This document shows positions 1 to 64,000 of a stretch of DNA of 64,000 bases, one piece after another. This stretch comes from a virus. Numbering within the stretch: the stretch's first letter is position 1; each line of letters begins with the position of its first letter. The stretch is taken from positions 23,751 to 87,750 of IMG/VR virus record IMGVR_UViG_3300032308_002578. The stretch is one strand, 5' to 3'. The notes beneath the pieces were generated by a model. It searched no databases, was not told where the DNA came from, and saw only the letters and a program-made list of their open reading frames with translations. The position numbers were made by a program, and so were the translations under genes.

Positions 1-129
1 TTAACCGTATCGGGCGAATTGCGTATTACGAATCTTGAAAAAGGCATACTGCAAGTAATGGGCAAAAATAAACAACCGACGGCGACGCCCGGCGGCGGCT
101 CGCCCATATACGGCGCGACACAGCAATAA
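1..129 (+). CDS. 3' end of an upstream gene (partial), possibly a tail/tape-measure-type protein
   Basis: Frame +1 is open from the window edge (LTVSGELRITNLEKG...GATQQ) to TAA at 127-129; function inferred from position only. Confidence 0.45.
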   Translation, partial: LTVSGELRITNLEKGILQVMGKNKQPTATPGGGSPIYGATQQ

Positions 130-143
130 TAAAGGTAATTAGT

Positions 144-734
144 ATGTCACTCGTATTTACTCCCTGCGCCGGCGTCGTCGAGATCAAACGCACGTGGTGT
201 GGCGACGACACATTTTTCACTCTCAAAGTAGACGGACAAGAAATTAACGGCATTGCTACCGGCATTGAAATTGAAATGTCCGGCAATTATCAGTTCCAGC
301 ACACGGTCAACAATTTCATCTATTTTTATGCGTTTGGTGACCGCATTGGCTCGATCAATGTTACGGGTATTGGCTTCGTAAAAGGTTGCGGTAGCTCGCG
401 CTGGAACAATATTTTCGACGTGCAGAAAAAAGGCGAACTGCTGCAATTGTATGATTATTACATGCAGCATCGAGCCGCGGCCAGCGGTAACAAATCGTCG
501 AAATTAACCATCTCTAGCGCGGACGGCGGCACCAAAACACTGCGCGGGTTTTTAACCGGTATGCGCATGGACATCAAAGCCACGGAAGCACTCGGCACTG
601 TTGGTTACTGGACGTTCCGCTTCGAAGTTATTCCCGAAAGACCAAACACCGCTTTTCGCTTTCCTGTCGCTTTCGGGCCCGGCGGCAATGCGTCAAGCGG
701 CGCCGGTGCAACAGACGTTGGAATAGGTAGATAG
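144..734 (+). CDS. hypothetical virion/tail-associated protein
   Basis: 196-aa ORF, tightly coupled to the next gene, beta-rich. Confidence 0.7.
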   Translation: MSLVFTPCAGVVEIKRTWCGDDTFFTLKVDGQEINGIATGIEIEMSGNYQFQHTVNNFIYFYAFGDRIGSINVTGIGFVKGCGSSRWNNIFDVQKKGELLQLYDYYMQHRAAASGNKSSKLTISSADGGTKTLRGFLTGMRMDIKATEALGTVGYWTFRFEVIPERPNTAFRFPVAFGPGGNASSGAGATDVGIGR

Positions 735-735
735 C

Positions 736-1719
736 ATGATCAACCACGCGCGCACCCTGCTGCTGAACGTCAGCCCGCAGAAAAACCAACGACAAGACGC
801 CGGCTATGAATACATGTCAGCCGCGTTTTGGCCCAGTACGTTGTCGCCCGCGCTCGCCGCGGTCTACAAGATCCTGTTCGGTCGCCAGCCAGACATGTAC
901 TTCTTGAATCTGCGCGCCCGCGAACTGCTCACGTATGTTCACCAAACGGAACTGGCTGACTACGTTTACAAACTCGACCCGCGCGTCACGTATTGGCCGA
1001 CGACAGACGCTGCGTTTTTTGAAAACGCCAAGGCGACACTGGTCGTCACGCAAACTGTCGGGCCGCCGCTGCCGCTGAACTGGGGCGGCGGTTTCGTTGC
1101 CAGTAACTCGCTGGGCGTCACCACGAAGCAATTTGAGATCACAGCCAGCAACACAGACGCCATCTACATAAGCATCCGTGATCTAAACAGCCTTACCGCG
1201 CCGCAGGTTACACTGCTGCCCGATCCGATGCAGCCGCCCACGATTCCGTTGCCTGAGACAAACCTGCAGTTCAAATTCAACCCGCAGGTTACGACCGAAG
1301 TCTACGCCACACTAACCGAACTCGAACAACTGCTTATTCTGGAGCAGTACGACGCGGAAATCGGACTCGGGCTTGATCCGGCCGTGATCGTGCAACCGCA
1401 GCCGCCGGCAATGCCGTTTAAAGAGCGGCGGCCTATCTTGCGCATGACAGGGCAGTCGCTGCCCCAAGGCGTAGACACAGCCAAGTGGCTCGTGACAGCG
1501 CGCGCAAACCCACAACCAGCAATTACCTCGGTCCTGCCTGTGTTAGAGATTCTGGGTGAACCGTTGTTTCTAGAGTTGTTTGGCGTTGCGCCCGTTGAGC
1601 CGTACGCTACCTTTAAAAACCTGTGGTTTGACCACCCGTTGTCCGCGTATCGACTGGCTGGGCTTGTGCTGGCATTTATTTACCGAGCCGAGGAACTGCG
1701 AAAGGCAAATGATGGCTGA
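736..1719 (+). CDS. hypothetical structural protein
   Basis: 327-aa ORF in a coupled operon. Confidence 0.75.
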   Translation: MINHARTLLLNVSPQKNQRQDAGYEYMSAAFWPSTLSPALAAVYKILFGRQPDMYFLNLRARELLTYVHQTELADYVYKLDPRVTYWPTTDAAFFENAKATLVVTQTVGPPLPLNWGGGFVASNSLGVTTKQFEITASNTDAIYISIRDLNSLTAPQVTLLPDPMQPPTIPLPETNLQFKFNPQVTTEVYATLTELEQLLILEQYDAEIGLGLDPAVIVQPQPPAMPFKERRPILRMTGQSLPQGVDTAKWLVTARANPQPAITSVLPVLEILGEPLFLELFGVAPVEPYATFKNLWFDHPLSAYRLAGLVLAFIYRAEELRKANDG

Positions 1720-3385
1720 AAATTTTGTCCGGTCTGAATTTGAACTAACGGCAGAATTCACCGACGCAAAGTCCGGTGCGAGGAAAGCACTGTTTAAAGA
1801 CATCCTTTCGATTTCGGCTACGTTTGCGCTGAATTCAATTCCGGTTGCGTCCCTTGTGGTCGCGTGCGGGCGGAACGTGTCAGACAAGTCGCAGCCCGCC
1901 ACCATTGACGCCGCGCTAAAAGTGTTAAAGCCGCGCGACAAGGTCAAAGTTACGCTGACAATCAGGACAAACGACGGCGAGACAAGTTTAATGCCCGAGG
2001 GTCGCGGCGTAATTTTCGACGGGTATTACGCCGGTGCGGGCTATCAGCGGTCAAATAATTCGGTTAGTTATGCGCTGCATTTGATTCATTGGTTGGACGA
2101 TTTAAACTGCTCTTCCATGATCAACGGCAACTGGCACCCCGGCGTGCCGCACGATTTGGCGCAAGCCGCCAACTCTGACGTGGCGCTCATGCGCGGCGGT
2201 GCGGACTGGACAGGCAAGAATAAAGGTCTGACAAATCCCGTGCCGATTGTGGACGCGACAGGAAGCATTATTAATAAATCCAACATGCAAGATGATTTAT
2301 GGGAAAAAGTCCTCAAGCCCATGTTCAAAGAAATCGCGTCGTTCAGCCACCCCCGCGAGCAAAACTACGCGCGAGACAATAACCCGCTTACAAACGGCAA
2401 CAACGCGGCGGCATTACTGGCGCTGGAGCGCATGCCTGGCACGGCGCCTTTTCCGGGAAAACTGCCGCTCTTTATGGGCGGCGTAAACGCCAAGGCTATC
2501 GCTGACGGCGCAAACAAAGGGATTAGCGGTATCGCCAAAAACGGAATGGCCTACTCGTCATTCTGGAGCAAACTCGTCGGCGAATATGCGCCTGAATTTT
2601 TGTTTGCCGTGTCGCCGTGCCCTGAGTTTGCAAACGTTGTTCCGTTCTTTGGCGGTCTTCGTGGCTACTGGAAAGAGATCGACGGCCGGGAATATACCTA
2701 CGCGAATTTTGATTCCAACCTCGCGAGCCTTATTGAGTCGATCGAGATTCGGTATTCTCAAAAGGCCACGTCTAATTGGGCGCTTGGCGGCAGAGCCCCC
2801 GGGCTTTCATATTTCAGGCCGTGGGGTCGGTTTCCAAAAAAGAATAATGATCTCCGCGGCCAAATTATCGTAAAAGATCCGCCGGGTTGGCTGGCAAACG
2901 CTATTTCGCAGGGCGCATTCTCGCCACTGACGACCGGCTTTGGTCGACGCCTTGGCGACACTGCGTGCCCCGGCAAGGGCCCCGAAGATACGCCGGCGGG
3001 TGTGCTCCGCCCGGCGGACGCTGAAAAAGATGTAGAGAAATCGAACATCGTCAACATATTTTGCGAGCACTGGTACAAAACTGAAGTGCTCTCTAAGCGG
3101 TACGGTGAAATGTCTGGAAAGTTACGTTTTGACATTGCACCCGGCAGCATTGTCAAAATTAAAGAGCCAGATCTAAGCGCCGGTAGCGAACTCACGACAT
3201 ACGCCGCTGTCACGCATGTGTCATTTTTGATTAACACAGAGCAACACACAGCCGGCACGTCGTTTACACTATTAAATCTGCGGTCGGAACTTGAGAACAA
3301 CGACGATTTATTTACAAGCGCTGCGCCGCCCCTGTACCCGACCGCAAAGTGGGTTGGCGGGCCGCTGGTAAGAGGGTTATCCTGA
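1709..3385 (+). CDS. putative baseplate hub/tail protein (gp27/gpD-like, tentative)
   Basis: ATG ATG at 1709/1712; VIFDGY near the N-terminus and C-terminal G.LRFDIAPGSIVKI...VTHVSF resemble hub proteins; upstream of baseplate genes. Confidence 0.5.
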   Translation: MMAENFVRSEFELTAEFTDAKSGARKALFKDILSISATFALNSIPVASLVVACGRNVSDKSQPATIDAALKVLKPRDKVKVTLTIRTNDGETSLMPEGRGVIFDGYYAGAGYQRSNNSVSYALHLIHWLDDLNCSSMINGNWHPGVPHDLAQAANSDVALMRGGADWTGKNKGLTNPVPIVDATGSIINKSNMQDDLWEKVLKPMFKEIASFSHPREQNYARDNNPLTNGNNAAALLALERMPGTAPFPGKLPLFMGGVNAKAIADGANKGISGIAKNGMAYSSFWSKLVGEYAPEFLFAVSPCPEFANVVPFFGGLRGYWKEIDGREYTYANFDSNLASLIESIEIRYSQKATSNWALGGRAPGLSYFRPWGRFPKKNNDLRGQIIVKDPPGWLANAISQGAFSPLTTGFGRRLGDTACPGKGPEDTPAGVLRPADAEKDVEKSNIVNIFCEHWYKTEVLSKRYGEMSGKLRFDIAPGSIVKIKEPDLSAGSELTTYAAVTHVSFLINTEQHTAGTSFTLLNLRSELENNDDLFTSAAPPLYPTAKWVGGPLVRGLS

Positions 3386-4197
3386 TGCCAACACAGCCGC
3401 AACCAAAAGGTATGCCGTCTATCCTCGGTGACGTAGATGCGCCGTTCTCTGCCCCAACCCGGATTACCGGCGTTGCGGATGACTTCACGGACATTCACAC
3501 CCAGTGGCTGAAAAACAAGACGCCAGACACGAACACGCAACTGCTGAAACGCGTGCAGCCCGTGATCGACACGGCTGTCAGCAGTTACGGCGGCGCATCT
3601 TCCAGTCCTGTGTTTAAGTCGCGCGCGCGACTAATGGCGCTAAAAGCCATGGAGACGTACGACCCCAAGCGCGGTAACGTCAGAACACACCTCCTGTCGC
3701 AACTGCAGAGTCTCCGCCGCTTGTCCGCGCAGGAGCAGAACATCATTTCGATTCCGGAGCAGGTCGGGTTGGACTACCAGCGGCTCCACGCCGCCGAGAA
3801 CGAACTGCGCGACAGTCTTAGCCGCGACCCTAGTGACGAGGAACTGGCTGACGCCACGGGCCTGTCGATCAAGCGGCTGCGAAAAGTGCGCGCGTTTAAC
3901 CAGCCGATTGCGTCCGGTACCACAGTGCGCGAAACAGCCGAAGAAAACTACGACGGCGACATCGCTAGTTCTATCCCAAACCAGAACCGGTCAGCGGATG
4001 CGTGGCTGGATTTTGTATATGGCGATTTGACACCCACGGATCGGCTCGTTATGGACATGACGCTCGGCAGAAACGGCCGGAGGCGCGCCAGCACGCAAGA
4101 CATCGCGGCTCGTTTAAATATCACGCCGGGCGCTGTCAGCCAGCGCGCAGCCAAAATTCAGGCCATGATCGACAAAAGGTACGAGCACAATTTTTAA
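3385..4197 (+). CDS. RNA polymerase sigma-70 family factor (FliA/SigB-like architecture)
   Basis: Region 2 (ALKAMETYDPKRG), region 3 (LRDSLSRDPSDEELADATGLS), region 4 HTH (STQDIAARLNITPGAVSQR); TGATG coupling. Confidence 0.88.
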   Translation: MPTQPQPKGMPSILGDVDAPFSAPTRITGVADDFTDIHTQWLKNKTPDTNTQLLKRVQPVIDTAVSSYGGASSSPVFKSRARLMALKAMETYDPKRGNVRTHLLSQLQSLRRLSAQEQNIISIPEQVGLDYQRLHAAENELRDSLSRDPSDEELADATGLSIKRLRKVRAFNQPIASGTTVRETAEENYDGDIASSIPNQNRSADAWLDFVYGDLTPTDRLVMDMTLGRNGRRRASTQDIAARLNITPGAVSQRAAKIQAMIDKRYEHNF

Positions 4198-4206
4198 GGA
4201 AACGCC

Positions 4207-4719
4207 ATGGCGCACGGAACTAAAAAAGGCCAAGTTGATTCGCAATTCGAGAATCGCGTTAACGAACTCGAGGCGTGCGCTAAAAGCATGGCGTATCAAT
4301 TCAAAACTTTTAACGACTACCGCCTGTGGCATACACCCAAGGGGACCGGAGATTTGCTGGACGTGCCTGCGCTGCACATTCCAGCGTGGGAGCGTAACAA
4401 AATCAACGAACTGTACTCCGAAACTATTTTGGCGGGCACCGGTGACGAAAGCGGCACCTGCGGCGATCTAATCGCTATGAAGTGGCAGGCTGATTTTATG
4501 GCTGCCGAAGAGCGGGCGTTTAGGACACGGCACGCCAGTTACGCCCGCTGTGCTTCATTGATGCACGGGCGGCTCAAAGGTCACGGTACCGAGAAATTTG
4601 GTATTTTTTCGTTTTTGAGAGACGCCATCCAGACGCACATCGACGTGGGCGGCCTGTACAGCCCATACGACGGCTCCCTCGGCATCGATCCGAGCGGCGG
4701 CATTTCAACACAGGTATAG
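4207..4719 (+). CDS. hypothetical protein
   Basis: 170-aa ORF with AAGGA RBS. Confidence 0.75.
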   Translation: MAHGTKKGQVDSQFENRVNELEACAKSMAYQFKTFNDYRLWHTPKGTGDLLDVPALHIPAWERNKINELYSETILAGTGDESGTCGDLIAMKWQADFMAAEERAFRTRHASYARCASLMHGRLKGHGTEKFGIFSFLRDAIQTHIDVGGLYSPYDGSLGIDPSGGISTQV

Positions 4720-4726
4720 GTGGCCC

Positions 4727-5194
4727 ATGAGTTTACAAGACTACGCACAACGTAAATACGACTACCTCGGGCTGCGAAATGTAAATCCAGCCAAAGAGGC
4801 CAAACTTGGCCTTGAGTTGTTTAACACTGCCAGTAACGGACAGATCTGTGTCGGCGTGCAAAAACTAGCCCAGCGTTGGCTGCTGGAGTTTATGACCGAA
4901 GTTGGGTCGATGCCCGGGCTGTCTGACCGCGGTTGCGACTTTATGACGTACGTCCGCCAAGGTCGCCTGCGCACACAAATCGAGGTGCAGGCGCTGTTTT
5001 CGGCTGCCGAACTTGACGTGCGTCGCAACCTGCAGCGAGAAGAATACGCCGGCATGCCTAACGACGAGCGCCTTAATTTCGCCGAGTTATTGTCGTCGTC
5101 GATTCTGCCGGGTTATTTACAGATTCGTGTTAAAATTAACAACGTTCTAGGCGACACGCGTGAGATCATCGTGCCGGTCTCGACACTTCCGTAG
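4727..5194 (+). CDS. baseplate wedge protein, gp25/gpW-like
   Basis: GVQKLAQRWLLEFMTEVGSMP...RGCDF pattern and size; directly before the baseplate-J-like gene. Confidence 0.7.
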   Translation: MSLQDYAQRKYDYLGLRNVNPAKEAKLGLELFNTASNGQICVGVQKLAQRWLLEFMTEVGSMPGLSDRGCDFMTYVRQGRLRTQIEVQALFSAAELDVRRNLQREEYAGMPNDERLNFAELLSSSILPGYLQIRVKINNVLGDTREIIVPVSTLP

Positions 5195-5202
5195 GGTGAA
5201 AC

Positions 5203-6852
5203 ATGGCTATTGAAATCGCAAGTTTGAGCGAACTGGATACTGCAAAAGTTGAGCAAATGGTTGCGAAACTTGCGCAGTATATGCAGGAGCGGCATCCGGA
5301 AGTGGAGTTGACCCGCGGCGTGTTTCATGACCTCGTGCTGTACTTCAACGGTGTTCTGAATGCGGCTATCCAAGAGAACATCGACCGGGTGCGGCAAAGC
5401 CAAAGCCTGTACGCCATCACGCAGAATCCGGCCCTTGCGGAGCCGGCTATCGTCGATCAGGTACTGTCGAACTACAACCTGACCCGAGACGCAGGCACAC
5501 CAGCCACCGGCGTAGTAACGCTGTTGCTTAATTTGCCGCTTACCACTCGACTGACGACAGACGCGCTGTTCACGGCAAACGACGTGCAGTTCGCGCCTAC
5601 GCAGAACTTTACCGCACTGCCGCCCGGGTCGACGCCAACCAACGACGGCGACCGCGTCATGATCGACGTAGGCGACGGTACGTATGCGATCAACATCACG
5701 GCGCAGGCACTGACAGTCGGCGCAGCGGGTAATATTCGTCGGGGCGTCACCGTGACACCGAACTTCGTGACCAACAACACGCTGGCGGCATTTGCGGCGT
5801 CGGACTTCATCGACGGACGCGACCCGCTGACCAACGCCGAGTACATCCAGAAGTTGCCCGAGGCGCTAGCGGCCAAGACGGTCGGCGGCCGGGCCAGTTA
5901 CACCGCTACGATCAAAGCGCAACCGGCGTTTCAGAACATCAAACACCTGTCGATTCTCGGCTGCGGCGACGCTGAACAACAACGCGATCAACACAGCCTG
6001 TTTCCGATCTCCGGCGGCGGGAAGATTGACGTCTACGCGCAGACGAACAGTTATGCTCAAGAAACAGAGCACTTGCTGCGCGCGACATTCATCGGCACGT
6101 CGGCAAACGGGACGATTTGGCAGGTTACGCTGGACAAGAATACGTCGGCTGGGTTTTATGAGGTGCGCCGAATAGCCGCCGCAAATGACACGACAAGTTC
6201 TGGCTATCAGATCCTCACGGACGTCCGCGGCGTAGACACGGCTGACGCGCTGTTCGTGCCCGATATGCGCTATCTGGCCGAGACAGCCTACACGCGCTAC
6301 CAGACCGCCGTGATCCAGTTCGAGGACCCGGACGTACCCACAGCCGGACTTGTGCCGAACGTTAGCAAGGCGTACTACCGCGTGCGTACGGTCGGCCTGC
6401 CGCTGGTGGCCGAACTGAACGACTTCCTGACCACGCGCGACCGGCGACCACGCGGCACCGACATTCTGGTCAAAGCCGCGGTGCCGTGTTTCACCAAGAT
6501 TGCGTTCCAGATCAGGACCGAGACTAACGACACGATTACAGACGCCACCATCGCTGAAATCAAACAAGCGGTGGTAGACGCCGCGGCTAAGGTTGGCTTC
6601 TCTGGCCAACTCCACGCCTCAATCGTCGACAGCGCTGCGCACAAGTACCTATCTGGCCGGCAGGTGGTCAGCAAAATCGACATGTTTGGGCGGATTCGTC
6701 GGCCAGACGGCTCTGCGGCGTATCTGCGCGACCCGGCGGTGCTGACGATCCCGAACGACCCGGCACGCTTGGTGACTGGCAGGACGACTGTATTTCTTGT
6801 AGGGGTCGACGACGTTTCAGTATCAGTCGCCGCGGCTGGCTTTCTGAATTGA
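5203..6852 (+). CDS. baseplate J/gp47-like protein
   Basis: YNLTRDAGTPATGVV, ITAQALTVGAAGNI, DGRDPLTNAEY and GGKIDVY motifs typical of baseplate J. Confidence 0.8.
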   Translation: MAIEIASLSELDTAKVEQMVAKLAQYMQERHPEVELTRGVFHDLVLYFNGVLNAAIQENIDRVRQSQSLYAITQNPALAEPAIVDQVLSNYNLTRDAGTPATGVVTLLLNLPLTTRLTTDALFTANDVQFAPTQNFTALPPGSTPTNDGDRVMIDVGDGTYAINITAQALTVGAAGNIRRGVTVTPNFVTNNTLAAFAASDFIDGRDPLTNAEYIQKLPEALAAKTVGGRASYTATIKAQPAFQNIKHLSILGCGDAEQQRDQHSLFPISGGGKIDVYAQTNSYAQETEHLLRATFIGTSANGTIWQVTLDKNTSAGFYEVRRIAAANDTTSSGYQILTDVRGVDTADALFVPDMRYLAETAYTRYQTAVIQFEDPDVPTAGLVPNVSKAYYRVRTVGLPLVAELNDFLTTRDRRPRGTDILVKAAVPCFTKIAFQIRTETNDTITDATIAEIKQAVVDAAAKVGFSGQLHASIVDSAAHKYLSGRQVVSKIDMFGRIRRPDGSAAYLRDPAVLTIPNDPARLVTGRTTVFLVGVDDVSVSVAAAGFLN

Positions 6853-6862
6853 TAGGGCTGCC

Positions 6863-8584
6863 ATGCAAAAACAAGAATTCGTATATCCCGGTTCAGATCT
6901 TGACCGGAGCCGCAATTTGATTGCGCTGCTCGGCAGTTTCTGGTCGCGCAACTATGCCGGGATCGATCAGATTCACTCGTACGTGGACGCAGTTGGCGAA
7001 ACGGTCACCCAGTCGTATCGGAACGTGCTGGAAGCTGCCGCAGCCGTAAGCCGGTTTGACGTTCCGCTGTTTCACGAAGAACTGCTGGTTCCCGTGACGT
7101 TAAAAAAGCGCGAATTAAACAAAGGCGTCACAAGTCGGGACTTGTTCGACCGTGGCGTAAAAACAATCGACGGTACGCTGACATTCGACCGGCCGCTGCA
7201 GAAAGAGTTCTTCGCGTTTCCCCTGCCGAAGAATCTTGTCGATGTCGCGCACTTCTTTAACCGCATCGCATTTCCGACTGCAGCGTTCGCCAAAAACATT
7301 GACTTCCTCATTGACATCGAGCGCGGCGCCATCGTTTTTGCTTCGAACCCGTTTGAGAACGCGGCGTTTATTAAGCGGTTGTACGATCACGCCGGCGGGA
7401 CAGACGAGGAAATCACGCTGTGGGGTTTCTGCGGCCAGTACGATTACAACTACGTCTTTGAGCAGTTTGCCTACGCCATCAGCCTGAAACTGAAAACCAG
7501 CCAAGGCTACAAAGATCTGACAAACGCCATTATTACGGCGCTCATTGACGGTGGCTCGACCGCAAAAACACTGGATACGGCACTGACGGCGATCTGTGGT
7601 ATTCCAGTCACAAGCGATCCGTATGAGACAGTCGAAGTCGTACAGTACGACCGACAGGGCTTATTCATAGCCACCGACCGCAACGTGTACCGGTTCAGTT
7701 ATAGCGCCACACCACTCGTGACTGTTGGGCAAAAACTTTCTGCCGGGAGTTATTTAGTGCGCGGGTTTGACGTAAGTGAGTTCTACACCGGAAACACTTA
7801 CATCGCAGCCGACAACACACAGCAAGTTATCTGTCAAAGCGTCAGCGGCACTGTCCTAGAGACAAATGAAAACGCCGATTTAACGACAGAGACTGATGAA
7901 GACCTCGTAATCAATCTGGACGCCACCACGTGCCGGCGGGTGCGGCAGGACATCTCGGCGCTCGCGCTGGATGCTGGCTTCCTGTCGGCCTGTTTCTACG
8001 GCGATCTAGTATTTGAAAACAAAGACGTACCGTTAGAGGTCGACGTCGATCATCCAAGCGGTTTTACGTACGTGAAATTTGGCCTCGGCGGCCTTCCGGC
8101 GGACGTCGAGCATTTTTTCGACGAATTACACGCGCGGGGCATACATTACGCCACGCAGCCGCCGAACCCGTGCCACCCCGGCCGCCGCCAAGGCACGCTG
8201 GCGCAAATGCTCGATAGCCGTGTGCAGCCAGAAACACAGCCAACAACCGCGCATTTACCGAATACTATTAATCCGCTGAAATTCCTCATCGAAAACGTGC
8301 TGCGTAACAACGTTTTCGTGGTCAGAATCTTCGTACCCGCGTTGGGGCAAAATCATCTCGGACTGTACAATATTAGGCACCTTCGGCAATTAATACCGCC
8401 GCAGACGGCTATGGTGGTCGTTTTTGAACTAGTTATGGATTTAGATACGATTGACGCTAACGACCATATTGCAGAGGATGTAAATACGTTTACCGGGCTG
8501 GAACCGCAGGCAGACACGATCTCCGACACCCTGCTGCGGGATATCGGGGTTACCGCGCATCTGGTGTCCGGCACGTGCCAATAA
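6863..8584 (+). CDS. putative baseplate wedge protein
   Basis: 573 aa, follows the J-like gene; C-terminal LRQLIPPQT resembles gpI/gp48-like ends. Confidence 0.55.
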   Translation: MQKQEFVYPGSDLDRSRNLIALLGSFWSRNYAGIDQIHSYVDAVGETVTQSYRNVLEAAAAVSRFDVPLFHEELLVPVTLKKRELNKGVTSRDLFDRGVKTIDGTLTFDRPLQKEFFAFPLPKNLVDVAHFFNRIAFPTAAFAKNIDFLIDIERGAIVFASNPFENAAFIKRLYDHAGGTDEEITLWGFCGQYDYNYVFEQFAYAISLKLKTSQGYKDLTNAIITALIDGGSTAKTLDTALTAICGIPVTSDPYETVEVVQYDRQGLFIATDRNVYRFSYSATPLVTVGQKLSAGSYLVRGFDVSEFYTGNTYIAADNTQQVICQSVSGTVLETNENADLTTETDEDLVINLDATTCRRVRQDISALALDAGFLSACFYGDLVFENKDVPLEVDVDHPSGFTYVKFGLGGLPADVEHFFDELHARGIHYATQPPNPCHPGRRQGTLAQMLDSRVQPETQPTTAHLPNTINPLKFLIENVLRNNVFVVRIFVPALGQNHLGLYNIRHLRQLIPPQTAMVVVFELVMDLDTIDANDHIAEDVNTFTGLEPQADTISDTLLRDIGVTAHLVSGTCQ

Positions 8585-8593
8585 GGAAACGCT

Positions 8594-9223
8594 ATGGCTA
8601 CCGACAAAATCAATGCTGGCGGGTTTGGCGTTCGTGGGCACGTCACCCTGTGGCAAGTAGACGAAAAAACCGGCCTGAAGCTCCCCCTAGGCGCGCAACC
8701 GAATCAAATTCAATATTCGTGGGGTTTTGCTGCGGCCAAGCAACTGGGCTTCCGGCCAAACCCGGAGCGCCCGAGCTACCACATTTCGGCTATGTATATC
8801 GAATTCGAAAATCAGGCTGATCCGGCGGTCGTGATCGCCGTTTCGCCGTTCGACCGAGATCTGGGGATCGGCTACTACAACGGCCTGCTCACCTCCGGCA
8901 ACCGCGACTTTCTCCGCATCCCACTCAGCGTCGAGCCGGCCACGTCGGTCTCTGCTGGGTTTGAAGCCAACCTGCCTGTTGATCAGCAGGCGAACCAACT
9001 CACGTTTTTTGTGCAGACGTCGGGCACTACGGGCGTTCACGGCAAAACATTCAGCCACGTAGTAAACAGCAAAGTGTATTCGGCTGCGCTCGTCGCCGCG
9101 CCGCACATTGGCGACCGGACGAAAGACGTAATATTTGCGCGGACAATTCTTTCGCCGGCCAATCAGGTCACAAAAGAAGCGTCATCGCAAGTCGGAATCA
9201 CATGGGACGTGGCGTTCGAATAA
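8594..9223 (+). CDS. hypothetical virion protein (baseplate/fibre attachment-like)
   Basis: 209 aa with RBS; C-terminal IFARTI...TK...ITWDVAF pattern. Confidence 0.6.
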   Translation: MATDKINAGGFGVRGHVTLWQVDEKTGLKLPLGAQPNQIQYSWGFAAAKQLGFRPNPERPSYHISAMYIEFENQADPAVVIAVSPFDRDLGIGYYNGLLTSGNRDFLRIPLSVEPATSVSAGFEANLPVDQQANQLTFFVQTSGTTGVHGKTFSHVVNSKVYSAALVAAPHIGDRTKDVIFARTILSPANQVTKEASSQVGITWDVAFE

Positions 9224-9251
9224 TCGCGTAAATATACGCCGGAGGACACGG

Positions 9252-11123
9252 ATGTCCGGAAACTGGCTTCATAACATTAAACACGTTCAGCCCGGCGAAC
9301 CCGTCGAGGCTGGTGTCGTCGGTCGTCCGGATCGCACCCTTGAGGAGCGCACCGAGTATTTAAAAGACCGGCTCGACGCCGCCGAACTTGGGCGGGCGTT
9401 GTTTGACAGTGACGCCTCGATTGCGCCGGACGTTATGCCGGGCCATCCGGTGTACTGGAACTACGTCAGCCAGCGCTACGAAAAGGCTCTGGCCGCTGTC
9501 TCTGTTGAGCAAACGACACAGACACTGACTGTGCAGCCGTCCTCGGACTGCGTAGGCATCTGCTACCGCAAGAAGTCGTCCACGCTGGCCGACATCGTCC
9601 TGCGTGGCATCGTAGCTATCCCCGAGTTAACAAACGCCATCGGGCCGACCATTGCGCCCGGGCGGTATTACCTGTCCGCGGTCGAGCCGGGCAAACTCGT
9701 TCAACAGCGGCCCGCGGTAACTGTTTACGTTTGTTACGTGCAGGGCCCGAAGGACAACTGCTCGGACGTGCCGCGCGTGGTGGTCATGCCGCACGTGCGC
9801 GACTTCCTCGATGATCATACGCACTACCGGTTTGATCTGGTGTGTCAGCCCGCCGGCAATCTGGCAAGCACAATAGTTAACGATGTACAGCAAGTCAGCA
9901 TCTTGACCACCCCGCAGAGTCCGAATCTGCCCGGTTGGCTCCCGGCAAACCACGAGATTTTCGCTGGCAAGGCGCCCGCTGGTGCTGTGTTTGGTTACAA
10001 CCTGTCGCAGCATTTGGCGCTGTCGCGCGTCTGGCCGCCACTTCCCGTGCAATCCGTGGCCGTGCTGTGGGACAAGGGCCTCGACCACGTTGGCGCGACT
10101 GAGGTACCGCTAGGCCGCACCGGGCTCGTGACCTGTGACGTCAACGGTATTTGGTGGATGAGCAACTGTTACGGCGACACGCCGTGGCCTGCTAATTACA
10201 CCAGCGCACCGATTGAGGTCACAAACCCGCCTGTCGCCGAGTGCCCGCGCGAAGAGGGTATGCGCATTTCGGTTGTGTACTTGCGTATGCTGCTCAGCAA
10301 TGACCGCCGAATGGTGACAAAACTTGAGCCGGGACCGGACAGCCCGATCACAGTGACAAACTGCGACGGCCTGCCCGCGACCACTGGCGACCTTGAATTA
10401 AACCTCAACCTGCAAGTCGACCCCACCGAAATCAAAGGCGGCGAGGCGTTCAAGGCTGTCCTGAACGGGCGCAAACTGCAGAAGGGTTGGCTAGCCGAAG
10501 GTTTTATCGCGCACAACCAGCCGCAGGTAACAGTCACCAGTAGCCGCACGCGTAATTTGACTACGAACGAAAAAGATCTGCTGGAATTGCCGCTGACCGA
10601 TACGGTTGTCGCGCATCAGGGCTTAATCAATTTCAACTTCGACAACCAGTTTGCGGATCGGGAGATTTTGCCGCAAATCATCAGACTGAGCGACACGGTT
10701 GAGCGGCTGTACATGGATATCCCGTATCTGGGCTTCCCGGCCGGGCAGGCGTCGCTGCTGCGTATCCGATTGAACGTACCCGACGCCAATCTGGGTACAA
10801 ATTTGCAAATGAAAATCCGCGTGCGGTACTTCGGGCGCGGCACCGCGGCGCAGTCGATACCGGCGCTGTATATGACGTACCGCCGGCTTGTGAAACCCGC
10901 TACGACTGGCACGGGGCTGGTGCTGGAAGACAACACTGACGTGACGTTTAATTCAGTCGTAGCGCTTCCGGTTAATACCGTTGTCGAACGCGACAGTTCA
11001 AATTTTGATGTCGCTGAGGGCGACGTAGTCCTCGTAACTCTCGGCCGCGCGGATGGCGATAGCTACCCGGAAGTCGGCGTACTTCGTATCTCGGGGATTA
11101 TCTCTAAAAAGCCGACAGTGTAA
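9252..11123 (+). CDS. hypothetical virion protein
   Basis: GGAGG RBS then ATG at 9252 (MSGNWL); N-terminal V.RP.R.LEERTEYLKDRL resembles tail-fibre anchor segments. Confidence 0.7.
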   Translation: MSGNWLHNIKHVQPGEPVEAGVVGRPDRTLEERTEYLKDRLDAAELGRALFDSDASIAPDVMPGHPVYWNYVSQRYEKALAAVSVEQTTQTLTVQPSSDCVGICYRKKSSTLADIVLRGIVAIPELTNAIGPTIAPGRYYLSAVEPGKLVQQRPAVTVYVCYVQGPKDNCSDVPRVVVMPHVRDFLDDHTHYRFDLVCQPAGNLASTIVNDVQQVSILTTPQSPNLPGWLPANHEIFAGKAPAGAVFGYNLSQHLALSRVWPPLPVQSVAVLWDKGLDHVGATEVPLGRTGLVTCDVNGIWWMSNCYGDTPWPANYTSAPIEVTNPPVAECPREEGMRISVVYLRMLLSNDRRMVTKLEPGPDSPITVTNCDGLPATTGDLELNLNLQVDPTEIKGGEAFKAVLNGRKLQKGWLAEGFIAHNQPQVTVTSSRTRNLTTNEKDLLELPLTDTVVAHQGLINFNFDNQFADREILPQIIRLSDTVERLYMDIPYLGFPAGQASLLRIRLNVPDANLGTNLQMKIRVRYFGRGTAAQSIPALYMTYRRLVKPATTGTGLVLEDNTDVTFNSVVALPVNTVVERDSSNFDVAEGDVVLVTLGRADGDSYPEVGVLRISGIISKKPTV

Positions 11124-11131
11124 GGTGAGCC

Positions 11132-12076
11132 ATGCCTATCGGAAATTGGAACCTACAATGGCTCAACCACAACTCGCAGCGGTCGTACCCGCTGACTGAG
11201 CGGGCCACTAAGGTAGACACAACTGAAACTATCCGCATTCCCGACAGTTTCATTGTCGGGCTGTATTTTCCCGTCCATGCCGGCACGGCAGTTTCGCCTA
11301 GCAACTTTTTTGTTAAATCGCTGTTAATTGCTCCCACCGGCTTTAATATCGTCATCGGCTACAGTGACGGGACCACTACCGTCGACGTAGCCGCGGCGAA
11401 CGTAGTCCGCAGCAACTACCTGCCCAACAGGTCATACGCGCTGGGCGGACTCGATGGGTTTGACGAATCTGTCGGGCAGGTCGTGCTCGGACCGCTGGAC
11501 GAAATCAATCCGTTGCCGTACGGCCTGTATACGTTTACGCCAGAAGCCGGCGAACTGGAATCAGACGCCATTCGGCCGATGATTCGTGGCGTCAGTAGCC
11601 TGCGTGTCGTAAACGGACAAGAAACAAGCGCTGCCATCTACGGGCACGTCACGCTGGTGGCTGGGCCCAACATTCGGCTCGACGTGGGCACTGCGTCTGG
11701 CGGCGAAACCGAGATCACGTTCAGGGCCATCTCCGGCGAGAACCTGACGCAAGACTGCGCCTGCGATATTCCAGATTCGGGTGAGTGCATCCGGTGCATC
11801 AACGGCGTGTGCAGTACGGACGGCACATTTATTCTGGCCCAAGACGACTGTATTGAAATTACGCCAATTACAAACGGGCTGTCGTTCGCCGATACGTGCG
11901 CGCAGCCATGCTGCGGCTGCGCAGAACTGGACGCCATCACAACGCAAATCAATCGCTTTGGCGACGGCGTAACAACGCTGCAAAATTTTGTCACGCGGCT
12001 CGGGTCTGAAGTTACACAGATGAGCCTTGTCGTACTAGGCAGCAAATTGGGCGATTCCAGTTGCTCGGGAGGGTGA
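11132..12076 (+). CDS. Cys-rich virion protein, paralog 1
   Basis: WLNHNSQRSYPL; IRCINGV; CAQPCCGC. Confidence 0.75.
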   Translation: MPIGNWNLQWLNHNSQRSYPLTERATKVDTTETIRIPDSFIVGLYFPVHAGTAVSPSNFFVKSLLIAPTGFNIVIGYSDGTTTVDVAAANVVRSNYLPNRSYALGGLDGFDESVGQVVLGPLDEINPLPYGLYTFTPEAGELESDAIRPMIRGVSSLRVVNGQETSAAIYGHVTLVAGPNIRLDVGTASGGETEITFRAISGENLTQDCACDIPDSGECIRCINGVCSTDGTFILAQDDCIEITPITNGLSFADTCAQPCCGCAELDAITTQINRFGDGVTTLQNFVTRLGSEVTQMSLVVLGSKLGDSSCSGG

Positions 12077-12079
12077 GTC

Positions 12080-13600
12080 ATGGCGTGCCCAGATTTCGCC
12101 ATTTCCCAGTCCGGCCGCCGCGGGGTCGGCGTTATCCAAGCCCACAGCGGCTTGGACTATCCGTTCTTCGCCCCGTCGGAAGATATTCGCTATCTCGTCG
12201 CTGACTTTTATCTGGCGTACGAAGCCCCGGAAAGCGAATGGCGCAATCAGCCGCCATCCCCGCCGTTCCGCCTGCAATATCTTTACAATTTTGGCTGCAT
12301 TGTAAATACACGACCAGTCGGGTTTCCGGAAGAACCGGCCAACAGCTCAGGTATTATTGTCGTCGACGCGCATGACAATACAGTATTTGACTCAATCACT
12401 CAGCCGGCGGAGTACGCAGCGCGGGACTGGGGCGCCGACTACACGGTGATCGAATGGCGTACGGACACAGCGACGTGTCGGATGCTGATTTACAAGACAT
12501 GGCCTGAAACAGACGACAACAAACGCAATTACCCTGTCTATTTAGCGCCGCAACAGGCAGTGCTGGACGCCCGCACGCTCTACCGGATTCCAGACCGTGT
12601 AAAGTCGATCAGCGTTCGCAACGGCACAGCGCCATCGGAGCAGTTCCGCGGCGACATCGTTTTTCGCAACAGCTACAACACCGAAATTGTCGCCGGCGCT
12701 CCCGCTACGACTAATTTCAAAGTTACGACGCCAGTCACGTTCTCTGCTGTCCCGGGTTCAGGCGAAGGAAAATATCCCTGCGACGCAGATTTCAATATCA
12801 ATGATTTGCGTGTAATTACGCAAATCAATGGCCTGTCCGGGAATAACGGCGATTTTACATTGTCAGGCAAAGACTGCCTGTGGCTGCGACGCCCGACGAT
12901 TTACGCCGACGAAACGGCCACCGCGTCGCCAACAGCAAACCTTCAAATTGGTGCGGACTGTAAGCCGTGCTGCGCCTGCGAAGATTACGCCAGTACAGCG
13001 CTGTACATGAATAGTGTCCGCGACCGCTACAAACTGATCGGCACCCGCGCTGAGGCTGTGCGGTCGCGGCACGAGGAAAACATCGCGCGTTGGAACGAGT
13101 ATCGTATTTGCAGCGTGCAGTCGCCGTTGCGTTTAATTTTCGTGCCCCAGCGCTGCCCGTACATAGACGTAGTGCTGCTGCTTTGCAATCCGTGCCAGTC
13201 GTGCCTGCCGACCAGCACGCTGACGTTAACACTGACCGCTGAGGGCGACGCCGTCACATCCGCCGAAGAGCCAGTAACTGCCGAAATCGCCTGCGGTTAC
13301 ACGGCGATGTACGCCACTGGAATTAATGGCGCTGCAACGTCAATCGACACGACCGGCACGATGACGTACGCCGTCACGTTCCCGCAACTGCAACCGGGCG
13401 ATTCGGCTTATGTTAAATTCCGACTCAAGTTCTCATTGAAAGCGCCGTACCTTATTCGTGGCGCGCTGACTGGTGTACTTACTGTCTCTGAGCAACCTAT
13501 CACCATCGACTGTGACGGCGTTTCGACAGAACCGGCGCAGGCAGAAGCCGCACAGACGATCTACTGCGACGAAACCGGCAACACTGAGATGCCCTGTTAA
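12080..13600 (+). CDS. Cys-rich virion protein, paralog 2
   Basis: DYPF; ITQINGL...GDFTL; CKPCCAC. Confidence 0.75.
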   Translation: MACPDFAISQSGRRGVGVIQAHSGLDYPFFAPSEDIRYLVADFYLAYEAPESEWRNQPPSPPFRLQYLYNFGCIVNTRPVGFPEEPANSSGIIVVDAHDNTVFDSITQPAEYAARDWGADYTVIEWRTDTATCRMLIYKTWPETDDNKRNYPVYLAPQQAVLDARTLYRIPDRVKSISVRNGTAPSEQFRGDIVFRNSYNTEIVAGAPATTNFKVTTPVTFSAVPGSGEGKYPCDADFNINDLRVITQINGLSGNNGDFTLSGKDCLWLRRPTIYADETATASPTANLQIGADCKPCCACEDYASTALYMNSVRDRYKLIGTRAEAVRSRHEENIARWNEYRICSVQSPLRLIFVPQRCPYIDVVLLLCNPCQSCLPTSTLTLTLTAEGDAVTSAEEPVTAEIACGYTAMYATGINGAATSIDTTGTMTYAVTFPQLQPGDSAYVKFRLKFSLKAPYLIRGALTGVLTVSEQPITIDCDGVSTEPAQAEAAQTIYCDETGNTEMPC

Positions 13601-13602
13601 TC

Positions 13603-15222
13603 ATGTCTATCCGTAATCAAAACTGGTACAACCTGCAATCGACACGGCGCTACCCGCTGGACGAAACCAGCACGGGCGACGGCGATGACGGCACGACTAT
13701 GCGCGACGACATTCTCGTCGATTGCCATATTCGTTTCCCCAGCACCTACGGCGAATACCTGTACGTGCAGGGCATTACCGTGTCGGCTGGTCTGGTTACG
13801 GTACTCTTCGGAGCAGCAAACAATTTACAAGCCGCTACGGGCGTGACGATTGCGACAGTAGCGCTGCCGAAACCCGTAGCGCCTAGCGTCAATTACGCCG
13901 TGACTGGATTGATTCCCGGTGTATCTGGCTGGGTGGTGTTCGGCCCGGGTATCGACACAAATTTTGTCGGGCGTTACACAAAGCCCAGCCAGAGTCTGGT
14001 GGCTCCTCGCTGCGGCCGGCCGATTCGCGCGCTGCCGATTCCGACGATGGGCAAACTCGGCGTCGCAACATCGCTACAAGGGCTTGTCACTTTAAATGCG
14101 GTGACGCCGGTCAAAGTCACGTACAAAGAAAATGCCGGCGACGTGGTCCTTGGCGCTAATGGTCACATTATTCGGCAGGCCAAGCAGGCGCTCATATTTG
14201 AATTAGATCAGTCGCTCGCCAACGACACCTACAATCCGCTGTCGTTGTTTTTGGGTCCGTGTAGCCAGCGCCCCGAAAGTGGCACATGCCCCAAGACGCC
14301 GATTGAGTCAATTAACGGCGTCACGCCGGATTGCGACGGTAATATTGAAATTGAATTCCCAGGTTTTACGGCGCGCGATATTTCTTGCGGGTATTCCTGT
14401 TGCGGCGTCGATGTACTAGCTGACGTAAGTCTGTCGGAAACGTGCTTGGCTGGGCTGCCAGATCCGCAAAAACAGTTCACAGACATCTGCTGCACGCCGC
14501 AACCAAACACGCCTGTTGATGAGTATTGCTGGGCTGACCCGACGCCAAATATCGACGTAGTTATCGATGATCCGCTGCAATTTAATTACACCTGCGCGAC
14601 GTTGCCCGTGTGCCTCGATTTTTCATCCTGCGCCGAGCCGATTGACATGCTCACGGCGTCGGGTTCGTTCATGCCCGTGCAGACCGAGGCGCCGGATTTG
14701 TGTAACAGCCCAAACACGTCCGGCAATCACTTCACCTACGCCGCGATCGGCAATGCGCTTAATCTTGCGTTATTTAAAAACTGCACATCAGATTGGGCGT
14801 TGAATCACACGATCCGTACGCAATTAAAAATTAGCGCAAAAGGCATAAACCGAAATGGCGGTCTCGTATTGAACTACCGGCAAGAAGTCGGCACTGCGGC
14901 GCTCCGCACGACATACATCGTCGTGCTGCTTGACGTAAATCGCCACCGGTTGCGTGTGCTGCGATATACAGGCAGTAGTTTTATTGAAGAACATTTCGTC
15001 ACAATCAGCGCTAAGACTAATACGTGGTACACCATCTCAGCCACACCGATTGCCAACGAAAACGACACGGTGACGCTTGAGTTTGCGGCTGCGGTGCTGG
15101 ACGGGAGTAAGCCCACGGTTACCGGCAGCGTCACACTAAGCCAATACGGCACGCCGACCGGCCAAGCGGGCATATTTACTCGCCAGTCTTATGCGTATTT
15201 CAACCAGTTTAGAATCGATTAA
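13603..15222 (+). CDS. Cys-rich virion protein, paralog 3, with a C-terminal beta-sandwich (lectin-like) domain
   Basis: NWYNLQSTRRYPL; IESINGVTPDCDGNI; C-terminal GQAGIFT...AYFNQFRID. Confidence 0.7.
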   Translation: MSIRNQNWYNLQSTRRYPLDETSTGDGDDGTTMRDDILVDCHIRFPSTYGEYLYVQGITVSAGLVTVLFGAANNLQAATGVTIATVALPKPVAPSVNYAVTGLIPGVSGWVVFGPGIDTNFVGRYTKPSQSLVAPRCGRPIRALPIPTMGKLGVATSLQGLVTLNAVTPVKVTYKENAGDVVLGANGHIIRQAKQALIFELDQSLANDTYNPLSLFLGPCSQRPESGTCPKTPIESINGVTPDCDGNIEIEFPGFTARDISCGYSCCGVDVLADVSLSETCLAGLPDPQKQFTDICCTPQPNTPVDEYCWADPTPNIDVVIDDPLQFNYTCATLPVCLDFSSCAEPIDMLTASGSFMPVQTEAPDLCNSPNTSGNHFTYAAIGNALNLALFKNCTSDWALNHTIRTQLKISAKGINRNGGLVLNYRQEVGTAALRTTYIVVLLDVNRHRLRVLRYTGSSFIEEHFVTISAKTNTWYTISATPIANENDTVTLEFAAAVLDGSKPTVTGSVTLSQYGTPTGQAGIFTRQSYAYFNQFRID

Positions 15223-15224
15223 TC

Positions 15225-16019
15225 ATGGCAGACGCGCGCATACTATTTCCAGAGTTTCGCGACGAGCAGTCGGATTCAAAGTATCCGTTTGCGGATTACG
15301 TCACGCTTGCCGCGAACGAACGCGCGGTCACTATCGCCAGCGATACATTTGTCGACGCCACGTTTTTTCCGATTGACGCTGGCGCTGGTTTGTACATCTC
15401 TGCCATTACAGTCACGGCACAAACTATTTCAATCGCGGTAGGCGACCGCAACACACCTGCGCTGATTACAAGCACGTACTCTGCGCCGTCTCCGCCAGCC
15501 GACGGCGTATTACCGTTTTTTGACACGTATGGCCGGCCAGCCGGCATGCTGTTGTCGACCCCGCTGAATCTTGGGCGGCTTTCAACGTGGCTAGAGGGTA
15601 CATATACGTTTGACCGCACTGCCACGGAATTTGTTGCCACCGTTTGCATACCCGCGCGGGAGCCGGGCGTACGCGGCATTTTGACGCCAGCCGGCGAATT
15701 ACTGGCAGGTGACGTGTGGTTGGTCGGCGACGCTGGCGTGATTATTCGCGGCGCCGAAGAAAGCGGCATTCGCGTCGACGTAATCGGCGTGCCGCTCTTT
15801 AAGCGGTTTGTCTGCGAGCCGCTCGACGACTTTCCCGCCAAGAATTACTTGCGCACGATCAACGGCTGCGGCCCTGATCAGTTCGGCAATTTTACAATTA
15901 CCGCAACTGGACAGGGCGTCAACGCGCGGACAGCCGGTACGAAAGACGACACAGTGTTGCGTGTTTACCCGCAGAACGGAACAATCGTATTCGACACCGT
16001 CGGTAGGAGTACGAACTAA
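15225..16019 (+). CDS. virion protein, paralog 4
   Basis: EFRDEQSDSKYPF; LRTINGCGPDQFGNFTI. Confidence 0.75.
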   Translation: MADARILFPEFRDEQSDSKYPFADYVTLAANERAVTIASDTFVDATFFPIDAGAGLYISAITVTAQTISIAVGDRNTPALITSTYSAPSPPADGVLPFFDTYGRPAGMLLSTPLNLGRLSTWLEGTYTFDRTATEFVATVCIPAREPGVRGILTPAGELLAGDVWLVGDAGVIIRGAEESGIRVDVIGVPLFKRFVCEPLDDFPAKNYLRTINGCGPDQFGNFTITATGQGVNARTAGTKDDTVLRVYPQNGTIVFDTVGRSTN

Positions 16020-17257
16020 TGCCTCGTCCCGGATTTTACAACGACAACGAATATCGCGCGTATCCGTTCATTTACACGGGCAGCGCTGATACTTCGTTGC
16101 CAACTAGCCTCATTGTAGACGCCGGCGTTGTTATGGGGCTGGATGCAGAATTCGACCCGGCCAGCCACAGTGTGTGGCTCAGCAGTATTGCGCGCATAAA
16201 TCAAATGCTGACAGTTGAATTTGCCACAGACGCGCCCGGCGCGCTAGAGGTGCCGCTCCAATTTACTATGACCATCGCCGACAACGTGTGGCAAACAGGG
16301 TTCGCAGAAACGCGCACGGCAGATCTTACCGCGGTGCCGTGCGCTGCCGAACCCATTTGGGAGGGATTTTTAACGACAGGCGCGCTGGCGGCCGATTTGG
16401 ACCCGTATTTCATAATTACATTTGCCGCGAACCAGCACCAACTCGAACCAGCGCGAATTCAAAATCTCGCCAAATCGTATTTACGCTCTATTAGCGTCGG
16501 TAATTTTGCCAGAACAACCATTCCGGCCTGCGACACGCTCAACAATACAAACCGTCCGATTGTGTTAAACACCGAGTGCATACAAGGCGACATTCGATTT
16601 AGAGAAGGGTATAACTGCGCCATTACGCAAACAGATCGTAATCGCGAAATTAGTATTGCCGCGACAAAAGGCGCTGGCGCTGGCGCGACAGGCGACGAAC
16701 TGTGCGAAAAAAGCGGCGAATTGCCGCTGTATACCGGCGAACAGTTACCGCTCGGCCCGATTAAAGAGACAACTTTTATCGCAGCTTTTGATGTTCATGG
16801 TCAAAATCCGCCAACTGACGAGCAACTTGCAGGCTTGTTGCCAGCCACGTGCGCCGGAAACAAGACTGGTGATACATACGGCTGGAAATCAGATCTTAAA
16901 CAAGCGCCCGACGTCGTACCGCCGCTACTCTACTACGATGCGCGTTATTACACATGGAACAATATAAGCTGGATGCAGTCGTCAATTGTACGATTTAATG
17001 AAATTGTAAGCGAAAACGTCGCGGCGCCGGCGCGCGAGTTTGAAGACTTCCCGACACACATGCCGCCTGACGTGCAATCTGTGCAGGCGTTTTTAAGTGG
17101 TGGCCCGCGGTGTTGCGAACTAATTACCACAATAAACGGCGCAGGTGGCCGCACGCTTAATATCATTGGCGGTACAGGCGTTCAAATCGGTACAGCGCCG
17201 CACAAGATCACTGTGACGCTCAATACAAACTCACAAAATAGTTGCGCTACGCCATGA
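16019..17257 (+). CDS. virion protein, paralog 5
   Basis: GFYNDNEYRAYPF; ITTINGAG; TAATG coupling. Confidence 0.75.
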   Translation: MPRPGFYNDNEYRAYPFIYTGSADTSLPTSLIVDAGVVMGLDAEFDPASHSVWLSSIARINQMLTVEFATDAPGALEVPLQFTMTIADNVWQTGFAETRTADLTAVPCAAEPIWEGFLTTGALAADLDPYFIITFAANQHQLEPARIQNLAKSYLRSISVGNFARTTIPACDTLNNTNRPIVLNTECIQGDIRFREGYNCAITQTDRNREISIAATKGAGAGATGDELCEKSGELPLYTGEQLPLGPIKETTFIAAFDVHGQNPPTDEQLAGLLPATCAGNKTGDTYGWKSDLKQAPDVVPPLLYYDARYYTWNNISWMQSSIVRFNEIVSENVAAPAREFEDFPTHMPPDVQSVQAFLSGGPRCCELITTINGAGGRTLNIIGGTGVQIGTAPHKITVTLNTNSQNSCATP

Positions 17258-20200
17258 GCGAAAATTTATTTAAAGACTCGCAGTGCCCGATTCAGGACGT
17301 CCCGGCCGTCGACTTCGATTTCATCACAATCGACGTCTGCTCGCCGGTCCCGATCCCGCCACCTATTTTCGGCTGCATGACGCCGGTCGTGCCGCGCGAG
17401 CCGGACACGGAACTCGGCCTGAAGTGCCCGGCGTTTGCGACAACAACTGACATTGCAGTCGGGTACGTCGGCGATGGAAATACCGATTGCGGTGTCGACC
17501 CGAATCCGCGCCTCACGCTCGCGTTCGTCAAGACAGCCATTGATCCGTGCAATTACGAGGTCGCGGTAGACCTTAACGTGCCGATTCCTAGACCGCCGTG
17601 TGCGCCGACGGTTACGGCTGGTGAATTTATCGTCGAGGCCGGTTTTGACGACTGCGTCGCGCCGGGCGGAGCAATTTTGGTCACGAAGAACACCACGCCG
17701 GGCGATTGCACAACGCCCGACCAGTGCGAGTTCGTCATCGATTTCAATTTGAATGTGCCGATTCCCCGCACGCCCTGCCCCGTAATCGACGCCGGAGTGT
17801 TTAAAGTCTCTTCCGGTTATTCCGATTCGCCGTGCATGCAGAACACGAACAACAGGTTCTCAATCCGGTCAAATGTCATTCCCGGGAGTTGCAACGTCGC
17901 CGACCAGTGCGAATTTCTGGTCGATCTTGAAATTGCCGTACCGATCCCTCGCACGCCCTGCCCGGAAATCAACCTCAATAATTTTGCTGTCAGCAGCGGT
18001 TATCAAGATGCCGCGTGCATGCAGGATAAGCAAAACAAATTCAGCATTGTGGCAACCAACATTCCGGGTGACTGCAATACACCGGACCGGTGCGCGTTCG
18101 ACGTTGAACTTGAAATTGCTATTCCAATTCCGCGGACACCGTGCCCAGAAATTGGCATTACAGCACTATCGGTGTCGACGGGGTACAACGACTCGGCGTG
18201 CGTGACCGACAAAGACAACCGGTTTGAAATCACTACCCGGCATGTTCCGGGCGTAGATTGCAACGACCCGGGTACTTGCAGTTTCGATATCGAGTTGGAG
18301 TTAGTCGTTCCAATTCCAAAACCGCCGTGCCCGGAAATTAATATTACAAAATTTTCGGTGTCGACGGGGTACAACGACTCGGCGTGCGTGACCGACAAAG
18401 ACAACCGGTTTGAAATCACTACCCGGCATGTTCCGGGCGTAGATTGCAACGACCCGGGTACTTGCAGTTTCGATGTCGAATTGGAGCTAGTCGTTCCGGT
18501 TCCGAAACCGACGTGCCCAAACATTTACGTCAACAAATTCGAGATCACTGCCGGCTATTCGCAGCAGGCGTGCGTCAAAGACAAAGACAGTAAATTTGAG
18601 ATTATCGCGACGACGACGCCGAGCACAGATTGCAACACGCCGGACGCATGTGATTTTGAAATCAATCTGGAACTGTACGTTCCGATTCCAGAAACGCCGT
18701 GTCCTGAGATCAACGTTAATAAATTTGAAGTAGTTACCGCGTACGCTGGGTCGTCGTGCCTGATTAACAAGACAAACACGTTCGTTATTACGTCGACAAA
18801 AAAGCCCGGCGCCGGTTGCAATGATCCTGAGACGTGCGCGTTCGACGTAGAACTTGAGATCTATGTGCCGGTTCCGCCGCCGCCCTGCGTCGAGTTAAAC
18901 GCGGGAGTTGTTACTGTCTATTCTGGCTATGCGGGTTTTGAGTGCGTCAACAAAACCAGTGAATTACGAATTACCAAAACTACGACGCCGGCAGAGGGGT
19001 GTGATACGCCGGACACGTGCTCGTTCGATATCGACATTGACGTCGTTGTGCCAATTCCGTTGCCGCCGTGCCCTATTATCTCGAACAGCAGCACGTTCTT
19101 CACGCGCTACTCCGACGTGCCAGCGGTGCGGCAGGGTAGTTTTTTTAGGCTGATCACGCTTCCGCCGACGCCCGACTGTCAAGACCCCGGCACATGCGTG
19201 TATGTGCTCGATATTAACGTAGATACTGTTATGCCGCGGCCGCCGTGCCCGGAGTTCAACAAACAGAACATCAGAATCACGGCGGAGTACGACAATTGGA
19301 ATAACCTCAATTTCAATATCACGCCGAACCACGAACTCAATATCGGTACCAACGATCCGCCAGAGTGCAAATACGACATCGATCTTGAAATTGATGTAAA
19401 CATCCCGCGCCCGCCATGCACGGAAATCATTGACGGCGGCGTGTACAACAAAGGCGAACTTGTCGGGCGTTTCATCATTCAGCCCAATTTTTCTCCGGGC
19501 GATTACTGCATCAATACGCTCGGCCTCGATCTTAACCTGTGCGAAACAGAAATCGCGTTCGACCCAACAGGGGCGAAGACCGGTGGCCCTGCCGACAATT
19601 TCAAAATTTGGTATCACGACAAGGGCGAACCGTGCTCGATCGAGCCGCGTTTTGAACTGTTCATTGCGCGCGATGAAATAGACAAGTGCAAGTGGTGGAT
19701 TTCGCCGTACGTCAAAATTTGTATTGAGCAGCCCAAATTTATCGTAGACGACACGGTATACGAAGGCTGCACCTCCAGCAGCGGTGTCTATCAGCCTATT
19801 GACGAAGTAACACTTGAGACTACGACCACCGGCGGTCAGGGCGAGGAGCCGGCTGACATCAAGCACCAACTCACCGTTAAAATGAATTGCCTGCAGCCGG
19901 GCACAGTTACAATTTCGCCCAGCAGCATTGGCAGCGGCACGCTTGAGATTGCCGAAAATAAAATCAATCTTAACTTAGAGTTTAATGTTACAGACTGCCC
20001 GACAAGCGGCGGTTCAGGCGGCAGCGGTTCAGGCAGCGGTGGTTCAGGCGGCGGTGGCGGTTCTTGCGGCGGGCAAGGTGACCCCGGACCCACAGGCCCA
20101 GAAGGGCCGCAAGGGCGACCGGGCCAAAAAGGCGACAAAGGCGACAAAGGAAATGACGGACCGGCTGGGCCGGCAGGCCCGATGGGTCCTATGGGCTTGC

Positions 20201-21822
20201 AAGGCCCGCCGGGTGACCCCGGACCACAAGGCCAAAAGGGCGACCGCGGCCCGCAAGGTTTAAGGGGCCCGCAGGGTTTAATGGGTCCGATGGGTGTAGG
20301 TTTGCAGGGCCTCATGGGGCCGACAGGCTGCCGCGGCGAGCAGGGCGAGACCGGCCTGCGCGGAATAGATGGGCCAGCAGGCGCCACAGGCGTCTCGGGC
20401 GTTACCGGGCCCACGGGCATGACAGGCCCCACTGGCGGCATAGGTGTAACTGGCCCGTCTGGCCCGAGCGGCGCCACTGGCGCTATAGGCCCAGCTGGCG
20501 CGAGAGGAGTTACAGGCCCGTCAGGCTTGCGTGGCGCCGCAGGCCCCGCTGGCCCCGCAGGCCCCGCTGGCGCGAAAGGCGCAACGGGCGCAAACGGGCC
20601 TACAGGCCCGCAGGGCGCTACAGGCGTTGGCATTAGGGGCGCGACTGGTGTAACCGGCCCCGCAGGCCCACAGGGCGTTACGGGCGTGATAGGCGCCACC
20701 GGGGCCACAGGTGTCGGCGTTACGGGCGCAACGGGGCAGATCGGAGCTACTGGGCTGCGGGGCGCCACCGGAGTCGGCACTACGGGCGCAACTGGTCCGG
20801 CCGGACAACGCGGCCTACAAGGCGCGCCCGGTAGTCGTGGGGCAACGGGTGTAACTGGCCCGAGCGGTATATCCGGCACAGCCGGTGTTACAGGTGCTAC
20901 AGGGCCGTGCGGGCCTGCCGGGGCGCCCGCGATTGCGCCGCGGTGGCTCGGCGTAGCGTACGACGACCCGAGAAAATTTGGACCATATGTACGTAAAGGC
21001 GACTATTATCTCGCAAGTGCGCGAGCAGAAAAAATTTCAGCCGCCGCCGCCGAGCCGAACGCTAACTTGTCGCCATTTATTGATATTCAATTACATGCAC
21101 AAGACATCGCTGAAGACGATATTTTTATTGCTGTGTACTACAACTGGGACGCCGAGGAACGCGAATTTTGTCTAGACGCGCTCACCGAAACGGAAGCTAA
21201 CGCGTTGTGGCACGACAATTCTCACAATATTTCTTGGCTGCACATTCCAGCAATTGCTGGACTGCGAGAATCATTAGAGACAACCGGCGCGCCAACAAAC
21301 GAACAAGCAGCAATCATACGAACAACCGTACTTGAAACTATAATTGCGTTGTGCCCCGGCGGAGACGACCCTGAAGACGCAATTTTAATTTACGCTACGC
21401 TTTTTAACGTAGGTAATTTTTTAGGTTCGTGCGACGACAGCCCGAATCGAATTTACAGCGCAACACGAACAGCAATAAAAACATTTGGCTTGTTTGCGGG
21501 CGCAACGTTTTTAGTCGACTATACGTCGTTGAATGACGAGCCGTCGCCAGCGCAAATAAACGACGACGGCAAGTGTTACATGTTTGCGCCGGAACCGCCC
21601 GTTATACCGGTTAACACCACGCCCGGCAGAGGAGTGGTCCGTGCGCCAGCGGTTGAAAATTTAAGCTGGCAAGCGTTTGGTAATCTGTACAACCCAGCAC
21701 GCGTGACAAACGTGACAGCGTTAATCGGGGCTCTAGCGACCGACGGCGCAGGCAACCCACTGCACCCGACGTTCTACAACAGTTTCAAAACTGTTTTACA
21801 AACCATGTTGGGTTTAACATAA
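17254..21822 (+). CDS. large fibre/adhesin: ~11 Cys-rich ~60-aa repeats, collagen triple-helix region and C-terminal domain
   Basis: ATGA overlap at 17254; repeated P.P..PCP.I...GY...C...PG.DC..P..C.FD.ELE; long Gly-X-Y run at ~20070-20925. Confidence 0.88.
18169..18474 (+). repeat. perfect 120-bp direct repeat (18169-18288 = 18355-18474), period 186 bp
   Basis: Identical DNA TCGGTGTCGACGGGG...TGCAGTTTCGAT in two adjacent Cys-rich repeats. Confidence 0.9.
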
Positions 21823-21829
21823 TTGAAAA

Positions 21830-22606
21830 ATGAACAATTTCGACGAGCAATTACCCGACGTTGAGGCCATGCAGCCGTTTGACGGCCCCGTACTGGCTAA
21901 TACCGACGGCTGCACCAGTTGCCCACCCGGCCCGCGCGGCCCGCAAGGCCCGCAAGGTTTACGCGGCCCGATGGGGCCGTCTGGCCCACGCGGCAATGTT
22001 GGCCCAGCCGGCGCAACCGGCGTTAAAGGGCAGACGGGCGCTACCGGTGCGACTGGGCCGTCGGGGCCAAAGGGTCAAACGGGTGTTACAGGGGCCATAG
22101 GCACAAAAGGGCAGACTGGCGCTACAGGAGCCCCCGGACCCACAGGCCAAACTGGTGTCACGGGTATAACGGGTGTCACCGGCCCGCGTGGCGCAACTGG
22201 GGCGTCTGGTGTAACTGGCGTTCAGGGCGCTACCGGACCTACTGGTGTAACCGGCGTGACAGGACTTAGCGGCCCTACTGGCGCGACCGGCGCTACCGGG
22301 CCTACTGGTATAACCGGCGTGACAGGACTGCGCGGCCCGGCGGGACAAACTGGCCCGCGCGGAGCTACCGGTTTACTTGGCATGACGGGCCCTATCGGCC
22401 CGACCGGCATAACTGGTCCGGTTGGTGTTACTGGCGCCACTGGCGCGAGCGGTCCGAAGGGCGACACCGGCGCGGCAGGCCCGCAGGGCGCGACTGGACC
22501 GTGCGGCTCGCTAACATTGACTCCGGCATTTGTATCGCAATTGATTGCAGAAATCGGTACAAATACGGCGCTGCGTACTGCGATTCAAGACGCGGCTGCC
22601 AGCTAA
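21830..22606 (+). CDS. collagen-like protein
   Basis: ~190 aa of Gly-X-Y (GAT/GPT/GVT) flanked by CTSC and GPC. Confidence 0.88.
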
Positions 22607-22638
22607 GCCCACTCGCATTAACCCGCAAGGAAGCGCAA

Positions 22639-23010
22639 ATGACACGCCGGTTTTCCCGCATGATCTCGTTGAGTCGAGAAAACATTACGCGTTTTGTCAC
22701 TGAACCGGAGTTCTTCACCAAAAACCCCGGATTGCAACCACTGGCCGCACAGATGGCTGAGTGCAACGCCGCATTCGCCAAGTCTGCTGCCGAAAAGGGC
22801 TGCCGGTGCCGGGCTGACGCAAACACGCTCACGCCGTGCATGACAGCATTTATTCAAACGCTGCTGGACGCAAAAGAGAATAATCCCAGCGTCGTACAAG
22901 ACTTTGTGAAATATGCGGCAAAAAAAGATCAAGTTGATGACACCGGGATTACAATATATTTCGCGGCCTTAGACGGCAGTAAGGCACTCCAACGGTACGA
23001 GTTTCCATGA
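22639..23010 (+). CDS. hypothetical protein
   Basis: AAGGA RBS, ATG at 22639; GCRC motif. Confidence 0.65.
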   Translation: MTRRFSRMISLSRENITRFVTEPEFFTKNPGLQPLAAQMAECNAAFAKSAAEKGCRCRADANTLTPCMTAFIQTLLDAKENNPSVVQDFVKYAAKKDQVDDTGITIYFAALDGSKALQRYEFP

Positions 23011-23288
23011 GTTACGTCAGCCCAGCACACTCCAAACTGCTATACGGCGCACAACCGCATGTACTGGCGAACGGCGTGCAGCAGGGCATCGTAAAAATAC
23101 GCTTGCGGGACGACCACGACCAGCCCGTCGCTGGCCGCCAAGTCGAACTAATTGCTGATCGCGCAAACGTAGCCATCGAGCAGCCCGGCCTAACTGACGC
23201 GAACGGTACAGCACTGGCGTATGTCACGTCGACCGTTCCCGGGCCGGTCAATATTAGTGGTCGTGTTGTTCCGGTCACACCCACATGA
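23007..23288 (+). CDS. stand-alone bacterial Ig-like (Big_1/invasin-type) domain protein
   Basis: ANG...I.LRD...QPVAG.QV.L...TDANG.A...VTST.PG...ISG signature. Confidence 0.8.
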   Translation: MSYVSPAHSKLLYGAQPHVLANGVQQGIVKIRLRDDHDQPVAGRQVELIADRANVAIEQPGLTDANGTALAYVTSTVPGPVNISGRVVPVTPT

Positions 23289-23295
23289 GGATGCC

Positions 23296-23820
23296 ATGAG
23301 TTGTAACCCAATTAACAACGACGATCAGATCATCGAACTGCCCGACGCGATTAATCTGAATTTCTACGACCCACAAATTGAGCCCCCGCCACCGCAGCCA
23401 GACAACGGCCGGCGTTTAAAACTCACATGGCAAGTCAGCCGCTACAACTTTAACAGGGTCGACGGCATTCGCGTTAGAATTGCGGCGACCAACGCGGCCG
23501 GGATGTCGGATAAGGTGTTCGCGTACCTGATGCTGCCACTCAAGGCCGGCGCTGATTCCAAAGCCGGCGCGTTCGACCACGTGTGCTCGCCGGCCGATCT
23601 TGAAGAATACCCCGAAGATGACCCGATTCCGAATAGCCGCCCGGCGTGGTTCCGATTGAGTTACGTAGACGTGCTCTTGCGGTCACGAGCGGAAGTCGAA
23701 GCGTTTATTCGAGACGTGGTTGAAGATGTGCAACGGCTCAAGAACACGCTCGATCTGATGGACGACTTGTTGCCCGGTAACGAAGTATGGATCGGCGTAC
23801 CACCCACCCCGCCAGCATGA
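23296..23820 (+). CDS. hypothetical protein
   Basis: GAGG RBS, ATG at 23296. Confidence 0.7.
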   Translation: MSCNPINNDDQIIELPDAINLNFYDPQIEPPPPQPDNGRRLKLTWQVSRYNFNRVDGIRVRIAATNAAGMSDKVFAYLMLPLKAGADSKAGAFDHVCSPADLEEYPEDDPIPNSRPAWFRLSYVDVLLRSRAEVEAFIRDVVEDVQRLKNTLDLMDDLLPGNEVWIGVPPTPPA

Positions 23821-23832
23821 TTGGAGCGCAGG

Positions 23833-24138
23833 ATGTCAGCCCTCATTGTTTTGGACGACAGCACGATCATGAGCATGTTGAACAACACGGCTTTTTCAAC
23901 GCAATTTCCGTGTCTGTTCAATAAGCGCGATATTTTCAAATCAGCGGCGGCATCCGGTTGCGGTATGTGCGCCAAGAAACGGCAAGAACGGCAGCGCAAA
24001 GAAATGGCCGCGCTCAAAACCTGTCTGGCCGGCATGGGCCCAGAAAAAAAGGCCATGCTTAAAAAAATGCTGGAAGCCGAGCAGATCCGTATCGTGTACA
24101 CCAATCTCGCCGGTCAGGTTGTGCAACTGACCTTCTGA
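23833..24138 (+). CDS. hypothetical protein (CxxC)
   Basis: ATG at 23833; GCGMC motif. Confidence 0.7.
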   Translation: MSALIVLDDSTIMSMLNNTAFSTQFPCLFNKRDIFKSAAASGCGMCAKKRQERQRKEMAALKTCLAGMGPEKKAMLKKMLEAEQIRIVYTNLAGQVVQLTF

Positions 24139-24240
24139 CGCCGCACCTGCCACGCGTAGGTTGCGATCTTCCGCCGCCCTGCGCTGACTGAACGGCTGCG
24201 TTCCACGCGGCCACCGGGCTCCACGCCCTAGGTCAGCGCG

Positions 24241-24272
24241 GGGCGGCGGTTGCATTCTGCCGCCCTAAATTT
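24241..24272 (+). terminator. putative terminator hairpin ending the structural operon
   Basis: GGGCGGCGG/CTGCCGCCC stem followed by TAAATTT. Confidence 0.4.
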
Positions 24273-24354
24273 CGGGGCAAATCGCGGCATATTAAGTGTA
24301 CCCACTGTGTCGTATCAGTGGATTCTCATCACCGCCTTACAAGGGAGTTAAGGC

Positions 24355-24795
24355 ATGAGCGTTCTGCTGCTGAGTGCTGCCGATGTCAAGAAGACGTGGG
24401 CTGCGGTCGAGGCTCGTATTAAGAAGCGACCGGTGTTTCAGGTCGTGCCCGAGGAGGCGATGGTGACGATTGAGAACGTCATCCTCGCCAACGAGGACGA
24501 GGCGTGGGATCGCTTCCCCGCCGACCAGAAGTGCCGTGTGCACTTCTGGAAAACGCTGTTGCTCGCCGCCGTCCCCGAGAACGAGCGGGGATTGTGGGCA
24601 GTGTACTTCCACGAGTACATTGCGGCTTCTCTCCGCGGCGATGGCGCTGCAGGCGTCGAGGTCGACGATGACACTGACGTCATCGTCTACTCCCGGCGCA
24701 GTGTTTCCCCGGCTATCGCCCAACGGGCATTGGCCGAAGCGTACCAGACCTGCGCTGCGGGTCTGGAAGGCTACAGGGTTTCGTGGGACGAATAG
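24355..24795 (+). CDS. hypothetical protein
   Basis: AAGGGAG RBS; 146 aa. Confidence 0.75.
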   Translation: MSVLLLSAADVKKTWAAVEARIKKRPVFQVVPEEAMVTIENVILANEDEAWDRFPADQKCRVHFWKTLLLAAVPENERGLWAVYFHEYIAASLRGDGAAGVEVDDDTDVIVYSRRSVSPAIAQRALAEAYQTCAAGLEGYRVSWDE

Positions 24796-24812
24796 TCCTG
24801 CAACCCACATGT

Positions 24813-24886
24813 GTTAACGACGATGCCGTCGGACACGTATTACCTTTACAGGTGATATGTTGTCCGACGGCATCCGTTAACTTTTT
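24813..24886 (+). terminator. long (~30-bp stem) imperfect hairpin followed by a T-tract
   Basis: GTTAACG..GATGCCGTCGGACA..CGTATTACCT-TTAC-AGGTGATATG..TGTCCGACGGCATC..CGTTAAC-TTTTT. Confidence 0.65.
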
Positions 24887-24959
24887 CTATTGACCTTTTC
24901 CTTAGATATCAACGAGGGCCACCATCAAAAAGAAATATCGGCTCGACAAAAAGGTTGAT

Positions 24960-25409
24960 GTGGTCAAGCCGCCTTTTGTCATGGCAGACCCAAATGACGA
25001 CTCGGCGGCGTTCGGTTGGTCGCTCGGGAAGCTGCGCTACCCGGGCGAGCCAGACCCAAACGACCCCGGAACTAATTGGCCCGGTTCGCATGTCTTCAGT
25101 GTGCCGACGCCGTTGGAAGTCCGACAGGTTTACGGGCACAACATCGAGTTTGTCTGCCCGGCTTTCGTGCAGTTGATGCTCGACGCTGAGCCGGAGATCC
25201 GCAAAGGCGCCGAGCGGGTTCGCGCCGCGGGCTACACGCCCGAGGCGCTCAATAAATACCGCCGGGTCGTGTTGACTGTATTTAACGAAAAAATTCTGCC
25301 GCAGATGGTTAAACGGTTCGAAGAAGTTTCTGGGCTGGTGGCTGAATTTTACGCCGCCCGCCTTGCCCACATTGACGCTTTTGGAATTGAGGACGAAGAA
25401 GAACAATGA
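24960..25409 (+). CDS. hypothetical protein
   Basis: 149-aa ORF (alternative start 24981), ATGA overlap with the next gene. Confidence 0.7.
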   Translation: MVKPPFVMADPNDDSAAFGWSLGKLRYPGEPDPNDPGTNWPGSHVFSVPTPLEVRQVYGHNIEFVCPAFVQLMLDAEPEIRKGAERVRAAGYTPEALNKYRRVVLTVFNEKILPQMVKRFEEVSGLVAEFYAARLAHIDAFGIEDEEEQ

Positions 25410-25735
25410 AAACCAAGACCAAATCCAAGACCAAGATCTTGAAGCGTGCGTCCAAGAAAAAGGCTGCGCCGCGTAAGGTGCGCAGCGCAGCCAAGTCCGG
25501 TATGTCCGGTTACGTTGTGGTGTGGCGTCACACGATGGACGACATCCCGCTCGGGCTGTACGCCGACGAAAAGGACGCCATCAAGGTGGCCACGACGATT
25601 ACGTGGAAACAGGCTTACGCCATCGCGCGTCGACTGGATATCGACGCGTCGACGCCGGTGTGCTTTGCGTACGCTGCGTTTAAGGCCGGCCTTGCGACAA
25701 CGTTCACCATTGTAGATCGCAAGGACGACGCTTGA
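25406..25735 (+). CDS. hypothetical protein with Lys-rich N-terminus
   Basis: 109 aa. Confidence 0.7.
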   Translation: MKTKTKSKTKILKRASKKKAAPRKVRSAAKSGMSGYVVVWRHTMDDIPLGLYADEKDAIKVATTITWKQAYAIARRLDIDASTPVCFAYAAFKAGLATTFTIVDRKDDA

Positions 25736-26011
25736 TTACAGGGACGCCAGCACTACGAAGTCGCGGCGATACCCAACCACCGGACCACGTTTGCCGAGGA
25801 GCAGGTCATCGTCGGTCTTGCCGTCGGTGTCCACAGGGTACGGCCCGCCGGCGTTCGACACGCCCGGACGATTCAACCCCAGCGCCGCGGCTTTCTGCAG
25901 CACAATGTTCGACGTTGCAGCCGACATCAGTTCTTCGATATTATCGCCGAAGACTACGAACTCAGCCCGACCATGCGTGGTATTAGAAAGGTCATCAAGA
26001 ATGGAAACCAT
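25736..26011 (-). CDS. hypothetical protein (91 aa)
   Basis: GGAGG RBS 5-6 nt before the ATG at 26011; stop abuts the convergent gene. Confidence 0.65.
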   Translation of the reverse strand: MVSILDDLSNTTHGRAEFVVFGDNIEELMSAATSNIVLQKAAALGLNRPGVSNAGGPYPVDTDGKTDDDLLLGKRGPVVGYRRDFVVLASL

Positions 26012-26501
26012 GGAAACCTCCGGTGAGAAAAAAGATCTGACGTTGCGTATGGTAATCCCTGTGCTTAATTTGAGCAAGTTGCAAATTCGCTCAATTTTCA
26101 CGGCTGTTTTAAATAAGCCGCAGCCGGAAATAGACACACCGCTGGATAAGCGCGCCGTGTTCTTTTTGCTGGTCGGCGACATGCTGGAGCGCTTGGCGTT
26201 TTTAAAGCCGGAGCAACGCACACTGATCTTGCAGGAACTCCAGTCCCTGTTCGATGACGCAGATGGCTGTCGCGATTGCCTCAAGCAATTGGTGTTCGCG
26301 GACGGCAAACTCTGCACGTGGACTGGACAGTCCGGTTTCACCGATCTGGAGTCTGGGGAACAGGTTACGACTCTTCCGCACCCGCCTATGGAGACCATTG
26401 CGTATAATCTAGATGAACTGTACCGCCGGGGCGTACTGCTGATCGAAAAAAGGAATGGACTCCATGCCCAAAAATCTCCTGCAGGAAGCGTGGACGAGTA
26501 A
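26010..26501 (+). CDS. hypothetical protein
   Basis: Possible starts 26001/26010/26049; overlaps the next gene. Confidence 0.65.
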   Translation: METSGEKKDLTLRMVIPVLNLSKLQIRSIFTAVLNKPQPEIDTPLDKRAVFFLLVGDMLERLAFLKPEQRTLILQELQSLFDDADGCRDCLKQLVFADGKLCTWTGQSGFTDLESGEQVTTLPHPPMETIAYNLDELYRRGVLLIEKRNGLHAQKSPAGSVDE

Positions 26502-27138
26502 GGAAACGTTCGCCAGCGTTCTGCTGACGCTATTTATCGACAAGTTCGGGACCGAGAGCCTGCAGTGGGACCCGGCGACCATCGCCATGGAAATCGAAGA
26601 AGATTTTCATGTCGAACTCCCGCAACAGTCGATGGACAAGTTAATGGTCGCAATTCAACTGCTGACCACAGATCGGTTCTTCAAGAGCCTGCCCGACTTT
26701 ATTACCTTCTGCAACATCCTCGGCGGGGACACATACAACCCCGATATGTGGGACCCAGCCGACGCTGAGGAGGTGGCGTGGGGGATCACCGAGGCCCTGC
26801 TCATCTCCCCGCCGGACGACGAGGACGAAGAACCGTTCACCAATGAGATCCGCGCCTACATCGGCTCAGCGCTGGACAGCGAGGGCATTATTAACCCGCC
26901 GGACATCCTGCGGATCGCGCTCCGTACAGCCCGCGTCTCCCCCAGCGTCGGCGACTTCTCGGACGACCCTGCGATGTTTAACGCCATCTACGACATGGAA
27001 GAAGGCAAGAAAGAAGACATCAACCAGTCGATTCTGATGAAGACGAAGTTGTTGGCAGCCCAGTTAGCGGCGTTGAACTTAGAGAACGGTAAAACCCAGT
27101 ACGTGGCTGAGATGCTGCAGCGGTCACTGCAGAATTAA
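26464..27138 (+). CDS. hypothetical acidic protein
   Basis: 224 aa with a strong GC3 coding pattern. Confidence 0.75.
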   Translation: MPKNLLQEAWTSKETFASVLLTLFIDKFGTESLQWDPATIAMEIEEDFHVELPQQSMDKLMVAIQLLTTDRFFKSLPDFITFCNILGGDTYNPDMWDPADAEEVAWGITEALLISPPDDEDEEPFTNEIRAYIGSALDSEGIINPPDILRIALRTARVSPSVGDFSDDPAMFNAIYDMEEGKKEDINQSILMKTKLLAAQLAALNLENGKTQYVAEMLQRSLQN

Positions 27139-27155
27139 ACCCAGAAAGCGTTATT

Positions 27156-27356
27156 ATGTTAGTGCTATCGCGGAAAAAAGAAGAGCAGATTGTGATCGGG
27201 AACGGCATCGTGGTGAAGGTAATCGAGATTTGCGGCAACCGCGTCAAACTTGGTTTGACGGCGCCGCCGTCGGTACCCATTGCCCGCGGTGAGATTTACA
27301 CCGCCGAAAAGAAGGAGAAGAAGGAAAAAAATGGGGTGGAACGACAGACTTCCTGA
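27156..27356 (+). CDS. csrA: carbon storage regulator CsrA/RsmA
   Basis: MLVLSRKKEEQIVIG..I.V.VIEI.GNRVKLG..AP.SV.I.RGEI. Confidence 0.93.
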   Translation: MLVLSRKKEEQIVIGNGIVVKVIEICGNRVKLGLTAPPSVPIARGEIYTAEKKEKKEKNGVERQTS

Positions 27357-27612
27357 AGACCCCTATATCCCGTACGAGTCGCAGGACGACCGGGACGCCT
27401 ACGAAAACTGGGCGATGTACATAGAGTTCTTGAGCGCCGAGGCCGAGTCTCGCGGTTTGACGTCAAACAATATCCAGCCCGGCGACCTACCCGTGAAAGA
27501 AACGCAGGACAACGTGGAGATCCTTGCCCGCCTGCGTGAATTGCCGCTAAAAACAGAGCGAAAAAATGAAGACCAGAATTCACGTCAATCAGCAGATCAT
27601 CAAGAAAAATAA
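27331..27612 (+). CDS. hypothetical protein
   Basis: AAGGA RBS, ATG at 27331. Confidence 0.6.
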   Translation: MGWNDRLPEDPYIPYESQDDRDAYENWAMYIEFLSAEAESRGLTSNNIQPGDLPVKETQDNVEILARLRELPLKTERKNEDQNSRQSADHQEK

Positions 27613-27895
27613 CAAGACAGGACGCCGAACGCCGCCGATCACTGTCAAGAACTACAAAATTAACATCAAGGCGCGGGATGTATTTATTGACGGCCCGTGC
27701 CGTGTTGTTTATATGCCAGACAAGCCGCTCTCGTGCGGCGCCCGGGTATGGATCGAGACCGACAGTGAAATTGTTGTTAATCCTTTAGACACACACGAGA
27801 CAACTAATGCCGGTAAAGGCAAAAACAAAGGTAAAGGCAAAGCCAAAGCGGCGCGCACGCCTGCCGTCACCCCAAGATTTTATTGCTGCCGGTGA
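27566..27895 (+). CDS. conserved phage hypothetical protein
   Basis: RIHVNQ..I..N...P.ITVK...GP..VVY.PDKPLSCGARVWIET, a pattern common in phage proteins. Confidence 0.75.
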   Translation: MKTRIHVNQQIIKKNNKTGRRTPPITVKNYKINIKARDVFIDGPCRVVYMPDKPLSCGARVWIETDSEIVVNPLDTHETTNAGKGKNKGKGKAKAARTPAVTPRFYCCR

Positions 27896-28259
27896 CATGC
27901 AAATCGAAGAGGTGCAGCAGTACCGGTGGTCTAGTTATGGCCCGTACGCGTTTTTTGTGGACATCGTTATGCCGCTTGAAATTGGTTCGGCGCAGATGAT
28001 CGTGGACCTCGCCCACAACCGGATCTGCGAAATGACCGTCTGCGACTACACCCAACCCAAAAACAAGGAGGCGTACCTGTGGCGTAATCCACTGTTTCGC
28101 AAGGCCCACGCCGCCGAAGCCCGGCAGCGCGGCTACACGAAGAAACAGATGTCGTACGCGTGGGACAACACACCGTGGGTCAACGTGCCGCCGGCGCAGA
28201 TATTCAAACGGCTGCGGGAAATGGTAGCCCGGGCAAAAAAGAAAAACCCGCCGAAGTGA
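27807..28259 (+). CDS. hypothetical protein
   Basis: 150-aa ORF; start uncertain. Confidence 0.6.
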   Translation: MPVKAKTKVKAKPKRRARLPSPQDFIAAGDMQIEEVQQYRWSSYGPYAFFVDIVMPLEIGSAQMIVDLAHNRICEMTVCDYTQPKNKEAYLWRNPLFRKAHAAEARQRGYTKKQMSYAWDNTPWVNVPPAQIFKRLREMVARAKKKNPPK

Positions 28260-28308
28260 GCATCGTTGAGAGGCCCGGCGGGTTTGCTGCGCGCAACTAA
28301 TTAACGTG

Positions 28309-29481
28309 TCAGGCTTCTTCCTGCGCGGCCAGTTCAAACAACCGGTCAATGGTCAGGAGATCCTCGGCGGCTGGGTTGCGGGCAACCACCGACGCCTGCT
28401 TCTCGGACATCAACTGGTCGAGTGTGGTCGCCATGCCGCGGTCGAGCGTGGGAACAATAGCCGCTAATTTATCGCGGTCCATGTACACCCCGCCGGCACT
28501 CACGGCCTCAGCGAAATCATCGCCTAAGTAGGCGCGAACATCTTCGACGGCCAACTTCTCAAGGTCGTCAAGCGCGTACACGTTGCCCGTGGTTGTCTCG
28601 ACGTTCTGGTTCAGGAACTCGCGCGCAACCTTCTCGGTCACGGCAAACAGAACCTCCTCGGGCCGCGGCAGGCCACCCGCATCGTACAGTCGATACAGGT
28701 GGGTGCTGCGGTCGAAATTATCGACCGCGCTCGCCAACTTCAGCCGAGTGTCAACGGCCCGAGCCCTTTCGGGGTTCTGGTCGATGATCTCGGCCAACTT
28801 GGACAACTCACCAGCCAGATCTTTGTACTGGCGCTGGGTAAGCCGTACGCGGTCTTTAAGCATTTGGCTGGCCATCTTCGCGGCGCACGCGCCGTAGCCC
28901 GCAGCCAGTTCCAGCGTACCCTCGGCCACGCTGACATCGGCGTTAAAGTGGGCAGCCTTTTCCAGAATCTTGGTGGCAATGCGATTACGATCTTCGAAGA
29001 CAAATTCGTCGCGGTACTGCTTAAAGTGCGCAGCGGCAAACTTGACCTCGCTGCCGTTCCGCAGGGGCCAGTGCCGTTCCTTGCGCCCGTCAGCCGCCAC
29101 CCACACGATGCCGAAATCGTCGTCGGATACCGCGTCGAGCCCGGTCGAAGCAGTCTTTTCAAGTCCGGCGATCAGGCCCGAAATACCGAAGTACTCGGCG
29201 GCCTTATTAATGCGGGATTTAATGACATCGGCCTGCTTTTCCTCGAACTGCGCCTGCTTGTCCGCGAAGAACAAAGCCGACATCCACGTTGCGGGAGCCG
29301 TGTGACATGGGTAAAGTTTATTGTGCTGGTCCGCGTACAGGTGCCGAGGCAGCGTTTCGTCGCCGTTGAGACGCTCGTCCGCCGCAGACTTAACGAAGTC
29401 GGGCGCCGGGTGCAGCGCGGTCAACCTGTGCGTTTCACGGCCACTGATGTCGTGAGCATGGTCCAGCGGGATATTTGTCAT
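28309..29481 (-). CDS. phage protein with two DUF6582-like repeats
   Basis: LPRHLYAD...LYPCH...RINKAAEYFGI and SDDDFG...RHWPL...KILEKAAHFNA. Confidence 0.6.
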   Translation of the reverse strand: MTNIPLDHAHDISGRETHRLTALHPAPDFVKSAADERLNGDETLPRHLYADQHNKLYPCHTAPATWMSALFFADKQAQFEEKQADVIKSRINKAAEYFGISGLIAGLEKTASTGLDAVSDDDFGIVWVAADGRKERHWPLRNGSEVKFAAAHFKQYRDEFVFEDRNRIATKILEKAAHFNADVSVAEGTLELAAGYGACAAKMASQMLKDRVRLTQRQYKDLAGELSKLAEIIDQNPERARAVDTRLKLASAVDNFDRSTHLYRLYDAGGLPRPEEVLFAVTEKVAREFLNQNVETTTGNVYALDDLEKLAVEDVRAYLGDDFAEAVSAGGVYMDRDKLAAIVPTLDRGMATTLDQLMSEKQASVVARNPAAEDLLTIDRLFELAAQEEA

Positions 29482-32116
29482 GGGTCTGCCTATTTCTTTA
29501 GTCCGCCGACATAACCACATGGGTGCCCTGTCGGCTTTGGGGGTGGCGCCGGAAATTCCAGCATTTCCGGCTGTGGTCAGTTGTCCATTATGTCAGCAAA
29601 ATACGCTTCATCTATTCGACGATATCGTAACAGATGGTATTTGGCTGTACTGTAACTCCTGTCTCGCCCATGGAAATATCATAACGTTTGGAGCCCAGAT
29701 CTGGAATACAAGCCTCCCGGCCGTATTAACCCGGTTGACCGACCTTGGGTTTATAGCCCCGGGCGATGGCGATAAGTGCGCTGGCGAGTACGAGCGCGCC
29801 CACAGCAAGTTACAGGCCGCCAACGTTTTCTGGGACGCGGCTGCTTCTCAGGTCTGGAATCACGGTGACGACATCATTGCCGTCCGGCTCCGCGAAGTGG
29901 GCGTGCAGCACGAGATTGTCGCCTGTCAGGGGCTCGTCGGCGTAGCCCACACCGACCAGATTGCAGAACTGTATGCCGCTATGGGTCGGTCCAAACCGGC
30001 AGCGCTGCGCCCGCGGGCTCCCAGCATCGTGTTTCCGTACTACGACCTGCCCGGGCGATTTACAGGGTTTTTTCTGGTCCAGTACGACGAAGACTTTGCC
30101 GTGAAAACATCGTTCGTTTCACGGGAGTATAAAAAGCGCCGAGCGGACGCTGGTTACTGGCATCTTATTTCGGGATTATTGCCTGTGCCGCAATTATTGC
30201 GGAATAGAATGTTTATCGTTGACGACCCGTTTTGGGCACTTTCGGCCCAGTGTCGGCAACTAAAATACGGCCTGCCGTTCTTGCCGCTGGCCGCCAGTTA
30301 TAGCGGGCCGGAAGCCACCAGTTACGGCCAGAACTGGCAGTCCTTTTATCCGACCACCCGATTGTTTCAGGGCCGCGTCAGCACGCCTGAGCTTGTCAGC
30401 CAAGCCTGCACGGCCAAGGGCTACGTATGTATTGCCCCGTTGGACAAAAACGAGTACACGCAAAAAAAGCCTAAATACAATCTGGTCCGGCTGGCGGCGC
30501 TTCAGGCCGTCGCCGAGACGTGGCAGTCGAACCTCCTTAACACGCTTACCGCATCCAGCGAACTTACGGCGTTTGCGTTCGCTACCCGGCTCCGAATTTC
30601 GGTTGACCGCCTGCAGATGTTTTTCAACAAACACGCCGATAAGTTTTCGACCAGGTTTGCCGAAAAAGTGCTCGACACCGTGAAACTGGCACCGGCAGCA
30701 CCCACCAAGATCTTCCGGCGGTGGACGCTGATCGAGCGCGACAACAAATGGTGGACGCAAGTCGGCCAGCAAATCTGCAACGCGCGGCCCGTCATTACCA
30801 AGATTTTGCAAGACGATGATGGCGAAAAAATGTACGGCGGGCAGATCTACGTCGGCGAAGAGGTTTACGAATTTACCGACAGCGCCGAAAAGATTGAACG
30901 GATGGGGCTGCTCGCGTACGCGTTCGCGCACATGGCGCCGCTGGGCAAACTGATCACCTACGACCGGCACTGGAACCCCAAGAGCCATTTGCTGGCCATG
31001 CAGTTGCACCCACCAGCGCTCGAAGTCGTGTCGTCCAAGATCGGCTGGGACGAACAAACAAATACGTTTCGGCTTGGTGCGTACGGCATCACGAATAGTG
31101 GCGAAATCACCGAAACACCAACGTTGCCCAACAAGCGGTTAAAGACCAGTTTTCCGGAACCCGTGCTCGTGGCGCCGATCAGCATTCGGCAGTTTTTAAC
31201 GACTAGTCCGCAAAACGCGTTTGTCTGGAATGTGTTCTCGTCTGTCACTGCGGCATTAATTGCGCCCATTCTGCGCAAAGACCCGGAAGGCACGATCATT
31301 TGCGGCCCGGCGTTCAATACCGCGGCCAAGATCGGGGCTGCCTTGAACTGCGAGCACGTCCAGACATCGGCGCTACGCAAATACGACGCCGGCCGGTTTC
31401 TGGACGCCGCGACCCGGGAAAGATCATGGCCGGTCTTTGCCTCTAGCGCGTTTAACGACACCCTGTTCAATGCCGCCTTGAGCAAATGCCACAATCAGGC
31501 GGCCGTCGTACGCATGACCGAAGATGCTGCGGCGGTGGGTGTCGGCTACGGTTGGCAGAGCATTGTCGGTGTCGCGCCGCCGCCCGATACCGATTTCTCG
31601 GCGCTGCAGTATGTGCTGCCGGGTTATATTCAGCGGCTGCTCAAAATGCGGATGAGTTTCGCCGCGCAAAATAAACATTTAACGACAGGTGTGCTGCAGG
31701 ACATCCATAAATGGCTGCAGGAAACCTACGACGCCACGTTTCATTTACCCCAAGCCTTAAATCAGTTAACGACCCCCGCAGACGCGCACAAAGCCATTAT
31801 GCGGGAAATTAACAGAGCCGTTCAGGCCGATAAAATAGCGATTATTCCCAGACCACGCCGGCGCGATCAGGCCAGTAATTACGTACTGCGCCGCAAAGAC
31901 CACTGGTGGTTAAACCGCAGGGCTATCGACAACTATCTTGCCGCCTGTAAAAATATTCCACCGAACTGGCTGGCAATTATAGACTTAATGCTTGCTGCCG
32001 GTGTGTACGCCGGAGAGGAAACCATCCACAACCTGCCCGGCATACTCGTCGATACGCGGTGGTGCGATCAATTCTGGGAAGATTGCGATTTGTCATCTAG
32101 TCGTGAAATTGGGTGA
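29480..32116 (+). CDS. primase-like protein (Zn-binding domain, DnaG-like core, degenerate C-terminal domain)
   Basis: CPLC...CNSC zinc finger; SIVFPYYDLPGRFTGF resembles DnaG R..FPI.D..G.V.GF; SKIGW segment. Confidence 0.6.
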   Translation: MGLPISLVRRHNHMGALSALGVAPEIPAFPAVVSCPLCQQNTLHLFDDIVTDGIWLYCNSCLAHGNIITFGAQIWNTSLPAVLTRLTDLGFIAPGDGDKCAGEYERAHSKLQAANVFWDAAASQVWNHGDDIIAVRLREVGVQHEIVACQGLVGVAHTDQIAELYAAMGRSKPAALRPRAPSIVFPYYDLPGRFTGFFLVQYDEDFAVKTSFVSREYKKRRADAGYWHLISGLLPVPQLLRNRMFIVDDPFWALSAQCRQLKYGLPFLPLAASYSGPEATSYGQNWQSFYPTTRLFQGRVSTPELVSQACTAKGYVCIAPLDKNEYTQKKPKYNLVRLAALQAVAETWQSNLLNTLTASSELTAFAFATRLRISVDRLQMFFNKHADKFSTRFAEKVLDTVKLAPAAPTKIFRRWTLIERDNKWWTQVGQQICNARPVITKILQDDDGEKMYGGQIYVGEEVYEFTDSAEKIERMGLLAYAFAHMAPLGKLITYDRHWNPKSHLLAMQLHPPALEVVSSKIGWDEQTNTFRLGAYGITNSGEITETPTLPNKRLKTSFPEPVLVAPISIRQFLTTSPQNAFVWNVFSSVTAALIAPILRKDPEGTIICGPAFNTAAKIGAALNCEHVQTSALRKYDAGRFLDAATRERSWPVFASSAFNDTLFNAALSKCHNQAAVVRMTEDAAAVGVGYGWQSIVGVAPPPDTDFSALQYVLPGYIQRLLKMRMSFAAQNKHLTTGVLQDIHKWLQETYDATFHLPQALNQLTTPADAHKAIMREINRAVQADKIAIIPRPRRRDQASNYVLRRKDHWWLNRRAIDNYLAACKNIPPNWLAIIDLMLAAGVYAGEETIHNLPGILVDTRWCDQFWEDCDLSSSREIG

Positions 32117-32120
32117 ATAA

Positions 32121-32447
32121 ATGAAGCGTCGTCGAAACCGGTATAACTCAGACCGCCAGCCGTTCAATCAAAACGATGATCTCGACGACGATTTCATCGA
32201 AGAGGAATGGCAATTTGTCGACGACGAGGATGACGACGACGAGGACGACTTTGATTTCGACAGCGGCCATAAAACCGACTGGTACATCCCCGACGACAAC
32301 GACGAAGATGAAGACGACGAAGACTACGAGGACGAAGATTACGAAAACGAAGACGACGACGCTGACGACGCCGCGTTTAACTGGGACGATGACGACGATG
32401 AGGACGACGACCCAGCGTACGAGGACAATTTCAACATAGACGAATAG
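32121..32447 (+). CDS. extremely acidic small protein
   Basis: Asp/Glu runs over most of 108 aa after a basic N-terminus. Confidence 0.65.
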   Translation: MKRRRNRYNSDRQPFNQNDDLDDDFIEEEWQFVDDEDDDDEDDFDFDSGHKTDWYIPDDNDEDEDDEDYEDEDYENEDDDADDAAFNWDDDDDEDDDPAYEDNFNIDE

Positions 32448-32452
32448 GTGTC

Positions 32453-32932
32453 ATGCAAACATTTCTGCCGCTACCGAGATTTAAACATTCGGCGGCAGTT
32501 CTTGATAACAAACGACTCGGCAAACAACGGGTCGAATGCAAACAGATCTTGTTGTGTTTGGGTGTGCCAATTGGCGACCATACGCCAACGCCCGGCGGTT
32601 CGAAGTGGCGCAATCACCCAGCCGTGCGCATGTGGGCTGGCCATGAGATTGCCCTCGCGGCATACTCCATCGTGGTTTGCCGAGAATGGCGCCGGCGTGG
32701 CTTTCGCGACACGCTGCTCGCGCAGTTCATGGCCTGCTACGGCGTGCTGCGGCCGACAGTAACGCGCGTGGACTATCCGCCATGGTTTGGCGACTATGAC
32801 TTGCACGCCAGCCACCGCAGCAATTTGTTACGCAAGGACTATCGCTTTTATTCGCAGTTTGGATGGATGGAGCCCATCGACCTACCGTACATTTGGCCCG
32901 TGGAGAAAGAACATGCAGGCAGTGCTCATTGA
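32453..32932 (+). CDS. MSMEG_6728 family / pyrimidine-dimer DNA glycosylase-like protein
   Basis: MQTFLP...SA..LD.KRLGKQRVE..QIL...NHPAV.MW.G...HASHRSNLLRKD. Confidence 0.85.
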   Translation: MQTFLPLPRFKHSAAVLDNKRLGKQRVECKQILLCLGVPIGDHTPTPGGSKWRNHPAVRMWAGHEIALAAYSIVVCREWRRRGFRDTLLAQFMACYGVLRPTVTRVDYPPWFGDYDLHASHRSNLLRKDYRFYSQFGWMEPIDLPYIWPVEKEHAGSAH

Positions 32933-33260
32933 CCCGTACAAAGAAGAAGTCACAAACGTCGAGTACAACGGCGACTATAAGCAGATCTATGACCACATTA
33001 AGGCTGACTGTTTTACGCTGGTGCGGCTACACGACAACGACGACGTATTCGTGGACGATGAGGGTCTGCTCAAAGTCACCAAGGACACGAAATTTTTCAT
33101 GCTCAAGGACTACCCACAGCCGCTCGCGGGCTACGGGTTGATTCTCGGCAACGACGACGAGGGCGAATCGGTAGCCGTGCACCACACTGCCGAATTCTAC
33201 CGGCCCAAGGTACAATTCCTCGACGCGCAGATGGTGCGGGTGTTTGGTTACTTTAAGTAA
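32913..33260 (+). CDS. DUF3846-like protein
   Basis: AVLIDP...VFVDDEGLL...QPLAG.GLILG.DDEGE. Confidence 0.75.
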   Translation: MQAVLIDPYKEEVTNVEYNGDYKQIYDHIKADCFTLVRLHDNDDVFVDDEGLLKVTKDTKFFMLKDYPQPLAGYGLILGNDDEGESVAVHHTAEFYRPKVQFLDAQMVRVFGYFK

Positions 33261-33330
33261 TTGCTGATTTGTAATTTAGGTTGTAGTTACAACGTAAAAC
33301 CGCTAAACAGTTTAAATGGCCCGCAAAAAC

Positions 33331-33401
33331 GCCCCCATAGCATAATGATAATGCGGCTGATTTGTAATCAGCGGATGAAGGTTTGATTCCTTCTGGGGGC
33401 T
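33331..33401 (+). tRNA. tRNA-Thr(UGU)
   Basis: Cloverleaf: acceptor GCCCCCA/TGGGGGC, D stem GCAT/ATGC, anticodon arm GCTGA-TT TGT AA-TCAGC, T arm GAAGG-TTTGATT-CCTTC; no encoded CCA. Confidence 0.88.
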
Positions 33402-33441
33402 TTTAAACTGTTAAAATCATGGCACACACGGAGGTGTTGCC

Positions 33442-33885
33442 ATGAACGAGTTTACGATCAAGATCCGCGATATTAACAAGTTGAGCCTGATCGACGCGAC
33501 GGCTATCTACAGCCGGCTGTCGTGGCCTGACTCCGGTAGCACGAGTTCCATTCAGCGAGAATTGGAAAAACGCTACCTCACGCCAGAGCCCGGACCGCAC
33601 CCGGAGATGGCCATTGCGCTGATCTGGCACAACAGCCTGCTCGTCGCGTGGGTCGGGAGCCGGCTGTGGCCGGAACGATTCAAGGGCGAGACGATCATGG
33701 CCCAGACTATCGAGTGCTTCACAGATCCGGAACTGCGACAGCGGGGATATGCCGCGCTAGGCTTGCAAGCATTGCTTACGGCCGGATTTATTGATAGAGC
33801 TAAGCACGTCGCAGTCTACGCCAAGAACGTGGTCAAGATAGCCGAGCGCTGCGGCTGCAAAAGCGTGCTGCTGTGCGAGCCGTAA
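33442..33885 (+). CDS. GNAT-family N-acetyltransferase-like protein
   Basis: FTDPELRQRGYAALGL acetyl-CoA binding motif A; GGAGG RBS. Confidence 0.7.
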   Translation: MNEFTIKIRDINKLSLIDATAIYSRLSWPDSGSTSSIQRELEKRYLTPEPGPHPEMAIALIWHNSLLVAWVGSRLWPERFKGETIMAQTIECFTDPELRQRGYAALGLQALLTAGFIDRAKHVAVYAKNVVKIAERCGCKSVLLCEP

Positions 33886-33918
33886 ACAAACACACAGTTA
33901 ACTTACTGTATGCAGTTT

Positions 33919-33953
33919 AAACCCGTGGCATGATTGCCGCGGGTTTTTTATTT
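33919..33953 (+). terminator. Rho-independent terminator
   Basis: AAACCCGTGGCA-TGAT-TGCCGCGGGTTT followed by TTTATTT. Confidence 0.8.
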
Positions 33954-34009
33954 ACACAATTAGTTTGCGTATGTGAGTGTTTTTAACAATAACTAACAAA
34001 GGAAAAGAC

Positions 34010-34768
34010 ATGGCAACCATGCTCAAGGGTTCGAAGAAGACGCAAGCCAAGGCCAAGACGACAAAGACTGCCGCCAAAGAGCACCTCGGCCCCGATGACG
34101 ATAAGGGCGATTTGGCAATTGCTGATCGCGTGGGCGTGACGATCACAGCGCCCAACTTCAAGACCGTGGAGATCACAATCCGCGGCACGGCGCCGTACGT
34201 GCAGTTGGCGTTCGGCAAGAAGGCGCGCGAAATGATGCGCGAGAAGCAGGCTGCCGGCTCGACCGCCGCCAAGGGCAAGAAGCGCGAAGCCAAGGACTTC
34301 GATGCGAACTTCAAGGAAGCCCAGCACGTCTCAACCAAGGGCTGGTGTGGCATCCCAGCCAGCGCCCTTCGTAACGCGCTGGTTGACTCCTGCGTGGTCG
34401 TGGGCTATCACAAGACCAAGGCGAAGAAGGCTATTTTCGTCGAGGCCGACGGTTTCGACGCTGTCGAAGGCACGCCGCTCATCCGGTTGTACAATGACGG
34501 CAAGGGTAAGTTGGTAGACGCCAAGCCGAAGCACGTCGAGCACACCGTTCGCAACGCGACCGGCGTTGCCGATATCCGTGTTCGAGCGATGTTTGAGCAG
34601 TGGCAGGCCAAGGTCCGCGTGCGTTTTGATGCCGACATGTTCACGCCGGCCGACATTGCCAATCTCATGCTGCGCGCTGGTATGCAAGTCGGAATCGGCG
34701 AAGGCCGCGCAGATTCGCCCAATTCGTGCGGTATGGGCTGGGGTCATTTCGAGTGCGTGAAGGGTTAA
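34010..34768 (+). CDS. stand-alone RAMP/Cas7-like RNA-binding protein
   Basis: First strand VEITIRGTAPY; GIPASALRNAL (cf. RAMP IPGSSLKGA); C-terminal Gly-rich loop GIGEGR...GMGWGHF; AAGGA RBS. Confidence 0.75.
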   Translation: MATMLKGSKKTQAKAKTTKTAAKEHLGPDDDKGDLAIADRVGVTITAPNFKTVEITIRGTAPYVQLAFGKKAREMMREKQAAGSTAAKGKKREAKDFDANFKEAQHVSTKGWCGIPASALRNALVDSCVVVGYHKTKAKKAIFVEADGFDAVEGTPLIRLYNDGKGKLVDAKPKHVEHTVRNATGVADIRVRAMFEQWQAKVRVRFDADMFTPADIANLMLRAGMQVGIGEGRADSPNSCGMGWGHFECVKG

Positions 34769-34787
34769 TTTAACAAGGAGAAATGTT

Positions 34788-35267
34788 ATGGGGCGTAAAC
34801 GGCAAATGTCTTCCATCAAGGAAGAACTGACGCAGATTTTTCAAAAGCACAACGGCAATCTTCCGCCCGAAGCCGTTGTCGAATTTGCGCGCAATAAAAA
34901 CACCGCGTTGCACGCAGAGTTTGAGTGGGATGATACAGAAGCGGCGCATCAGTTTCGGCTAGTGCAGGCACGAAATATCATCCGACTGAACATAGACATC
35001 GTCGAAACGCCCAACGGCAATGTTCGCGTTCCCGTGTATGTGTCGCTTGTTTCAGACCGACGCAGCGGCCTCGGCTACCGGGCGCTCACAGACGTCATGA
35101 GCGACGCCGACATGCGTGCTCAGTTATTGCAACAGGCGATCGACGAGTTGCAGCGAGTTCGGCGCAAGTATGAATCGCTGCGCGAATTGGCGCCTGTGTT
35201 CTCGGCTTTAGATCGCGTCGCCCGCAACGCCAGCAGGCGGCCAACACGTCGCGCCGCTCGGGCTTAA
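34788..35267 (+). CDS. accessory protein between the RAMP gene and the repeat array
   Basis: AAGGAG RBS; L.PEAVVEFAR....LH.EFEWDD.EAA..FRL.QAR.II pattern, common among phage hypothetical proteins. Confidence 0.8.
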   Translation: MGRKRQMSSIKEELTQIFQKHNGNLPPEAVVEFARNKNTALHAEFEWDDTEAAHQFRLVQARNIIRLNIDIVETPNGNVRVPVYVSLVSDRRSGLGYRALTDVMSDADMRAQLLQQAIDELQRVRRKYESLRELAPVFSALDRVARNASRRPTRRAARA

Positions 35268-35272
35268 ATATT

Positions 35273-35880
35273 TAGACACGGCAGGCTTGGCAGGGCAACG
35301 CTAGGCTCGGCTACGCACGGCGCGGATCGGCAGGCGTGGAATGACGCTGCTCGGTTCGGCATGCCTAGGCATGGGTCGTTTTGGCTTGGCAGGTATGGCA
35401 CGGCGAGGCGGGGCGACGAGCGGTGAGGTGTGGATAGCCAAGACTTGGTTCGGATCGGCAGGCTGGGTAAGGCACGGCGTGGACGCGCGAGCAGCGACAT
35501 GGCGAGGCAGGCAGAGCAAGGCACGGCATGCTTTGGTGAGGATCGGTGTCGCTTAGACATGGCAGGCACGGACAGGCAAGGCGCGCTTTGGTAGGGTTTG
35601 GCTCGGCAAGGCAGGCTAGGCACGGCTCGTCTCGACGCGGCCAGATAGGCTCGGCAGGCGAGGTATGGCAAGGCCGGGAGCGCCCCGGCCGGGATAGACA
35701 TGGCAGGAATGGCATGGCTGGGTTCGGCACGGCGCGGTACGGATGGGCTTTAGACATGGCAGGCGTGGACAGGCTAGGCGGGGAATGCCGGCGCGCGCAG
35801 ACGCATAGACACGGCAGGCAGGGTTAGGCAGGGCGAGGAGAGGCCGGGAGTGGCTCGGCAAATCACGGCAGGCTCGGAAT
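35273..35880 (+). repeat. non-coding 5-nt-period GGH-NN array, 11 segments delimited by GGCA|GG (candidate guide-RNA array)
   Basis: Phase-breaking GGCA at 35280, 35329, 35388, 35457, 35506, 35561, 35610, 35653, 35702, 35758, 35813, 35867; TAGACAYGGCAGG at 35273, 35554, 35695, 35751, 35806. Confidence 0.9.
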
Positions 35881-35890
35881 TACATAAATT

Positions 35891-35929
35891 AAACAGGGGG
35901 CGGTTATTAACGTAGCCGCCCCCTGTTTT
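35891..35929 (+). terminator. Rho-independent terminator closing the RAMP-array cassette
   Basis: AAACAGGGGGCGGTTA-loop-TAGCCGCCCCCTGTTTT. Confidence 0.85.
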
Positions 35930-35940
35930 ACAATCACAGT

Positions 35941-36186
35941 ATGAAAAGATACCACGCTGAAAAGCACATCATCGACAGTCGCGTAAAAAAGTATAAGCAG
36001 ATCGCAGGCTGGCTTGACCCGGCGGATACGCGGTTCCTGCCCGATGCGGGCCGTTTCCGCAAATCTATCCGCTGCTCAGGCTGCGGCCGGGCGCGGTGCC
36101 AATTGTGCCACCCGGAGAAGTTTCCGCGGCGTATTCCAACAATTAAAGAACAACAGGCGCAGTATGACTGGCGCGATTACGAATAA
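35941..36186 (+). CDS. small putative Zn-binding protein
   Basis: CSGCGRARCQLCHPEK. Confidence 0.65.
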   Translation: MKRYHAEKHIIDSRVKKYKQIAGWLDPADTRFLPDAGRFRKSIRCSGCGRARCQLCHPEKFPRRIPTIKEQQAQYDWRDYE

Positions 36187-36224
36187 ACCAGTCACGTTTT
36201 AACAACTAACTTTTTGGAGAATTC

Positions 36225-36536
36225 ATGCCTAACTTCGTAAACAACATCGTCCAAGCCTCGGGCCGGCTCGCCGATGCCGTAATGTCTGAGATGGCGTACG
36301 AGGACAACCGGCACAACGTCAAGATGCAGGTGATCGAGCGACTTATGGCCGGCGAGAACAAGTTGACCGGCAAGCCCCATTCGTTCAGTTCGGCCGAGAC
36401 CGCGGCGGCCTCTGACCCGGCCTACACCGATTATCTTGAGCAGTTGCGCAACGCCACCCGCGAGCGTATTCTCGCCAAGGGCGTCTATGACGCAGCCGTG
36501 GCTGCCGCCCGGCTGCAGGAGGTGGTCAGTGACTGA
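36225..36536 (+). CDS. hypothetical protein
   Basis: GGAG RBS; 103 aa. Confidence 0.75.
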   Translation: MPNFVNNIVQASGRLADAVMSEMAYEDNRHNVKMQVIERLMAGENKLTGKPHSFSSAETAAASDPAYTDYLEQLRNATRERILAKGVYDAAVAAARLQEVVSD

Positions 36537-37005
36537 CGAACCGGAGTTTGACGGCCGTATCGCTGCCACGCTTGAAATGCTGCGTGATGAGGCGATTTCA
36601 CTATTTGACCGTTTTGTTGCGCACCGTAGCGGCATGCCGCCGGCCGGCGCTGTAAACGCGACGCTAGAAGACAAACAGAAATTTCTTACGCTGGCCGAAA
36701 CTGAAAATATCGTTAAAGAACATGCTGTGATCACTGAAGACGCGTACGCCATCGGCGGTGACACGCCTGAAGAGGCTGCGCGGCAGATTCGAATCGTCAT
36801 GGCCGCGCTCATGCAACGCATTCTGTCTAACGTGCTGAATGCTGGTGCGGGACTTGAGTTGTTTGACGTTTCATTTGACGAGAAACGAAATGATTTTTGT
36901 TTTCAAGTCAGTGAAAAAGGGAAAAAGTTAAATGACCGTATCCAAAAGCAAATCGAAAACGGCGAAGAAGTCGATTACGATCTCGACGCGGATGAAGACA
37001 ATTAA
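36529..37005 (+). CDS. hypothetical protein
   Basis: GGAGG before the GTG at 36529. Confidence 0.65.
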   Translation: MTDEPEFDGRIAATLEMLRDEAISLFDRFVAHRSGMPPAGAVNATLEDKQKFLTLAETENIVKEHAVITEDAYAIGGDTPEEAARQIRIVMAALMQRILSNVLNAGAGLELFDVSFDEKRNDFCFQVSEKGKKLNDRIQKQIENGEEVDYDLDADEDN

Positions 37006-37309
37006 GTCTTATATTGCCGACTTCGAAAAATGCCGCACAAAGCATAAAAAGTACGGCGCCAGTGACACCGAGCCTGACACTGTATTTCAAATTCTTATTG
37101 ACCGCGCCAGCCGCGGTACGCAGCCAGAGGTTCCCCGCACACCCAGCGGCTGGGAACTGCTGCACGGTTCTGATCCCGGCTGCGGCAGAGCGGCAATGGC
37201 GCTACATCATGCGGCATGTAACGTTGTGGACGCGATTGAAGCCTGTCCTGTGCGGGAAATAAACGACCTGCGCGCTCTGGTGCGCGACTACTGCTGGAGG
37301 CTCGGATGA
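36992..37309 (+). CDS. hypothetical protein
   Basis: ATG at 36992; overlaps both neighbours. Confidence 0.6.
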   Translation: MKTIKSYIADFEKCRTKHKKYGASDTEPDTVFQILIDRASRGTQPEVPRTPSGWELLHGSDPGCGRAAMALHHAACNVVDAIEACPVREINDLRALVRDYCWRLG

Positions 37310-37533
37310 TGGCGTTTCATGGAAAAGCCGGTGACCGCGTGCAGATGGTTTTCATGCCTAACGACCCCGAGCCTATTCCGGTTGGCACGACCGGCACCGT
37401 CGTTGGCGTTAACGATATGCCGTGGGGCCAAGATCGCATGACGCAGGTCATGGTCAAATGGGATAACGGCCGCAACCTGTCGTGCATCTGCCCGCCAGAC
37501 CATCTGGAAATCATTCCAGCCACGGCTGATTAG
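37306..37533 (+). CDS. DUF4314-like protein
   Basis: GDRV....M..DP.PIPVGTTGTV..V.D......V.WDNGR.L. Confidence 0.8.
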   Translation: MMAFHGKAGDRVQMVFMPNDPEPIPVGTTGTVVGVNDMPWGQDRMTQVMVKWDNGRNLSCICPPDHLEIIPATAD

Positions 37534-40500
37534 TATTGGAAGTAGCCGCTGCCAATAGCGTCGTCGGCCCAGTCTTCGCCCGGTGTCTGGGCGGCAACGG
37601 CCCGTTCCGTTACGCGGCCAATGCCGGCTAACTGCGCGAAGTTGGGCCACGCGTCGTTAATGTGCCACGCGGCGGCACAGCCAATATTGACAGCCTGCGC
37701 GAAGTCATCGCTGAGCAGCGTATTTCGCGTGATTGTATAAATGTCGCCGCCCATACGAGACTCGGCTTTGTTTTCCACCAGCGCCAAGAAGTCGGCGATA
37801 AGTCCGGGCGAGTCTTGCGACGCCCAATCGTATTGGAAGAACCTGATCTGTTTTAACTTAATCGCCTGACAGGTGTAGAGCAACGACCGGGTCTTATCAA
37901 GACTGTAATGGGCCCGGTGATTAATCGGCGTCGGCGGCTTGTAAATCATCAAGTCCTGCGCGGCCGACCGGACAAGCCGCAGAGCCAGCACCCGGTCTAA
38001 ATTAAAGCCAGCCTGCACCATGACTGTTTCGCGGACCGTGCCGGCACCGGTGTAATCGTGCGCGACAAAATCGCAATTAAACGTGTTCGACCACTTCATG
38101 CACTCAATGGCTTCGGCCAGATGGTCGCCGCCGATCAGCAGGCGTTTCGACCAAATAACATCGATAGTGCCGTCCGGCCGAAAACCAAGTACGGCTACGA
38201 CAGTAAACGAGATACCCTCTTCGCCACCGCCGCCCCAGTCGATGGCCAGAATCCGATGTTTGTACTCCTGCAGGTGTTGGAAGCATTTTGGGTTAGGTTC
38301 TTTCTTGTTCTCCCAGTCGAGTAAACACGCCGCGCGCAGTTCTGTCTCGCTGATCAATTTCTGCCCGGCGTCAACAGACTCGCCCAAAACTTCGTTGTAG
38401 AACTGCGCCTGCGTCATGTTGCCGTAGCCTTCGCGCTTGAGCAGCAGCGTGTTCCATTTCTCGGGATCTGAGAAATGCAACGGCAGAATTAACTGCGGCA
38501 CGTGATATCCGGCGAACTGCCAGCGGCGATCAGGGTGCCTGTGCACCCAACGTCCGTGCCGCGGGCTGATAGGCTTGCGACATTTCGCGCAAATTGTGCC
38601 CGGATTCTTTTCACTAATGTGAATATTAAACGGGCCAATAATAGCGTCGAGGTCATGGTCGATAGATGGAATGTTCCAATACTTACAAGAGCGGCACGGG
38701 ATAAACCATTCAGCCTGCGATGAACGTTTGTATAACCCCTCTAACGGGTTATCTACGGATTTTGGCGTTCCTGTGAAATGGCTAATGGCATAGCGTGAAT
38801 AACTCATCGTCTCTTGAATGATTGGAATATGATCCGGGTCCATGTCTTGAATTTCGTCAAGCGCGATACGGTCAGCAGACACACCGCGGACACGATCTGC
38901 GTCGAGCAGCGCGAACGAGAACAGCATTAACGACTTGTTCTTAAAGCTGCGCTGCAATACAGAATTCTCAGTATCGCTCCCCGCCCACTGCGACTTGATG
39001 GGCGACTGATCAATGAATGGGCGCACGTAGTTGTTCGAGAATCTGCGGATCTGCTCGTACAACGGCGTAACGTACAGAGTCTTGAAAAACGGAATCGAGT
39101 TCGCCACCACGATGCCGTGCGCCGCGAGCGAGGTTGAATTGTGATTTACAATACCGTCGACGACGTAATTGTGCTCGCCGCTGACTTCGATGTCCCAGCA
39201 CGGCAGCACGCCCAGCGGCTCGATCTTTTCGATTTTGTCCCAAATAATATCCGGACTTGCGAGCCGCTCTAGTTCTGAAAGTTTTGGATGTTCGGGACAA
39301 TGTTCTCGAAAATGCTCAATGTACTTTTTGAGTTTGGCGCGGGTCAACGCGTGCTTGGGTTTTAGACGCAGACCGCCGCTCAAAAGAGATTTGCCGTTTT
39401 GCGCCCAGCGAATACTCTCGGCAATCTCGCTGATTAATTCGCGAACTTCCAGCGGCACGGTGTCGCGGTTGTTGTTTTCAACCGCTTCAGGCAGCACTAC
39501 AGGCGGTTTTCCCGGCACTTGGAATTCATCAAGAAAACGACGCCAGCCATCTCTTGTTTCGACGTGCACGATGTACGCATCGTTGCAGTGTACGCGTGCG
39601 CCGTTTTTATCGCGGTAACCAGTTGGTCGGACTTTGATTGTGGCCGGAATGCCGAACTTTAACAGCATCGCTTTGATATCAAACGCCAGATCTCGCGATA
39701 TAGTGCAATATGTGATCGCTGGCGCCCGCTGCTTGCCGCTAGCGGGGCGGATCATACCATCCGTTGCCCATAAGCGGCTCAAAAACAGCGCGGCGTCACC
39801 GCGCGACAGATCAAAAACCCAATCGGGCAGGCTTTTTTCTAACGCGTTTTTACCGTACAGCCTGTCTTCTTCCAGCCAGCCGCGAATCACACCGCCACGA
39901 CTCTTTGAGATGTCGATACGTACGGCATTCGTTTTGACTTTGCTGACAAACGTAGCGGGGCTACCCTGCACACGCGTGATTACCCCGTTCACCTCGTTTA
40001 TCACTTCAGCGCTGTCTGTTGTAATATTAATTGCGTTAGTCACGCATCCGTCACCGATAAGATACGCCGTGATGATGATGCGATCACGATCCACGCGTCG
40101 ATCGCCGAACGTGCCGCCTTTACGCACTGCGCAGACGCGGTCGCCAACCCGTAAGTTCGCACCGGTTGTCCAGCCGCTGACTTTGAGTAATGGATGCGTG
40201 TCGGCCAGTTCGATCACGGCACCCGTTCGCGTCGTAACTCGGTAGACGTGCTTTCCTGAGTGCCGCGCGGTGTCGAGAACGCGTACAACTTTCGTGCGGT
40301 ACTGGTTGTCGATACCGAGAACAAAGTCGCCAATTTTAAGCTCATCGCCCCGAATTCGCCGACCATTTGCTAGCAACACTTTGTGTGTTGAACAAATGAC
40401 CAGACTTTTTGATAATTGACGCCCTGTTTTCCACACCTGATTCTTGGGTGTTAAAACGCGGAAAAGGGGCGAAAAAGGGTAGTGATTATTTAGACTGTAC

Positions 40501-40727
40501 GGGCGTCCATTAAGATTCAATACAAGCGGCAAAATTGGTTCCAACGACGGGAACGCATACTTACTGGCTAACTCACGCAGTATCGCGGTTCGTTCTTTAA
40601 CGGACTCTGGATCTGACGTGTCGACAGACAGTAGTTCATTGACCAGTCCTTTGATTCCCGTGTTAGGAATTTCAAGGGCTGGTGATTCGTGCGGGCTACC
40701 ATCCCGCATTATTTCTTCTGGTGCCAT
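37530..40727 (-). CDS. terL: terminase large subunit (GpA-like) with intein
   Basis: Walker A GRQLSK/ST split by the intein; Walker B RIALDEIQD; motif III GTP; CxxC...CxxC; nuclease LAIDWGGG and DDFAQA; start uncertain (40727 chosen). Confidence 0.85.
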   Translation of the reverse strand: MAPEEIMRDGSPHESPALEIPNTGIKGLVNELLSVDTSDPESVKERTAILRELASKYAFPSLEPILPLVLNLNGRPYSLNNHYPFSPLFRVLTPKNQVWKTGRQLSKSLVICSTHKVLLANGRRIRGDELKIGDFVLGIDNQYRTKVVRVLDTARHSGKHVYRVTTRTGAVIELADTHPLLKVSGWTTGANLRVGDRVCAVRKGGTFGDRRVDRDRIIITAYLIGDGCVTNAINITTDSAEVINEVNGVITRVQGSPATFVSKVKTNAVRIDISKSRGGVIRGWLEEDRLYGKNALEKSLPDWVFDLSRGDAALFLSRLWATDGMIRPASGKQRAPAITYCTISRDLAFDIKAMLLKFGIPATIKVRPTGYRDKNGARVHCNDAYIVHVETRDGWRRFLDEFQVPGKPPVVLPEAVENNNRDTVPLEVRELISEIAESIRWAQNGKSLLSGGLRLKPKHALTRAKLKKYIEHFREHCPEHPKLSELERLASPDIIWDKIEKIEPLGVLPCWDIEVSGEHNYVVDGIVNHNSTSLAAHGIVVANSIPFFKTLYVTPLYEQIRRFSNNYVRPFIDQSPIKSQWAGSDTENSVLQRSFKNKSLMLFSFALLDADRVRGVSADRIALDEIQDMDPDHIPIIQETMSYSRYAISHFTGTPKSVDNPLEGLYKRSSQAEWFIPCRSCKYWNIPSIDHDLDAIIGPFNIHISEKNPGTICAKCRKPISPRHGRWVHRHPDRRWQFAGYHVPQLILPLHFSDPEKWNTLLLKREGYGNMTQAQFYNEVLGESVDAGQKLISETELRAACLLDWENKKEPNPKCFQHLQEYKHRILAIDWGGGGEEGISFTVVAVLGFRPDGTIDVIWSKRLLIGGDHLAEAIECMKWSNTFNCDFVAHDYTGAGTVRETVMVQAGFNLDRVLALRLVRSAAQDLMIYKPPTPINHRAHYSLDKTRSLLYTCQAIKLKQIRFFQYDWASQDSPGLIADFLALVENKAESRMGGDIYTITRNTLLSDDFAQAVNIGCAAAWHINDAWPNFAQLAGIGRVTERAVAAQTPGEDWADDAIGSGYFQY
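39138..40406 (-). mobile_element. intein (423 aa) with LAGLIDADG homing endonuclease
   Basis: Starts SLV, block B DTHPLL, LAGLIDADG-like AYLIGDG and SRLWATDG, ends HNYVVDGIVNHN followed by Ser. Confidence 0.88.
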
Positions 40728-40919
40728 ATGGGTAAACGTGGTTTCAATCGTTCGTATCGACCCGGTCCTGATGACAACGAGTTGCAATGGCTCGAAGAGG
40801 GCATAAACATGCTCGTCCGGTTTGCCTTTTTCGGTATCGCCGGCATTCTACGCGGTACGTGCAAAATTGTCATCGGAATCATTTTGTTGCTGTACGGGGC
40901 CTGTACTCGACAGCGCTAA
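40728..40919 (+). CDS. small membrane protein
   Basis: 63 aa with hydrophobic C-terminal half. Confidence 0.5.
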   Translation: MGKRGFNRSYRPGPDDNELQWLEEGINMLVRFAFFGIAGILRGTCKIVIGIILLLYGACTRQR

Positions 40920-40991
40920 CGAACGATTACAGCGCGGGCGCGGGTATACTGAAGGGTGCCCCGCCCCGCGTTGTTTACACAGGAGCCCACT

Positions 40992-41219
40992 ATGGCGCAA
41001 GTCAGTCGAAGTGCAAGACTTTACCAAGAACGGCGGCAGCCTTCTTTTCCGAACGCCCCACGCGGTCCGGGATTGCAGGTTAATTTGTCAGACAACGCTG
41101 TGCACAATCTGACGCTCAGCCCGCCGTACCCAAATCCCAATTACTGTGCAAATGGGAATCCGGTTACCGATACAGGCCGAACGCAAGAATGGCCGTATGG
41201 CGACAAGTATGCTACATGA
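40992..41219 (+). CDS. hypothetical protein
   Basis: AGGAG RBS, ATG at 40992. Confidence 0.65.
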   Translation: MAQVSRSARLYQERRQPSFPNAPRGPGLQVNLSDNAVHNLTLSPPYPNPNYCANGNPVTDTGRTQEWPYGDKYAT

Positions 41220-41407
41220 ACACTCTTAACAACGCATTTGTTCTTTATTTCGGTTTATTTCTGCTTGCGGCGCTTGTCTGTGCTCCCGTCATGGGCAGCG
41301 GCGGAATTATCCCGGTGCTCGTGGCCGGTTATTTCATGCTGGTGTCTGTGAACGCCATTGGGCGTGGCGAAAGCCGCGGCAAGCACAACCGCAACAAGCG
41401 CAGGTGA
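41216..41407 (+). CDS. small two-TM membrane protein
   Basis: Two hydrophobic stretches and a basic tail. Confidence 0.6.
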   Translation: MNTLNNAFVLYFGLFLLAALVCAPVMGSGGIIPVLVAGYFMLVSVNAIGRGESRGKHNRNKRR

Positions 41408-41410
41408 CAT

Positions 41411-41800
41411 ATGATTAGCGCACTAGATTTCGTGGCCGTAGTTTTTGCAGCCGGAGCCGTCATCGAAGTCTGGCACAAGGGCTCAATCTTTGACACAGCG
41501 CGGGCGTACACCCAAGCCGTGCAGGACATCACGCCGCCAGAGTCGCTAAAAGGGCGGCTGCTTGAATTGCTGAACTGCCCTTTTTGCAAGAGCTACCACG
41601 CGCCGATTTACCTGTTCTTCGCACTGTTGGCAGGAGACTGGTTCGGTGGTACGATTGCCGCGGTCGTTCGGGTGTTCGTCTACGGACTGGCTGCAACGCG
41701 GCTGGGCAATATCGTAGACGGTCTTCTGCCCGACCGCATGAGATATATTCCAGACCCATTTGGAGGATCGCATGGACACGGAACAGACGCCGGCAAATGA
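41411..41800 (+). CDS. DUF1360-like membrane protein
   Basis: IF...R.......LLELLNCPFC.S.H plus TM segments. Confidence 0.65.
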   Translation: MISALDFVAVVFAAGAVIEVWHKGSIFDTARAYTQAVQDITPPESLKGRLLELLNCPFCKSYHAPIYLFFALLAGDWFGGTIAAVVRVFVYGLAATRLGNIVDGLLPDRMRYIPDPFGGSHGHGTDAGK

Positions 41801-42167
41801 AGAAGAGCCGCGCCTGCCCTTTGACGCCCAATTTGTTCAATTCGTTGAGGCGTTCTCTAAAAACATTCTGCAAAGCATTCCAGAACTCCACGGCATCGCG
41901 ATTGTGCCGCTGTGGAACAATCAGCCGGAAAATATGCCGCCCGGGCTTTTGCAGTTGCGTAATCCGCAACCGCCGTACCTGCCAAGCCTGACGCTGCTGC
42001 TCAAACGCTTGGCTGCCTTTAATGTCGAAGTCCAAAAAGACTTGTTTGGGCAGGTCAACGTGGTCGAGCAGTATTTAGGCGAACTCGACCGCCGCGTTAA
42101 AAGCCGCGTTGAGGAACTCAATCAATTAAACAAACACCCGGAACAAAATGAGCAATCTGCCCAGTGA
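41772..42167 (+). CDS. hypothetical protein with C-terminal coiled coil
   Basis: GGAGG RBS, ATG at 41772. Confidence 0.7.
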   Translation: MDTEQTPANEEEPRLPFDAQFVQFVEAFSKNILQSIPELHGIAIVPLWNNQPENMPPGLLQLRNPQPPYLPSLTLLLKRLAAFNVEVQKDLFGQVNVVEQYLGELDRRVKSRVEELNQLNKHPEQNEQSAQ

Positions 42168-42471
42168 TGACCTAACGGTAACCATTCCAGTTGCCGGCGA
42201 TAACCAGACCCTTGTCGATATCCTGCAGTCGCAGTACGGGCATCTGGACTCCGGCGAAGCGCGCGCAGCACTAGAGGCGCACTACCCTGACAGCGTCTGG
42301 AACGATCAAGAAATTGGCGGCGTTTTTGCCGTTTCCCATTTTGATCCGCCGTACATTCATGTCATCAGGCACGCCGATCGCCGCCGCGGCACGCTCATGT
42401 TTCTCGACGCTCCTCGGTTCTATTTCTCTTTTAACGCAGAAAGCGACGCTAATGGCACAGGAACGACATGA
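42148..42471 (+). CDS. hypothetical protein
   Basis: 107 aa; GTLMF...PRFYF. Confidence 0.7.
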   Translation: MSNLPSDDLTVTIPVAGDNQTLVDILQSQYGHLDSGEARAALEAHYPDSVWNDQEIGGVFAVSHFDPPYIHVIRHADRRRGTLMFLDAPRFYFSFNAESDANGTGTT

Positions 42472-42895
42472 GTACGACACCGGTGCGGTACGCAGCGCTG
42501 ATTGCGATCAGATCCGCTACGATTTGATCACACCCATCGGCCTGCGCGCGCTAGCCAAGACGTATGCCGAAGGGGCTGAAAAGTTTGGCGCATGTAATTG
42601 GGAAAACGGTATGCCCGTGACAGATCTGCTAAATCATGCGATTGCGCATATTTACAATTTTCTCGGCGGCGACCGAGCCGAGGATCACCTCGCCCACGCC
42701 GCGTGGAATGTACTGGGCGCAATTCATTCGCTGGAGAAATGGCCAGAGCTGAATAACGGCACGCTCCGCGGCGCGAATTGCTCCGCCCCGCCAATCGCAA
42801 CGCAAGGCGCGGCGGAAACAGTTCATAGCCTGACACCGATCTCGCCAGATATCGAGGCGCTTAAGGCTGCGCTAAGTTTGGCCAAGCTGAGCTAA
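42452..42895 (+). CDS. DUF5664 dATP/dGTP diphosphohydrolase-like protein
   Basis: TGAVRS...RYDLI...GAEKFG..NWENG...HA..H...DHLAHAAWN. Confidence 0.85.
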   Translation: MAQERHEYDTGAVRSADCDQIRYDLITPIGLRALAKTYAEGAEKFGACNWENGMPVTDLLNHAIAHIYNFLGGDRAEDHLAHAAWNVLGAIHSLEKWPELNNGTLRGANCSAPPIATQGAAETVHSLTPISPDIEALKAALSLAKLS

Positions 42896-42940
42896 ATCCG
42901 GCCAAGTAGCCGGATATTTATCGCTAATTTCAATCGTTCA

Positions 42941-42979
42941 GGCCCCGGCAATAAAAAAAATTGCCGGGGTCTTGTTTTT
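42941..42979 (+). terminator. putative terminator
   Basis: GGCCCCGGCAAT/ATTGCCGGGGTC followed by TTGTTTTT. Confidence 0.65.
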
Positions 42980-43053
42980 CGGTTTTGACAACGTATTGTG
43001 AACTTGTTCAGTGTGTGGAGTGGTTCCAACGCCGAACACGAAGGAGAAAAGCA

Positions 43054-43929
43054 ATGGCAAAAAAGGTAGAGACTGGCGAAATAGTCAGTCCTGCAAACTT
43101 GTGGGGTAAACCGCTTCCGCGCGCACCCGGCAAGCCTACAGCCACAACAGAAGAGGGAAAGGCCGCACGGATGTTGCCAGATAAAGACAAGATCGACTCG
43201 TATGTCGACGCGGAACTCGAAGAAGACGAGCCCACTGATGCTGAGCTTATTGACGAGGAATCCGCAGACGATGTGTACGACGAGGTTTCAACTGTCGAGG
43301 CTTCTGGCGACGACGACGAAGACGACGACGACGCCGACGAAGACGATGACGAGTTTGAAGCCGAGGACGGCGACGATGATGCCGCCGTCAGCGATGTTGC
43401 TGACGACAGCGATGTCGACTCCGCGGTGGACGTCGACGAAGTTCCTGTGAAGGCCAGTGCGGCTGACACACCAACAAAGGTAGTGAAGAAAATGGCAGAA
43501 AAGAAAAGCATCTCGGATTACGTCCGAGACGAAATTGCGTCTCGTAAGGCGTCTGGTGATTCCCTCCGCGGTGTTGACATCGTTAACGCGCTCGCCAAGC
43601 GCCGGATCACGGTCAGCCCCGCGCAGGTGTCGCAACTGCTGAAGAAGGCTGGCATCAGCCAGAAGGCGCGCGGCCCGCGTAAGGCCGTAGCGGCTACTGC
43701 CAGCGAAGAGCGGAGTCGTGCCGCCCTCAAGTCTGCCAAGGCCGAGCCAAAGGCGCAGCCGCGGCAGCAAGCCCCGAAGGTTCGTGCGACAGCGGCGACA
43801 ACCACGGAACTGCCGTGGAAGCAACTGAACGCCGCCAAGGCGTTCATTGCGGCGTGCGACGGCTCGTTTGAGTCGGCGGCTGACGCGCTGGCGATGTTCC
43901 GCAAGATTGAGACCGTCCTGCACAACTAA
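43054..43929 (+). CDS. acidic-tract plus basic putative DNA-binding domain protein
   Basis: AAGGAG RBS; D/E tract followed by KKSISDYVR...DIV.ALAKR.ITVSPAQVS. Confidence 0.7.
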   Translation: MAKKVETGEIVSPANLWGKPLPRAPGKPTATTEEGKAARMLPDKDKIDSYVDAELEEDEPTDAELIDEESADDVYDEVSTVEASGDDDEDDDDADEDDDEFEAEDGDDDAAVSDVADDSDVDSAVDVDEVPVKASAADTPTKVVKKMAEKKSISDYVRDEIASRKASGDSLRGVDIVNALAKRRITVSPAQVSQLLKKAGISQKARGPRKAVAATASEERSRAALKSAKAEPKAQPRQQAPKVRATAATTTELPWKQLNAAKAFIAACDGSFESAADALAMFRKIETVLHN

Positions 43930-44085
43930 GCAGGCTCAAACCAACCCCGCTGCTGGCCGCGTGAGCGCAATCTCCGCGGCCAGCACGCGACGGCTGGCTA
44001 CGTCTTTTGCATCAGCTATGCTGGCTGGTGCCCCTTCCGCGGCCTCCTGCCGCGGCATTTCAGGTTCGGCGCCCAGCGCCACACC

Positions 44086-44388
44086 ATGTACACGCCCGAA
44101 GAACACGCTGCCGACAAAGAACGCATCCTAGAGGCCCTCGACGCAATTCTGAAACTGCGGGAGGAGTACAAGGACGTGATCGCGATTCCCGAGGTCATCA
44201 CGCTACATGACGTAACTGAGTATCGGATTGACGCGTATAACGGAGCCGCCCCGTTTAAGAACATGTTTGATAAAGCCGCGGCTATGTATGTTTTGAACTA
44301 TTTCAACGGCGTGGACTATGTCACGCCAGAGCATTTCGAACACACCGTTATTTGTGCCCTACAAGATTACAAAACAAGGAAAAAGTAA
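44086..44388 (+). CDS. hypothetical protein
   Basis: 100 aa, abuts the next gene. Confidence 0.7.
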   Translation: MYTPEEHAADKERILEALDAILKLREEYKDVIAIPEVITLHDVTEYRIDAYNGAAPFKNMFDKAAAMYVLNYFNGVDYVTPEHFEHTVICALQDYKTRKK

Positions 44389-45888
44389 ATGTACGCGTAC
44401 TTCAACGACACGACCCGGGAACTGATCGCTTTCATGCCCAGCAACCGCGGTCGCCCGGCCAAGCACCACACTATGATCGAACTGCATGGCGCTGAGATCT
44501 CCGCCAGCCTCGTGCCCGCCGAAAAGGTTGCCGATTTTGCAACCGCGGCCGAGGTGAAGAATTATGTGACAAATAATGGTGAGTCGGCCAAGACCGATAC
44601 CGCGCCCACGCCCGATAATGTGCTGTACAGCGCGCTGGTTGCAATGCGCGATGTACTTACGGATGGCGGACATGCGGGCAGTAAGGCTATGCAGTTAGTC
44701 ACGACGCTGGTCGACGACTGGGAGCCTGCGCGCCGCGACGACCGGCTGGACGACTGGTGCGATCGGGCCGGACTGGCGTTCGGCACGCTGCGGCGTACTG
44801 TTAACGCCATCATGAACGACCGCGGCTACGGCTGGTTCTACACCGGCGCCGTGCCGGCCGAGGCTACAGCCGTGCCGGCCGAGGCTACACTGGCAACCCC
44901 AGCGGCCACGGCCGAAAAGGAAGAAGAAGTCAGTTATGGCTTTGCCAGGATGTCTGGCAATACGCCCAAATTGAACGTCGTGGGCAAAGAAGACGAACCG
45001 GCGGACGATAATGGCGAGCACGGCGTGTTCTACCCGAAGCAGGACAAGACCTACGTTATTAACAAGCAGGTTGAGGGTCTGTTTAAAATTCTGGAAGCTT
45101 CCAGCAAGAAGTGCCCGCAGAACGTAAACCTGATCGGCCCACACGGCTGCGGCAAGACTGAACTGGCGATCCAGTTCGCGGCGCGGCTGGGCCGGCCGCT
45201 GCTGATTATGGACTGCGCCAACCTTCGCGAGGCCCGCGACTGGTTCGGCTACAAGACGGCAAAGAACGGTACGGTGTACTGGCACGAGAGCCAGTTCGTC
45301 CGCGCCGTGCAGGCTGGCAACCACGTGATTCTGCTCGACGAGTTGAATCGCGCCAACCCTAACCTGCTTAACACCCTGATGCCGATCCTTGACGCGCGTC
45401 GCTTCACGTACCTCGAAGAGCGTGGCGACAAGATCATCGTCGGACCGGAGACTGTGTTCTTTGCGTCGATGAACGAGGGCGCGGGTTATACCGGCACCTC
45501 ATCGCTCGACCGGGCCATCCGCGACCGCTTCCCGCGCGCCGTGGAACTGACCTATCTGGGCGAGAAGGACGAAATCAAGTTGCTGATGAACCGCACGGGC
45601 GTCGATAAGGACATTGCTACCCGGCTTGTCCAGATGGCGAACAAGGTTCGTCAGGACGCCACGGGTCTGTCGGCTACGCTGACGGAGAGCCTGTCTACTC
45701 GGCAGTTGCTGGCGGCAGCGCACGATTTCGCTCTTGGTGGTGTGGATACCCTGCAGTTCACTATCACGAACCACTTCTCTCCGGACGGTGACGACGACAG
45801 CGAGCGGGTGAAGGTTCAGAGCCTGATTCAGGGCAAGTTCGGCGATCTCATGGCGGCACAAGCCGCCGCGGCCAATACCGGAGCCTAA
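44389..45888 (+). CDS. MoxR/CbbQ/CobS-like AAA+ ATPase
   Basis: Walker A GPHGCGKT, Walker B ILLDELNRA, ASMN sensor, LDRAIRDRF, LSTR. Confidence 0.9.
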   Translation: MYAYFNDTTRELIAFMPSNRGRPAKHHTMIELHGAEISASLVPAEKVADFATAAEVKNYVTNNGESAKTDTAPTPDNVLYSALVAMRDVLTDGGHAGSKAMQLVTTLVDDWEPARRDDRLDDWCDRAGLAFGTLRRTVNAIMNDRGYGWFYTGAVPAEATAVPAEATLATPAATAEKEEEVSYGFARMSGNTPKLNVVGKEDEPADDNGEHGVFYPKQDKTYVINKQVEGLFKILEASSKKCPQNVNLIGPHGCGKTELAIQFAARLGRPLLIMDCANLREARDWFGYKTAKNGTVYWHESQFVRAVQAGNHVILLDELNRANPNLLNTLMPILDARRFTYLEERGDKIIVGPETVFFASMNEGAGYTGTSSLDRAIRDRFPRAVELTYLGEKDEIKLLMNRTGVDKDIATRLVQMANKVRQDATGLSATLTESLSTRQLLAAAHDFALGGVDTLQFTITNHFSPDGDDDSERVKVQSLIQGKFGDLMAAQAAAANTGA

Positions 45889-45891
45889 TTA

Positions 45892-48800
45892 ATGGCAAAG
45901 CAGTGGAAGTCCTTGTGGCATGATTACGACGATGAGGGCAACGGCCCGGAAGAGACTAAGAAGTCCTCCGGTCCCCGCCCAAATCCGAACTATCGCGGTA
46001 ATAACGACGACGCTGTTGAAGACGAATTTGCCAGCGACGAGTATGGCGGTTTTGGTTGGAACGGCAAGTTCAGCGGCGGTGGCGGCGGCAGTTACCGGTA
46101 TGACGACGCGTTCGACGACTCAGAAGATCACTGGTATCGCAAGAACAGTTTCCGTTACGGCAAGCACGCCGACTATTCGCCGTCCAGCCTGTTCCGGTCT
46201 GCGTTCAGCCGGAGTTATTCTTCCAGTAGTGGCGACAACGAGGCCACGAACCGAGCAATTCGCGCCCTGCGTAATTTAACGCGCAGTGCAAATACGATCG
46301 TGGATAAGTCAACCGGAATTAAGAACGAATTCGCCGTGCAGTTTAGCTCGGGTGCCGACAACAACGGCACTGTCGCCAAACTGAACGACGAAAAGCAGCG
46401 GGTCGTGTTCGTGTCTCCGGACTCGTTGCTGGCTGCAGCGACAACGGAAGACGAGGACGCTGTTGTTGACGCCCTGACTGGTTTTGTGCTGCTGCGTGTG
46501 CAGATGGCGCAGGACATTGCGACGGACGTCATCGACAAGATTAACAGTACTGGCGCGCATCTAGCCGGCGTAAAAATCGCGGCGCAATTCGTTCGCCCGG
46601 GTGCCCGCGACATGGCGAAAATGACTACGGAAGAACTTCACGGAATGTCGGAGACCGCGGTTGACGAGTATCTGGCCGGCATGCTGGCTAAGAGCGTGTT
46701 AATGCGGCTGGCGCGGCGAAAGGTCGTGTTGAATTGGGGCGGTTTTGCGCCGTACTTTATTCGACACGCCAAGAAGTTTGCGGCGGTCAAGGCTAATCTT
46801 GAGGCAGCGGCGCTTTCGGCCGAGTCGGTTGTCAGCAAGTTGGGATACAACATGTTGGCGGACGAGGAGCCGATTGCAATCGACAAGGTGTTCGAGGATC
46901 TGGCCGCCAAGCATCTTGGCGACGAGGTTTCAATGGATAACCTGCTGTCGACGTGCCGGGCGCTGGTCAACGACATCCGCGGCGCGCTGGCCGCAGACAG
47001 CGCGGCTGTACCGGGCGAAATGGAAGCTGCGTTGAACGAGATGCTGGATAAGGCGCAGGCAGCGCAAAAAGCAGCCGGCAGCGGCGACTCGGATCTCAAG
47101 GATTTTCTTGAGAAGTTTGCGGCGTCGCTTATGACGTCAAACGAGGCGTCTGAGAAGTCTCGGCAGGAGCAGACCGCGGCCGACCTGAAGACGGATGAAT
47201 TAAGCGATAAGTTGCGTGGGACTAGTTCGCTGGAGCAGTTATTAAAGAAACTGTCCGCCGAAATTGAGCGTATGTCGGAAATGCTGGAAGCCGCAAAAAG
47301 CGAAAACCCAGCAGTGGCCGAAAACGCCCGGCGGCAGATGACTGCGATTCGCGCCAATATGAGTTATCTCGCCCAGTCCCGGCCGCAAGCCGTGGGTGCG
47401 ATGCAGAGCGCGGGCATGAAGCCCGATCTCGATGCCATGCTGGCTGAGTGCGGCAAAAAGCATGAGATGTCGCTGGCGGAAGCGCAGGCGTTAAAAGAAC
47501 GGGTCGAGGCGTTGGCTGAAAAAGCCGCGAAGGTTGCCAAGGCCCAGCGTGACGCGCTCAAGAAAGCAGTTGCGGACTCGCTGGCCGATATGAGTAAGCG
47601 ATTGGCAGAGGCACGCGCCCGAGCCGAATCGGAGCAAGAACGGGTGAACAAGGTCAAGGCCGATCTCGCGCCAGCAAATGTTGCCGGCGCTATTAAATCT
47701 TCGGCCGACGGCATTATGGCAAACATTCTGGCTACGCTGGAGCAGGCCATAGTGCGGCTGAAACACGCCGAAACGGAAGTTGCAAAGCACGCGGCCGCTG
47801 CGGCGGGAGCGCGCTCAACGGCAACACTCGATAAGGCGCACAAGACCGCACGGGCAGGTACAGCGCACGCTGCAAATAATTGCGGACGGTTCGACCCGGC
47901 TAATTATGGCTGGTACCATTACGATGACACTATTAATCAGTTGCTCCGCGCGCTGGCGTCACTAACGTCAGTAGGTGCCAAAAAAGCCGCTGAAAAAGCT
48001 GTCAGTGATGTGCTTAATCGCCGCAGCGTCAGTCCGGCCGGTTTCGCGGCAGCCATGGCCCGCTCGGCTGCCGGCAAAGCGTTCGACAAATTGCGCGCCG
48101 ATGAAGATCACGCGCGTGACGAATATGACGAAGACGATGCGGCCGAGTTTGATACCGAGAAAGCCGACAAAGAAGAAATCGACACCGGGCTCGATAAGGA
48201 TGTGCTGGCGCAGATAAACAAACTGCTTGAAGCTATGCGATCGGCCGGGCTGGATACCAGCGCGGCCACAAACCTCGGCACCGACGCCGCGGCGAAATTG
48301 CAGAAAATTCAAGAAGAGTCCAGCCCAGTCGACGGCGAACTGTTCGGAGAAACCATCGCTATTAATAGTAAGGTTCTCGACAGCGAGGCTATTGGTCGTG
48401 TTAACGACGAGGCGCGAAATGACCCAGAGGAGGAGTACATCGCCTACCTGAGTCACAATTCCGCCAAGCCCAAGATCGGTACGGCCAAGGAAAGCCACGT
48501 AACCGCCACCCGTAGCGTGCGTAGCGTGGTCGTCGGCGAGGTGCGAAAGCAGCACCGCGGGTCGATCGAGCGGGTGCGGAGTGCCCTGCAGTTCCAGAGC
48601 GGCAAGCGAACAGCCGAGAACTTCGGCTTGCGCTCTGGCGATCTGGACGAGGGCAGCCTGCACAAGTTAGGGTACGACTGCGATCATATTTGGTCGCAAA
48701 AGACGATCTCCAAGTTGCCCGACGTTGCCGTGGGTATCTTGGTCGACCAGTCTGGCAGTATGTCCGGTAAGAAGATCGCAAACGCGCGTACGATGTGCAT

Positions 48801-49311
48801 TATTCTGGCAGAGGCGCTCAAAAAGATTGCCGGCGTGCGGCTGTATGTGTACGGCCACACCGCTAACAACGGCGGGCACGACCTGACGATCTTCGAGCAC
48901 TACACGCCGACGAATACTGACATCACGGCGCTGGGCGGTATTCAGTCGCACTCCAACAATTACGACGGATACGCGATCAAGGACGTGGCCAAGCGTTTAT
49001 CGCTCGACACGGCCAAGAAAAAGTATTTGTTCGTAATTGCTGACGGCTTGCCTAGTGGCCACGGCTACGGCGGTCATGAAGCCGAGAAGCACGTGACAAG
49101 CGTGTGCAAGTTTATTCGGGATCGGTTGAAGATTGGCTTGAACGCATTTGCGGTTGGTGTCCCTACTCACCAGCAAAACGCGTTCAAGAAACAGTACGGC
49201 GACGACCACGTGGTGTTTATTAATGACATCATGAAGTGCCTGCCGCAGATTGTTCGCTTCTTGCGAAACACGCTGCAAAAGGAGCGGAAACTGGTCGGCA
49301 TCGAAGATTGA
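45892..49311 (+). CDS. CobT/NorD-like vWA-domain protein with long coiled coil
   Basis: RSGDLD, MIDAS LVDQSGSM, NYDGYAI, FVIADGLP. Confidence 0.88.
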   Translation: MAKQWKSLWHDYDDEGNGPEETKKSSGPRPNPNYRGNNDDAVEDEFASDEYGGFGWNGKFSGGGGGSYRYDDAFDDSEDHWYRKNSFRYGKHADYSPSSLFRSAFSRSYSSSSGDNEATNRAIRALRNLTRSANTIVDKSTGIKNEFAVQFSSGADNNGTVAKLNDEKQRVVFVSPDSLLAAATTEDEDAVVDALTGFVLLRVQMAQDIATDVIDKINSTGAHLAGVKIAAQFVRPGARDMAKMTTEELHGMSETAVDEYLAGMLAKSVLMRLARRKVVLNWGGFAPYFIRHAKKFAAVKANLEAAALSAESVVSKLGYNMLADEEPIAIDKVFEDLAAKHLGDEVSMDNLLSTCRALVNDIRGALAADSAAVPGEMEAALNEMLDKAQAAQKAAGSGDSDLKDFLEKFAASLMTSNEASEKSRQEQTAADLKTDELSDKLRGTSSLEQLLKKLSAEIERMSEMLEAAKSENPAVAENARRQMTAIRANMSYLAQSRPQAVGAMQSAGMKPDLDAMLAECGKKHEMSLAEAQALKERVEALAEKAAKVAKAQRDALKKAVADSLADMSKRLAEARARAESEQERVNKVKADLAPANVAGAIKSSADGIMANILATLEQAIVRLKHAETEVAKHAAAAAGARSTATLDKAHKTARAGTAHAANNCGRFDPANYGWYHYDDTINQLLRALASLTSVGAKKAAEKAVSDVLNRRSVSPAGFAAAMARSAAGKAFDKLRADEDHARDEYDEDDAAEFDTEKADKEEIDTGLDKDVLAQINKLLEAMRSAGLDTSAATNLGTDAAAKLQKIQEESSPVDGELFGETIAINSKVLDSEAIGRVNDEARNDPEEEYIAYLSHNSAKPKIGTAKESHVTATRSVRSVVVGEVRKQHRGSIERVRSALQFQSGKRTAENFGLRSGDLDEGSLHKLGYDCDHIWSQKTISKLPDVAVGILVDQSGSMSGKKIANARTMCIILAEALKKIAGVRLYVYGHTANNGGHDLTIFEHYTPTNTDITALGGIQSHSNNYDGYAIKDVAKRLSLDTAKKKYLFVIADGLPSGHGYGGHEAEKHVTSVCKFIRDRLKIGLNAFAVGVPTHQQNAFKKQYGDDHVVFINDIMKCLPQIVRFLRNTLQKERKLVGIED

Positions 49312-49430
49312 GTCAGTAAACGGGGAAAACTGCGCAGTTCACCTGTAACTGGTCTGGTATTTTGAAACACCGGCTGCTAAAAAGTTGCCGGTTGGTTTGT
49401 GTTTTGTTTGACAATCTCAAGGAGTGAGTA

Positions 49431-49742
49431 ATGAAGTTTTTCGTTTGTCTGCTGGCGTCTTTTTGTGCTTGTGCGGCCTTCGGCGGCGAGTTCTCCGCGC
49501 CGGCACCGCAAAGCGTCCTCAAGGTCGAGGCCCCGGCCACGGTCGTCGTTGAGGCTGCCCCGGCTCCGTGCGCCGCTTGCGCTCAGTCCGCTCCGGCGCT
49601 GATCTGCGTCAGCGGTCAGTGCGGCTCGTCGCGCCTGTACAGTGTGCAGGCTGAGGAGAAGGAGCACTGCCGTAACCGCCTCTTCGGCGGGCACGTGGTG
49701 CGCAAGACCCAGCGGACGGTAGTCAAGCCAGTTCGTCGGTAG
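49431..49742 (+). CDS. small exported protein
   Basis: Signal-peptide-like MKFFVCLLASFCACAAFG; AAGGAG RBS; own terminator. Confidence 0.7.
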   Translation: MKFFVCLLASFCACAAFGGEFSAPAPQSVLKVEAPATVVVEAAPAPCAACAQSAPALICVSGQCGSSRLYSVQAEEKEHCRNRLFGGHVVRKTQRTVVKPVRR

Positions 49743-49770
49743 TATTTGCTACTAATTCGTAGTCGCCATG

Positions 49771-49807
49771 GAGGGCGTCGAGTGTGTACTCGGCGCCCTC
49801 TTTCTTT
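49771..49807 (+). terminator. Rho-independent terminator
   Basis: GAGGGCGTCGAGT/ACTCGGCGCCCTC followed by TTTCTTT. Confidence 0.8.
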
Positions 49808-49824
49808 AACCCAAGGACGTTCTA

Positions 49825-50055
49825 ATGCCGTTTTATTTGGTGCGCACGTCGCACACGACTGTGCGCGAATTTGTTATCGAGGCCGCCGACCGCGGTAACG
49901 CGACAACGCTGGCCCTAGCGTACCCCGACCACGAGCCGACGGTTGAAGGCGGAAAAGCGCTTCAAACCCATATGACAACCGACACCGAAGTAAACACTAC
50001 TGACGCTACTAAGCAAGATTGGCTCAACGCAACCCGTAAGAAAAAGGGCGAGTAA
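49825..50055 (+). CDS. hypothetical protein
   Basis: AAGGA RBS; 76 aa. Confidence 0.65.
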   Translation: MPFYLVRTSHTTVREFVIEAADRGNATTLALAYPDHEPTVEGGKALQTHMTTDTEVNTTDATKQDWLNATRKKKGE

Positions 50056-50057
50056 TC

Positions 50058-50564
50058 ATGGGAATTGACATTTATCTGGAATGGGACGGCCAGACCGAAG
50101 AAGACCGCAAGAAGATGTGCACTGGGTTTTCCACTACCTCGGGTGCGGTTGGCTATCTCCGCGAGGCATATCACGGTGGACCATACGCCACCCAGATCCT
50201 GCTGCGCGAGGCGTTCGAGTCCGATGACTGCAGGGCGCAGATCCCGGCGGTTGTTCTTCGGGAACGCCTGACGAGTGTAACAGAGCCGGCGCGCAACTGC
50301 CACATTGGTCACGACGTGGCCGAGATGATCTTTAAAACGTTTGCCGATATGGGCATGACTCAAATTGGCGAAGGTATCAAATCAAGTTTGACGCAGTCGC
50401 AGACCGTCGAAGAGGCAATTCGTGCGCGGTGTCAAAACTTGTACCCGGACGACGGCCCCGAGTACGCCGAGCAGGTTGTTCAGTCGTTTCGTGATTTTGT
50501 CGCGCTGGCGGAGCGCAAAGAACGTGAAACCGGCAAACTCTGTACCGTCTACGCGTCACACTAA
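50058..50564 (+). CDS. hypothetical protein
   Basis: MGIDIYL...GYLREAYHG. Confidence 0.75.
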   Translation: MGIDIYLEWDGQTEEDRKKMCTGFSTTSGAVGYLREAYHGGPYATQILLREAFESDDCRAQIPAVVLRERLTSVTEPARNCHIGHDVAEMIFKTFADMGMTQIGEGIKSSLTQSQTVEEAIRARCQNLYPDDGPEYAEQVVQSFRDFVALAERKERETGKLCTVYASH

Positions 50565-50574
50565 GGCCACTACT

Positions 50575-50955
50575 ATGTCAAACGCAAAAAAGGCTCCAAA
50601 ACTTAAAGAAACAAAAACGGTCAAAGACATCCGCAAAGCCTGCAAAAAATTACACGCGGCGGGTTGGAAGACCGTGCATTTTGAGTATTGCGGTTCTGGC
50701 GACAGTTGCGACAGCTTTGCCGTATCGCTAGAGAACGAAGAAAACGCCGTGTTCGCGTGCGACGCCGTGAAAACGTTGCCGGCAGATTTCGAGGAAGACA
50801 AGTTCAGAGAGTTGCTGCTTGATTTACTGCCGGTCGGATTTGAAAACAACGAAGGCGGCGACGGCAACATCAAGATTGACACAGATAGCGGACAGATTCT
50901 TGTAAAGCACAACACGTATTACACAGAGTCGCATCACGAAGAGTGGAGTTACTAA
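50575..50955 (+). CDS. DUF6878-like protein
   Basis: YCGSGDS...GFENNEGGDG.I.ID. Confidence 0.7.
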   Translation: MSNAKKAPKLKETKTVKDIRKACKKLHAAGWKTVHFEYCGSGDSCDSFAVSLENEENAVFACDAVKTLPADFEEDKFRELLLDLLPVGFENNEGGDGNIKIDTDSGQILVKHNTYYTESHHEEWSY

Positions 50956-50958
50956 CAA

Positions 50959-51390
50959 ATGGGCGTATGTGTATTTAAAACCAAAGATGTTTTGCGGTGC
51001 GTCGAGCACGCGCTGGCAGCCCCGAAGTGGAGCATGGCCTACGAAGAGGGCATGCGCCCGCCGGCCCCGGGACTGCTATTTGTGCACGATCAGGGCGTGT
51101 ATTTGATGAGCAACGGGCTGCCGCGGGACCAGCGCGACCCGGCTGATCCCGAGAGCAACAGCTATGTCGCCTACGCCGAGGGCTGTAATCCCAATATTGG
51201 CGATTTTGATGATTGGTACGGCACGAGCAGAGCCCTTGTCGGCGGGGACGACTTTGCTGAGGTGCTTACCGTTGCCGATGACTGGCCGAGCCTGTGCGCT
51301 GAGTTTAACGAACTGCACGTCGAAGTGAGTGCCGCCTCGATCGCAACAGTGTTTACAAATCCCAAGACGCGTACAAAGGTCAAGGCGTAG
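50959..51390 (+). CDS. DUF3085-like protein
   Basis: L.FVHDQGVYLMSNG...VAYAEGCNP...GGDDFAE. Confidence 0.85.
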   Translation: MGVCVFKTKDVLRCVEHALAAPKWSMAYEEGMRPPAPGLLFVHDQGVYLMSNGLPRDQRDPADPESNSYVAYAEGCNPNIGDFDDWYGTSRALVGGDDFAEVLTVADDWPSLCAEFNELHVEVSAASIATVFTNPKTRTKVKA

Positions 51391-51391
51391 T

Positions 51392-51889
51392 ATGCGACCG
51401 TTCAAAAAAATTAACAACCGTGCGCTGCTGTTGCAGGCATTATTTCAAAACGAGATTAAAAAGATCAACGCGCACTTCGACGGCTCAGGAGACAGCGGCA
51501 GTATTGACGAAATCGTGGCCACTTCGATCGACGACGAAATTGATATCAATGATGCCGCGCTGCTCGGTATCCATTTGCGCGGCGTACATCCTGTTGGCGA
51601 AAGCATCACGCACACATGGGTGCACAGCACTTATACAGAACGCAATTTTGAGCAAAATCCTGTGTCGTTGTACGAACTGATTGAGCACGTCTGTTACGAG
51701 GAACTGGAAGCCGCACACGGCGGCTGGGAAATCAACGCCGGGTCGTTTGGAAATATCTACATCGACGTACCGCTGGGCGGCGTTGAGCGCGCGGGTGAAA
51801 GCGCTGTTTCGATTGATTACAACGAGTACGAAGAAGATTATTCCGACGACGACGCTGAAGCCGAGGACGAGGAATACAACGATGAGTGA
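51392..51889 (+). CDS. DUF6878-like protein
   Basis: FDGSGDSGSID...HGGWEINAGSFG. Confidence 0.75.
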   Translation: MRPFKKINNRALLLQALFQNEIKKINAHFDGSGDSGSIDEIVATSIDDEIDINDAALLGIHLRGVHPVGESITHTWVHSTYTERNFEQNPVSLYELIEHVCYEELEAAHGGWEINAGSFGNIYIDVPLGGVERAGESAVSIDYNEYEEDYSDDDAEAEDEEYNDE

Positions 51890-52187
51890 AGACACGAATC
51901 CCGCGGCCAGCCGGCCTGCCCGGATAGCCGCGACCAGAGTTCGAATTAACGCGCTCGACCTTGAGCAGATCCGCCCCGGCTCGCCGTTATATCTGCGCGC
52001 GGTTGCGGCGCTGGAAGACCGCCGCGCCTACGACAATTACGTGCAGCGGGCGAGCCGTATCCACGGTCGCGAGGGCGAAATCGAGGTCGACGACGATGCC
52101 GAGGTAAGCGCTGGCTGCGACAACGGTGTGTACGTGCAGGGTTGGCTATGGGTGCCCGACGAAGAAGAGAACGAGGACGATGCCTAA
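51882..52187 (+). CDS. hypothetical protein
   Basis: EGEIEVDDDAEVS...NGVYVQGWLWV, a recurrent phage motif. Confidence 0.7.
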   Translation: MSEDTNPAASRPARIAATRVRINALDLEQIRPGSPLYLRAVAALEDRRAYDNYVQRASRIHGREGEIEVDDDAEVSAGCDNGVYVQGWLWVPDEEENEDDA

Positions 52188-52788
52188 CTGGTGTTCAAAT
52201 ACCGCGACATTTTCCCACTCGTCGAAAAAGCAGATTCAACGGCTTGTGAAAGCCTTTCAAGGCGACGGGCTTATGCAGGAATTTTATCCGTGCCCAAAAG
52301 AACTGAAGGAAACCAGAGCCGGGTCGTATGCCAAAGATGACCCTGAATATGAACGCCATATCCGGCAGCAAGAGGACAACAAAGCCAAATACGGCCACAC
52401 GGACTGGTATGACTGGCAGGTCGCCAACTGGGGCACGAAATGGGACGTACGCGGGCAATACCCGACACAGACCGACCTGTCGCCGTGCGGGCAGACTGTG
52501 ACGCTGAGTTTTGAGTCCGCGTGGTCGCCGCCAATTGCGTTCTATAACCACATGCTGTCGTTGGGGTTCTCTGTCGCAGCCTATTACTACGAAAGCGGCG
52601 TAAGCTTTTGCGGTAAATGGGAAGACGGCAAAGAAGACTTTTATGACATCAGCGGTGACTCAGACTGGGTGTACAAACACATACCACACGACATTGACGA
52701 CGCTATGGCTATTTCTGAAAGCATGGCCACGTGGGAAGAAGAAGAAGAAGGAGAGGAAGACGAACATGACAAAGCCGCCGATTCTTGA
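52180..52788 (+). CDS. DUF1281/YubB ferredoxin-like domain protein
   Basis: MPNWC.N...WYDW...NWGTKWD...FESAWSPP...YYESG. Confidence 0.85.
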   Translation: MPNWCSNTATFSHSSKKQIQRLVKAFQGDGLMQEFYPCPKELKETRAGSYAKDDPEYERHIRQQEDNKAKYGHTDWYDWQVANWGTKWDVRGQYPTQTDLSPCGQTVTLSFESAWSPPIAFYNHMLSLGFSVAAYYYESGVSFCGKWEDGKEDFYDISGDSDWVYKHIPHDIDDAMAISESMATWEEEEEGEEDEHDKAADS

Positions 52789-53014
52789 TGAAGAAACAGA
52801 CGCAGAGGTCGCTGAAAAGGCTGACGGCACGTGGATTGGCGTAAAGAACTTTTCAGTCCATATCATCAAAACAGACGAAGGCGTTGTCGTCGATATTTAT
52901 GCCCGCGGCTATGAAGATTGCGACACGCTCGGCAGCACGTACGCCTTCGACACGGAAGCCGACGAAATGCGAGCAGCGGCAGAAGACGAAGAAGAGGTGT
53001 CTGATGACGCTTAA
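52766..53014 (+). CDS. hypothetical protein
   Basis: SV.I.KTDEGVVVDIY motif. Confidence 0.7.
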   Translation: MTKPPILDEETDAEVAEKADGTWIGVKNFSVHIIKTDEGVVVDIYARGYEDCDTLGSTYAFDTEADEMRAAAEDEEEVSDDA

Positions 53015-53234
53015 ACCGGGTGAGGTCGCGGCGTACACGTATTGCGATTTCGGGACGCCCCCGCGCAAGGACGCTATTCGGCAGCATGGATCTGTGGATA
53101 CAGCCAAACGGGCGTTCAGACGGGTAGCCAAGATTTACGCTGACCTGTGGGGTTGGCGGTGTTGGCAAGAAACTGCGGAAGGAGAAATCATCAATGAAGC
53201 GACCGGAAATCGGGGCGCAGTATCGGGTAGTTAA
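53004..53234 (+). CDS. hypothetical protein
   Basis: GAGG RBS, ATG at 53004. Confidence 0.5.
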   Translation: MTLKPGEVAAYTYCDFGTPPRKDAIRQHGSVDTAKRAFRRVAKIYADLWGWRCWQETAEGEIINEATGNRGAVSGS

Positions 53235-53466
53235 GCCCGGAGCCAAGTTGTTCTGGTGGGTACCAGCCGGCCCGAACTGCCAGCGGGGCGCCAGCCTGAC
53301 ACTGGAAGTTGGCGACGTTATTACGTACGAGCGGCACGCCTACGGCGGCATGAGCGACGACGTGTATTACGACTATTTCCGCAAGGCGGACAAGTGCGGA
53401 CAGTTCTGGCCCAACAACTGGGGCACGTGCGACGTGAGTTTTCTTGAACCAGTAGGCGCCACATGA
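53194..53466 (+). CDS. hypothetical protein
   Basis: AAGGAG RBS; 90 aa. Confidence 0.65.
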   Translation: MKRPEIGAQYRVVKPGAKLFWWVPAGPNCQRGASLTLEVGDVITYERHAYGGMSDDVYYDYFRKADKCGQFWPNNWGTCDVSFLEPVGAT

Positions 53467-53867
53467 CCACCACTAAAAAGCAAAAAAAGTCCGCTGTGCC
53501 GTACGCAGCGTTACCCGTATGGGACAAAGCCTGCGCGCTTGTGCTTACGCGCACGTCACCGTGCGGCCTATACAGCGGGAACCTTGAACCCGGCGTCAAT
53601 TATTTCGTGTTAATGCTAGAGCAACTGGGTGCCGTGACGCACTACAGTTGCGAAGGGCATCCGTCTAATTTCTATGTCTTGTTCGAGGCGCCGCTCAAAC
53701 TCGTCGAGCACATCAAGAATTGCGGGTATTTCACCGTGGAACTCGAAGGCGCCGGCCGCTGGAGCATCCGCATGAGAAAGATTAAAAGTGACAGGGAGCG
53801 CAAACAGGTTTTACGGTGGGCTGCTGCTGCGTGGGAAAAAAATCTCGGCCCGTGCACTGTGTTTTAG
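53463..53867 (+). CDS. hypothetical protein (T..SCEGH motif)
   Basis: LGAVTHYSCEGH; ATGA coupling. Confidence 0.7.
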   Translation: MTTTKKQKKSAVPYAALPVWDKACALVLTRTSPCGLYSGNLEPGVNYFVLMLEQLGAVTHYSCEGHPSNFYVLFEAPLKLVEHIKNCGYFTVELEGAGRWSIRMRKIKSDRERKQVLRWAAAAWEKNLGPCTVF

Positions 53868-53875
53868 AGGCAAAC

Positions 53876-54085
53876 GTGACTATCGACGACGCAATTAGAA
53901 ATTTAGAGTCCGCCAAACGGGGCGGCACCAAAAGCATCATTATGGCGTGGTGGTCCGCCGATATGTTTGACCGGGAAGACAACGCAGACTGGGAACATGC
54001 CGCTGAAGTAGTCGAAGACAAAATGGATTGGTCGGCCACGCACAGTGATCTACATAACGTCCTTGACCTTTACACCGGAGACTAA
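53876..54085 (+). CDS. hypothetical protein
   Basis: GAGG before the GTG at 53876. Confidence 0.65.
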   Translation: MTIDDAIRNLESAKRGGTKSIIMAWWSADMFDREDNADWEHAAEVVEDKMDWSATHSDLHNVLDLYTGD

Positions 54086-54091
54086 GGAACA

Positions 54092-54418
54092 GTGGAACAC
54101 GAAACAGGAACACACACTGCCGGCCCGTGGACAGTAGACGCGTGGGGTGACGACGAGTGCGACGTCTACGGCCCTGTCGACCAGCTTATCTGCTCGTTGA
54201 GCCAAAAGTACTGCGAAGACACGGGACAAGGACTAAATCAGAATATTGAGCATGACGCGGCGTTAATTGCTGCAGCCCCAGACATGCTAGCGGCGTTGAA
54301 GGGTGTGGCTGCGGCTCATGCCGGCATTGAGTCTTGCGATATGCCTGAGTGGCTGGATGCAGTTGAGTCCGCAATCGCCAAAGCGGAGCGCAGCCAAGGA
54401 GCAGAACATGAAGATTGA
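54092..54418 (+). CDS. HTxGPW...LIAAAP-type phage protein
   Basis: HTAGPW ... AALIAAAPDMLAALK. Confidence 0.75.
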   Translation: MEHETGTHTAGPWTVDAWGDDECDVYGPVDQLICSLSQKYCEDTGQGLNQNIEHDAALIAAAPDMLAALKGVAAAHAGIESCDMPEWLDAVESAIAKAERSQGAEHED

Positions 54419-54494
54419 CGACGCTATTCAGCAGTTACAGGCAGCGAAAGCCGCTGGCGTAACAGACGTCCTTGACCTTTACACAAACGAATGA
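54408..54494 (+). pseudogene. internally deleted paralog of 53876-54085 (28 aa)
   Basis: IDDAI..L..AK..G start joined directly to a VLDLYT end; shares 19 identical bp with the paralog. Confidence 0.55.
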
Positions 54495-54997
54495 CAATGC
54501 ACACACCAATCCCTGACCTGTATCAAGTGAAATGGATGCAGGGTGGTTGCCTGCAGTACGGCATCGTATGTCGCTGGGACCCGGAATCAATCACGCACTA
54601 CAACGACAGCCGGCAGGTAATCATTGACGACGCGATAACGCCAGCCCGGTATATCGCTAGTGTCGATGTTTTAACGCCGATTCCTATGTCGTACAGCCCA
54701 CCAGACGAATACACGCAGTACGTCGAAGAGCAGTATCGTATTGCAAAAGCACACGCAGACAGCCTGCCCGACGGCCTGCTCGCCGGCAAACTGTTCGTGG
54801 TGCCACGCGGCGACGGATACGCGCATTACATTGTCACCAAGGTCAACAAAAAGACTGTTGACATCGAATGGCGTAGTTACAGCCTAGACCGCTGGATTGA
54901 CGACCGGTTTGGCTACGGCGGCCGAGAAAAGCGAGAAACAATTGAAATGTTTGTCAACAGAGAAGACGCCCGCCGCCGGATATTTTCAACCTGTTAA
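54491..54997 (+). CDS. hypothetical protein
   Basis: 168 aa; P.GDGYAHYIVTK. Confidence 0.75.
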   Translation: MTMHTPIPDLYQVKWMQGGCLQYGIVCRWDPESITHYNDSRQVIIDDAITPARYIASVDVLTPIPMSYSPPDEYTQYVEEQYRIAKAHADSLPDGLLAGKLFVVPRGDGYAHYIVTKVNKKTVDIEWRSYSLDRWIDDRFGYGGREKRETIEMFVNREDARRRIFSTC

Positions 54998-55011
54998 ACG
55001 AAAGATTGAAA

Positions 55012-55407
55012 ATGGCACACCCATATCACCATGCCCTGTCTTCTGTGAAGAAGTGGGGCGGAAGTCCCGAAGATTACCAGCCGATCCACGACTGGTTCGA
55101 CGACAGCAAACAACATATGGCTGACTTCCGGCACCGGGCCCTGCGCCACCACAGCGAGGGCATCTTCATGGCCGAGAAGATATTTGGCGCCACGATCGTG
55201 AATTCAGATGGGCGTGTAGTGCCAGTGCGATACATCGGCGAGCAGCACGTCCAAGAAGATCTGGGTCGCATTCCATCTGTCAATGATTGGTTCCGCCAGA
55301 TCAAGGTTCAGAGTTGGATGTACGGCAATCGCAAAAGTCTGGAAAAAGAACTGGCTGCCATCGAAAAAGAAGAGGAAGAAAATGCCGAAAGTAACGTTGG
55401 CGCTTGA
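55012..55407 (+). CDS. DUF6915-like protein
   Basis: MAHPYHHALSSVKKWGG.PEDY..IHDWFD.SK...ADFRHRALRHH.EGIF. Confidence 0.88.
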   Translation: MAHPYHHALSSVKKWGGSPEDYQPIHDWFDDSKQHMADFRHRALRHHSEGIFMAEKIFGATIVNSDGRVVPVRYIGEQHVQEDLGRIPSVNDWFRQIKVQSWMYGNRKSLEKELAAIEKEEEENAESNVGA

Positions 55408-55651
55408 TATTGATGCGACAGCGCTGTATGTACAGCGGCTGTTTCTCGCCTATCTGGAACGCTTTGATGTCGATCCATATCCCATCGGCGGGCTGCTCGC
55501 GCTCACCGACGCCATTGCCGATGAATTAGCAGCAAATGAAGATGACAGCGCGCTGCTGAATGGCTCGTCTGGCGAAGACGAACTCGGTAGGCAGTTGATC
55601 GCTGATTTGCAGCGCGCCGTACTCACCGCTACAGCAGGAGTCAAACAATGA
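55382..55651 (+). CDS. hypothetical protein
   Basis: GAGG RBS, ATG at 55382. Confidence 0.65.
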   Translation: MPKVTLALDIDATALYVQRLFLAYLERFDVDPYPIGGLLALTDAIADELAANEDDSALLNGSSGEDELGRQLIADLQRAVLTATAGVKQ

Positions 55652-55950
55652 AACACGCACCCGGGCCGTGGCATGTAGGCGACCCGCACATATCAACCGG
55701 CGCGTTTCGAGGAGAGTCGCTCAAAAGCACGGTTAACGGGCAAACGCTTGCAATCGTGCTGTGCGGCCCCAACGCTGACGACAACGGCCGACTCATGGCC
55801 GCAGCCCCTGAACTTGCCGGGGCGCTGCAAAACCTGCTCTGGCAATGCCAGCAAATGGCCGGTATGTTCCCGGACGAGGACGGGACAATCGCCGGGGCTA
55901 TGGAGGACGCCGAAAACGTATTGTCAAAAATCTACAAGAGGTCGACATGA
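55648..55950 (+). CDS. HxPGPW...LMAAAP-type phage protein
   Basis: KHAPGPW ... NGRLMAAAPEL. Confidence 0.75.
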   Translation: MKHAPGPWHVGDPHISTGAFRGESLKSTVNGQTLAIVLCGPNADDNGRLMAAAPELAGALQNLLWQCQQMAGMFPDEDGTIAGAMEDAENVLSKIYKRST

Positions 55951-56210
55951 TTCGCCTACGCGAAGCAACTGAAGAACGCGAACCGGAGCACGTACTGGAC
56001 TGGTGCCGCAATTTGGTCGCCGCCCTGCGCGACGGCGGAGTCTGGGGCATTCCGCGGTCTGGTATTGTGTTTCGCGTCGACAAGAAAAATCAGCAATTGA
56101 TCCTTACCACAGGCGAGCCTGATGACGAGGATTTCCTTGCAACCAAGCGCGTCTTTAAACAAATTGGCTGGCGCGTGATTACGCTGGCCGAGTGGGAGAC
56201 CCGCGAGTAA
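55947..56210 (+). CDS. hypothetical protein
   Basis: WC......LRDGGVWGIPRSG; ATGA coupling. Confidence 0.7.
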   Translation: MIRLREATEEREPEHVLDWCRNLVAALRDGGVWGIPRSGIVFRVDKKNQQLILTTGEPDDEDFLATKRVFKQIGWRVITLAEWETRE

Positions 56211-56231
56211 ATCACTTTATGGAGGAAGTAC

Positions 56232-56573
56232 GTGCAACCCGAAACGCGCACACAAAAACTGTTTCGCCTTTGGTACGGACCGTTAACCAACGAGGAGATC
56301 GCCGAAGAACTGGGCGTCAGCCCCTACAAATTAACGCTGCTGGCAAAACAACAGCACCTGCCTAAACGCGCGCATCCGCGCTACGTCGATAACGGCAATC
56401 CGCGCCCGGGTGACCCGACGCCAGACGAAATACGCGCCGGAATTGCCGAAGTGCAAGCTGATTGGAGCGAAGACGAACGGCTCAAACGGTTCCAAGGAAA
56501 AAAGCGCGTGGCGTACATTCCGCCACAATACGAGTATGACGGCCGGGCGGTAGTTTTTAACAACATGGAGTGA
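56232..56573 (+). CDS. putative HTH protein with DPTPDEIR motif
   Basis: LTNEEIAEELGVS; GDPTPDEIR....EVQA.WS. Confidence 0.65.
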   Translation: MQPETRTQKLFRLWYGPLTNEEIAEELGVSPYKLTLLAKQQHLPKRAHPRYVDNGNPRPGDPTPDEIRAGIAEVQADWSEDERLKRFQGKKRVAYIPPQYEYDGRAVVFNNME

Positions 56574-56583
56574 CAAGTGACTT

Positions 56584-56805
56584 ATGCCAAAAGTCAGTAT
56601 TGAATTTGACTGTCCCGAGGAAAACGACGAACTCATGACAGCGCTCCACGGGATCGACTACAAGATCTTGCTGGACGCTGTCAGCCAGTGGGCAAGGAGT
56701 GCACAAAAACATGGCCACGAATTCACAACCCCAGACGCCGTCATCGAGCACGTCCGCCGGCTCATTCTCGAAGGCTGTATCGACCGAAACATCGAAGTTT
56801 ATTGA
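56584..56805 (+). CDS. hypothetical protein
   Basis: MPK..IEF..PEE..E...A.HG. Confidence 0.7.
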   Translation: MPKVSIEFDCPEENDELMTALHGIDYKILLDAVSQWARSAQKHGHEFTTPDAVIEHVRRLILEGCIDRNIEVY

Positions 56806-56812
56806 ACGGTTG

Positions 56813-57334
56813 ATGCCAGCGTGGTTGTGGTTGAACCGCCGCATATTTGCCGCGGGTTGTTTCTTTCGGCAAGTCCGCCGCGCAGCAGCCTACGCCAAGT
56901 TTGGCTGGAGCAACCACGACTTTGATAACAGTTATCTGCTGGCTGTGCTGCATTTCAAACTGCAGCGCATGTACACGTACCTGAAAAATGAGACGTACGC
57001 CAAGCAGGACAAGCACTCGTTACAAAGTCTCAGGCTCGCCGCCCGCCTCGCTGAGAAACTGAGAAACGATAGCTACAGCCACTTCCTCGACCAGCACGAC
57101 AAGAAGTGGGGCCCGCTGGACATGAAACTCACGCCTGCCGAGCACGTAGAGGGGCTGCCCGGCGGCGGGTCTGTGTGCGAATTCAGCCGGCCGAATGTGA
57201 CCAGCAAGCGAAAAGAGGCCCAAGAACGCCGGGAGTTCAAAAAGGCCGTAAACCTAGACTATGCGATGCGGGCCCGAGATGCCCGCTGGCTGTTTTCAAT
57301 TATGGAGAAATACTACCAACATTGGTGGGACTAA
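56813..57334 (+). CDS. conserved phage hypothetical protein
   Basis: W..HDFD..YLL..L.FKL..M ... LF..MEKY...WWD; start uncertain. Confidence 0.7.
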   Translation: MPAWLWLNRRIFAAGCFFRQVRRAAAYAKFGWSNHDFDNSYLLAVLHFKLQRMYTYLKNETYAKQDKHSLQSLRLAARLAEKLRNDSYSHFLDQHDKKWGPLDMKLTPAEHVEGLPGGGSVCEFSRPNVTSKRKEAQERREFKKAVNLDYAMRARDARWLFSIMEKYYQHWWD

Positions 57335-57336
57335 TT

Positions 57337-57690
57337 ATGGCAAAGAAAAACCAAGACAAGACCACACTCCGCCCAATCATCGAGGAGATCGACGGCAACG
57401 AGCAGGTTGTGTCCAAGGAAATGTGGGAAGCCCGCCGCGAGACATTGCGGGAAGAGGTCGAGGCGGCTGTCCCCGGCTTCGCGCGTGCTTGTCAGGAAGC
57501 CCACGCAGCCAAGAGCAAGGTGTTCATGCACCAGAACGCATTTGGCGCCATGTACAGCCAGCACGACATGCTGCTGCTGGGCAAGGCAATCAAGTACGCA
57601 GGGTTCTATCCAGACGCCACGATCATGATTGGCGGCGAGGCCACGTACACGCCCGACGAGAACGCAAAAAACGTTGACAATGACTACTGA
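57337..57690 (+). CDS. hypothetical protein
   Basis: ATG at 57337; 117 aa. Confidence 0.65.
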   Translation: MAKKNQDKTTLRPIIEEIDGNEQVVSKEMWEARRETLREEVEAAVPGFARACQEAHAAKSKVFMHQNAFGAMYSQHDMLLLGKAIKYAGFYPDATIMIGGEATYTPDENAKNVDNDY

Positions 57691-58093
57691 CCCAAAATGC
57701 AAAGACAGAATTACCGACTATTTGAGCGGTCGGATATCTGACCTGCAGGCGCACAAGAAAACGCTGGACGCTGGGCTCGACGATACGCCCGAACTCGGCC
57801 ATGTGTCTGACTACGGGCTGGCATTTGATTACGTGGCCAGCGGGTCGTTCAAAGACCAGCGCGAAGGCTATTTCCGCTGGCAATTGTCGTGGGGCGGCCC
57901 GAGCGATGAATTTCGCTTCTATGTAGACGGCGAAAAGAAGTGTCACCGCGTCGAGTACTGGTTTTTAGACTGGTTCGACGGGGCCAAGAGAAAGCTCAGC
58001 GGCAAGCGAGAAGCACTGCTGTTGTATTTCTTTGACTGGTTTGACGGTATGGGCGCGGTCGACAACGCATTTAACAAGGGAACGCATGAGTAA
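57680..58093 (+). CDS. conserved phage hypothetical protein
   Basis: GYFRWQLSWGGPSDEFRFY...VEYWFLDWFDGA. Confidence 0.8.
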   Translation: MTTDPKCKDRITDYLSGRISDLQAHKKTLDAGLDDTPELGHVSDYGLAFDYVASGSFKDQREGYFRWQLSWGGPSDEFRFYVDGEKKCHRVEYWFLDWFDGAKRKLSGKREALLLYFFDWFDGMGAVDNAFNKGTHE

Positions 58094-58346
58094 CGGCAAG
58101 CAAAACGGCGGTGGTTTCTGGTGGGTAGTCGCGCTCTTGTTCGGGCTGGCCACGATTCTGCAGATGCTGGGCAGCGGCAGCAGTAGCGCTGTTTCGTCAG
58201 CACCAGCCTCTGTGGATCGCGGGTCGTTTGAACACCGCTACGCCACCGAGCGGTTTAAACAGGAAGGCTACAGCGCAGAGGAGTCGCGACAGGCGGCAGA
58301 CGCTGTAATCAAGTTTCACAACGCCCAACAGAATCGGAGTAAGTGA
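58086..58346 (+). CDS. small membrane-anchored protein
   Basis: N-terminal TM helix FWWVVALLFGLATILQML. Confidence 0.7.
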   Translation: MSNGKQNGGGFWWVVALLFGLATILQMLGSGSSSAVSSAPASVDRGSFEHRYATERFKQEGYSAEESRQAADAVIKFHNAQQNRSK

Positions 58347-58642
58347 TGACGGCTGGATACGCTGACAAGAGAATCCTGCAGTGGTTAAACGCCCGGGCTA
58401 CGGCGCTGAACTACAACCGGACGCTGTATCCCGAGGCTATCGATCGGCTGCCTGCTGACGAGATCTTCGCCATCAGCCCGATCATGATTCACGAGCACGC
58501 ACAGGGCAAAGCGGTCGACCCGCATCTGCGCTGTTCAATCACGTCGGCTACAGGGCAGACAGATCTGGGTTTCGTGATGATCGACGTGCCCATGGAACTG
58601 TTCGAGACGCTGCCCAAGAAAGAAGATTTGACGGCTGTTTAA
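58343..58642 (+). CDS. hypothetical protein
   Basis: 99 aa; HEH...PHLRC. Confidence 0.7.
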   Translation: MMTAGYADKRILQWLNARATALNYNRTLYPEAIDRLPADEIFAISPIMIHEHAQGKAVDPHLRCSITSATGQTDLGFVMIDVPMELFETLPKKEDLTAV

Positions 58643-58653
58643 CCCAAGAGTGC

Positions 58654-59043
58654 GTGATGTCAAAAAAGAAAATTGGTATGCCGTCGCCGGCGACCATGGC
58701 TGCGGCTGTTCGGGCTGTTACAAAGCAGATCGAACGCGACTATTTAAGTAAATTTGATAGAAAACTTGACAATCTCGAAAAGCGCTACAAGTTATGTTTA
58801 CAGGTGATAAAGAACCCAAACATGCCAGTCGCGCAAACGAAAAAAATTCTTGCGCAGGTTTTAAAACTTGCGGAGGAGTCAAAATATGAAACGCCGGTAC
58901 CCGAAAAACGCGTTACCAAAAAGAAACGCACGCCAGCACTTGTTTTCGTGCCTGGGCACGTCCGCGTTGTAATGAAGCCGCCGGCCAAGGATGCGGCCAA
59001 GGTTAAGCCGGCCAGCAAACCGGCCAAGCGTAAAAAGAAGTAA
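58654..59043 (+). CDS. basic Lys-rich protein
   Basis: 129 aa, histone-like K/A/P tail. Confidence 0.65.
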   Translation: MMSKKKIGMPSPATMAAAVRAVTKQIERDYLSKFDRKLDNLEKRYKLCLQVIKNPNMPVAQTKKILAQVLKLAEESKYETPVPEKRVTKKKRTPALVFVPGHVRVVMKPPAKDAAKVKPASKPAKRKKK

Positions 59044-59047
59044 TTTC

Positions 59048-59131
59048 TACCCGGACAGCGTACGCATGCGTGTCCGGGTATCAATTCTGTGCCGCTCCCC
59101 TGTACAGTCTAACTGTCGGCGGAGCGGCACA
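59048..59131 (+). terminator. two tandem hairpins after a long operon
   Basis: TACCCGGACA/TGTCCGGGTA (59048-59080) and TGTGCCGCTCC/GGAGCGGCACA (59088-59131). Confidence 0.6.
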
Positions 59132-59371
59132 ATTTGCTGCTAATTGCCCGGTTTGTTTTTGCTATTGGTATTTATGCCGGTAAAAACACTGTTCCCGGCG
59201 TACCCACTGGTACTTCTTAATTACAAACTCGGTCGGCGCGGACTTCAAAACTTGTAGTATCACACCATGGTCGGGAGTAGTATCAAATACCCGGGTGATG
59301 AACGGATTTAACCTGTTTATCGCCATGGCAGTGCGCCTTTCAGTGTCGGGCGTAGTATTTTCAATTGCTGT

Positions 59372-59508
59372 GAAAGACAACCAACCCCAGAAGGGTTGTC
59401 TTTCCCCCTTGTATTTCCGTTAGGAAATACTTAAGGTCCGCGTAACTCGGACATTTTCCGTCTCGTTTCGTGTCGAAATCCTTTTTCGCTAAAGGACTTA
59501 CGACACGA
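59372..59508. other. cluster of inverted repeats in a long intergenic region
   Basis: GAAAGACAACC/GGTTGTCTTTC, GTATTTCC/GGAAATAC, TCGTGTCG..CCTTT/AAAGG..CGACACGA. Confidence 0.6.
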
Positions 59509-59691
59509 CGTCGAGTGTGCACAAAAATATGCCTGCGTTGCTCAGAGAGCCGCGCGCCGGAGACAGGGTAGCACGGAAAAAATCTCGGTCAAGCCCCGCC
59601 GCAAATTTCTCGCAATCTCTTGTCCTTGAGGGTTTTTCGTGGCTGCGCTATGCTCGGGGCTGCGCCAAACTCGTCGTCCAAGGAGGCAAGG

Positions 59692-60138
59692 ATGCCACCC
59701 ATTCGTCGCAACGTCATCGCCCGTCGAAACGATCCCTGCCCGTGTGGTAGCCAGACAAAATTCAAAAAGTGCTGCGCTTCTCGCGTGTCGTTTGTGCGGC
59801 CGCCGGCTAAACCAGTGCCGCAGTTCATCGACACCGGAGAGGCGGCGATCAGGTGGGTGATCGTCGACAACACCGGCACCAAGTTGTTCGCTGACAAAGA
59901 TAATCGGGCGCTTGTGTTCGCTAGCAAAGACGACGCATTCGCCACGGCCACGCTAGACTTGTTCGAAGCGCAAGAGCCCGGCGAGATCAACGTAGCCGGC
60001 GTGGGCGAAACTAAGTTTAAAGTCCTGCAGGAAAAGCTTCCGTACGTCGAGGTAGACGCAGCCGAGGCTGAAACGCTTGTGCTGGAACGCGCGGCAGCGT
60101 TACTGGCCGAAATCACTCCGGCGCCTGAAACACTTTAA
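59692..60138 (+). CDS. SEC-C metal-binding motif protein
   Basis: RNDPCPCGSQTKFKKCC; GGAGG RBS. Confidence 0.85.
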   Translation: MPPIRRNVIARRNDPCPCGSQTKFKKCCASRVSFVRPPAKPVPQFIDTGEAAIRWVIVDNTGTKLFADKDNRALVFASKDDAFATATLDLFEAQEPGEINVAGVGETKFKVLQEKLPYVEVDAAEAETLVLERAAALLAEITPAPETL

Positions 60139-60198
60139 AACAAAACCTGCAAATAGACTTAACTGGGACAAACCCCCTGAACATAACGTAGAAATAGC

Positions 60199-60552
60199 AT
60201 GAAAGAAATGGACCCCAAATTGGCTGAAGCGTTAGCCAAGCTCGAAGAACTTCAAAGTAACACAGACTGGCCAGCCGATATGGAACTCAACGGCTACAAG
60301 TTAGTCTGCACCTGTCCGGCTTGTCCTGAGCAGTATGACGTGCACAGCGCGGCAACTGGCGCTAAGGTGGGCTACCTGCGCCTGCGCCACGGCTGGTTTC
60401 GGGCGGATGCGCCTGCCTGCGGCGGCGAGACTGTGTACGAGTCTCGCCCCAAGGGCCGCGGCATTTTTGACGACGGCGAGCGTGTTCCAGAAATCACCAA
60501 GGCCCTCGAAGCCATTACGGCGTACTGGGCCCGCACCGGAGGCAACGACTGA
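60199..60552 (+). CDS. conserved phage hypothetical protein
   Basis: L..TC.ACPEQYDV......VGYLRLRHG.F. Confidence 0.75.
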   Translation: MKEMDPKLAEALAKLEELQSNTDWPADMELNGYKLVCTCPACPEQYDVHSAATGAKVGYLRLRHGWFRADAPACGGETVYESRPKGRGIFDDGERVPEITKALEAITAYWARTGGND

Positions 60553-60553
60553 C

Positions 60554-60862
60554 ATGACGTTTGAAGAACTGGAATTTAAGGTAACGCAGTGGGCGCACGC
60601 CCGGCAGATTATTCCGAACAGCAAGCCTGCCGCGCAACTTATGAAGACGATGTCGGAGTTAGGCGAACTGGCTGATGCTACGCTCAAGACCGACTGGGCC
60701 GAGATCGAAGACGGCGTAGGCGACGTGCTTGTAACACTTATTCTGTATTGCCGCCTGCAGGACATCGACATTGTTGCCTGCTTGGCGGGCGCCTATGCCA
60801 CGATCAAAGACCGCAAAGGCACGCTGACACCTGAAGGGATCTTCGTAAAGGACGCGTCGTGA
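60554..60862 (+). CDS. MazG-like nucleotide pyrophosphohydrolase
   Basis: QWA..R.I...QL.K..SELGELA...EIEDGVGDVLV...CL..AY..IKDRKG. Confidence 0.88.
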   Translation: MTFEELEFKVTQWAHARQIIPNSKPAAQLMKTMSELGELADATLKTDWAEIEDGVGDVLVTLILYCRLQDIDIVACLAGAYATIKDRKGTLTPEGIFVKDAS

Positions 60863-61247
60863 TTGTGTATAGCTGGTTAGCTGAGATCTGCGGCGCTGCA
60901 ATTGCGGTCGCGTTTATTTATTTCTATTTTCGCGACTACGACAGGTGAACAAGGCTTGACCCGACTGTGGCATTTCGATTGCGCCGCTACGCTGCGCGGC
61001 CTGCTGGAGCGGACGAGGTGACGCTACTGAAATCAAAAAGGGCCGCTCTTTCCGTATGAGAAAAACGACGTTTTGCGGTGGGTTTCCAATATGATCGGCG
61101 CGCTTTTGAGCGAATTTTTGCGGGCTGGTAGGCTGGCTGGGTTTGAGCGCGTTTCCCGTTATCTGGCCCATTGTAAGTCATTTCATTTCAAACCCGCCGT
61201 ACCGAGACCCGTTCAAAAGGTACAAGTGCATGTGACACGAGGTTTTT

Positions 61248-62345
61248 GTGCTCGATTTCGACTTTGCTCGATTTGTCAATAAATTCAAACTGCCCACGTG
61301 GGCGGTGGCAAAAGTCGGGCGAACGAAGAGCCAGTCTTTTGCCATCGAGTTCACACTGAGTCTGTATCGTAAATCAGGCCGCAGAGCCGTACGCCGAACG
61401 AATACGTTTCGGAAACTGTGGGCGAGCCGGCTGAAAGAATTGCTGTCTCGGCAACTCTGGACGCTCGACACCAAAGGCTGCCAAGACCCGTACCACGCGG
61501 ACTTTGACCTCAAAAAGTTCGTGCTGTCGTATCGGCGCGCGATCTGCTGCCGGCCGGCGTATCTGTATTACATGCGGAAGAAAGAATGCTCGATCAACCA
61601 TCAGATTCGCCCGTGCTGGCGGACAAAGATCTGCCCGTTCTGCTGGGCAAATATCTCGATGGCGCAGTATCGATACGTCAAAGGCTTTATTAACAAGAAA
61701 CTCAAGAAGCATGGTCATCACACTGATCTTGTGGCCGTATGTCGTGTTGTTCGGCAGTTTGTACCTGCTTACGGGTTTGATCCGCGTGTGGGCTGCGATA
61801 CGGAACAAATTATCCGCCTATCGCCGATCTTAAAAAAAGCCGTCGAACAGCACCGCAAGGCGTACGCTAAACTTGCCCGCAGCAAACAGGTCAGCCGCAA
61901 AACGACAGGCACGCTTTGGCGCATAGTCGTCATCCCCCGCGAAATGGGCTGGGATGTCGAGACGCGGCAGTTTGTGCTGGCGGAAAGAACCATAAAACGT
62001 TTGCCGCTGGTCAAGATCCGCGGCGCCAAAACCGTGTATAACGTTTCGCTGCGGCTGTCGCGTAAGGGCAAGCCGGCTGAAGAATTCGACGACGCCTTCT
62101 ACCAGTTGCTTGGCGAGTTCTGTCGGTATCCCAAGGAATTACTCACGGCAGACGCAGAATTAACGGCGACGTACCTACGCGTTGTCCACGGGCTACGGCT
62201 GCTGACGGGTACCGGCGTGTTTACCAAAACAGGTCGGGTACTGGTGAAATTTTTCCAGTCGCTGGCGCAAGAGCAAAAAATAAAGAAAGACTGCAGTGAC
62301 AAAGAAAAAGACGGAGGCGGCAAAGCGAAAGCGTCGGCAACGTAA
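61248..62345 (+). CDS. basic hypothetical protein with Cys cluster
   Basis: 365 aa, K/R-rich; CC...C.....CPFC; start uncertain. Confidence 0.65.
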   Translation: MLDFDFARFVNKFKLPTWAVAKVGRTKSQSFAIEFTLSLYRKSGRRAVRRTNTFRKLWASRLKELLSRQLWTLDTKGCQDPYHADFDLKKFVLSYRRAICCRPAYLYYMRKKECSINHQIRPCWRTKICPFCWANISMAQYRYVKGFINKKLKKHGHHTDLVAVCRVVRQFVPAYGFDPRVGCDTEQIIRLSPILKKAVEQHRKAYAKLARSKQVSRKTTGTLWRIVVIPREMGWDVETRQFVLAERTIKRLPLVKIRGAKTVYNVSLRLSRKGKPAEEFDDAFYQLLGEFCRYPKELLTADAELTATYLRVVHGLRLLTGTGVFTKTGRVLVKFFQSLAQEQKIKKDCSDKEKDGGGKAKASAT

Positions 62346-63444
62346 ACTTGATCACACGACGCCGACGATCCGCGCGCGGGTTCTTTATATTTGCGATTAT
62401 CTTTTTGGCGGCATCGTGCCGTTGTTTGCGCAGACGATTGACCTTGACGGCGCACACCTGCGGCTATGCTTGTACCACGGGTCGCGGTTTTCGCCGGCAA
62501 TGCTCGCACAAATTGTCAGCAAGACGAACATACGGGCGGAGTGGCTGTTGTGCGGCATAGGCCCGATGCTCGCGTCCGATGCGCCCGAGGGGCTTGAAAC
62601 GCTGGTTTTGCCGCGTACTCTTGGCTCGGCTTTTTCGCAGTTCGACACAAGCACGGTGCCGGCTTTACCAGTTCCGCGAGCAGTGGCGGCAAACAGCTAC
62701 GATCCGGGCGAGGTCACTCCTGCGGCTGTGGCGGCGGCACGTTGCGTGGCGGCGGCCCGCGGCGCAGACAAACCCGTATGGCTGTTCGCCGGCAAAAACG
62801 CCCTGTACGCCGGCGCCCGCCCTGTTATTACTTCTATGCTTGAGAAGAAATACGTGACAGGTGTTGGTCTGACAGCGGCCGCCGTTGAACTAGAGTTGCC
62901 GCCGTCTCCGCTGACGGACACATCGCATACCGCCAAACTGGGCGCACAGGCAGGGTTTGGTTTTGGCGAGTCGCTTTGCCGTTGGGGTGCGCCGCCGGCG
63001 ACTAGCGTATTTGTGTCCGCGCAACGCTGCAATGCGCCCATAACAGTGCATGCAGAGTTTGGCGAAGTCTGCGACCATTTTCGGGCTGGCTTGCATGGCG
63101 CTGAGATGGGTGCTGTTTTGGGCGCTGCGCTGTACGTCGATTTGCTGATATTTACTGAAAGCGTTCGCTGTTTCGCCGGCACTCCCGGCGGCGTGTGCAT
63201 TGCGCTCGGCGATGGTGCGCGGTTTGGAAACCTGTTTGTGCAGGCGTTGCAGACAAGTCAACAGGCAGGCAATGGCCCGTATCGTGACTTCTCGTTCGTG
63301 CTTGTGGACCGTGCGCCAGATGCCAGTCTGGAGCATTTGATCGGATGTAATGGCGGTCAATTTCATTTCATTCAAGGAGACCTTGCGTCAGGGGCCGATG
63401 GGCTGGCAAAAGCCTGTGACGCAGTTTTTGACGGAACCATATGA
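62296..63444 (+). CDS. HTH fused to a divergent deoxyhypusine-synthase-like domain
   Basis: N-terminal IRAEWLLCGIGPM (CI/XRE-type HTH end); C-terminal AARGADKPV...GFGFGE...SVF..A....PITVH...G.A.Y.DLLIF...GGV.I.LG. Confidence 0.6.
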   Translation: MTKKKTEAAKRKRRQRKLDHTTPTIRARVLYICDYLFGGIVPLFAQTIDLDGAHLRLCLYHGSRFSPAMLAQIVSKTNIRAEWLLCGIGPMLASDAPEGLETLVLPRTLGSAFSQFDTSTVPALPVPRAVAANSYDPGEVTPAAVAAARCVAAARGADKPVWLFAGKNALYAGARPVITSMLEKKYVTGVGLTAAAVELELPPSPLTDTSHTAKLGAQAGFGFGESLCRWGAPPATSVFVSAQRCNAPITVHAEFGEVCDHFRAGLHGAEMGAVLGAALYVDLLIFTESVRCFAGTPGGVCIALGDGARFGNLFVQALQTSQQAGNGPYRDFSFVLVDRAPDASLEHLIGCNGGQFHFIQGDLASGADGLAKACDAVFDGTI

Positions 63445-64000
63445 ATACAAAAAACAAGATGGCGGCGTCCGACAGAGTGCGGGCGCTGGCAGATAAGTTA
63501 GACACACAGGATGAGACCGAGACGCTGGAGGTTATGGCGCGGCTGATTGATGCGTTGCAATACGCGCAGGGTTACTCGTACAGCAACCCGATGATCAAGA
63601 TCGCCAATTTCGTAGCCAGCGTAGCCGACGTACCGTGGGATGCTTTACGGTTTTCGCTAACCAAGGCTGTCGCAACAAATGGGCGGGCATATAAAGTGGC
63701 TCAGCAATACGGCGCCGAGCTAAAAGACATCCCGAAGTTGTTGCTGGAAGCGGTAACGCTGTTTGCAGACTTGCTGGCTGAGAATGTCGTGGCTGACCCG
63801 GAAACGGCAGCGGCGGATATTTTTGACGCCGTGGTGGCCGAATTAGCAGAAAATTCGAAGGCTGCTCTGGCTCCGGCGCAGAAAACGCTGCCGCCGGAGA
63901 TCTACAGCCCCAAGATGGTCAACCGTGTTTTCGAGCCTGCGCCGTTTTCGATGGAACTGGCGGGCAAACTGCAGATGACGCTGGTGACCTACACGAGCAC
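63441..64000 (+). CDS. hypothetical protein (partial, runs off the window)
   Basis: ATGA overlap at 63441; frame open to the window end (MNTKNKMAASDRV...). Confidence 0.7.
   Translation, partial: MNTKNKMAASDRVRALADKLDTQDETETLEVMARLIDALQYAQGYSYSNPMIKIANFVASVADVPWDALRFSLTKAVATNGRAYKVAQQYGAELKDIPKLLLEAVTLFADLLAENVVADPETAAADIFDAVVAELAENSKAALAPAQKTLPPEIYSPKMVNRVFEPAPFSMELAGKLQMTLVTYTS

What the first reader, a model, noticed from the sequence alone, without database searches (positions are those of the whole stretch)
33919..35929. Self-contained RAMP/Cas7-like + accessory gene + pentamer-coded array: candidate non-CRISPR RNA-guided system
Seen: a terminator (33919-33953), an AT-rich gap, a 252-aa gene, a 159-aa gene, a ~600-bp repeat array starting 6 bp after the stop, then a strong terminator (35891-35929). 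This reads as one transcription unit. Known: the first protein carries the RAMP hallmarks of class 1 CRISPR backbone proteins (first beta-strand I.G..P, IP.S.L..AL, C-terminal Gly-rich loop), which polymerise along RNA at a fixed nucleotide step. No cas1/cas2/cas3/cas10 and no repeat-spacer array occur in the window. Inference: subunits each bind one 5-nt unit, gripping the constant GG(C/T/A) and displaying the variable NN for target pairing, giving a programmable phage-encoded system against rival phages/MGEs or host genes. I recall recent descriptions of viral RAMP + GGY/NN systems (VIPR-type) but cannot verify that match here.
Basis: partly seen in the sequence, partly recalled or inferred. 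Interest (0 to 1): 0.96.

Follow-up and report, generated by a model that had tools for sequence, protein, structure and literature searches.

The report
VIPR guide-RNA system in lake phage
This is a phage-borne VIPR system, a recently described CRISPR-like relative in which a small Cas7-like protein reads a five-letter-repeat RNA to find DNA, so it is a further member of a known kind, not a new one.

Summary

This is a VIPR system, described in 2026 bioRxiv preprints (10.64898/2026.04.26.720920 and two companion papers).
- The 252-aa protein folds as a Cas7/Csm3-type RAMP.
- Its family profile finds the solved 'SUSP1 Vipr protein' as the best PDB hit (E 2e-6; hhalign 95.3%).
- Of 80 related viral loci, 71 keep the accessory gene and 72 keep a same-strand downstream pentamer array.

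The locus differs from the characterised SUSP1 type:
- the guides have no 3' tail;
- 12 junctions of the form GGC|AGGC shift the register by -1, which fits the preprint's 'staggered array';
- the third repeat letter is C, A or T;
- the accessory protein is unrelated to vap1.

I found no natural target and no RNA data. I could not assign the type (I-VII) because the supplements are closed. Verdict: new member of a known kind, moderate interest.

The parts
33919..33953 (+). Intrinsic terminator of the upstream gene; marks the 5' boundary of the unit
   Evidence: 12-bp stem at 33919-33946 followed by a T run
33954..34009 (+). AT-rich leader with a ribosome-binding site (AAAGGA) before the ATG. 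The promoter is presumed to lie here but was not identified.
   Evidence: Sequence read. No sigma-70-type match here.
34010..34768 (+). vipr: 252-aa Vipr-family RAMP protein. It has a disordered Lys/Ala-rich N-terminal extension (residues 1-45), an RRM core and a G-loop (GIGEGR...GMGWG, residues 228-245).
   Evidence: AF2 model pLDDT 80. Foldseek PDB top hits are all Cas7/Csm3/Cmr4 (best E 3.5e-5). Profile hit to 36pp_D 'SUSP1 Vipr protein' at E 2e-6. hhalign 95.3%. phrog_4652 at E 2.8e-16 and no Pfam match.
34788..35267 (+). vap-like accessory gene: 159 aa with a FEWDD motif. The predicted fold is helix/beta-hairpin, possibly winged-helix-like, plus a C-terminal helical hairpin. Its function is unknown.
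   Evidence: phrog_15946 at E 1.1e-25. A homologue lies within 3 kb of vipr in 71 of 80 related viral loci. AF2 pLDDT 90.8. No PDB match at E<=1e-3. Unrelated to SUSP1 vap1 (hhalign 0.2%).
35273..35880 (+). vrRNA array: 109 pentamer units (NN-GG-H) in about 12 segments. The segments are separated by 12 GGC|AGGH junctions that shift the register by -1 (a staggered array). Five copies of TAGACAYGGCAGG start at 35273, 35554, 35695, 35751 and 35806.
35282..35331 (+). Segment v1: 10 units, 8 with GG
35331..35390 (+). Segment v2: 12 units, 8 with GG
35390..35459 (+). Segment v3: 14 units, 11 with GG. The first 10 NN are the same as in relative L002.
35459..35508 (+). Segment v4: 10 units, 7 with GG. 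Identical in L002.
35508..35547 (+). Segment v5: 8 units, 6 with GG. Identical in L002. It is followed by a degenerate stretch and a TAGACATGG restart.
35563..35612 (+). Segment v6: 10 units, 9 with GG
35612..35655 (+). Segment v7: 6 units, 4 with GG, plus a 2-unit fragment at 35646-35655
35655..35704 (+). Segment v8: 10 units, 8 with GG
35704..35748 (+). Segment v9: 9 units, all with GG
35760..35784 (+). Segment v10: 5 clean units, then degenerate units. The next unit (35785-35789) reads as a GG unit in contigs of two other runs.
   Evidence: One search shows 35788 C>G in runs X3 and X5.
35815..35869 (+). Segment v11: 11 units, 10 with GG. The first 8 variable NN are the same as in L002.
35869..35878 (+). 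Segment v12: a 2-unit stub before the terminator
35891..35929 (+). Strong intrinsic terminator; marks the 3' boundary of the unit
   Evidence: 17-bp hairpin, -30.8 kcal/mol, z -7.2, followed by UUUU

Best explanation
The locus is a VIPR (Viral Interference Programmable Repeat) system carried by an uncultured freshwater phage of about 200 kb.

Shown here:
- a Vipr-family RAMP gene, a small accessory gene and a same-strand array of NN-GG-H pentamers lie between two terminators;
- this three-part arrangement is conserved across a large, mostly viral clade;
- the array is cut into guide-sized segments (median 10 units) by a conserved 4-nt unit, C-A-GG, that shifts the register by -1.

Inferred from the characterised SUSP1 system:
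- the unit is transcribed as one RNA;
- Vipr protomers bind one pentamer each, holding GG and the third base and exposing the two variable bases;
- each filament pairs with double-stranded DNA by the rule 'two bases read, one skipped' and silences transcription of a competing phage, satellite or prophage.

My own inference: the 4-nt junction interrupts the protomer-per-5-nt lattice and so sets the filament and guide boundaries, taking the place of the 3' tail and pseudoknot that SUSP1 vrRNAs carry.
For: Fold and sequence:
- The AF2 model (pLDDT 80) matches only Cas7-type RAMPs at the top of the PDB search: type VII Cas7, Csm3 and Cmr4, 46 matches at E<=1e-3, best 3.5e-5.
- A 66-sequence profile finds 36pp_D 'SUSP1 Vipr protein' as the best of 177,635 PDB sequences (E 2e-6; next hit E 0.14).
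- hhalign to SUSP1 Vipr, translated from KT454805.2, gives 95.3% and E 2.2e-8.
- By the alignment, SUSP1 RNA contacts R138, D177 and R179 correspond to R192, E231 and R233. All three are invariant in A1.

Array:
- The array has 12 GGCAGGH junctions, 7 of 11 spacings being 4 mod 5.

Conservation:
- Of 80 IMG/VR loci, 71 hold the accessory homologue and 72 hold downstream + strand pentamer runs. The - strand has at most 3 runs per locus.
- In 131 loci, 297 of 314 abutting phase changes are -1, and 244 of those 297 begin with CAGGC.
- Of 610 junction spacings, 445 are 4 mod 5. The median segment is 10 units and 76% fall within 9-16, the range the preprint gives.
- The preprint's fig. S18 legend describes staggered arrays with 1-nt overlaps.

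Other support:
- No self-target rises above the shuffled null, as the preprint reports for its own systems.
- By my mapping of the 11 array differences seen in other lake metagenome contigs, none destroys an intact GG and two restore one.
- The same system occurs in Cyanophage Cy-LDV1 and Mycobacterium phage Saal.
Against: - No RNA evidence exists. No listed run is on record as RNA, so transcription, processing and binding are all inferred.
- No natural target was found by any search.
- The sequence link to SUSP1 Vipr covers only the C-terminal 55-110 columns.
- The Foldseek TM-scores are low, 0.27-0.41 normalised to the query, with rmsd 7-14 A.
- The stacking residue W178 of SUSP1 aligns with an invariant Gly (G232), and the H17 equivalent is uncertain.
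- 20 of 109 units lack GG, and 16 of 89 read GGA. A GGY>GGA change was among the GGY substitutions tested in SUSP1 (fig. S12 legend), and the text says that perturbing the GGY motifs abolished silencing. The array could therefore be partly decayed, or this clade's pocket may differ.
- The accessory protein has no detectable relation to vap1 and no assignable fold.
- The preprint says only the ribozyme-interspersed and single-vrRNA architectures were confirmed by sRNA-seq. Staggered arrays were not.
Confidence: 0.87

Rival explanations
1. The array is a structural nucleic-acid element, not a set of guides. GG every 5 nt could form two-tetrad G-quadruplexes in DNA or RNA, and the RAMP-like protein would then be a general binder of G-rich RNA or DNA.
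For: G makes up 42.6% of the array and GG recurs at 5-nt spacing. No target was found for any guide.
Against: - The two bases between the GGH triplets are hypervariable, with 15 of 16 dinucleotides used, while GG is conserved across 131 loci.
- Segment lengths cluster at 9-12 units.
- The protein is homologous to a Vipr shown to use such repeats as guides.
- A G-quadruplex needs neither a -1 junction nor a fixed partner gene.
Confidence: 0.04
2. The locus is a decayed or orphaned VIPR remnant. The protein genes are intact, but the array has lost function: many units are degenerate and no target exists.
For: 20 of 109 units lack GG. Runs of three degenerate units sit inside v4, and v10 breaks off after 5 units. 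No targets were found.
Against: - The degenerate units in v3, v4 and v5 are identical in relative L002, whose Vipr is only 84% identical. That argues for constraint.
- Population variants avoid intact GG.
- Segments v9 and v11 are clean.
Confidence: 0.07
3. The region 35264-35757 codes for protein on the minus strand (ORFs of 145 and 130 aa), and the periodicity is a by-product.
For: Open frames exist at 35264-35701 and 35365-35757 on the - strand.
Against: - A 5-nt period with -1 register shifts does not fit a codon period.
- The ORF products have no Pfam or PHROG family. The only hit is a sub-threshold one at E 0.066.
- The region is G-rich on the + strand, which leaves long stop-free frames.
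- Homologous arrays differ in length and content.
Confidence: 0.01

Closest known systems
Type II VIPR of Escherichia phage SUSP1 and the Pseudomonas fulva prophage (bioRxiv 10.64898/2026.04.26.720920 and 10.64898/2026.04.26.720927)
   Same: - A small Vipr RAMP gene followed by a small accessory gene and a downstream same-strand array of 5-nt GG repeats with hypervariable NN.
- About 9-16 units per guide.
- Phage-borne, without cas1, cas2 or a CRISPR array.
- No self-targeting.
- RNA-contact residues R138, D177 and R179 are conserved here as R192, E231 and R233.
   Different: - The Vipr proteins are only distantly related (single-sequence E 0.89; profile E 2e-6).
- This one has a 45-residue basic N-terminal extension.
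- SUSP1 guides read NNGGT and each ends in a roughly 40-nt conserved tail (seen directly). Here there is no tail, GGC dominates, GGA is tolerated, and guides abut through a 4-nt C-A-GG unit.
- The accessory protein is not homologous to vap1.
'Staggered vrRNA arrays' of the same preprint (fig. S18; only the legend was seen)
   Same: According to the legend, adjacent vrRNAs derive from positions that overlap by 1 nt, so the end of one marks the start of the next. That is exactly the -1 register shift found here and in 297 of 314 phase changes across the clade.
   Different: I could not see the figure, its example locus or the type it belongs to, so identity with this clade is inferred from the legend alone. 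The preprint's text implies this architecture was not confirmed by sRNA-seq.
Class 1 CRISPR backbone proteins (Cas7 family: Csm3, Cmr4, type VII Cas7)
   Same: RRM-based RAMP fold with a Gly-rich loop. All the top Foldseek matches are of this kind. Both polymerise along a guide RNA at a fixed step; for this protein that is inferred.
   Different: There is no repeat-spacer array, no cas1/cas2 and no other cas genes nearby. The step is 5 nt with 2 read bases, against 6 nt with 5 read bases in Class 1 CRISPR (established knowledge). Guides are genome-encoded, with no known acquisition machinery.
TIGR-Tas (tandem interspaced guide RNA systems)
   Same: Another compact, non-CRISPR RNA-guided system with short-period arrays. 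It is named beside VIPR in 10.64898/2026.10.21.760802 (passages seen).
   Different: Its period is 18 nt, not 5. Its effector, by my recollection, is a Nop-domain protein and not a RAMP; no call tested this.

Membership tests
VIPR | Vipr protein with a RAMP fold (RRM core, G-loop, thumb) | tested here: met
   AF2 model pLDDT 80. The listed top rows of the PDB Foldseek search are all Cas7/Csm3/Cmr4 chains (46 matches at E<=1e-3). The Gly-rich loop 228-245 has invariant G228, G230, G232, R233, G241 and G245. I did not inspect the thumb separately. TM-scores are low (0.27-0.41).
VIPR | Sequence homology to an experimentally characterised Vipr | tested here: met
   The profile of 66 relatives hits 36pp_D 'SUSP1 Vipr protein' at E 2e-6 as the best PDB hit. 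hhalign gives 95.3%, E 2.2e-8, over 55 columns, and 88.6% over 110 columns with the narrower profile.
VIPR | GGY-contacting residues of SUSP1 Vipr (H17, R138, D177, W178, R179) | tested here: inconclusive
   By the alignment, R138=R192, D177=E231 and R179=R233, all invariant in A1. W178 aligns with invariant G232. The H17 equivalent is uncertain because the N-terminal alignment is weak.
VIPR | Adjacent same-strand tandem YNNGG repeats, at least 4 units (the preprint's calling rule) | tested here: met
   8 runs of 4-9 consecutive units in the array, against a shuffle mean of 0.52 and 0 of 1000 shuffles reaching 8. 89 of 109 units carry GG.
VIPR | Third repeat letter is a pyrimidine (GGY) | tested here: not met
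   The counts are C 58, T 14, A 16, G 1, so the consensus is GGH. The preprint allows 'a related consensus', including NNNGG repeats. This therefore argues against the type II consensus, not against the family.
VIPR | 9-16 repeats per vrRNA | tested here: met
   Window segments have 5-14 units. Across the clade the median is 10 units and 76% fall within 9-16.
VIPR | Accessory vap gene next to vipr | tested here: met
   A 159-aa gene follows vipr. Its homologue lies within 3 kb in 71 of 80 related loci. Which of vap1-6 it is could not be told: it is not vap1 and the supplements are closed.
VIPR | No cas1/cas2 and no CRISPR array; viral genome context | tested here: met
   No Cas1 or Cas2 match in the 87,750-bp virus record. 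No CRISPR-like row in TRF. Cas3 and Cas10 were not searched, and the record is estimated to be 43% complete.
VIPR | vrRNAs expressed and bound by Vipr | not testable with these tools
   No run on record as RNA holds the stretch.
VIPR | Natural targets that match NN with a 1-nt skip (at least 80% of NN), and none in the phage's own genome | tested here: inconclusive
   No self-match above the shuffled null, as expected. No external target was found either. The few exact hits are in unrelated sequences at chance frequency.
Type II VIPR (SUSP1-like) | Each vrRNA ends in a conserved structured 3' tail (pseudoknot), and the accessory gene is vap1 | tested here: not met
   SUSP1 guides show the tail. 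Here the segments abut with no tail. There is no Rfam match and no hammerhead. Accessory protein against vap1: hhalign 0.2%.
CRISPR-Cas class 1 | Repeat-spacer array plus cas1/cas2 and further cas genes | tested here: not met
   The array period is 5 nt, not 60-79 nt.

The most novel reading that the evidence does not exclude
In this large clade, guide boundaries may be written into the RNA by a single 4-nt unit (C-A-GG). This unit throws the one-protomer-per-5-nt lattice out of register, so one transcript would sort itself into about a dozen separate Vipr filaments. No 3' tail, ribozyme or dedicated processing enzyme would be needed. A relaxed third-base pocket (GGH, not GGY) goes with it. 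If so, it is a new way to punctuate a multi-guide RNA. The preprints name the staggered layout but, as far as their text shows, have not tested it.
Probability: 0.3. Interest if true: 0.55.

Novelty: new member of a known kind. Interest (0 to 1): 0.35.

Why it matters
VIPR is a very recent discovery, proposed to predate CRISPR. This locus adds a clean example from an uncultured freshwater phage of about 200 kb.

It also shows that the tail-less staggered layout is the rule in a clade of thousands of proteins: 4098 at E<=1e-3, and 2001 cluster representatives. The clade spans many bacterial phyla.

The same layout occurs in culturable phages, namely Mycobacterium phage Saal and its relatives and Cyanophage Cy-LDV1. 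They offer a bench system for asking how staggered arrays are processed and what they target. The locus itself does not change the picture drawn by the preprints.

Tried and rejected
Target searches, all by the published rule of NN joined by one wildcard. None gave a credible target.
- Own 87.7-kb record: the best scores equal the shuffled-guide null.
- 80 related loci, 488 kb: the same.
- Complete 198-kb genome of the nearest relative, and that relative's guides against this record and against its own genome: the same.
- IMG/VR exact scans: v11 with 20 specified bases gave 0 hits, and v9 with 18 gave 0.
- The v11 core with 16 specified bases gave 10 hits. These are 4 unrelated sequences in different frames, which I judge to be chance.
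- v4 with 18 specified bases gave 2 hits. One lies in frame in a 679-aa ORF of an AT-rich 148-kb contig, and I judge it to be chance.
- v3 with 26 specified bases and up to 3 mismatches: 0 of 3 genomes holding the nearest Vipr and 0 of 401 genomes of the phylum of G001.
- Metagenome exact scan of the first 10 units of v3: 1 hit. It is in frame, but the next units do not match, and about one chance hit was expected by my rough estimate.
- One Saal guide in IMG/VR: 0 hits.
- Exact-match scans miss the 80-99% matches that the preprint accepts.

RNA evidence: no RNA holder is listed. The contigs laid are DNA only.

Accessory protein:
- no match above threshold in Pfam, no NCBIfam or PADLOC match;
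- no PDB fold match at E<=1e-3, and the weak top rows are winged-helix regulators;
- BFVD returns only uncharacterised phage proteins;
- the Atlas returns only 'hypothetical protein' viral clusters.

Other checks:
- Rfam: nothing on the array and no hammerhead.
- Minus-strand coding of the array: rejected.
- VIPR type I-VII: cannot be assigned. The tree, the type table (Data S4), the list of 664 loci and figs S16-S18 are in supplements or images that I could not see. They may already contain this clade or even this phage lineage.

Papers, and what I saw of each:
- 10.64898/2026.04.26.720920: outline, Results, Discussion, Methods sections 18, 20, 26 and 27, and passages including the supplementary figure legends.
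- 10.64898/2026.04.26.720927: outline and abstract, sections 5 and 6.
- 10.64898/2026.10.15.759431: outline and abstract, section 17.
- 10.64898/2026.10.21.760802: passages only.
- Searches for other literature.
Full report
**What is there**

The window is part of an IMG/VR virus record of 87,750 bp, estimated 43% complete. Its nearest relative is a complete 198,312-bp phage with terminal repeats.

A compact unit lies between a terminator at 33919-33946 and a 17-bp terminator hairpin at about 35891-35929 (-30.8 kcal/mol, z -7.2). It holds a 252-aa ORF (34010-34768), a 159-aa ORF (34788-35267) and, 6 nt after the stop, a 608-nt G-rich array (35273-35880).

The array's 5-nt period is real:
- 8 of the window's 9 runs of at least 4 consecutive NNGG pentamers lie in the array on the + strand, and none lies on the - strand;
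- 1000 dinucleotide-preserving shuffles of the array give a mean of 0.52 such runs and never reach 8;
- 60 of 93 GG-to-GG distances are 5 nt;
- 89 of 109 parsed units carry GG, the fifth letter is C 58, A 16, T 14, G 1, and 15 of 16 dinucleotides occur at the variable pair.

**What it is**

The founding paper (10.64898/2026.04.26.720920; Results, Discussion and four Methods sections read) describes VIPR systems. They comprise a small Vipr RAMP protein, usually one accessory gene (vap), and vrRNAs of 9-16 YNNGG repeats, and they occur mostly in phages. The NN pairs read double-stranded DNA with one base skipped per unit, and binding silences transcription of competing elements.

The structural companion (10.64898/2026.04.26.720927; sections 5 and 6 read) shows one protomer per repeat. 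GG and Y are held by the RRM sheet, thumb and G-loop.

**Membership tests**

- Pfam, NCBIfam and PADLOC do not know the 252-aa protein. PHROGs places it in phrog_4652, a family of unknown function.
- The AlphaFold model (pLDDT 80) finds only Cas7-type RAMPs at the top of the PDB: type VII Cas7, Csm3 and Cmr4, 46 matches at E<=1e-3. TM-scores are low, 0.27-0.41.
- The single sequence barely touches the solved 'SUSP1 Vipr protein' (36pp_D, E 0.89). A 40-sequence profile gives E 0.0046. A 66-sequence profile of diverse relatives gives E 2e-6, with the next hit at 0.14.
- I fetched phage SUSP1 (KT454805.2) and translated its vipr and vap1. hhalign gives 88.6% over 110 columns and 95.3% over 55 columns.
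- In that alignment, SUSP1's RNA contacts R138, D177 and R179 fall on R192, E231 and R233, all invariant in the close clade. W178 falls on an invariant glycine, and the H17 equivalent is unclear.

**Conservation of the arrangement**

The family is large: 4098 proteins at E<=1e-3 and 2001 representatives of 50%-identity clusters.

In 80 related IMG/VR loci:
- 71 hold a homologue of the 159-aa protein within 3 kb;
- 72 hold + strand pentamer runs downstream of vipr;
- 7 of the remaining 8 hold upstream runs on the + strand (6 of them two or more);
- the - strand has at most 3 runs per locus.

Genome hits come mostly from metagenome-assembled genomes of many phyla. The nearest is a Planctomycetaceae MAG at 70% identity. 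That is a hint to the host, not proof.

Two named phages carry the same trio:
- Cyanophage Cy-LDV1, with g34, g33 and two arrays;
- Mycobacterium phage Saal, with an array, then gp51 and gp52. At least 26 further mycobacteriophage records hold a Vipr homologue.

**How this locus differs from the characterised type**

A register-tracking parse shows that the array is not one lattice. Twelve times the sequence GGC|AGGH inserts a 4-nt unit, so that the next run of pentamers starts one base early.

The same junction rules the whole clade:
- in 131 loci, 297 of 314 abutting phase changes are -1, and 244 of those begin with CAGGC;
- 445 of 610 junction spacings are 4 mod 5;
- the commonest spacings are 49, 54, 44 and 59 nt, the median segment is 10 units, and 76% fall within 9-16.

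This fits the legend of the preprint's fig. [quoted passage not shown] I could not see the figure itself.

SUSP1's own guides, parsed the same way, are NNGGT runs that each end in a conserved tail of about 40 nt. Here there is no tail, and no Rfam family or hammerhead.

The accessory protein is unrelated to vap1 (hhalign 0.2%). Its confident model (pLDDT 90.8) matches nothing solved at E<=1e-3. The weak top rows are winged-helix regulators, and BFVD and the Atlas return only uncharacterised phage proteins.

GGA units are as common as GGT. In SUSP1, a GGY>GGA change was among the GGY substitutions tested (fig. S12 legend), and the text says that perturbing the GGY motifs abolished silencing. 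This clade's third-base pocket therefore probably differs, or those units are inactive.

**Array turnover**

- The nearest relative (L002, Vipr 84% identical) shares segments v3 (first 10 NN), v4, v5, v7, v8 and v11 (first 8 NN), including their degenerate units. Other segments differ.
- A 13-nt motif, TAGACAYGGCAGG, occurs five times in the array and nowhere else in the window. It marks the array start and four internal restarts.
- In a contig of another lake study, 163 nt of the array (35587-35751) are replaced by 85 other letters, and the right-hand breakpoint lies at one of these restarts. This is a single contig at depth 4.7.
- By my mapping of 11 single-letter differences in the array, five lie at NN, two at the third letter (C>T), one in a degenerate unit, and two turn degenerate units back into GG units. 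None destroys an intact GG.

**Targets**

Using the published rule, I found no target. I searched:
- the phage's own record;
- 80 related loci;
- the complete genome of the nearest relative;
- IMG/VR (exact patterns);
- one metagenome scan;
- 401 genomes of the phylum that holds the nearest genomic Vipr.

The few exact hits are unrelated sequences at about chance frequency. The absence of self-targets agrees with the preprint.

**Verdict**

The locus is a VIPR system of the tail-less staggered-array kind, in an uncultured freshwater phage.

The kind is already in print. A fourth preprint even catalogues 99 VIPR-like array clusters (10.64898/2026.10.21.760802, passages seen). I therefore rate this a new member of a known kind.

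Still open, and testable in the mycobacteriophage or cyanophage members:
- how staggered arrays are cut into guides;
- whether the 4-nt junction is itself the punctuation;
- what the FEWDD accessory protein does;
- what these guides target.

Noticed in passing
L159 (Mycobacterium phage Saal, NC_023580.1) locus 2097-3549: The well-studied Cheoctovirus mycobacteriophages carry the same system. A staggered GGC array lies upstream of gp51 (the Vipr homologue, 31% identical), and gp52 is a homologue of the accessory protein (32%, E 1e-14). The trio sits beside the immunity repressor, antirepressor and excisionase genes. The annotated start of gp51 overlaps the end of the array, so its N-terminus may be over-called.
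   Followed up: partly
L158 (Cyanophage Cy-LDV1, BK059895.1) locus 2528-4118: This temperate cyanophage has g34 (Vipr homologue, 49% identical), then a staggered array, then g33 (accessory homologue, 38%), then a second staggered array. The set lies between the cI-like repressor and the excisionase.
   Followed up: partly
window 35587-35751: In one contig of a 2015 freshwater metagenome (run X5), 163 nt of the array are replaced by 85 other letters. One breakpoint lies at a TAGACATGG restart, which suggests cassette-like exchange of guides between populations. This is a single contig at depth 4.7.
   Followed up: no
window 37530-40787 (- strand): A 1085-aa ORF reads like a large terminase interrupted by an intein-like insert. 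I judged this from the translation only, and no tool was run on it.
   Followed up: no
window 32121-32447 (+ strand): A 108-aa ORF made almost wholly of Asp and Glu runs. It could be a DNA mimic or a similar acidic protein. Seen and not examined.
   Followed up: no
window 35360-35383: A small terminator-like hairpin (CATGCCTAGGCATG followed by a T-rich run) lies inside segment v2 of the array. It could attenuate read-through into later guides.
   Followed up: no
window 34010-34144 (Vipr residues 1-45): A Lys/Ala/Thr-rich, low-confidence N-terminal extension. Only the closest relatives have it, and most homologues align from about residue 43. It may be a non-specific nucleic-acid-binding tail.
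   Followed up: no

What the first reader, a model, noticed from the sequence alone, without database searches (positions are those of the whole stretch)
35273..35880. Array grammar: constant GGH scaffold, hypervariable dinucleotides, 11 guide-sized segments
Seen: the sequence parses into pentamers (GGCTT GGCAG GGCAA CGCTA GGCTC GGCTA CGCAC GGCGC GGATC) interrupted by a 4-nt GGCA that resets the phase 12 times. The 11 segments are 49, 59, 69, 49, 55, 49, 43, 49, 56, 55 and 54 nt; five boundaries extend to TAGACAYGGCAGG. Positions 1-3 are biased to GGC/GGT/GGA while positions 4-5 differ between segments, unlike a decaying microsatellite. Example NN strings: seg1 TT AG AA TA TC TA AC GC TC; seg3 AT AC GA GG GA GC GA GT TA AA TT TC TC; seg6 AC CA AA GC TT AG TT TC AA; seg9 AT AT TG TC AC GC AC TG TT; seg11 AG TA AG GA GA CG GT TC AA. 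Inference: each segment is one processed guide of ~16-26 informative nt, and GGCA|GG is the processing or handle site. If targets are read as NN-gap-NN with a 1-nt gap, the 3-nt period could skip codon wobble positions.
Basis: partly seen in the sequence, partly recalled or inferred. Interest (0 to 1): 0.92.

Follow-up and report, generated by a model that had tools for sequence, protein, structure and literature searches.

The report
Phage VIPR staggered guide-RNA array

Summary
Window 35273-35880 has a strong 5-nt period. Twelve 4-nt GGCA units reset the phase and delimit 11 segments of 43-69 nt. The motif TAGACAYGGCAGG occurs 5 times against 0.05 expected.

The tract is the third part of a module closed by a strong terminator hairpin (a weaker terminator-like site lies upstream):
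- a 263-aa gene (33977-34768)
- a 159-aa gene (34788-35267)
- the array

A profile of the 263-aa protein matches the solved SUSP1 Vipr protein (PDB 36pp; E 2e-10; hhalign 97.9%, 165 columns). This makes the locus a VIPR system (bioRxiv 10.64898/2026.04.26.720920). Its vrRNAs are GGY/NN pentamers read with a 1-nt skip. The layout here is the "staggered array" form of that paper's fig. S18 legend.

Of 86 related loci, 79 carry such an array beside the genes. Among relatives' guides, only the 1-nt-skip reading gave perfect matches. One guide matches a conserved motif of rival vipr genes.

No target was found for this window's own 11 guides, and no RNA data exist. The accessory protein is not Vap1-like.

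This scan has noted VIPR before on other DNA (64 notes). Verdict: a new member of a known kind.

The parts
33919..33946 (+). Terminator-like hairpin that closes the upstream operon, just before the module
   Evidence: Consensus scan, 12-bp stem followed by a T run. This is a pattern match only.
33977..34768 (+). vipr gene, encoding the RAMP-family protein that reads GGY/NN repeats. The longest ORF gives 263 aa from GTG 33977; the likely start is ATG 34010, giving 252 aa.
   Evidence: Profile A2 against PDB 36pp_D 'SUSP1 Vipr protein', E 2.3e-10. hhalign A2 against SUSP1 Vipr (KT454805 28474-29061): probability 97.9%, E 5.3e-13, 165 aligned columns. Public collections hold the 252-aa form. No Pfam, NCBIfam or PADLOC match; phrog_4652.
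34788..35267 (+). Accessory gene of 159 aa ('FEWDD' family, phrog_15946), a candidate vap gene of unknown class
   Evidence: Lies next to a Vipr homologue in 82 of 86 loci fetched through it. Invariant L41, H42, F45, W47, A52, R57, Q60, A61, R62, Y97. 14,287 cluster representatives at E<=0.001. No similarity to SUSP1 Vap1 (hhalign probability 0.3%). No Pfam, NCBIfam, PADLOC or PDB match.
35273..35283 (+). First boundary element TAGACAC-GGCA, 6 nt after the stop codon of the accessory gene
35284..35870 (+). Staggered vrRNA array of 11 abutting guides, each a run of GGH-NN pentamers ending in a 4-nt GGCA unit. Guides: W1 35284-35332, W2 35333-35391, W3 35392-35460, W4 35461-35509, W5 35510-35564, W6 35565-35613, W7 35614-35656, W8 35657-35705, W9 35706-35761, W10 35762-35816, W11 35817-35870. 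Each has 9-14 units.
   Evidence: Viterbi parse. The same grammar occurs in 99 of 101 non-redundant arrays of related loci. The RNA folds no better than shuffles, z -0.12. No Rfam family matches.
35871..35880 (+). Two further pentamers after the last boundary, a truncated twelfth guide. In relative L008 a full guide stands here.
35891..35927 (+). Intrinsic-terminator hairpin that closes the module
   Evidence: 17-bp stem, -30.8 kcal/mol, z -6.0, 0 of 200 shuffles as stable, followed by a U run. L008 has an analogous hairpin after its array.

Best explanation
The tract is the guide-RNA (vrRNA) array of a phage VIPR system in the 'staggered' layout.

Proposed mechanism:
1. The module vipr, accessory gene and array is transcribed on the + strand as far as the hairpin at 35891-35927. 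This step is inferred.
2. Vipr protomers bind one per pentamer. They sequester each GGY/GGH triplet and present the two variable bases. This is shown for SUSP1 Vipr in the preprints and inferred here from homology.
3. Each of the 11 segments gives one filament of 9-14 protomers.
4. The filament recognises double-stranded DNA that matches its NN string with one skipped base between dinucleotides, usually the codon wobble base, and silences transcription there.
5. The 4-nt GGCA unit shifts the register by -1. My inference is that a filament growing in one register cannot continue into the next guide, so the shift itself marks where one guide ends and the next begins.

The targets of these 11 guides are unknown. 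By analogy they are rival phages, satellites or prophages.
For: Protein: the Vipr homology spans the full length. The equivalents of SUSP1 R138 and R179 are invariant in the family (R203 and R244 here), and D177 corresponds to E242 (residue roles).

Grammar: 11 segments of 9-14 GGH-NN units fall within the published 9-16 repeats per vrRNA.

Layout: the legend of fig. [quoted passage not shown] That is what GGCA|GG amounts to.

Linkage: 79 of 86 loci have an array within 200 nt of the two genes, lying before, between or after them. 102 of 103 arrays are G-rich on the gene strand.

Conserved punctuation: 595 of 1151 phase events in 101 arrays are the GGC|A shift, with A at 0.88 and C at 0.96. 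321 of 496 segments have lengths of 44, 49, 54, 59, 64 or 69 nt.

Code: only skip 1 gives perfect matches. The guide at L089:3431 spells EDMVRVGM of the vipr genes of 12 other loci (8 perfect, 4 with one mismatch). It matches its own vipr at only 13 of 16 bases, because that gene uses other codons and residues there.

Self-avoidance: the best matches of W1-W11 in the phage's own 87.75-kb record equal those of shuffles.

Turnover: against L008, guides W4, W5 and W8 are identical in NN. W1 keeps its NN while its scaffold bases change. W6, W9 and W10 are replaced. A contig of run X5 replaces 35587-35751 with 85 other letters.
Against: No RNA evidence exists, so expression, ends and processing are untested. 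No listed sequencing run holding the stretch is on record as RNA.

No target was found for any of the window's 11 guides. Only 88 kb plus 545 kb could be searched, and matches there equalled shuffles.

The skip-rule support rests on three independent guides. Only one (L089) is clearly beyond chance: about 0.01 perfect hits are expected for 8-unit guides. The L068 hit (8 units, 1 mismatch) is within chance, with about 0.6 expected. The L049 hit has about 0.06 expected.

Two of the five GGY-contact residues of SUSP1 Vipr are not kept here: H17 corresponds to L77 and W178 to G243.

Position 3 is A in 17% of units, although the SUSP1 pocket is said to exclude purines.

The accessory protein has no detectable similarity to Vap1. 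I could not compare it with vap2-6, because supplements were closed and figures are not held.

Among 10 variant sites in the array seen in other samples, 6 lie in NN against 4 expected. That is no real enrichment.
Confidence: 0.9

Rival explanations
1. The machinery is the same VIPR system, but the guides are aimed at host anti-phage defence genes (an anti-defence role) and not at rival phages or satellites.
For: This is a lead only. Earlier unchecked notes of this scan report staggered-array guides in other large phages that decode to conserved motifs of restriction and CBASS genes. NN composition across 101 arrays is codon-like: position 4 is A 0.34 and G 0.34, and position 5 is G-poor at 0.15. 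This fits sense-strand matches to conserved coding motifs of any kind.
Against: I tested nothing on this for this window, and no target of W1-W11 is known. The only targets I found in the clade are rival vipr genes and one ATPase gene of another phage. That fits the published phage-against-phage role.
Confidence: 0.2
2. The array is a decoy or a relic. Its guides would no longer direct silencing, and would either merely soak up a rival's Vipr protein or be decaying.
For: The third preprint describes satellite-borne and solo vrRNAs that redirect a rival's VIPR (abstract and passages). Several units here are degenerate (CGC, GAC, GCC, GTT), and the last guide is truncated to two units.
Against: Intact vipr and accessory genes stand beside the array. 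Three guides are identical in NN, and others nearly so, in a relative whose proteins are about 80% identical, which argues for purifying selection. In W1 against L008's guide the scaffold bases changed while NN stayed the same.
Confidence: 0.05
3. The array acts as double-stranded DNA: a row of binding sites (iterons, centromere or origin) for the 159-aa protein.
For: The module lies near replication or recombination genes in some relatives. VIPR accessory proteins of some types are predicted DNA binders.
Against: 102 of 103 arrays share the strand of the genes although their position in the module varies. That points to a transcribed element. A 5-bp spacing with frequent -1 shifts does not fit a helical repeat. 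The partner protein is an RNA-binding RAMP. vrRNAs of this grammar were sequenced and co-purified with Vipr in the preprint.
Confidence: 0.02
4. The tract is protein-coding or a decaying microsatellite. Public annotations of cultured actinophages do call a CDS over the equivalent arrays.
For: ORFs of 71 and 93 aa exist on the + strand. Donkeykong gp48 and UmaThurman gp40 are annotated as hypothetical proteins over their arrays.
Against: The period is 5, not 3, and the register shifts every 43-69 nt. The ORF translations find only 2 and 5 of 83 loci. The grammar, including the GGCA punctuation and the 5n+4 lengths, is conserved in 101 arrays from phages of unrelated hosts. A decaying microsatellite would not keep it.
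Confidence: 0.01

Closest known systems
VIPR systems with staggered vrRNA arrays (bioRxiv 10.64898/2026.04.26.720920, Results text and legend of fig. S18; I read the text and legend, the figure is not held)
   Same: Both have a Vipr RAMP gene, one accessory gene and GGY/NN pentamer guides that abut one another with a 1-nt overlap and no tail or spacer. Guide length is 9-14 units here, within the published 9-16.
   Different: I could not see the published example or its type number, so identity of clade is unknown. Position 3 here is C, T or A ('GGH', A 17%). Five boundaries carry an extra TAGACAY element, which the nearest relative L008 also has. The host is unknown and the phage is large: the record is 87.75 kb at 43% estimated completeness.
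Type II VIPR of Escherichia phage SUSP1 (KT454805; Vipr structure PDB 36pp; bioRxiv 10.64898/2026.04.26.720920 and .720927)
   Same: The Vipr proteins are homologous over their whole length. The gene order is the same: vipr, accessory gene, then a downstream array. The pentamer guides have the same register.
   Different: SUSP1 guides are GGT-rich, separate, roughly 100-nt RNAs, each with a conserved 3' tail or pseudoknot. Here the guides are GGC-rich, abut one another and have no tail. The accessory protein is unrelated to Vap1 by sequence. The SUSP1 contacts H17 and W178 are L77 and G243 here, and a GMGW insertion follows the G-loop.
Class 1 CRISPR-Cas backbone (Cas7 filament on crRNA)
   Same: A RAMP protein polymerises along a guide RNA, and a thumb breaks guide-target pairing periodically. 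This is as stated in the preprints.
   Different: The period is 5 nt with only 2 of 5 bases pairing, against 6 nt with 5 of 6 pairing. There is no repeat-spacer array. The system is phage-encoded. No adaptation genes are known for VIPR.

Membership tests
VIPR system (general) | A Vipr protein (minimal RAMP with RRM core, thumb and G-loop) is encoded beside the repeats | tested here: met
   Profile against PDB 36pp_D, E 2.3e-10. The profile finds the SUSP1 vipr ORF at E 8.9e-13. hhalign probability 97.9%, 165 columns.
VIPR system (general) | Tandem YNNGG (GGY/NN) pentamers. The paper calls candidates from 4 units and reports 9-16 per vrRNA. | tested here: met
   11 segments of 9-14 units; position 1 G 0.90, position 2 G 0.82, position 3 C+T 0.82.
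VIPR system (general) | NN positions vary between repeats while GGY stays constant | tested here: met
   Emission matrix of the parse. All 11 NN strings are different.
VIPR system (general) | An accessory (vap) gene lies in the locus | tested here: inconclusive
   A conserved 159-aa partner gene is present; 82 of 86 loci have both genes. It is not Vap1-like, and I could not compare it with vap2-6.
VIPR system (general) | Guides match targets under the 1-nt-skip (NNx) rule | tested here: inconclusive
   The window's guides found no match above shuffles in 88 kb plus 545 kb. Large collections were not searched. In the clade, skip 1 gave 8 perfect and 7 one-mismatch hits, other skips gave 0, and shuffles gave 0 for skip 1. 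These hits come from three guides, and only one is clearly beyond chance.
VIPR system (general) | No self-targeting at 80% NN match or more | tested here: met
   Best self matches equal those of shuffles. The one guide above 80% NN match is the 6-unit W7 at 11 of 12, which is also the shuffle maximum.
VIPR system (general) | vrRNAs are expressed and bound by Vipr | not testable with these tools
   No RNA holder is listed among 17 runs.
VIPR, staggered-array form | Successive vrRNAs overlap by 1 nt, and the end of one is the start of the next | tested here: met
   Twelve GGC|A -1 register shifts with no spacer or tail between guides. The same holds in 99 of 101 related arrays, with 595 shifts. 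Processed RNA ends were not testable.
VIPR type II (SUSP1-like) | Vap1 accessory protein | tested here: not met
   hhalign of profile A1 against SUSP1 Vap1: probability 0.3%.
VIPR type II (SUSP1-like) | An invariable structured 3' tail (pseudoknot) after each repeat tract | tested here: not met
   Guides abut directly. The array folds no better than shuffles, z -0.12. SUSP1 shows tails.
VIPR type II (SUSP1-like) | GGY-contact residues H17, R138, D177, W178 and R179 | tested here: inconclusive
   The R138 and R179 equivalents are invariant (R203, R244). D177 corresponds to E242. H17 corresponds to L77 and W178 to G243 (residue roles).
CRISPR-Cas | Direct repeats of about 20-50 nt separated by unique spacers | tested here: not met
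   TRF finds only two weak rows, of period 10 and 14. The only recurring element is 13 nt.
CRISPR-Cas | Adaptation genes (cas1, cas2) or further cas genes nearby | not tested
   I did not scan the window for cas genes. The eight ORFs at 33442-37533 have no such Pfam match.

The most novel reading that the evidence does not exclude
In staggered VIPR arrays the guide boundary may need no nuclease site, ribozyme or tail. The -1 register shift at GGCA|GG would itself stop a Vipr filament and seed the next, so guide length would be written purely in the phase of the repeat. The very widespread 159-aa 'FEWDD' protein (14,287 cluster representatives) would then be a new class of VIPR accessory factor that works with such tail-less filaments. 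A related possibility is a relaxed third-base pocket in this Vipr clade, which has lost the SUSP1-type His and Trp contacts. That clade accepts A at position 3 (14% of 4262 units, against 4-7% in clades that keep Trp).
Probability: 0.3. Interest if true: 0.6.

Novelty: new member of a known kind. Interest (0 to 1): 0.33.

Why it matters
VIPR is a very recent discovery: three preprints from April to October 2026, all from one laboratory in the library I could search. This locus adds an uncultured large freshwater-type phage carrying an 11-guide array in the staggered layout. That is the one layout the first preprint describes without stating sRNA-seq confirmation.

The comparative data gathered here give sequence rules that the held text does not spell out:
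- GGCA as the near-universal boundary
- segment lengths of 5n+4, with n mostly 8-13
- constant co-orientation with the genes
- codon-like NN composition
- a guide aimed at rivals' vipr while the phage's own gene is recoded

They also show that equivalent arrays in cultured Mycobacterium and Gordonia phages are annotated as protein-coding genes. Those phages would be convenient for experiments. None of this changes the kind of system, so the value is confirmatory and practical, not conceptual.

Tried and rejected
Searches and tools that gave nothing:
- Rfam (evalue mode, 34000-37000): only a sub-threshold Termite-leu match on the terminator.
- megablast of 30000-42000 against phages: no match.
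- Pfam, NCBIfam, PADLOC and PHROGs gave no function for either protein.
- The PDB profile search for the 159-aa protein gave nothing.
- ESM Atlas returned only unnamed viral clusters and no structure.
- The metagenome scan with the 159-aa protein returned 13 loci, none closer than 56% identity, so no near relatives for guide-by-guide comparison.
- No RNA holder was listed among the 17 sequencing runs. The four DNA runs laid are contigs only.

Target search for W1-W11: no match above shuffles in the phage's own record or in 545 kb of fetched loci. The other weak period-5 signals in the window are coding sequence.

Ideas I held before the PDB hit and then dropped:
- a TRAP-like RNA scaffold wrapped round a ring protein
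- tandem two-tier G-quadruplexes (this would not explain the conserved third base)
- a CsrA-type sponge
- iterons, a centromere or a pac site
- an R-loop origin

I did not fold or dock anything, and I did not use complex prediction.

They may already list this clade, its accessory gene and its targets.
Full report
**What is there**

Window 35273-35880 lies between a 159-aa ORF (34788-35267, +) and a strong hairpin. It has no long ORF on the + strand. The base counts are G 259, C 144, A 116 and T 89. Identity autocorrelation peaks at lags 5, 10 and 15 (0.47, 0.46, 0.44, against about 0.2-0.25 elsewhere). A sliding scan shows this is the only such tract in the 64-kb window. The next-best signals are ordinary coding sequence.

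A five-phase Viterbi parse trained on the tract gives the unit G(0.90) G(0.82) C/A/T(0.68/0.17/0.14) N N. It places twelve -1 register shifts, each at a 4-nt unit GGCA followed by GG.

TAGACAYGGCAGG occurs five times, all on the + strand, against 0.05 expected. It occurs nowhere else in the 87.75-kb virus record that holds the window. IMG/VR classes that record as a linear fragment, 43% complete by CheckV.

**Surroundings**

The array is followed by a 17-bp hairpin at 35891-35927 (-30.8 kcal/mol, z -6.0) and a U run. A terminator-like hairpin at 33919-33946 precedes the 263-aa ORF 33977-34768. Together they bracket a three-part module: the 263-aa gene, the 159-aa gene and the array.

The array RNA folds no better than shuffles (z -0.12). 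It matches no Rfam family.

**Relatives**

The 159-aa protein has no Pfam, NCBIfam, PADLOC or PDB match. It does have many homologues: 87 in the word-indexed search and 14,287 cluster representatives at E<=0.001 in the exhaustive search.

Through it I fetched 83 IMG/VR loci. I also fetched three cultured-phage records: Mycobacterium phage Donkeykong, Cyanophage Cy-LDV1 and Gordonia phage UmaThurman.

Counts over these 86 loci:
- 82 also encode a homologue of the 263-aa protein beside it.
- 79 have a period-5 array within 200 nt of one of the two genes.
- 2 have only more distant arrays.
- 5 have none, and one of those ends 40 nt after the gene.

Arrays lie before, between or after the two genes. 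102 of 103 are G-rich on the gene strand.

In Donkeykong and UmaThurman the array is annotated as a hypothetical protein, gp48 and gp40 respectively.

**Identification**

A profile of 25 homologues of the 263-aa protein (alignment A2) hits one solved structure, 36pp chain D, 'SUSP1 Vipr protein', at E 2.3e-10. That name led to three preprints.
- 10.64898/2026.04.26.720920: I read the whole Results and Discussion, Methods sections 18, 20, 26 and 27, and the legends of figs S17-S22 as passages.
- 10.64898/2026.04.26.720927: I read Results part 1 and the Discussion.
- 10.64898/2026.10.15.759431: I read the abstract, outline and passages.

[quoted passage not shown] A small RAMP protein, Vipr, binds one protomer per repeat along a vrRNA made of 9-16 YNNGG (GGY/NN) pentamers. 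It hides each GGY and pairs the NN bases with DNA, skipping every third target base.

I fetched SUSP1 under accession KT454805, taken from PMC5241400. Profile A2 finds its vipr ORF at E 8.9e-13. hhalign gives 97.9% probability over 165 columns, nearly the whole protein.

The gene order in SUSP1 is vipr, vap1, then an array, as here. Its guides, however, are GGT-rich, separate, and each followed by a tail.

The first preprint also names 'staggered arrays with overlapping vrRNAs'. Its fig. [quoted passage not shown] GGCA|GG is exactly a 1-nt overlap of two pentamers. The same sentence says that 'the latter two' layouts, ribozyme arrays and single vrRNAs, were confirmed by sRNA-seq. So I found no statement that staggered arrays were confirmed.

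**Grammar across the clade**

I parsed 101 non-redundant arrays, 37,666 nt in all and including this one. 595 of 1151 phase events are the -1 shift at GGC|A. The logo there is G G C A | G G C, with A at 0.88 and C at 0.96. 99 of 101 arrays have at least one such boundary; the median is 5 and the maximum 22.

Of 496 boundary-to-boundary segments, 321 have lengths of 44, 49, 54, 59, 64 or 69 nt (counts 56, 66, 80, 54, 32 and 33). That is 5n+4 with n from 8 to 13.

The unit before a boundary has NN = AA, AC or AT in 294 of 590 cases, against 30% overall. This is only a mild preference.

NN composition is codon-like. Position 4 is A 0.34, G 0.34 and C 0.14. Position 5 is A 0.36 and G 0.15. This fits guides that mostly match the sense strand, with NN on codon positions 1 and 2. 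That reading is my inference.

**The code, tested independently**

From the parsed arrays I took 324 guides with only regular units (8-14 units), 271 of them unique. I compared them, under skips of 0-3 bases, with 629 kb made of the phage's own record plus all fetched loci, arrays masked.
- Skip 1: 8 perfect and 7 one-mismatch matches.
- Skips 0, 2 and 3: none at one mismatch or fewer.
- Unit-order shuffles: none for skips 0, 1 and 3, and 2 one-mismatch hits for skip 2.

The 15 hits come from three guides.
- L089:3431 (8 units) gave 12 hits, including all 8 perfect ones.
- L068:2705 (8 units, 1 mismatch) gave 2 hits, in two near-identical loci.
- L049:2714 (9 units, 1 mismatch) gave 1 hit.

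By my arithmetic the chance expectation is about 0.01 for a perfect 8-unit hit, about 0.6 for an 8-unit hit with up to one mismatch, and about 0.06 for the 9-unit hit. Only the first guide is clearly significant.

All three lie on the sense strand in codon phase 0, so the skipped base is the wobble base. The L089 guide spells EDMVRVGM, a conserved Vipr motif, in 12 other loci. Its own vipr gene reads EDMVRIGL with an AGG arginine codon and matches only 13 of 16 bases. This parallels the published vipr-targeting guides that spare their own locus.

**This window's guides**

The 11 NN strings have 6-13 clean units. They find nothing above shuffles in the phage's own record or in 545 kb of fetched loci. 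Absence of self-targets agrees with the preprint. Searching the large collections would have required typing derived patterns, which I left out (see Tried and rejected). The targets are therefore unknown.

**Turnover**

The nearest relative is L008, on a 198-kb contig, with proteins 80-83% identical. It has 12 bounded guides plus a final one before its terminator.
- W4, W5 and W8 have identical NN strings there.
- W1's counterpart keeps all eight shared NN while four scaffold bases differ.
- W3 shares its first 10 of 13 NN.
- W11 shares its first 8 of 10 NN.
- W6, W9 and W10 have no counterpart.

Contigs from other samples show 10 variant sites in the array: two each at unit positions 2 and 3, and three each at positions 4 and 5. 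One contig has 85 other letters in place of 35587-35751. Depths are low, so single differences may be errors.

**Differences from the studied system**

By the alignments, the SUSP1 residues map onto the window's Vipr as follows (roles).

| SUSP1 residue | Here | Note |
|---|---|---|
| R138 | R203 | invariant in the family |
| R179 | R244 | invariant in the family |
| D177 | E242 | conservative change |
| H17 | L77 | contact not kept |
| W178 | G243 | contact not kept; a GMGW insertion follows |

Arrays were grouped by G-loop type. A at unit position 3 is 14% in the E-G-R clade (60 arrays, 4262 units), 7% with E-W-R (16 arrays, 993 units) and 4% with D-W-R (5 arrays, 199 units). The arrays are related to one another, so this is an observation and not a test.

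The 159-aa protein shows no similarity to Vap1 (probability 0.3%). Whether it is one of vap2-6 I could not tell.

**Verdict**

The element is a VIPR vrRNA array in the staggered layout, a new member of a kind published in 2026.

This scan has noted VIPR loci before on other DNA: 64 notes in at least 57 genomes. One concerns a 198-kb relative. I reached the identification through the PDB hit.

Noticed in passing
L091 2980-3366 (Mycobacterium phage Donkeykong gp48) and L093 3162-3485 (Gordonia phage UmaThurman gp40): In these cultured phages the vrRNA array is annotated as a hypothetical protein. The neighbouring genes (Donkeykong gp49 and gp50; UmaThurman gp39 and gp41) are the Vipr and 159-aa homologues. 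27 Mycobacterium records and 5 Gordonia records carry the 159-aa homologue.
   Followed up: partly
L089 guide at 3431; targets in L025, L026, L045, L055, L064, L067, L070, L072, L074, L083, L086, L087: One 8-unit guide spells the conserved Vipr motif EDMVRVGM in 12 other loci (8 perfect, 4 with one mismatch), in codon phase. Its own vipr gene is recoded there and matches 13 of 16 bases.
   Followed up: yes
L092 (Cyanophage Cy-LDV1) 4156-4375 and 4926-5155: This cyanophage has two staggered arrays, one between the vipr and accessory genes and one after the accessory gene. They lie in the early operon next to an excisionase and bet/exo genes.
   Followed up: partly
window 19980-20930 and 22150-22500: Long collagen-like Gly-X-Y coding repeats (GC 0.70 at 20-21 kb), probably in a fibre gene. 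They give weak period signals unrelated to the array.
   Followed up: no
window 35941-36186: An 81-aa ORF with two Cys pairs, resembling a zinc ribbon, lies right after the module's terminator. It is found in only 1 of 83 related loci (L012), so it is not part of the module.
   Followed up: partly
window 34788-35267: The 159-aa 'FEWDD' family is very large: 14,287 cluster representatives at E<=0.001 and 12,447 at 1e-10. The top 150 listed representatives are 140-219 aa long. It has no Pfam model.
   Followed up: partly
window 35587-35751: A contig of coded run X5 (freshwater metagenome) replaces this part of the array (guides W6 in part to W9) with 85 other letters. This suggests cassette-like guide replacement between strains.
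   Followed up: no
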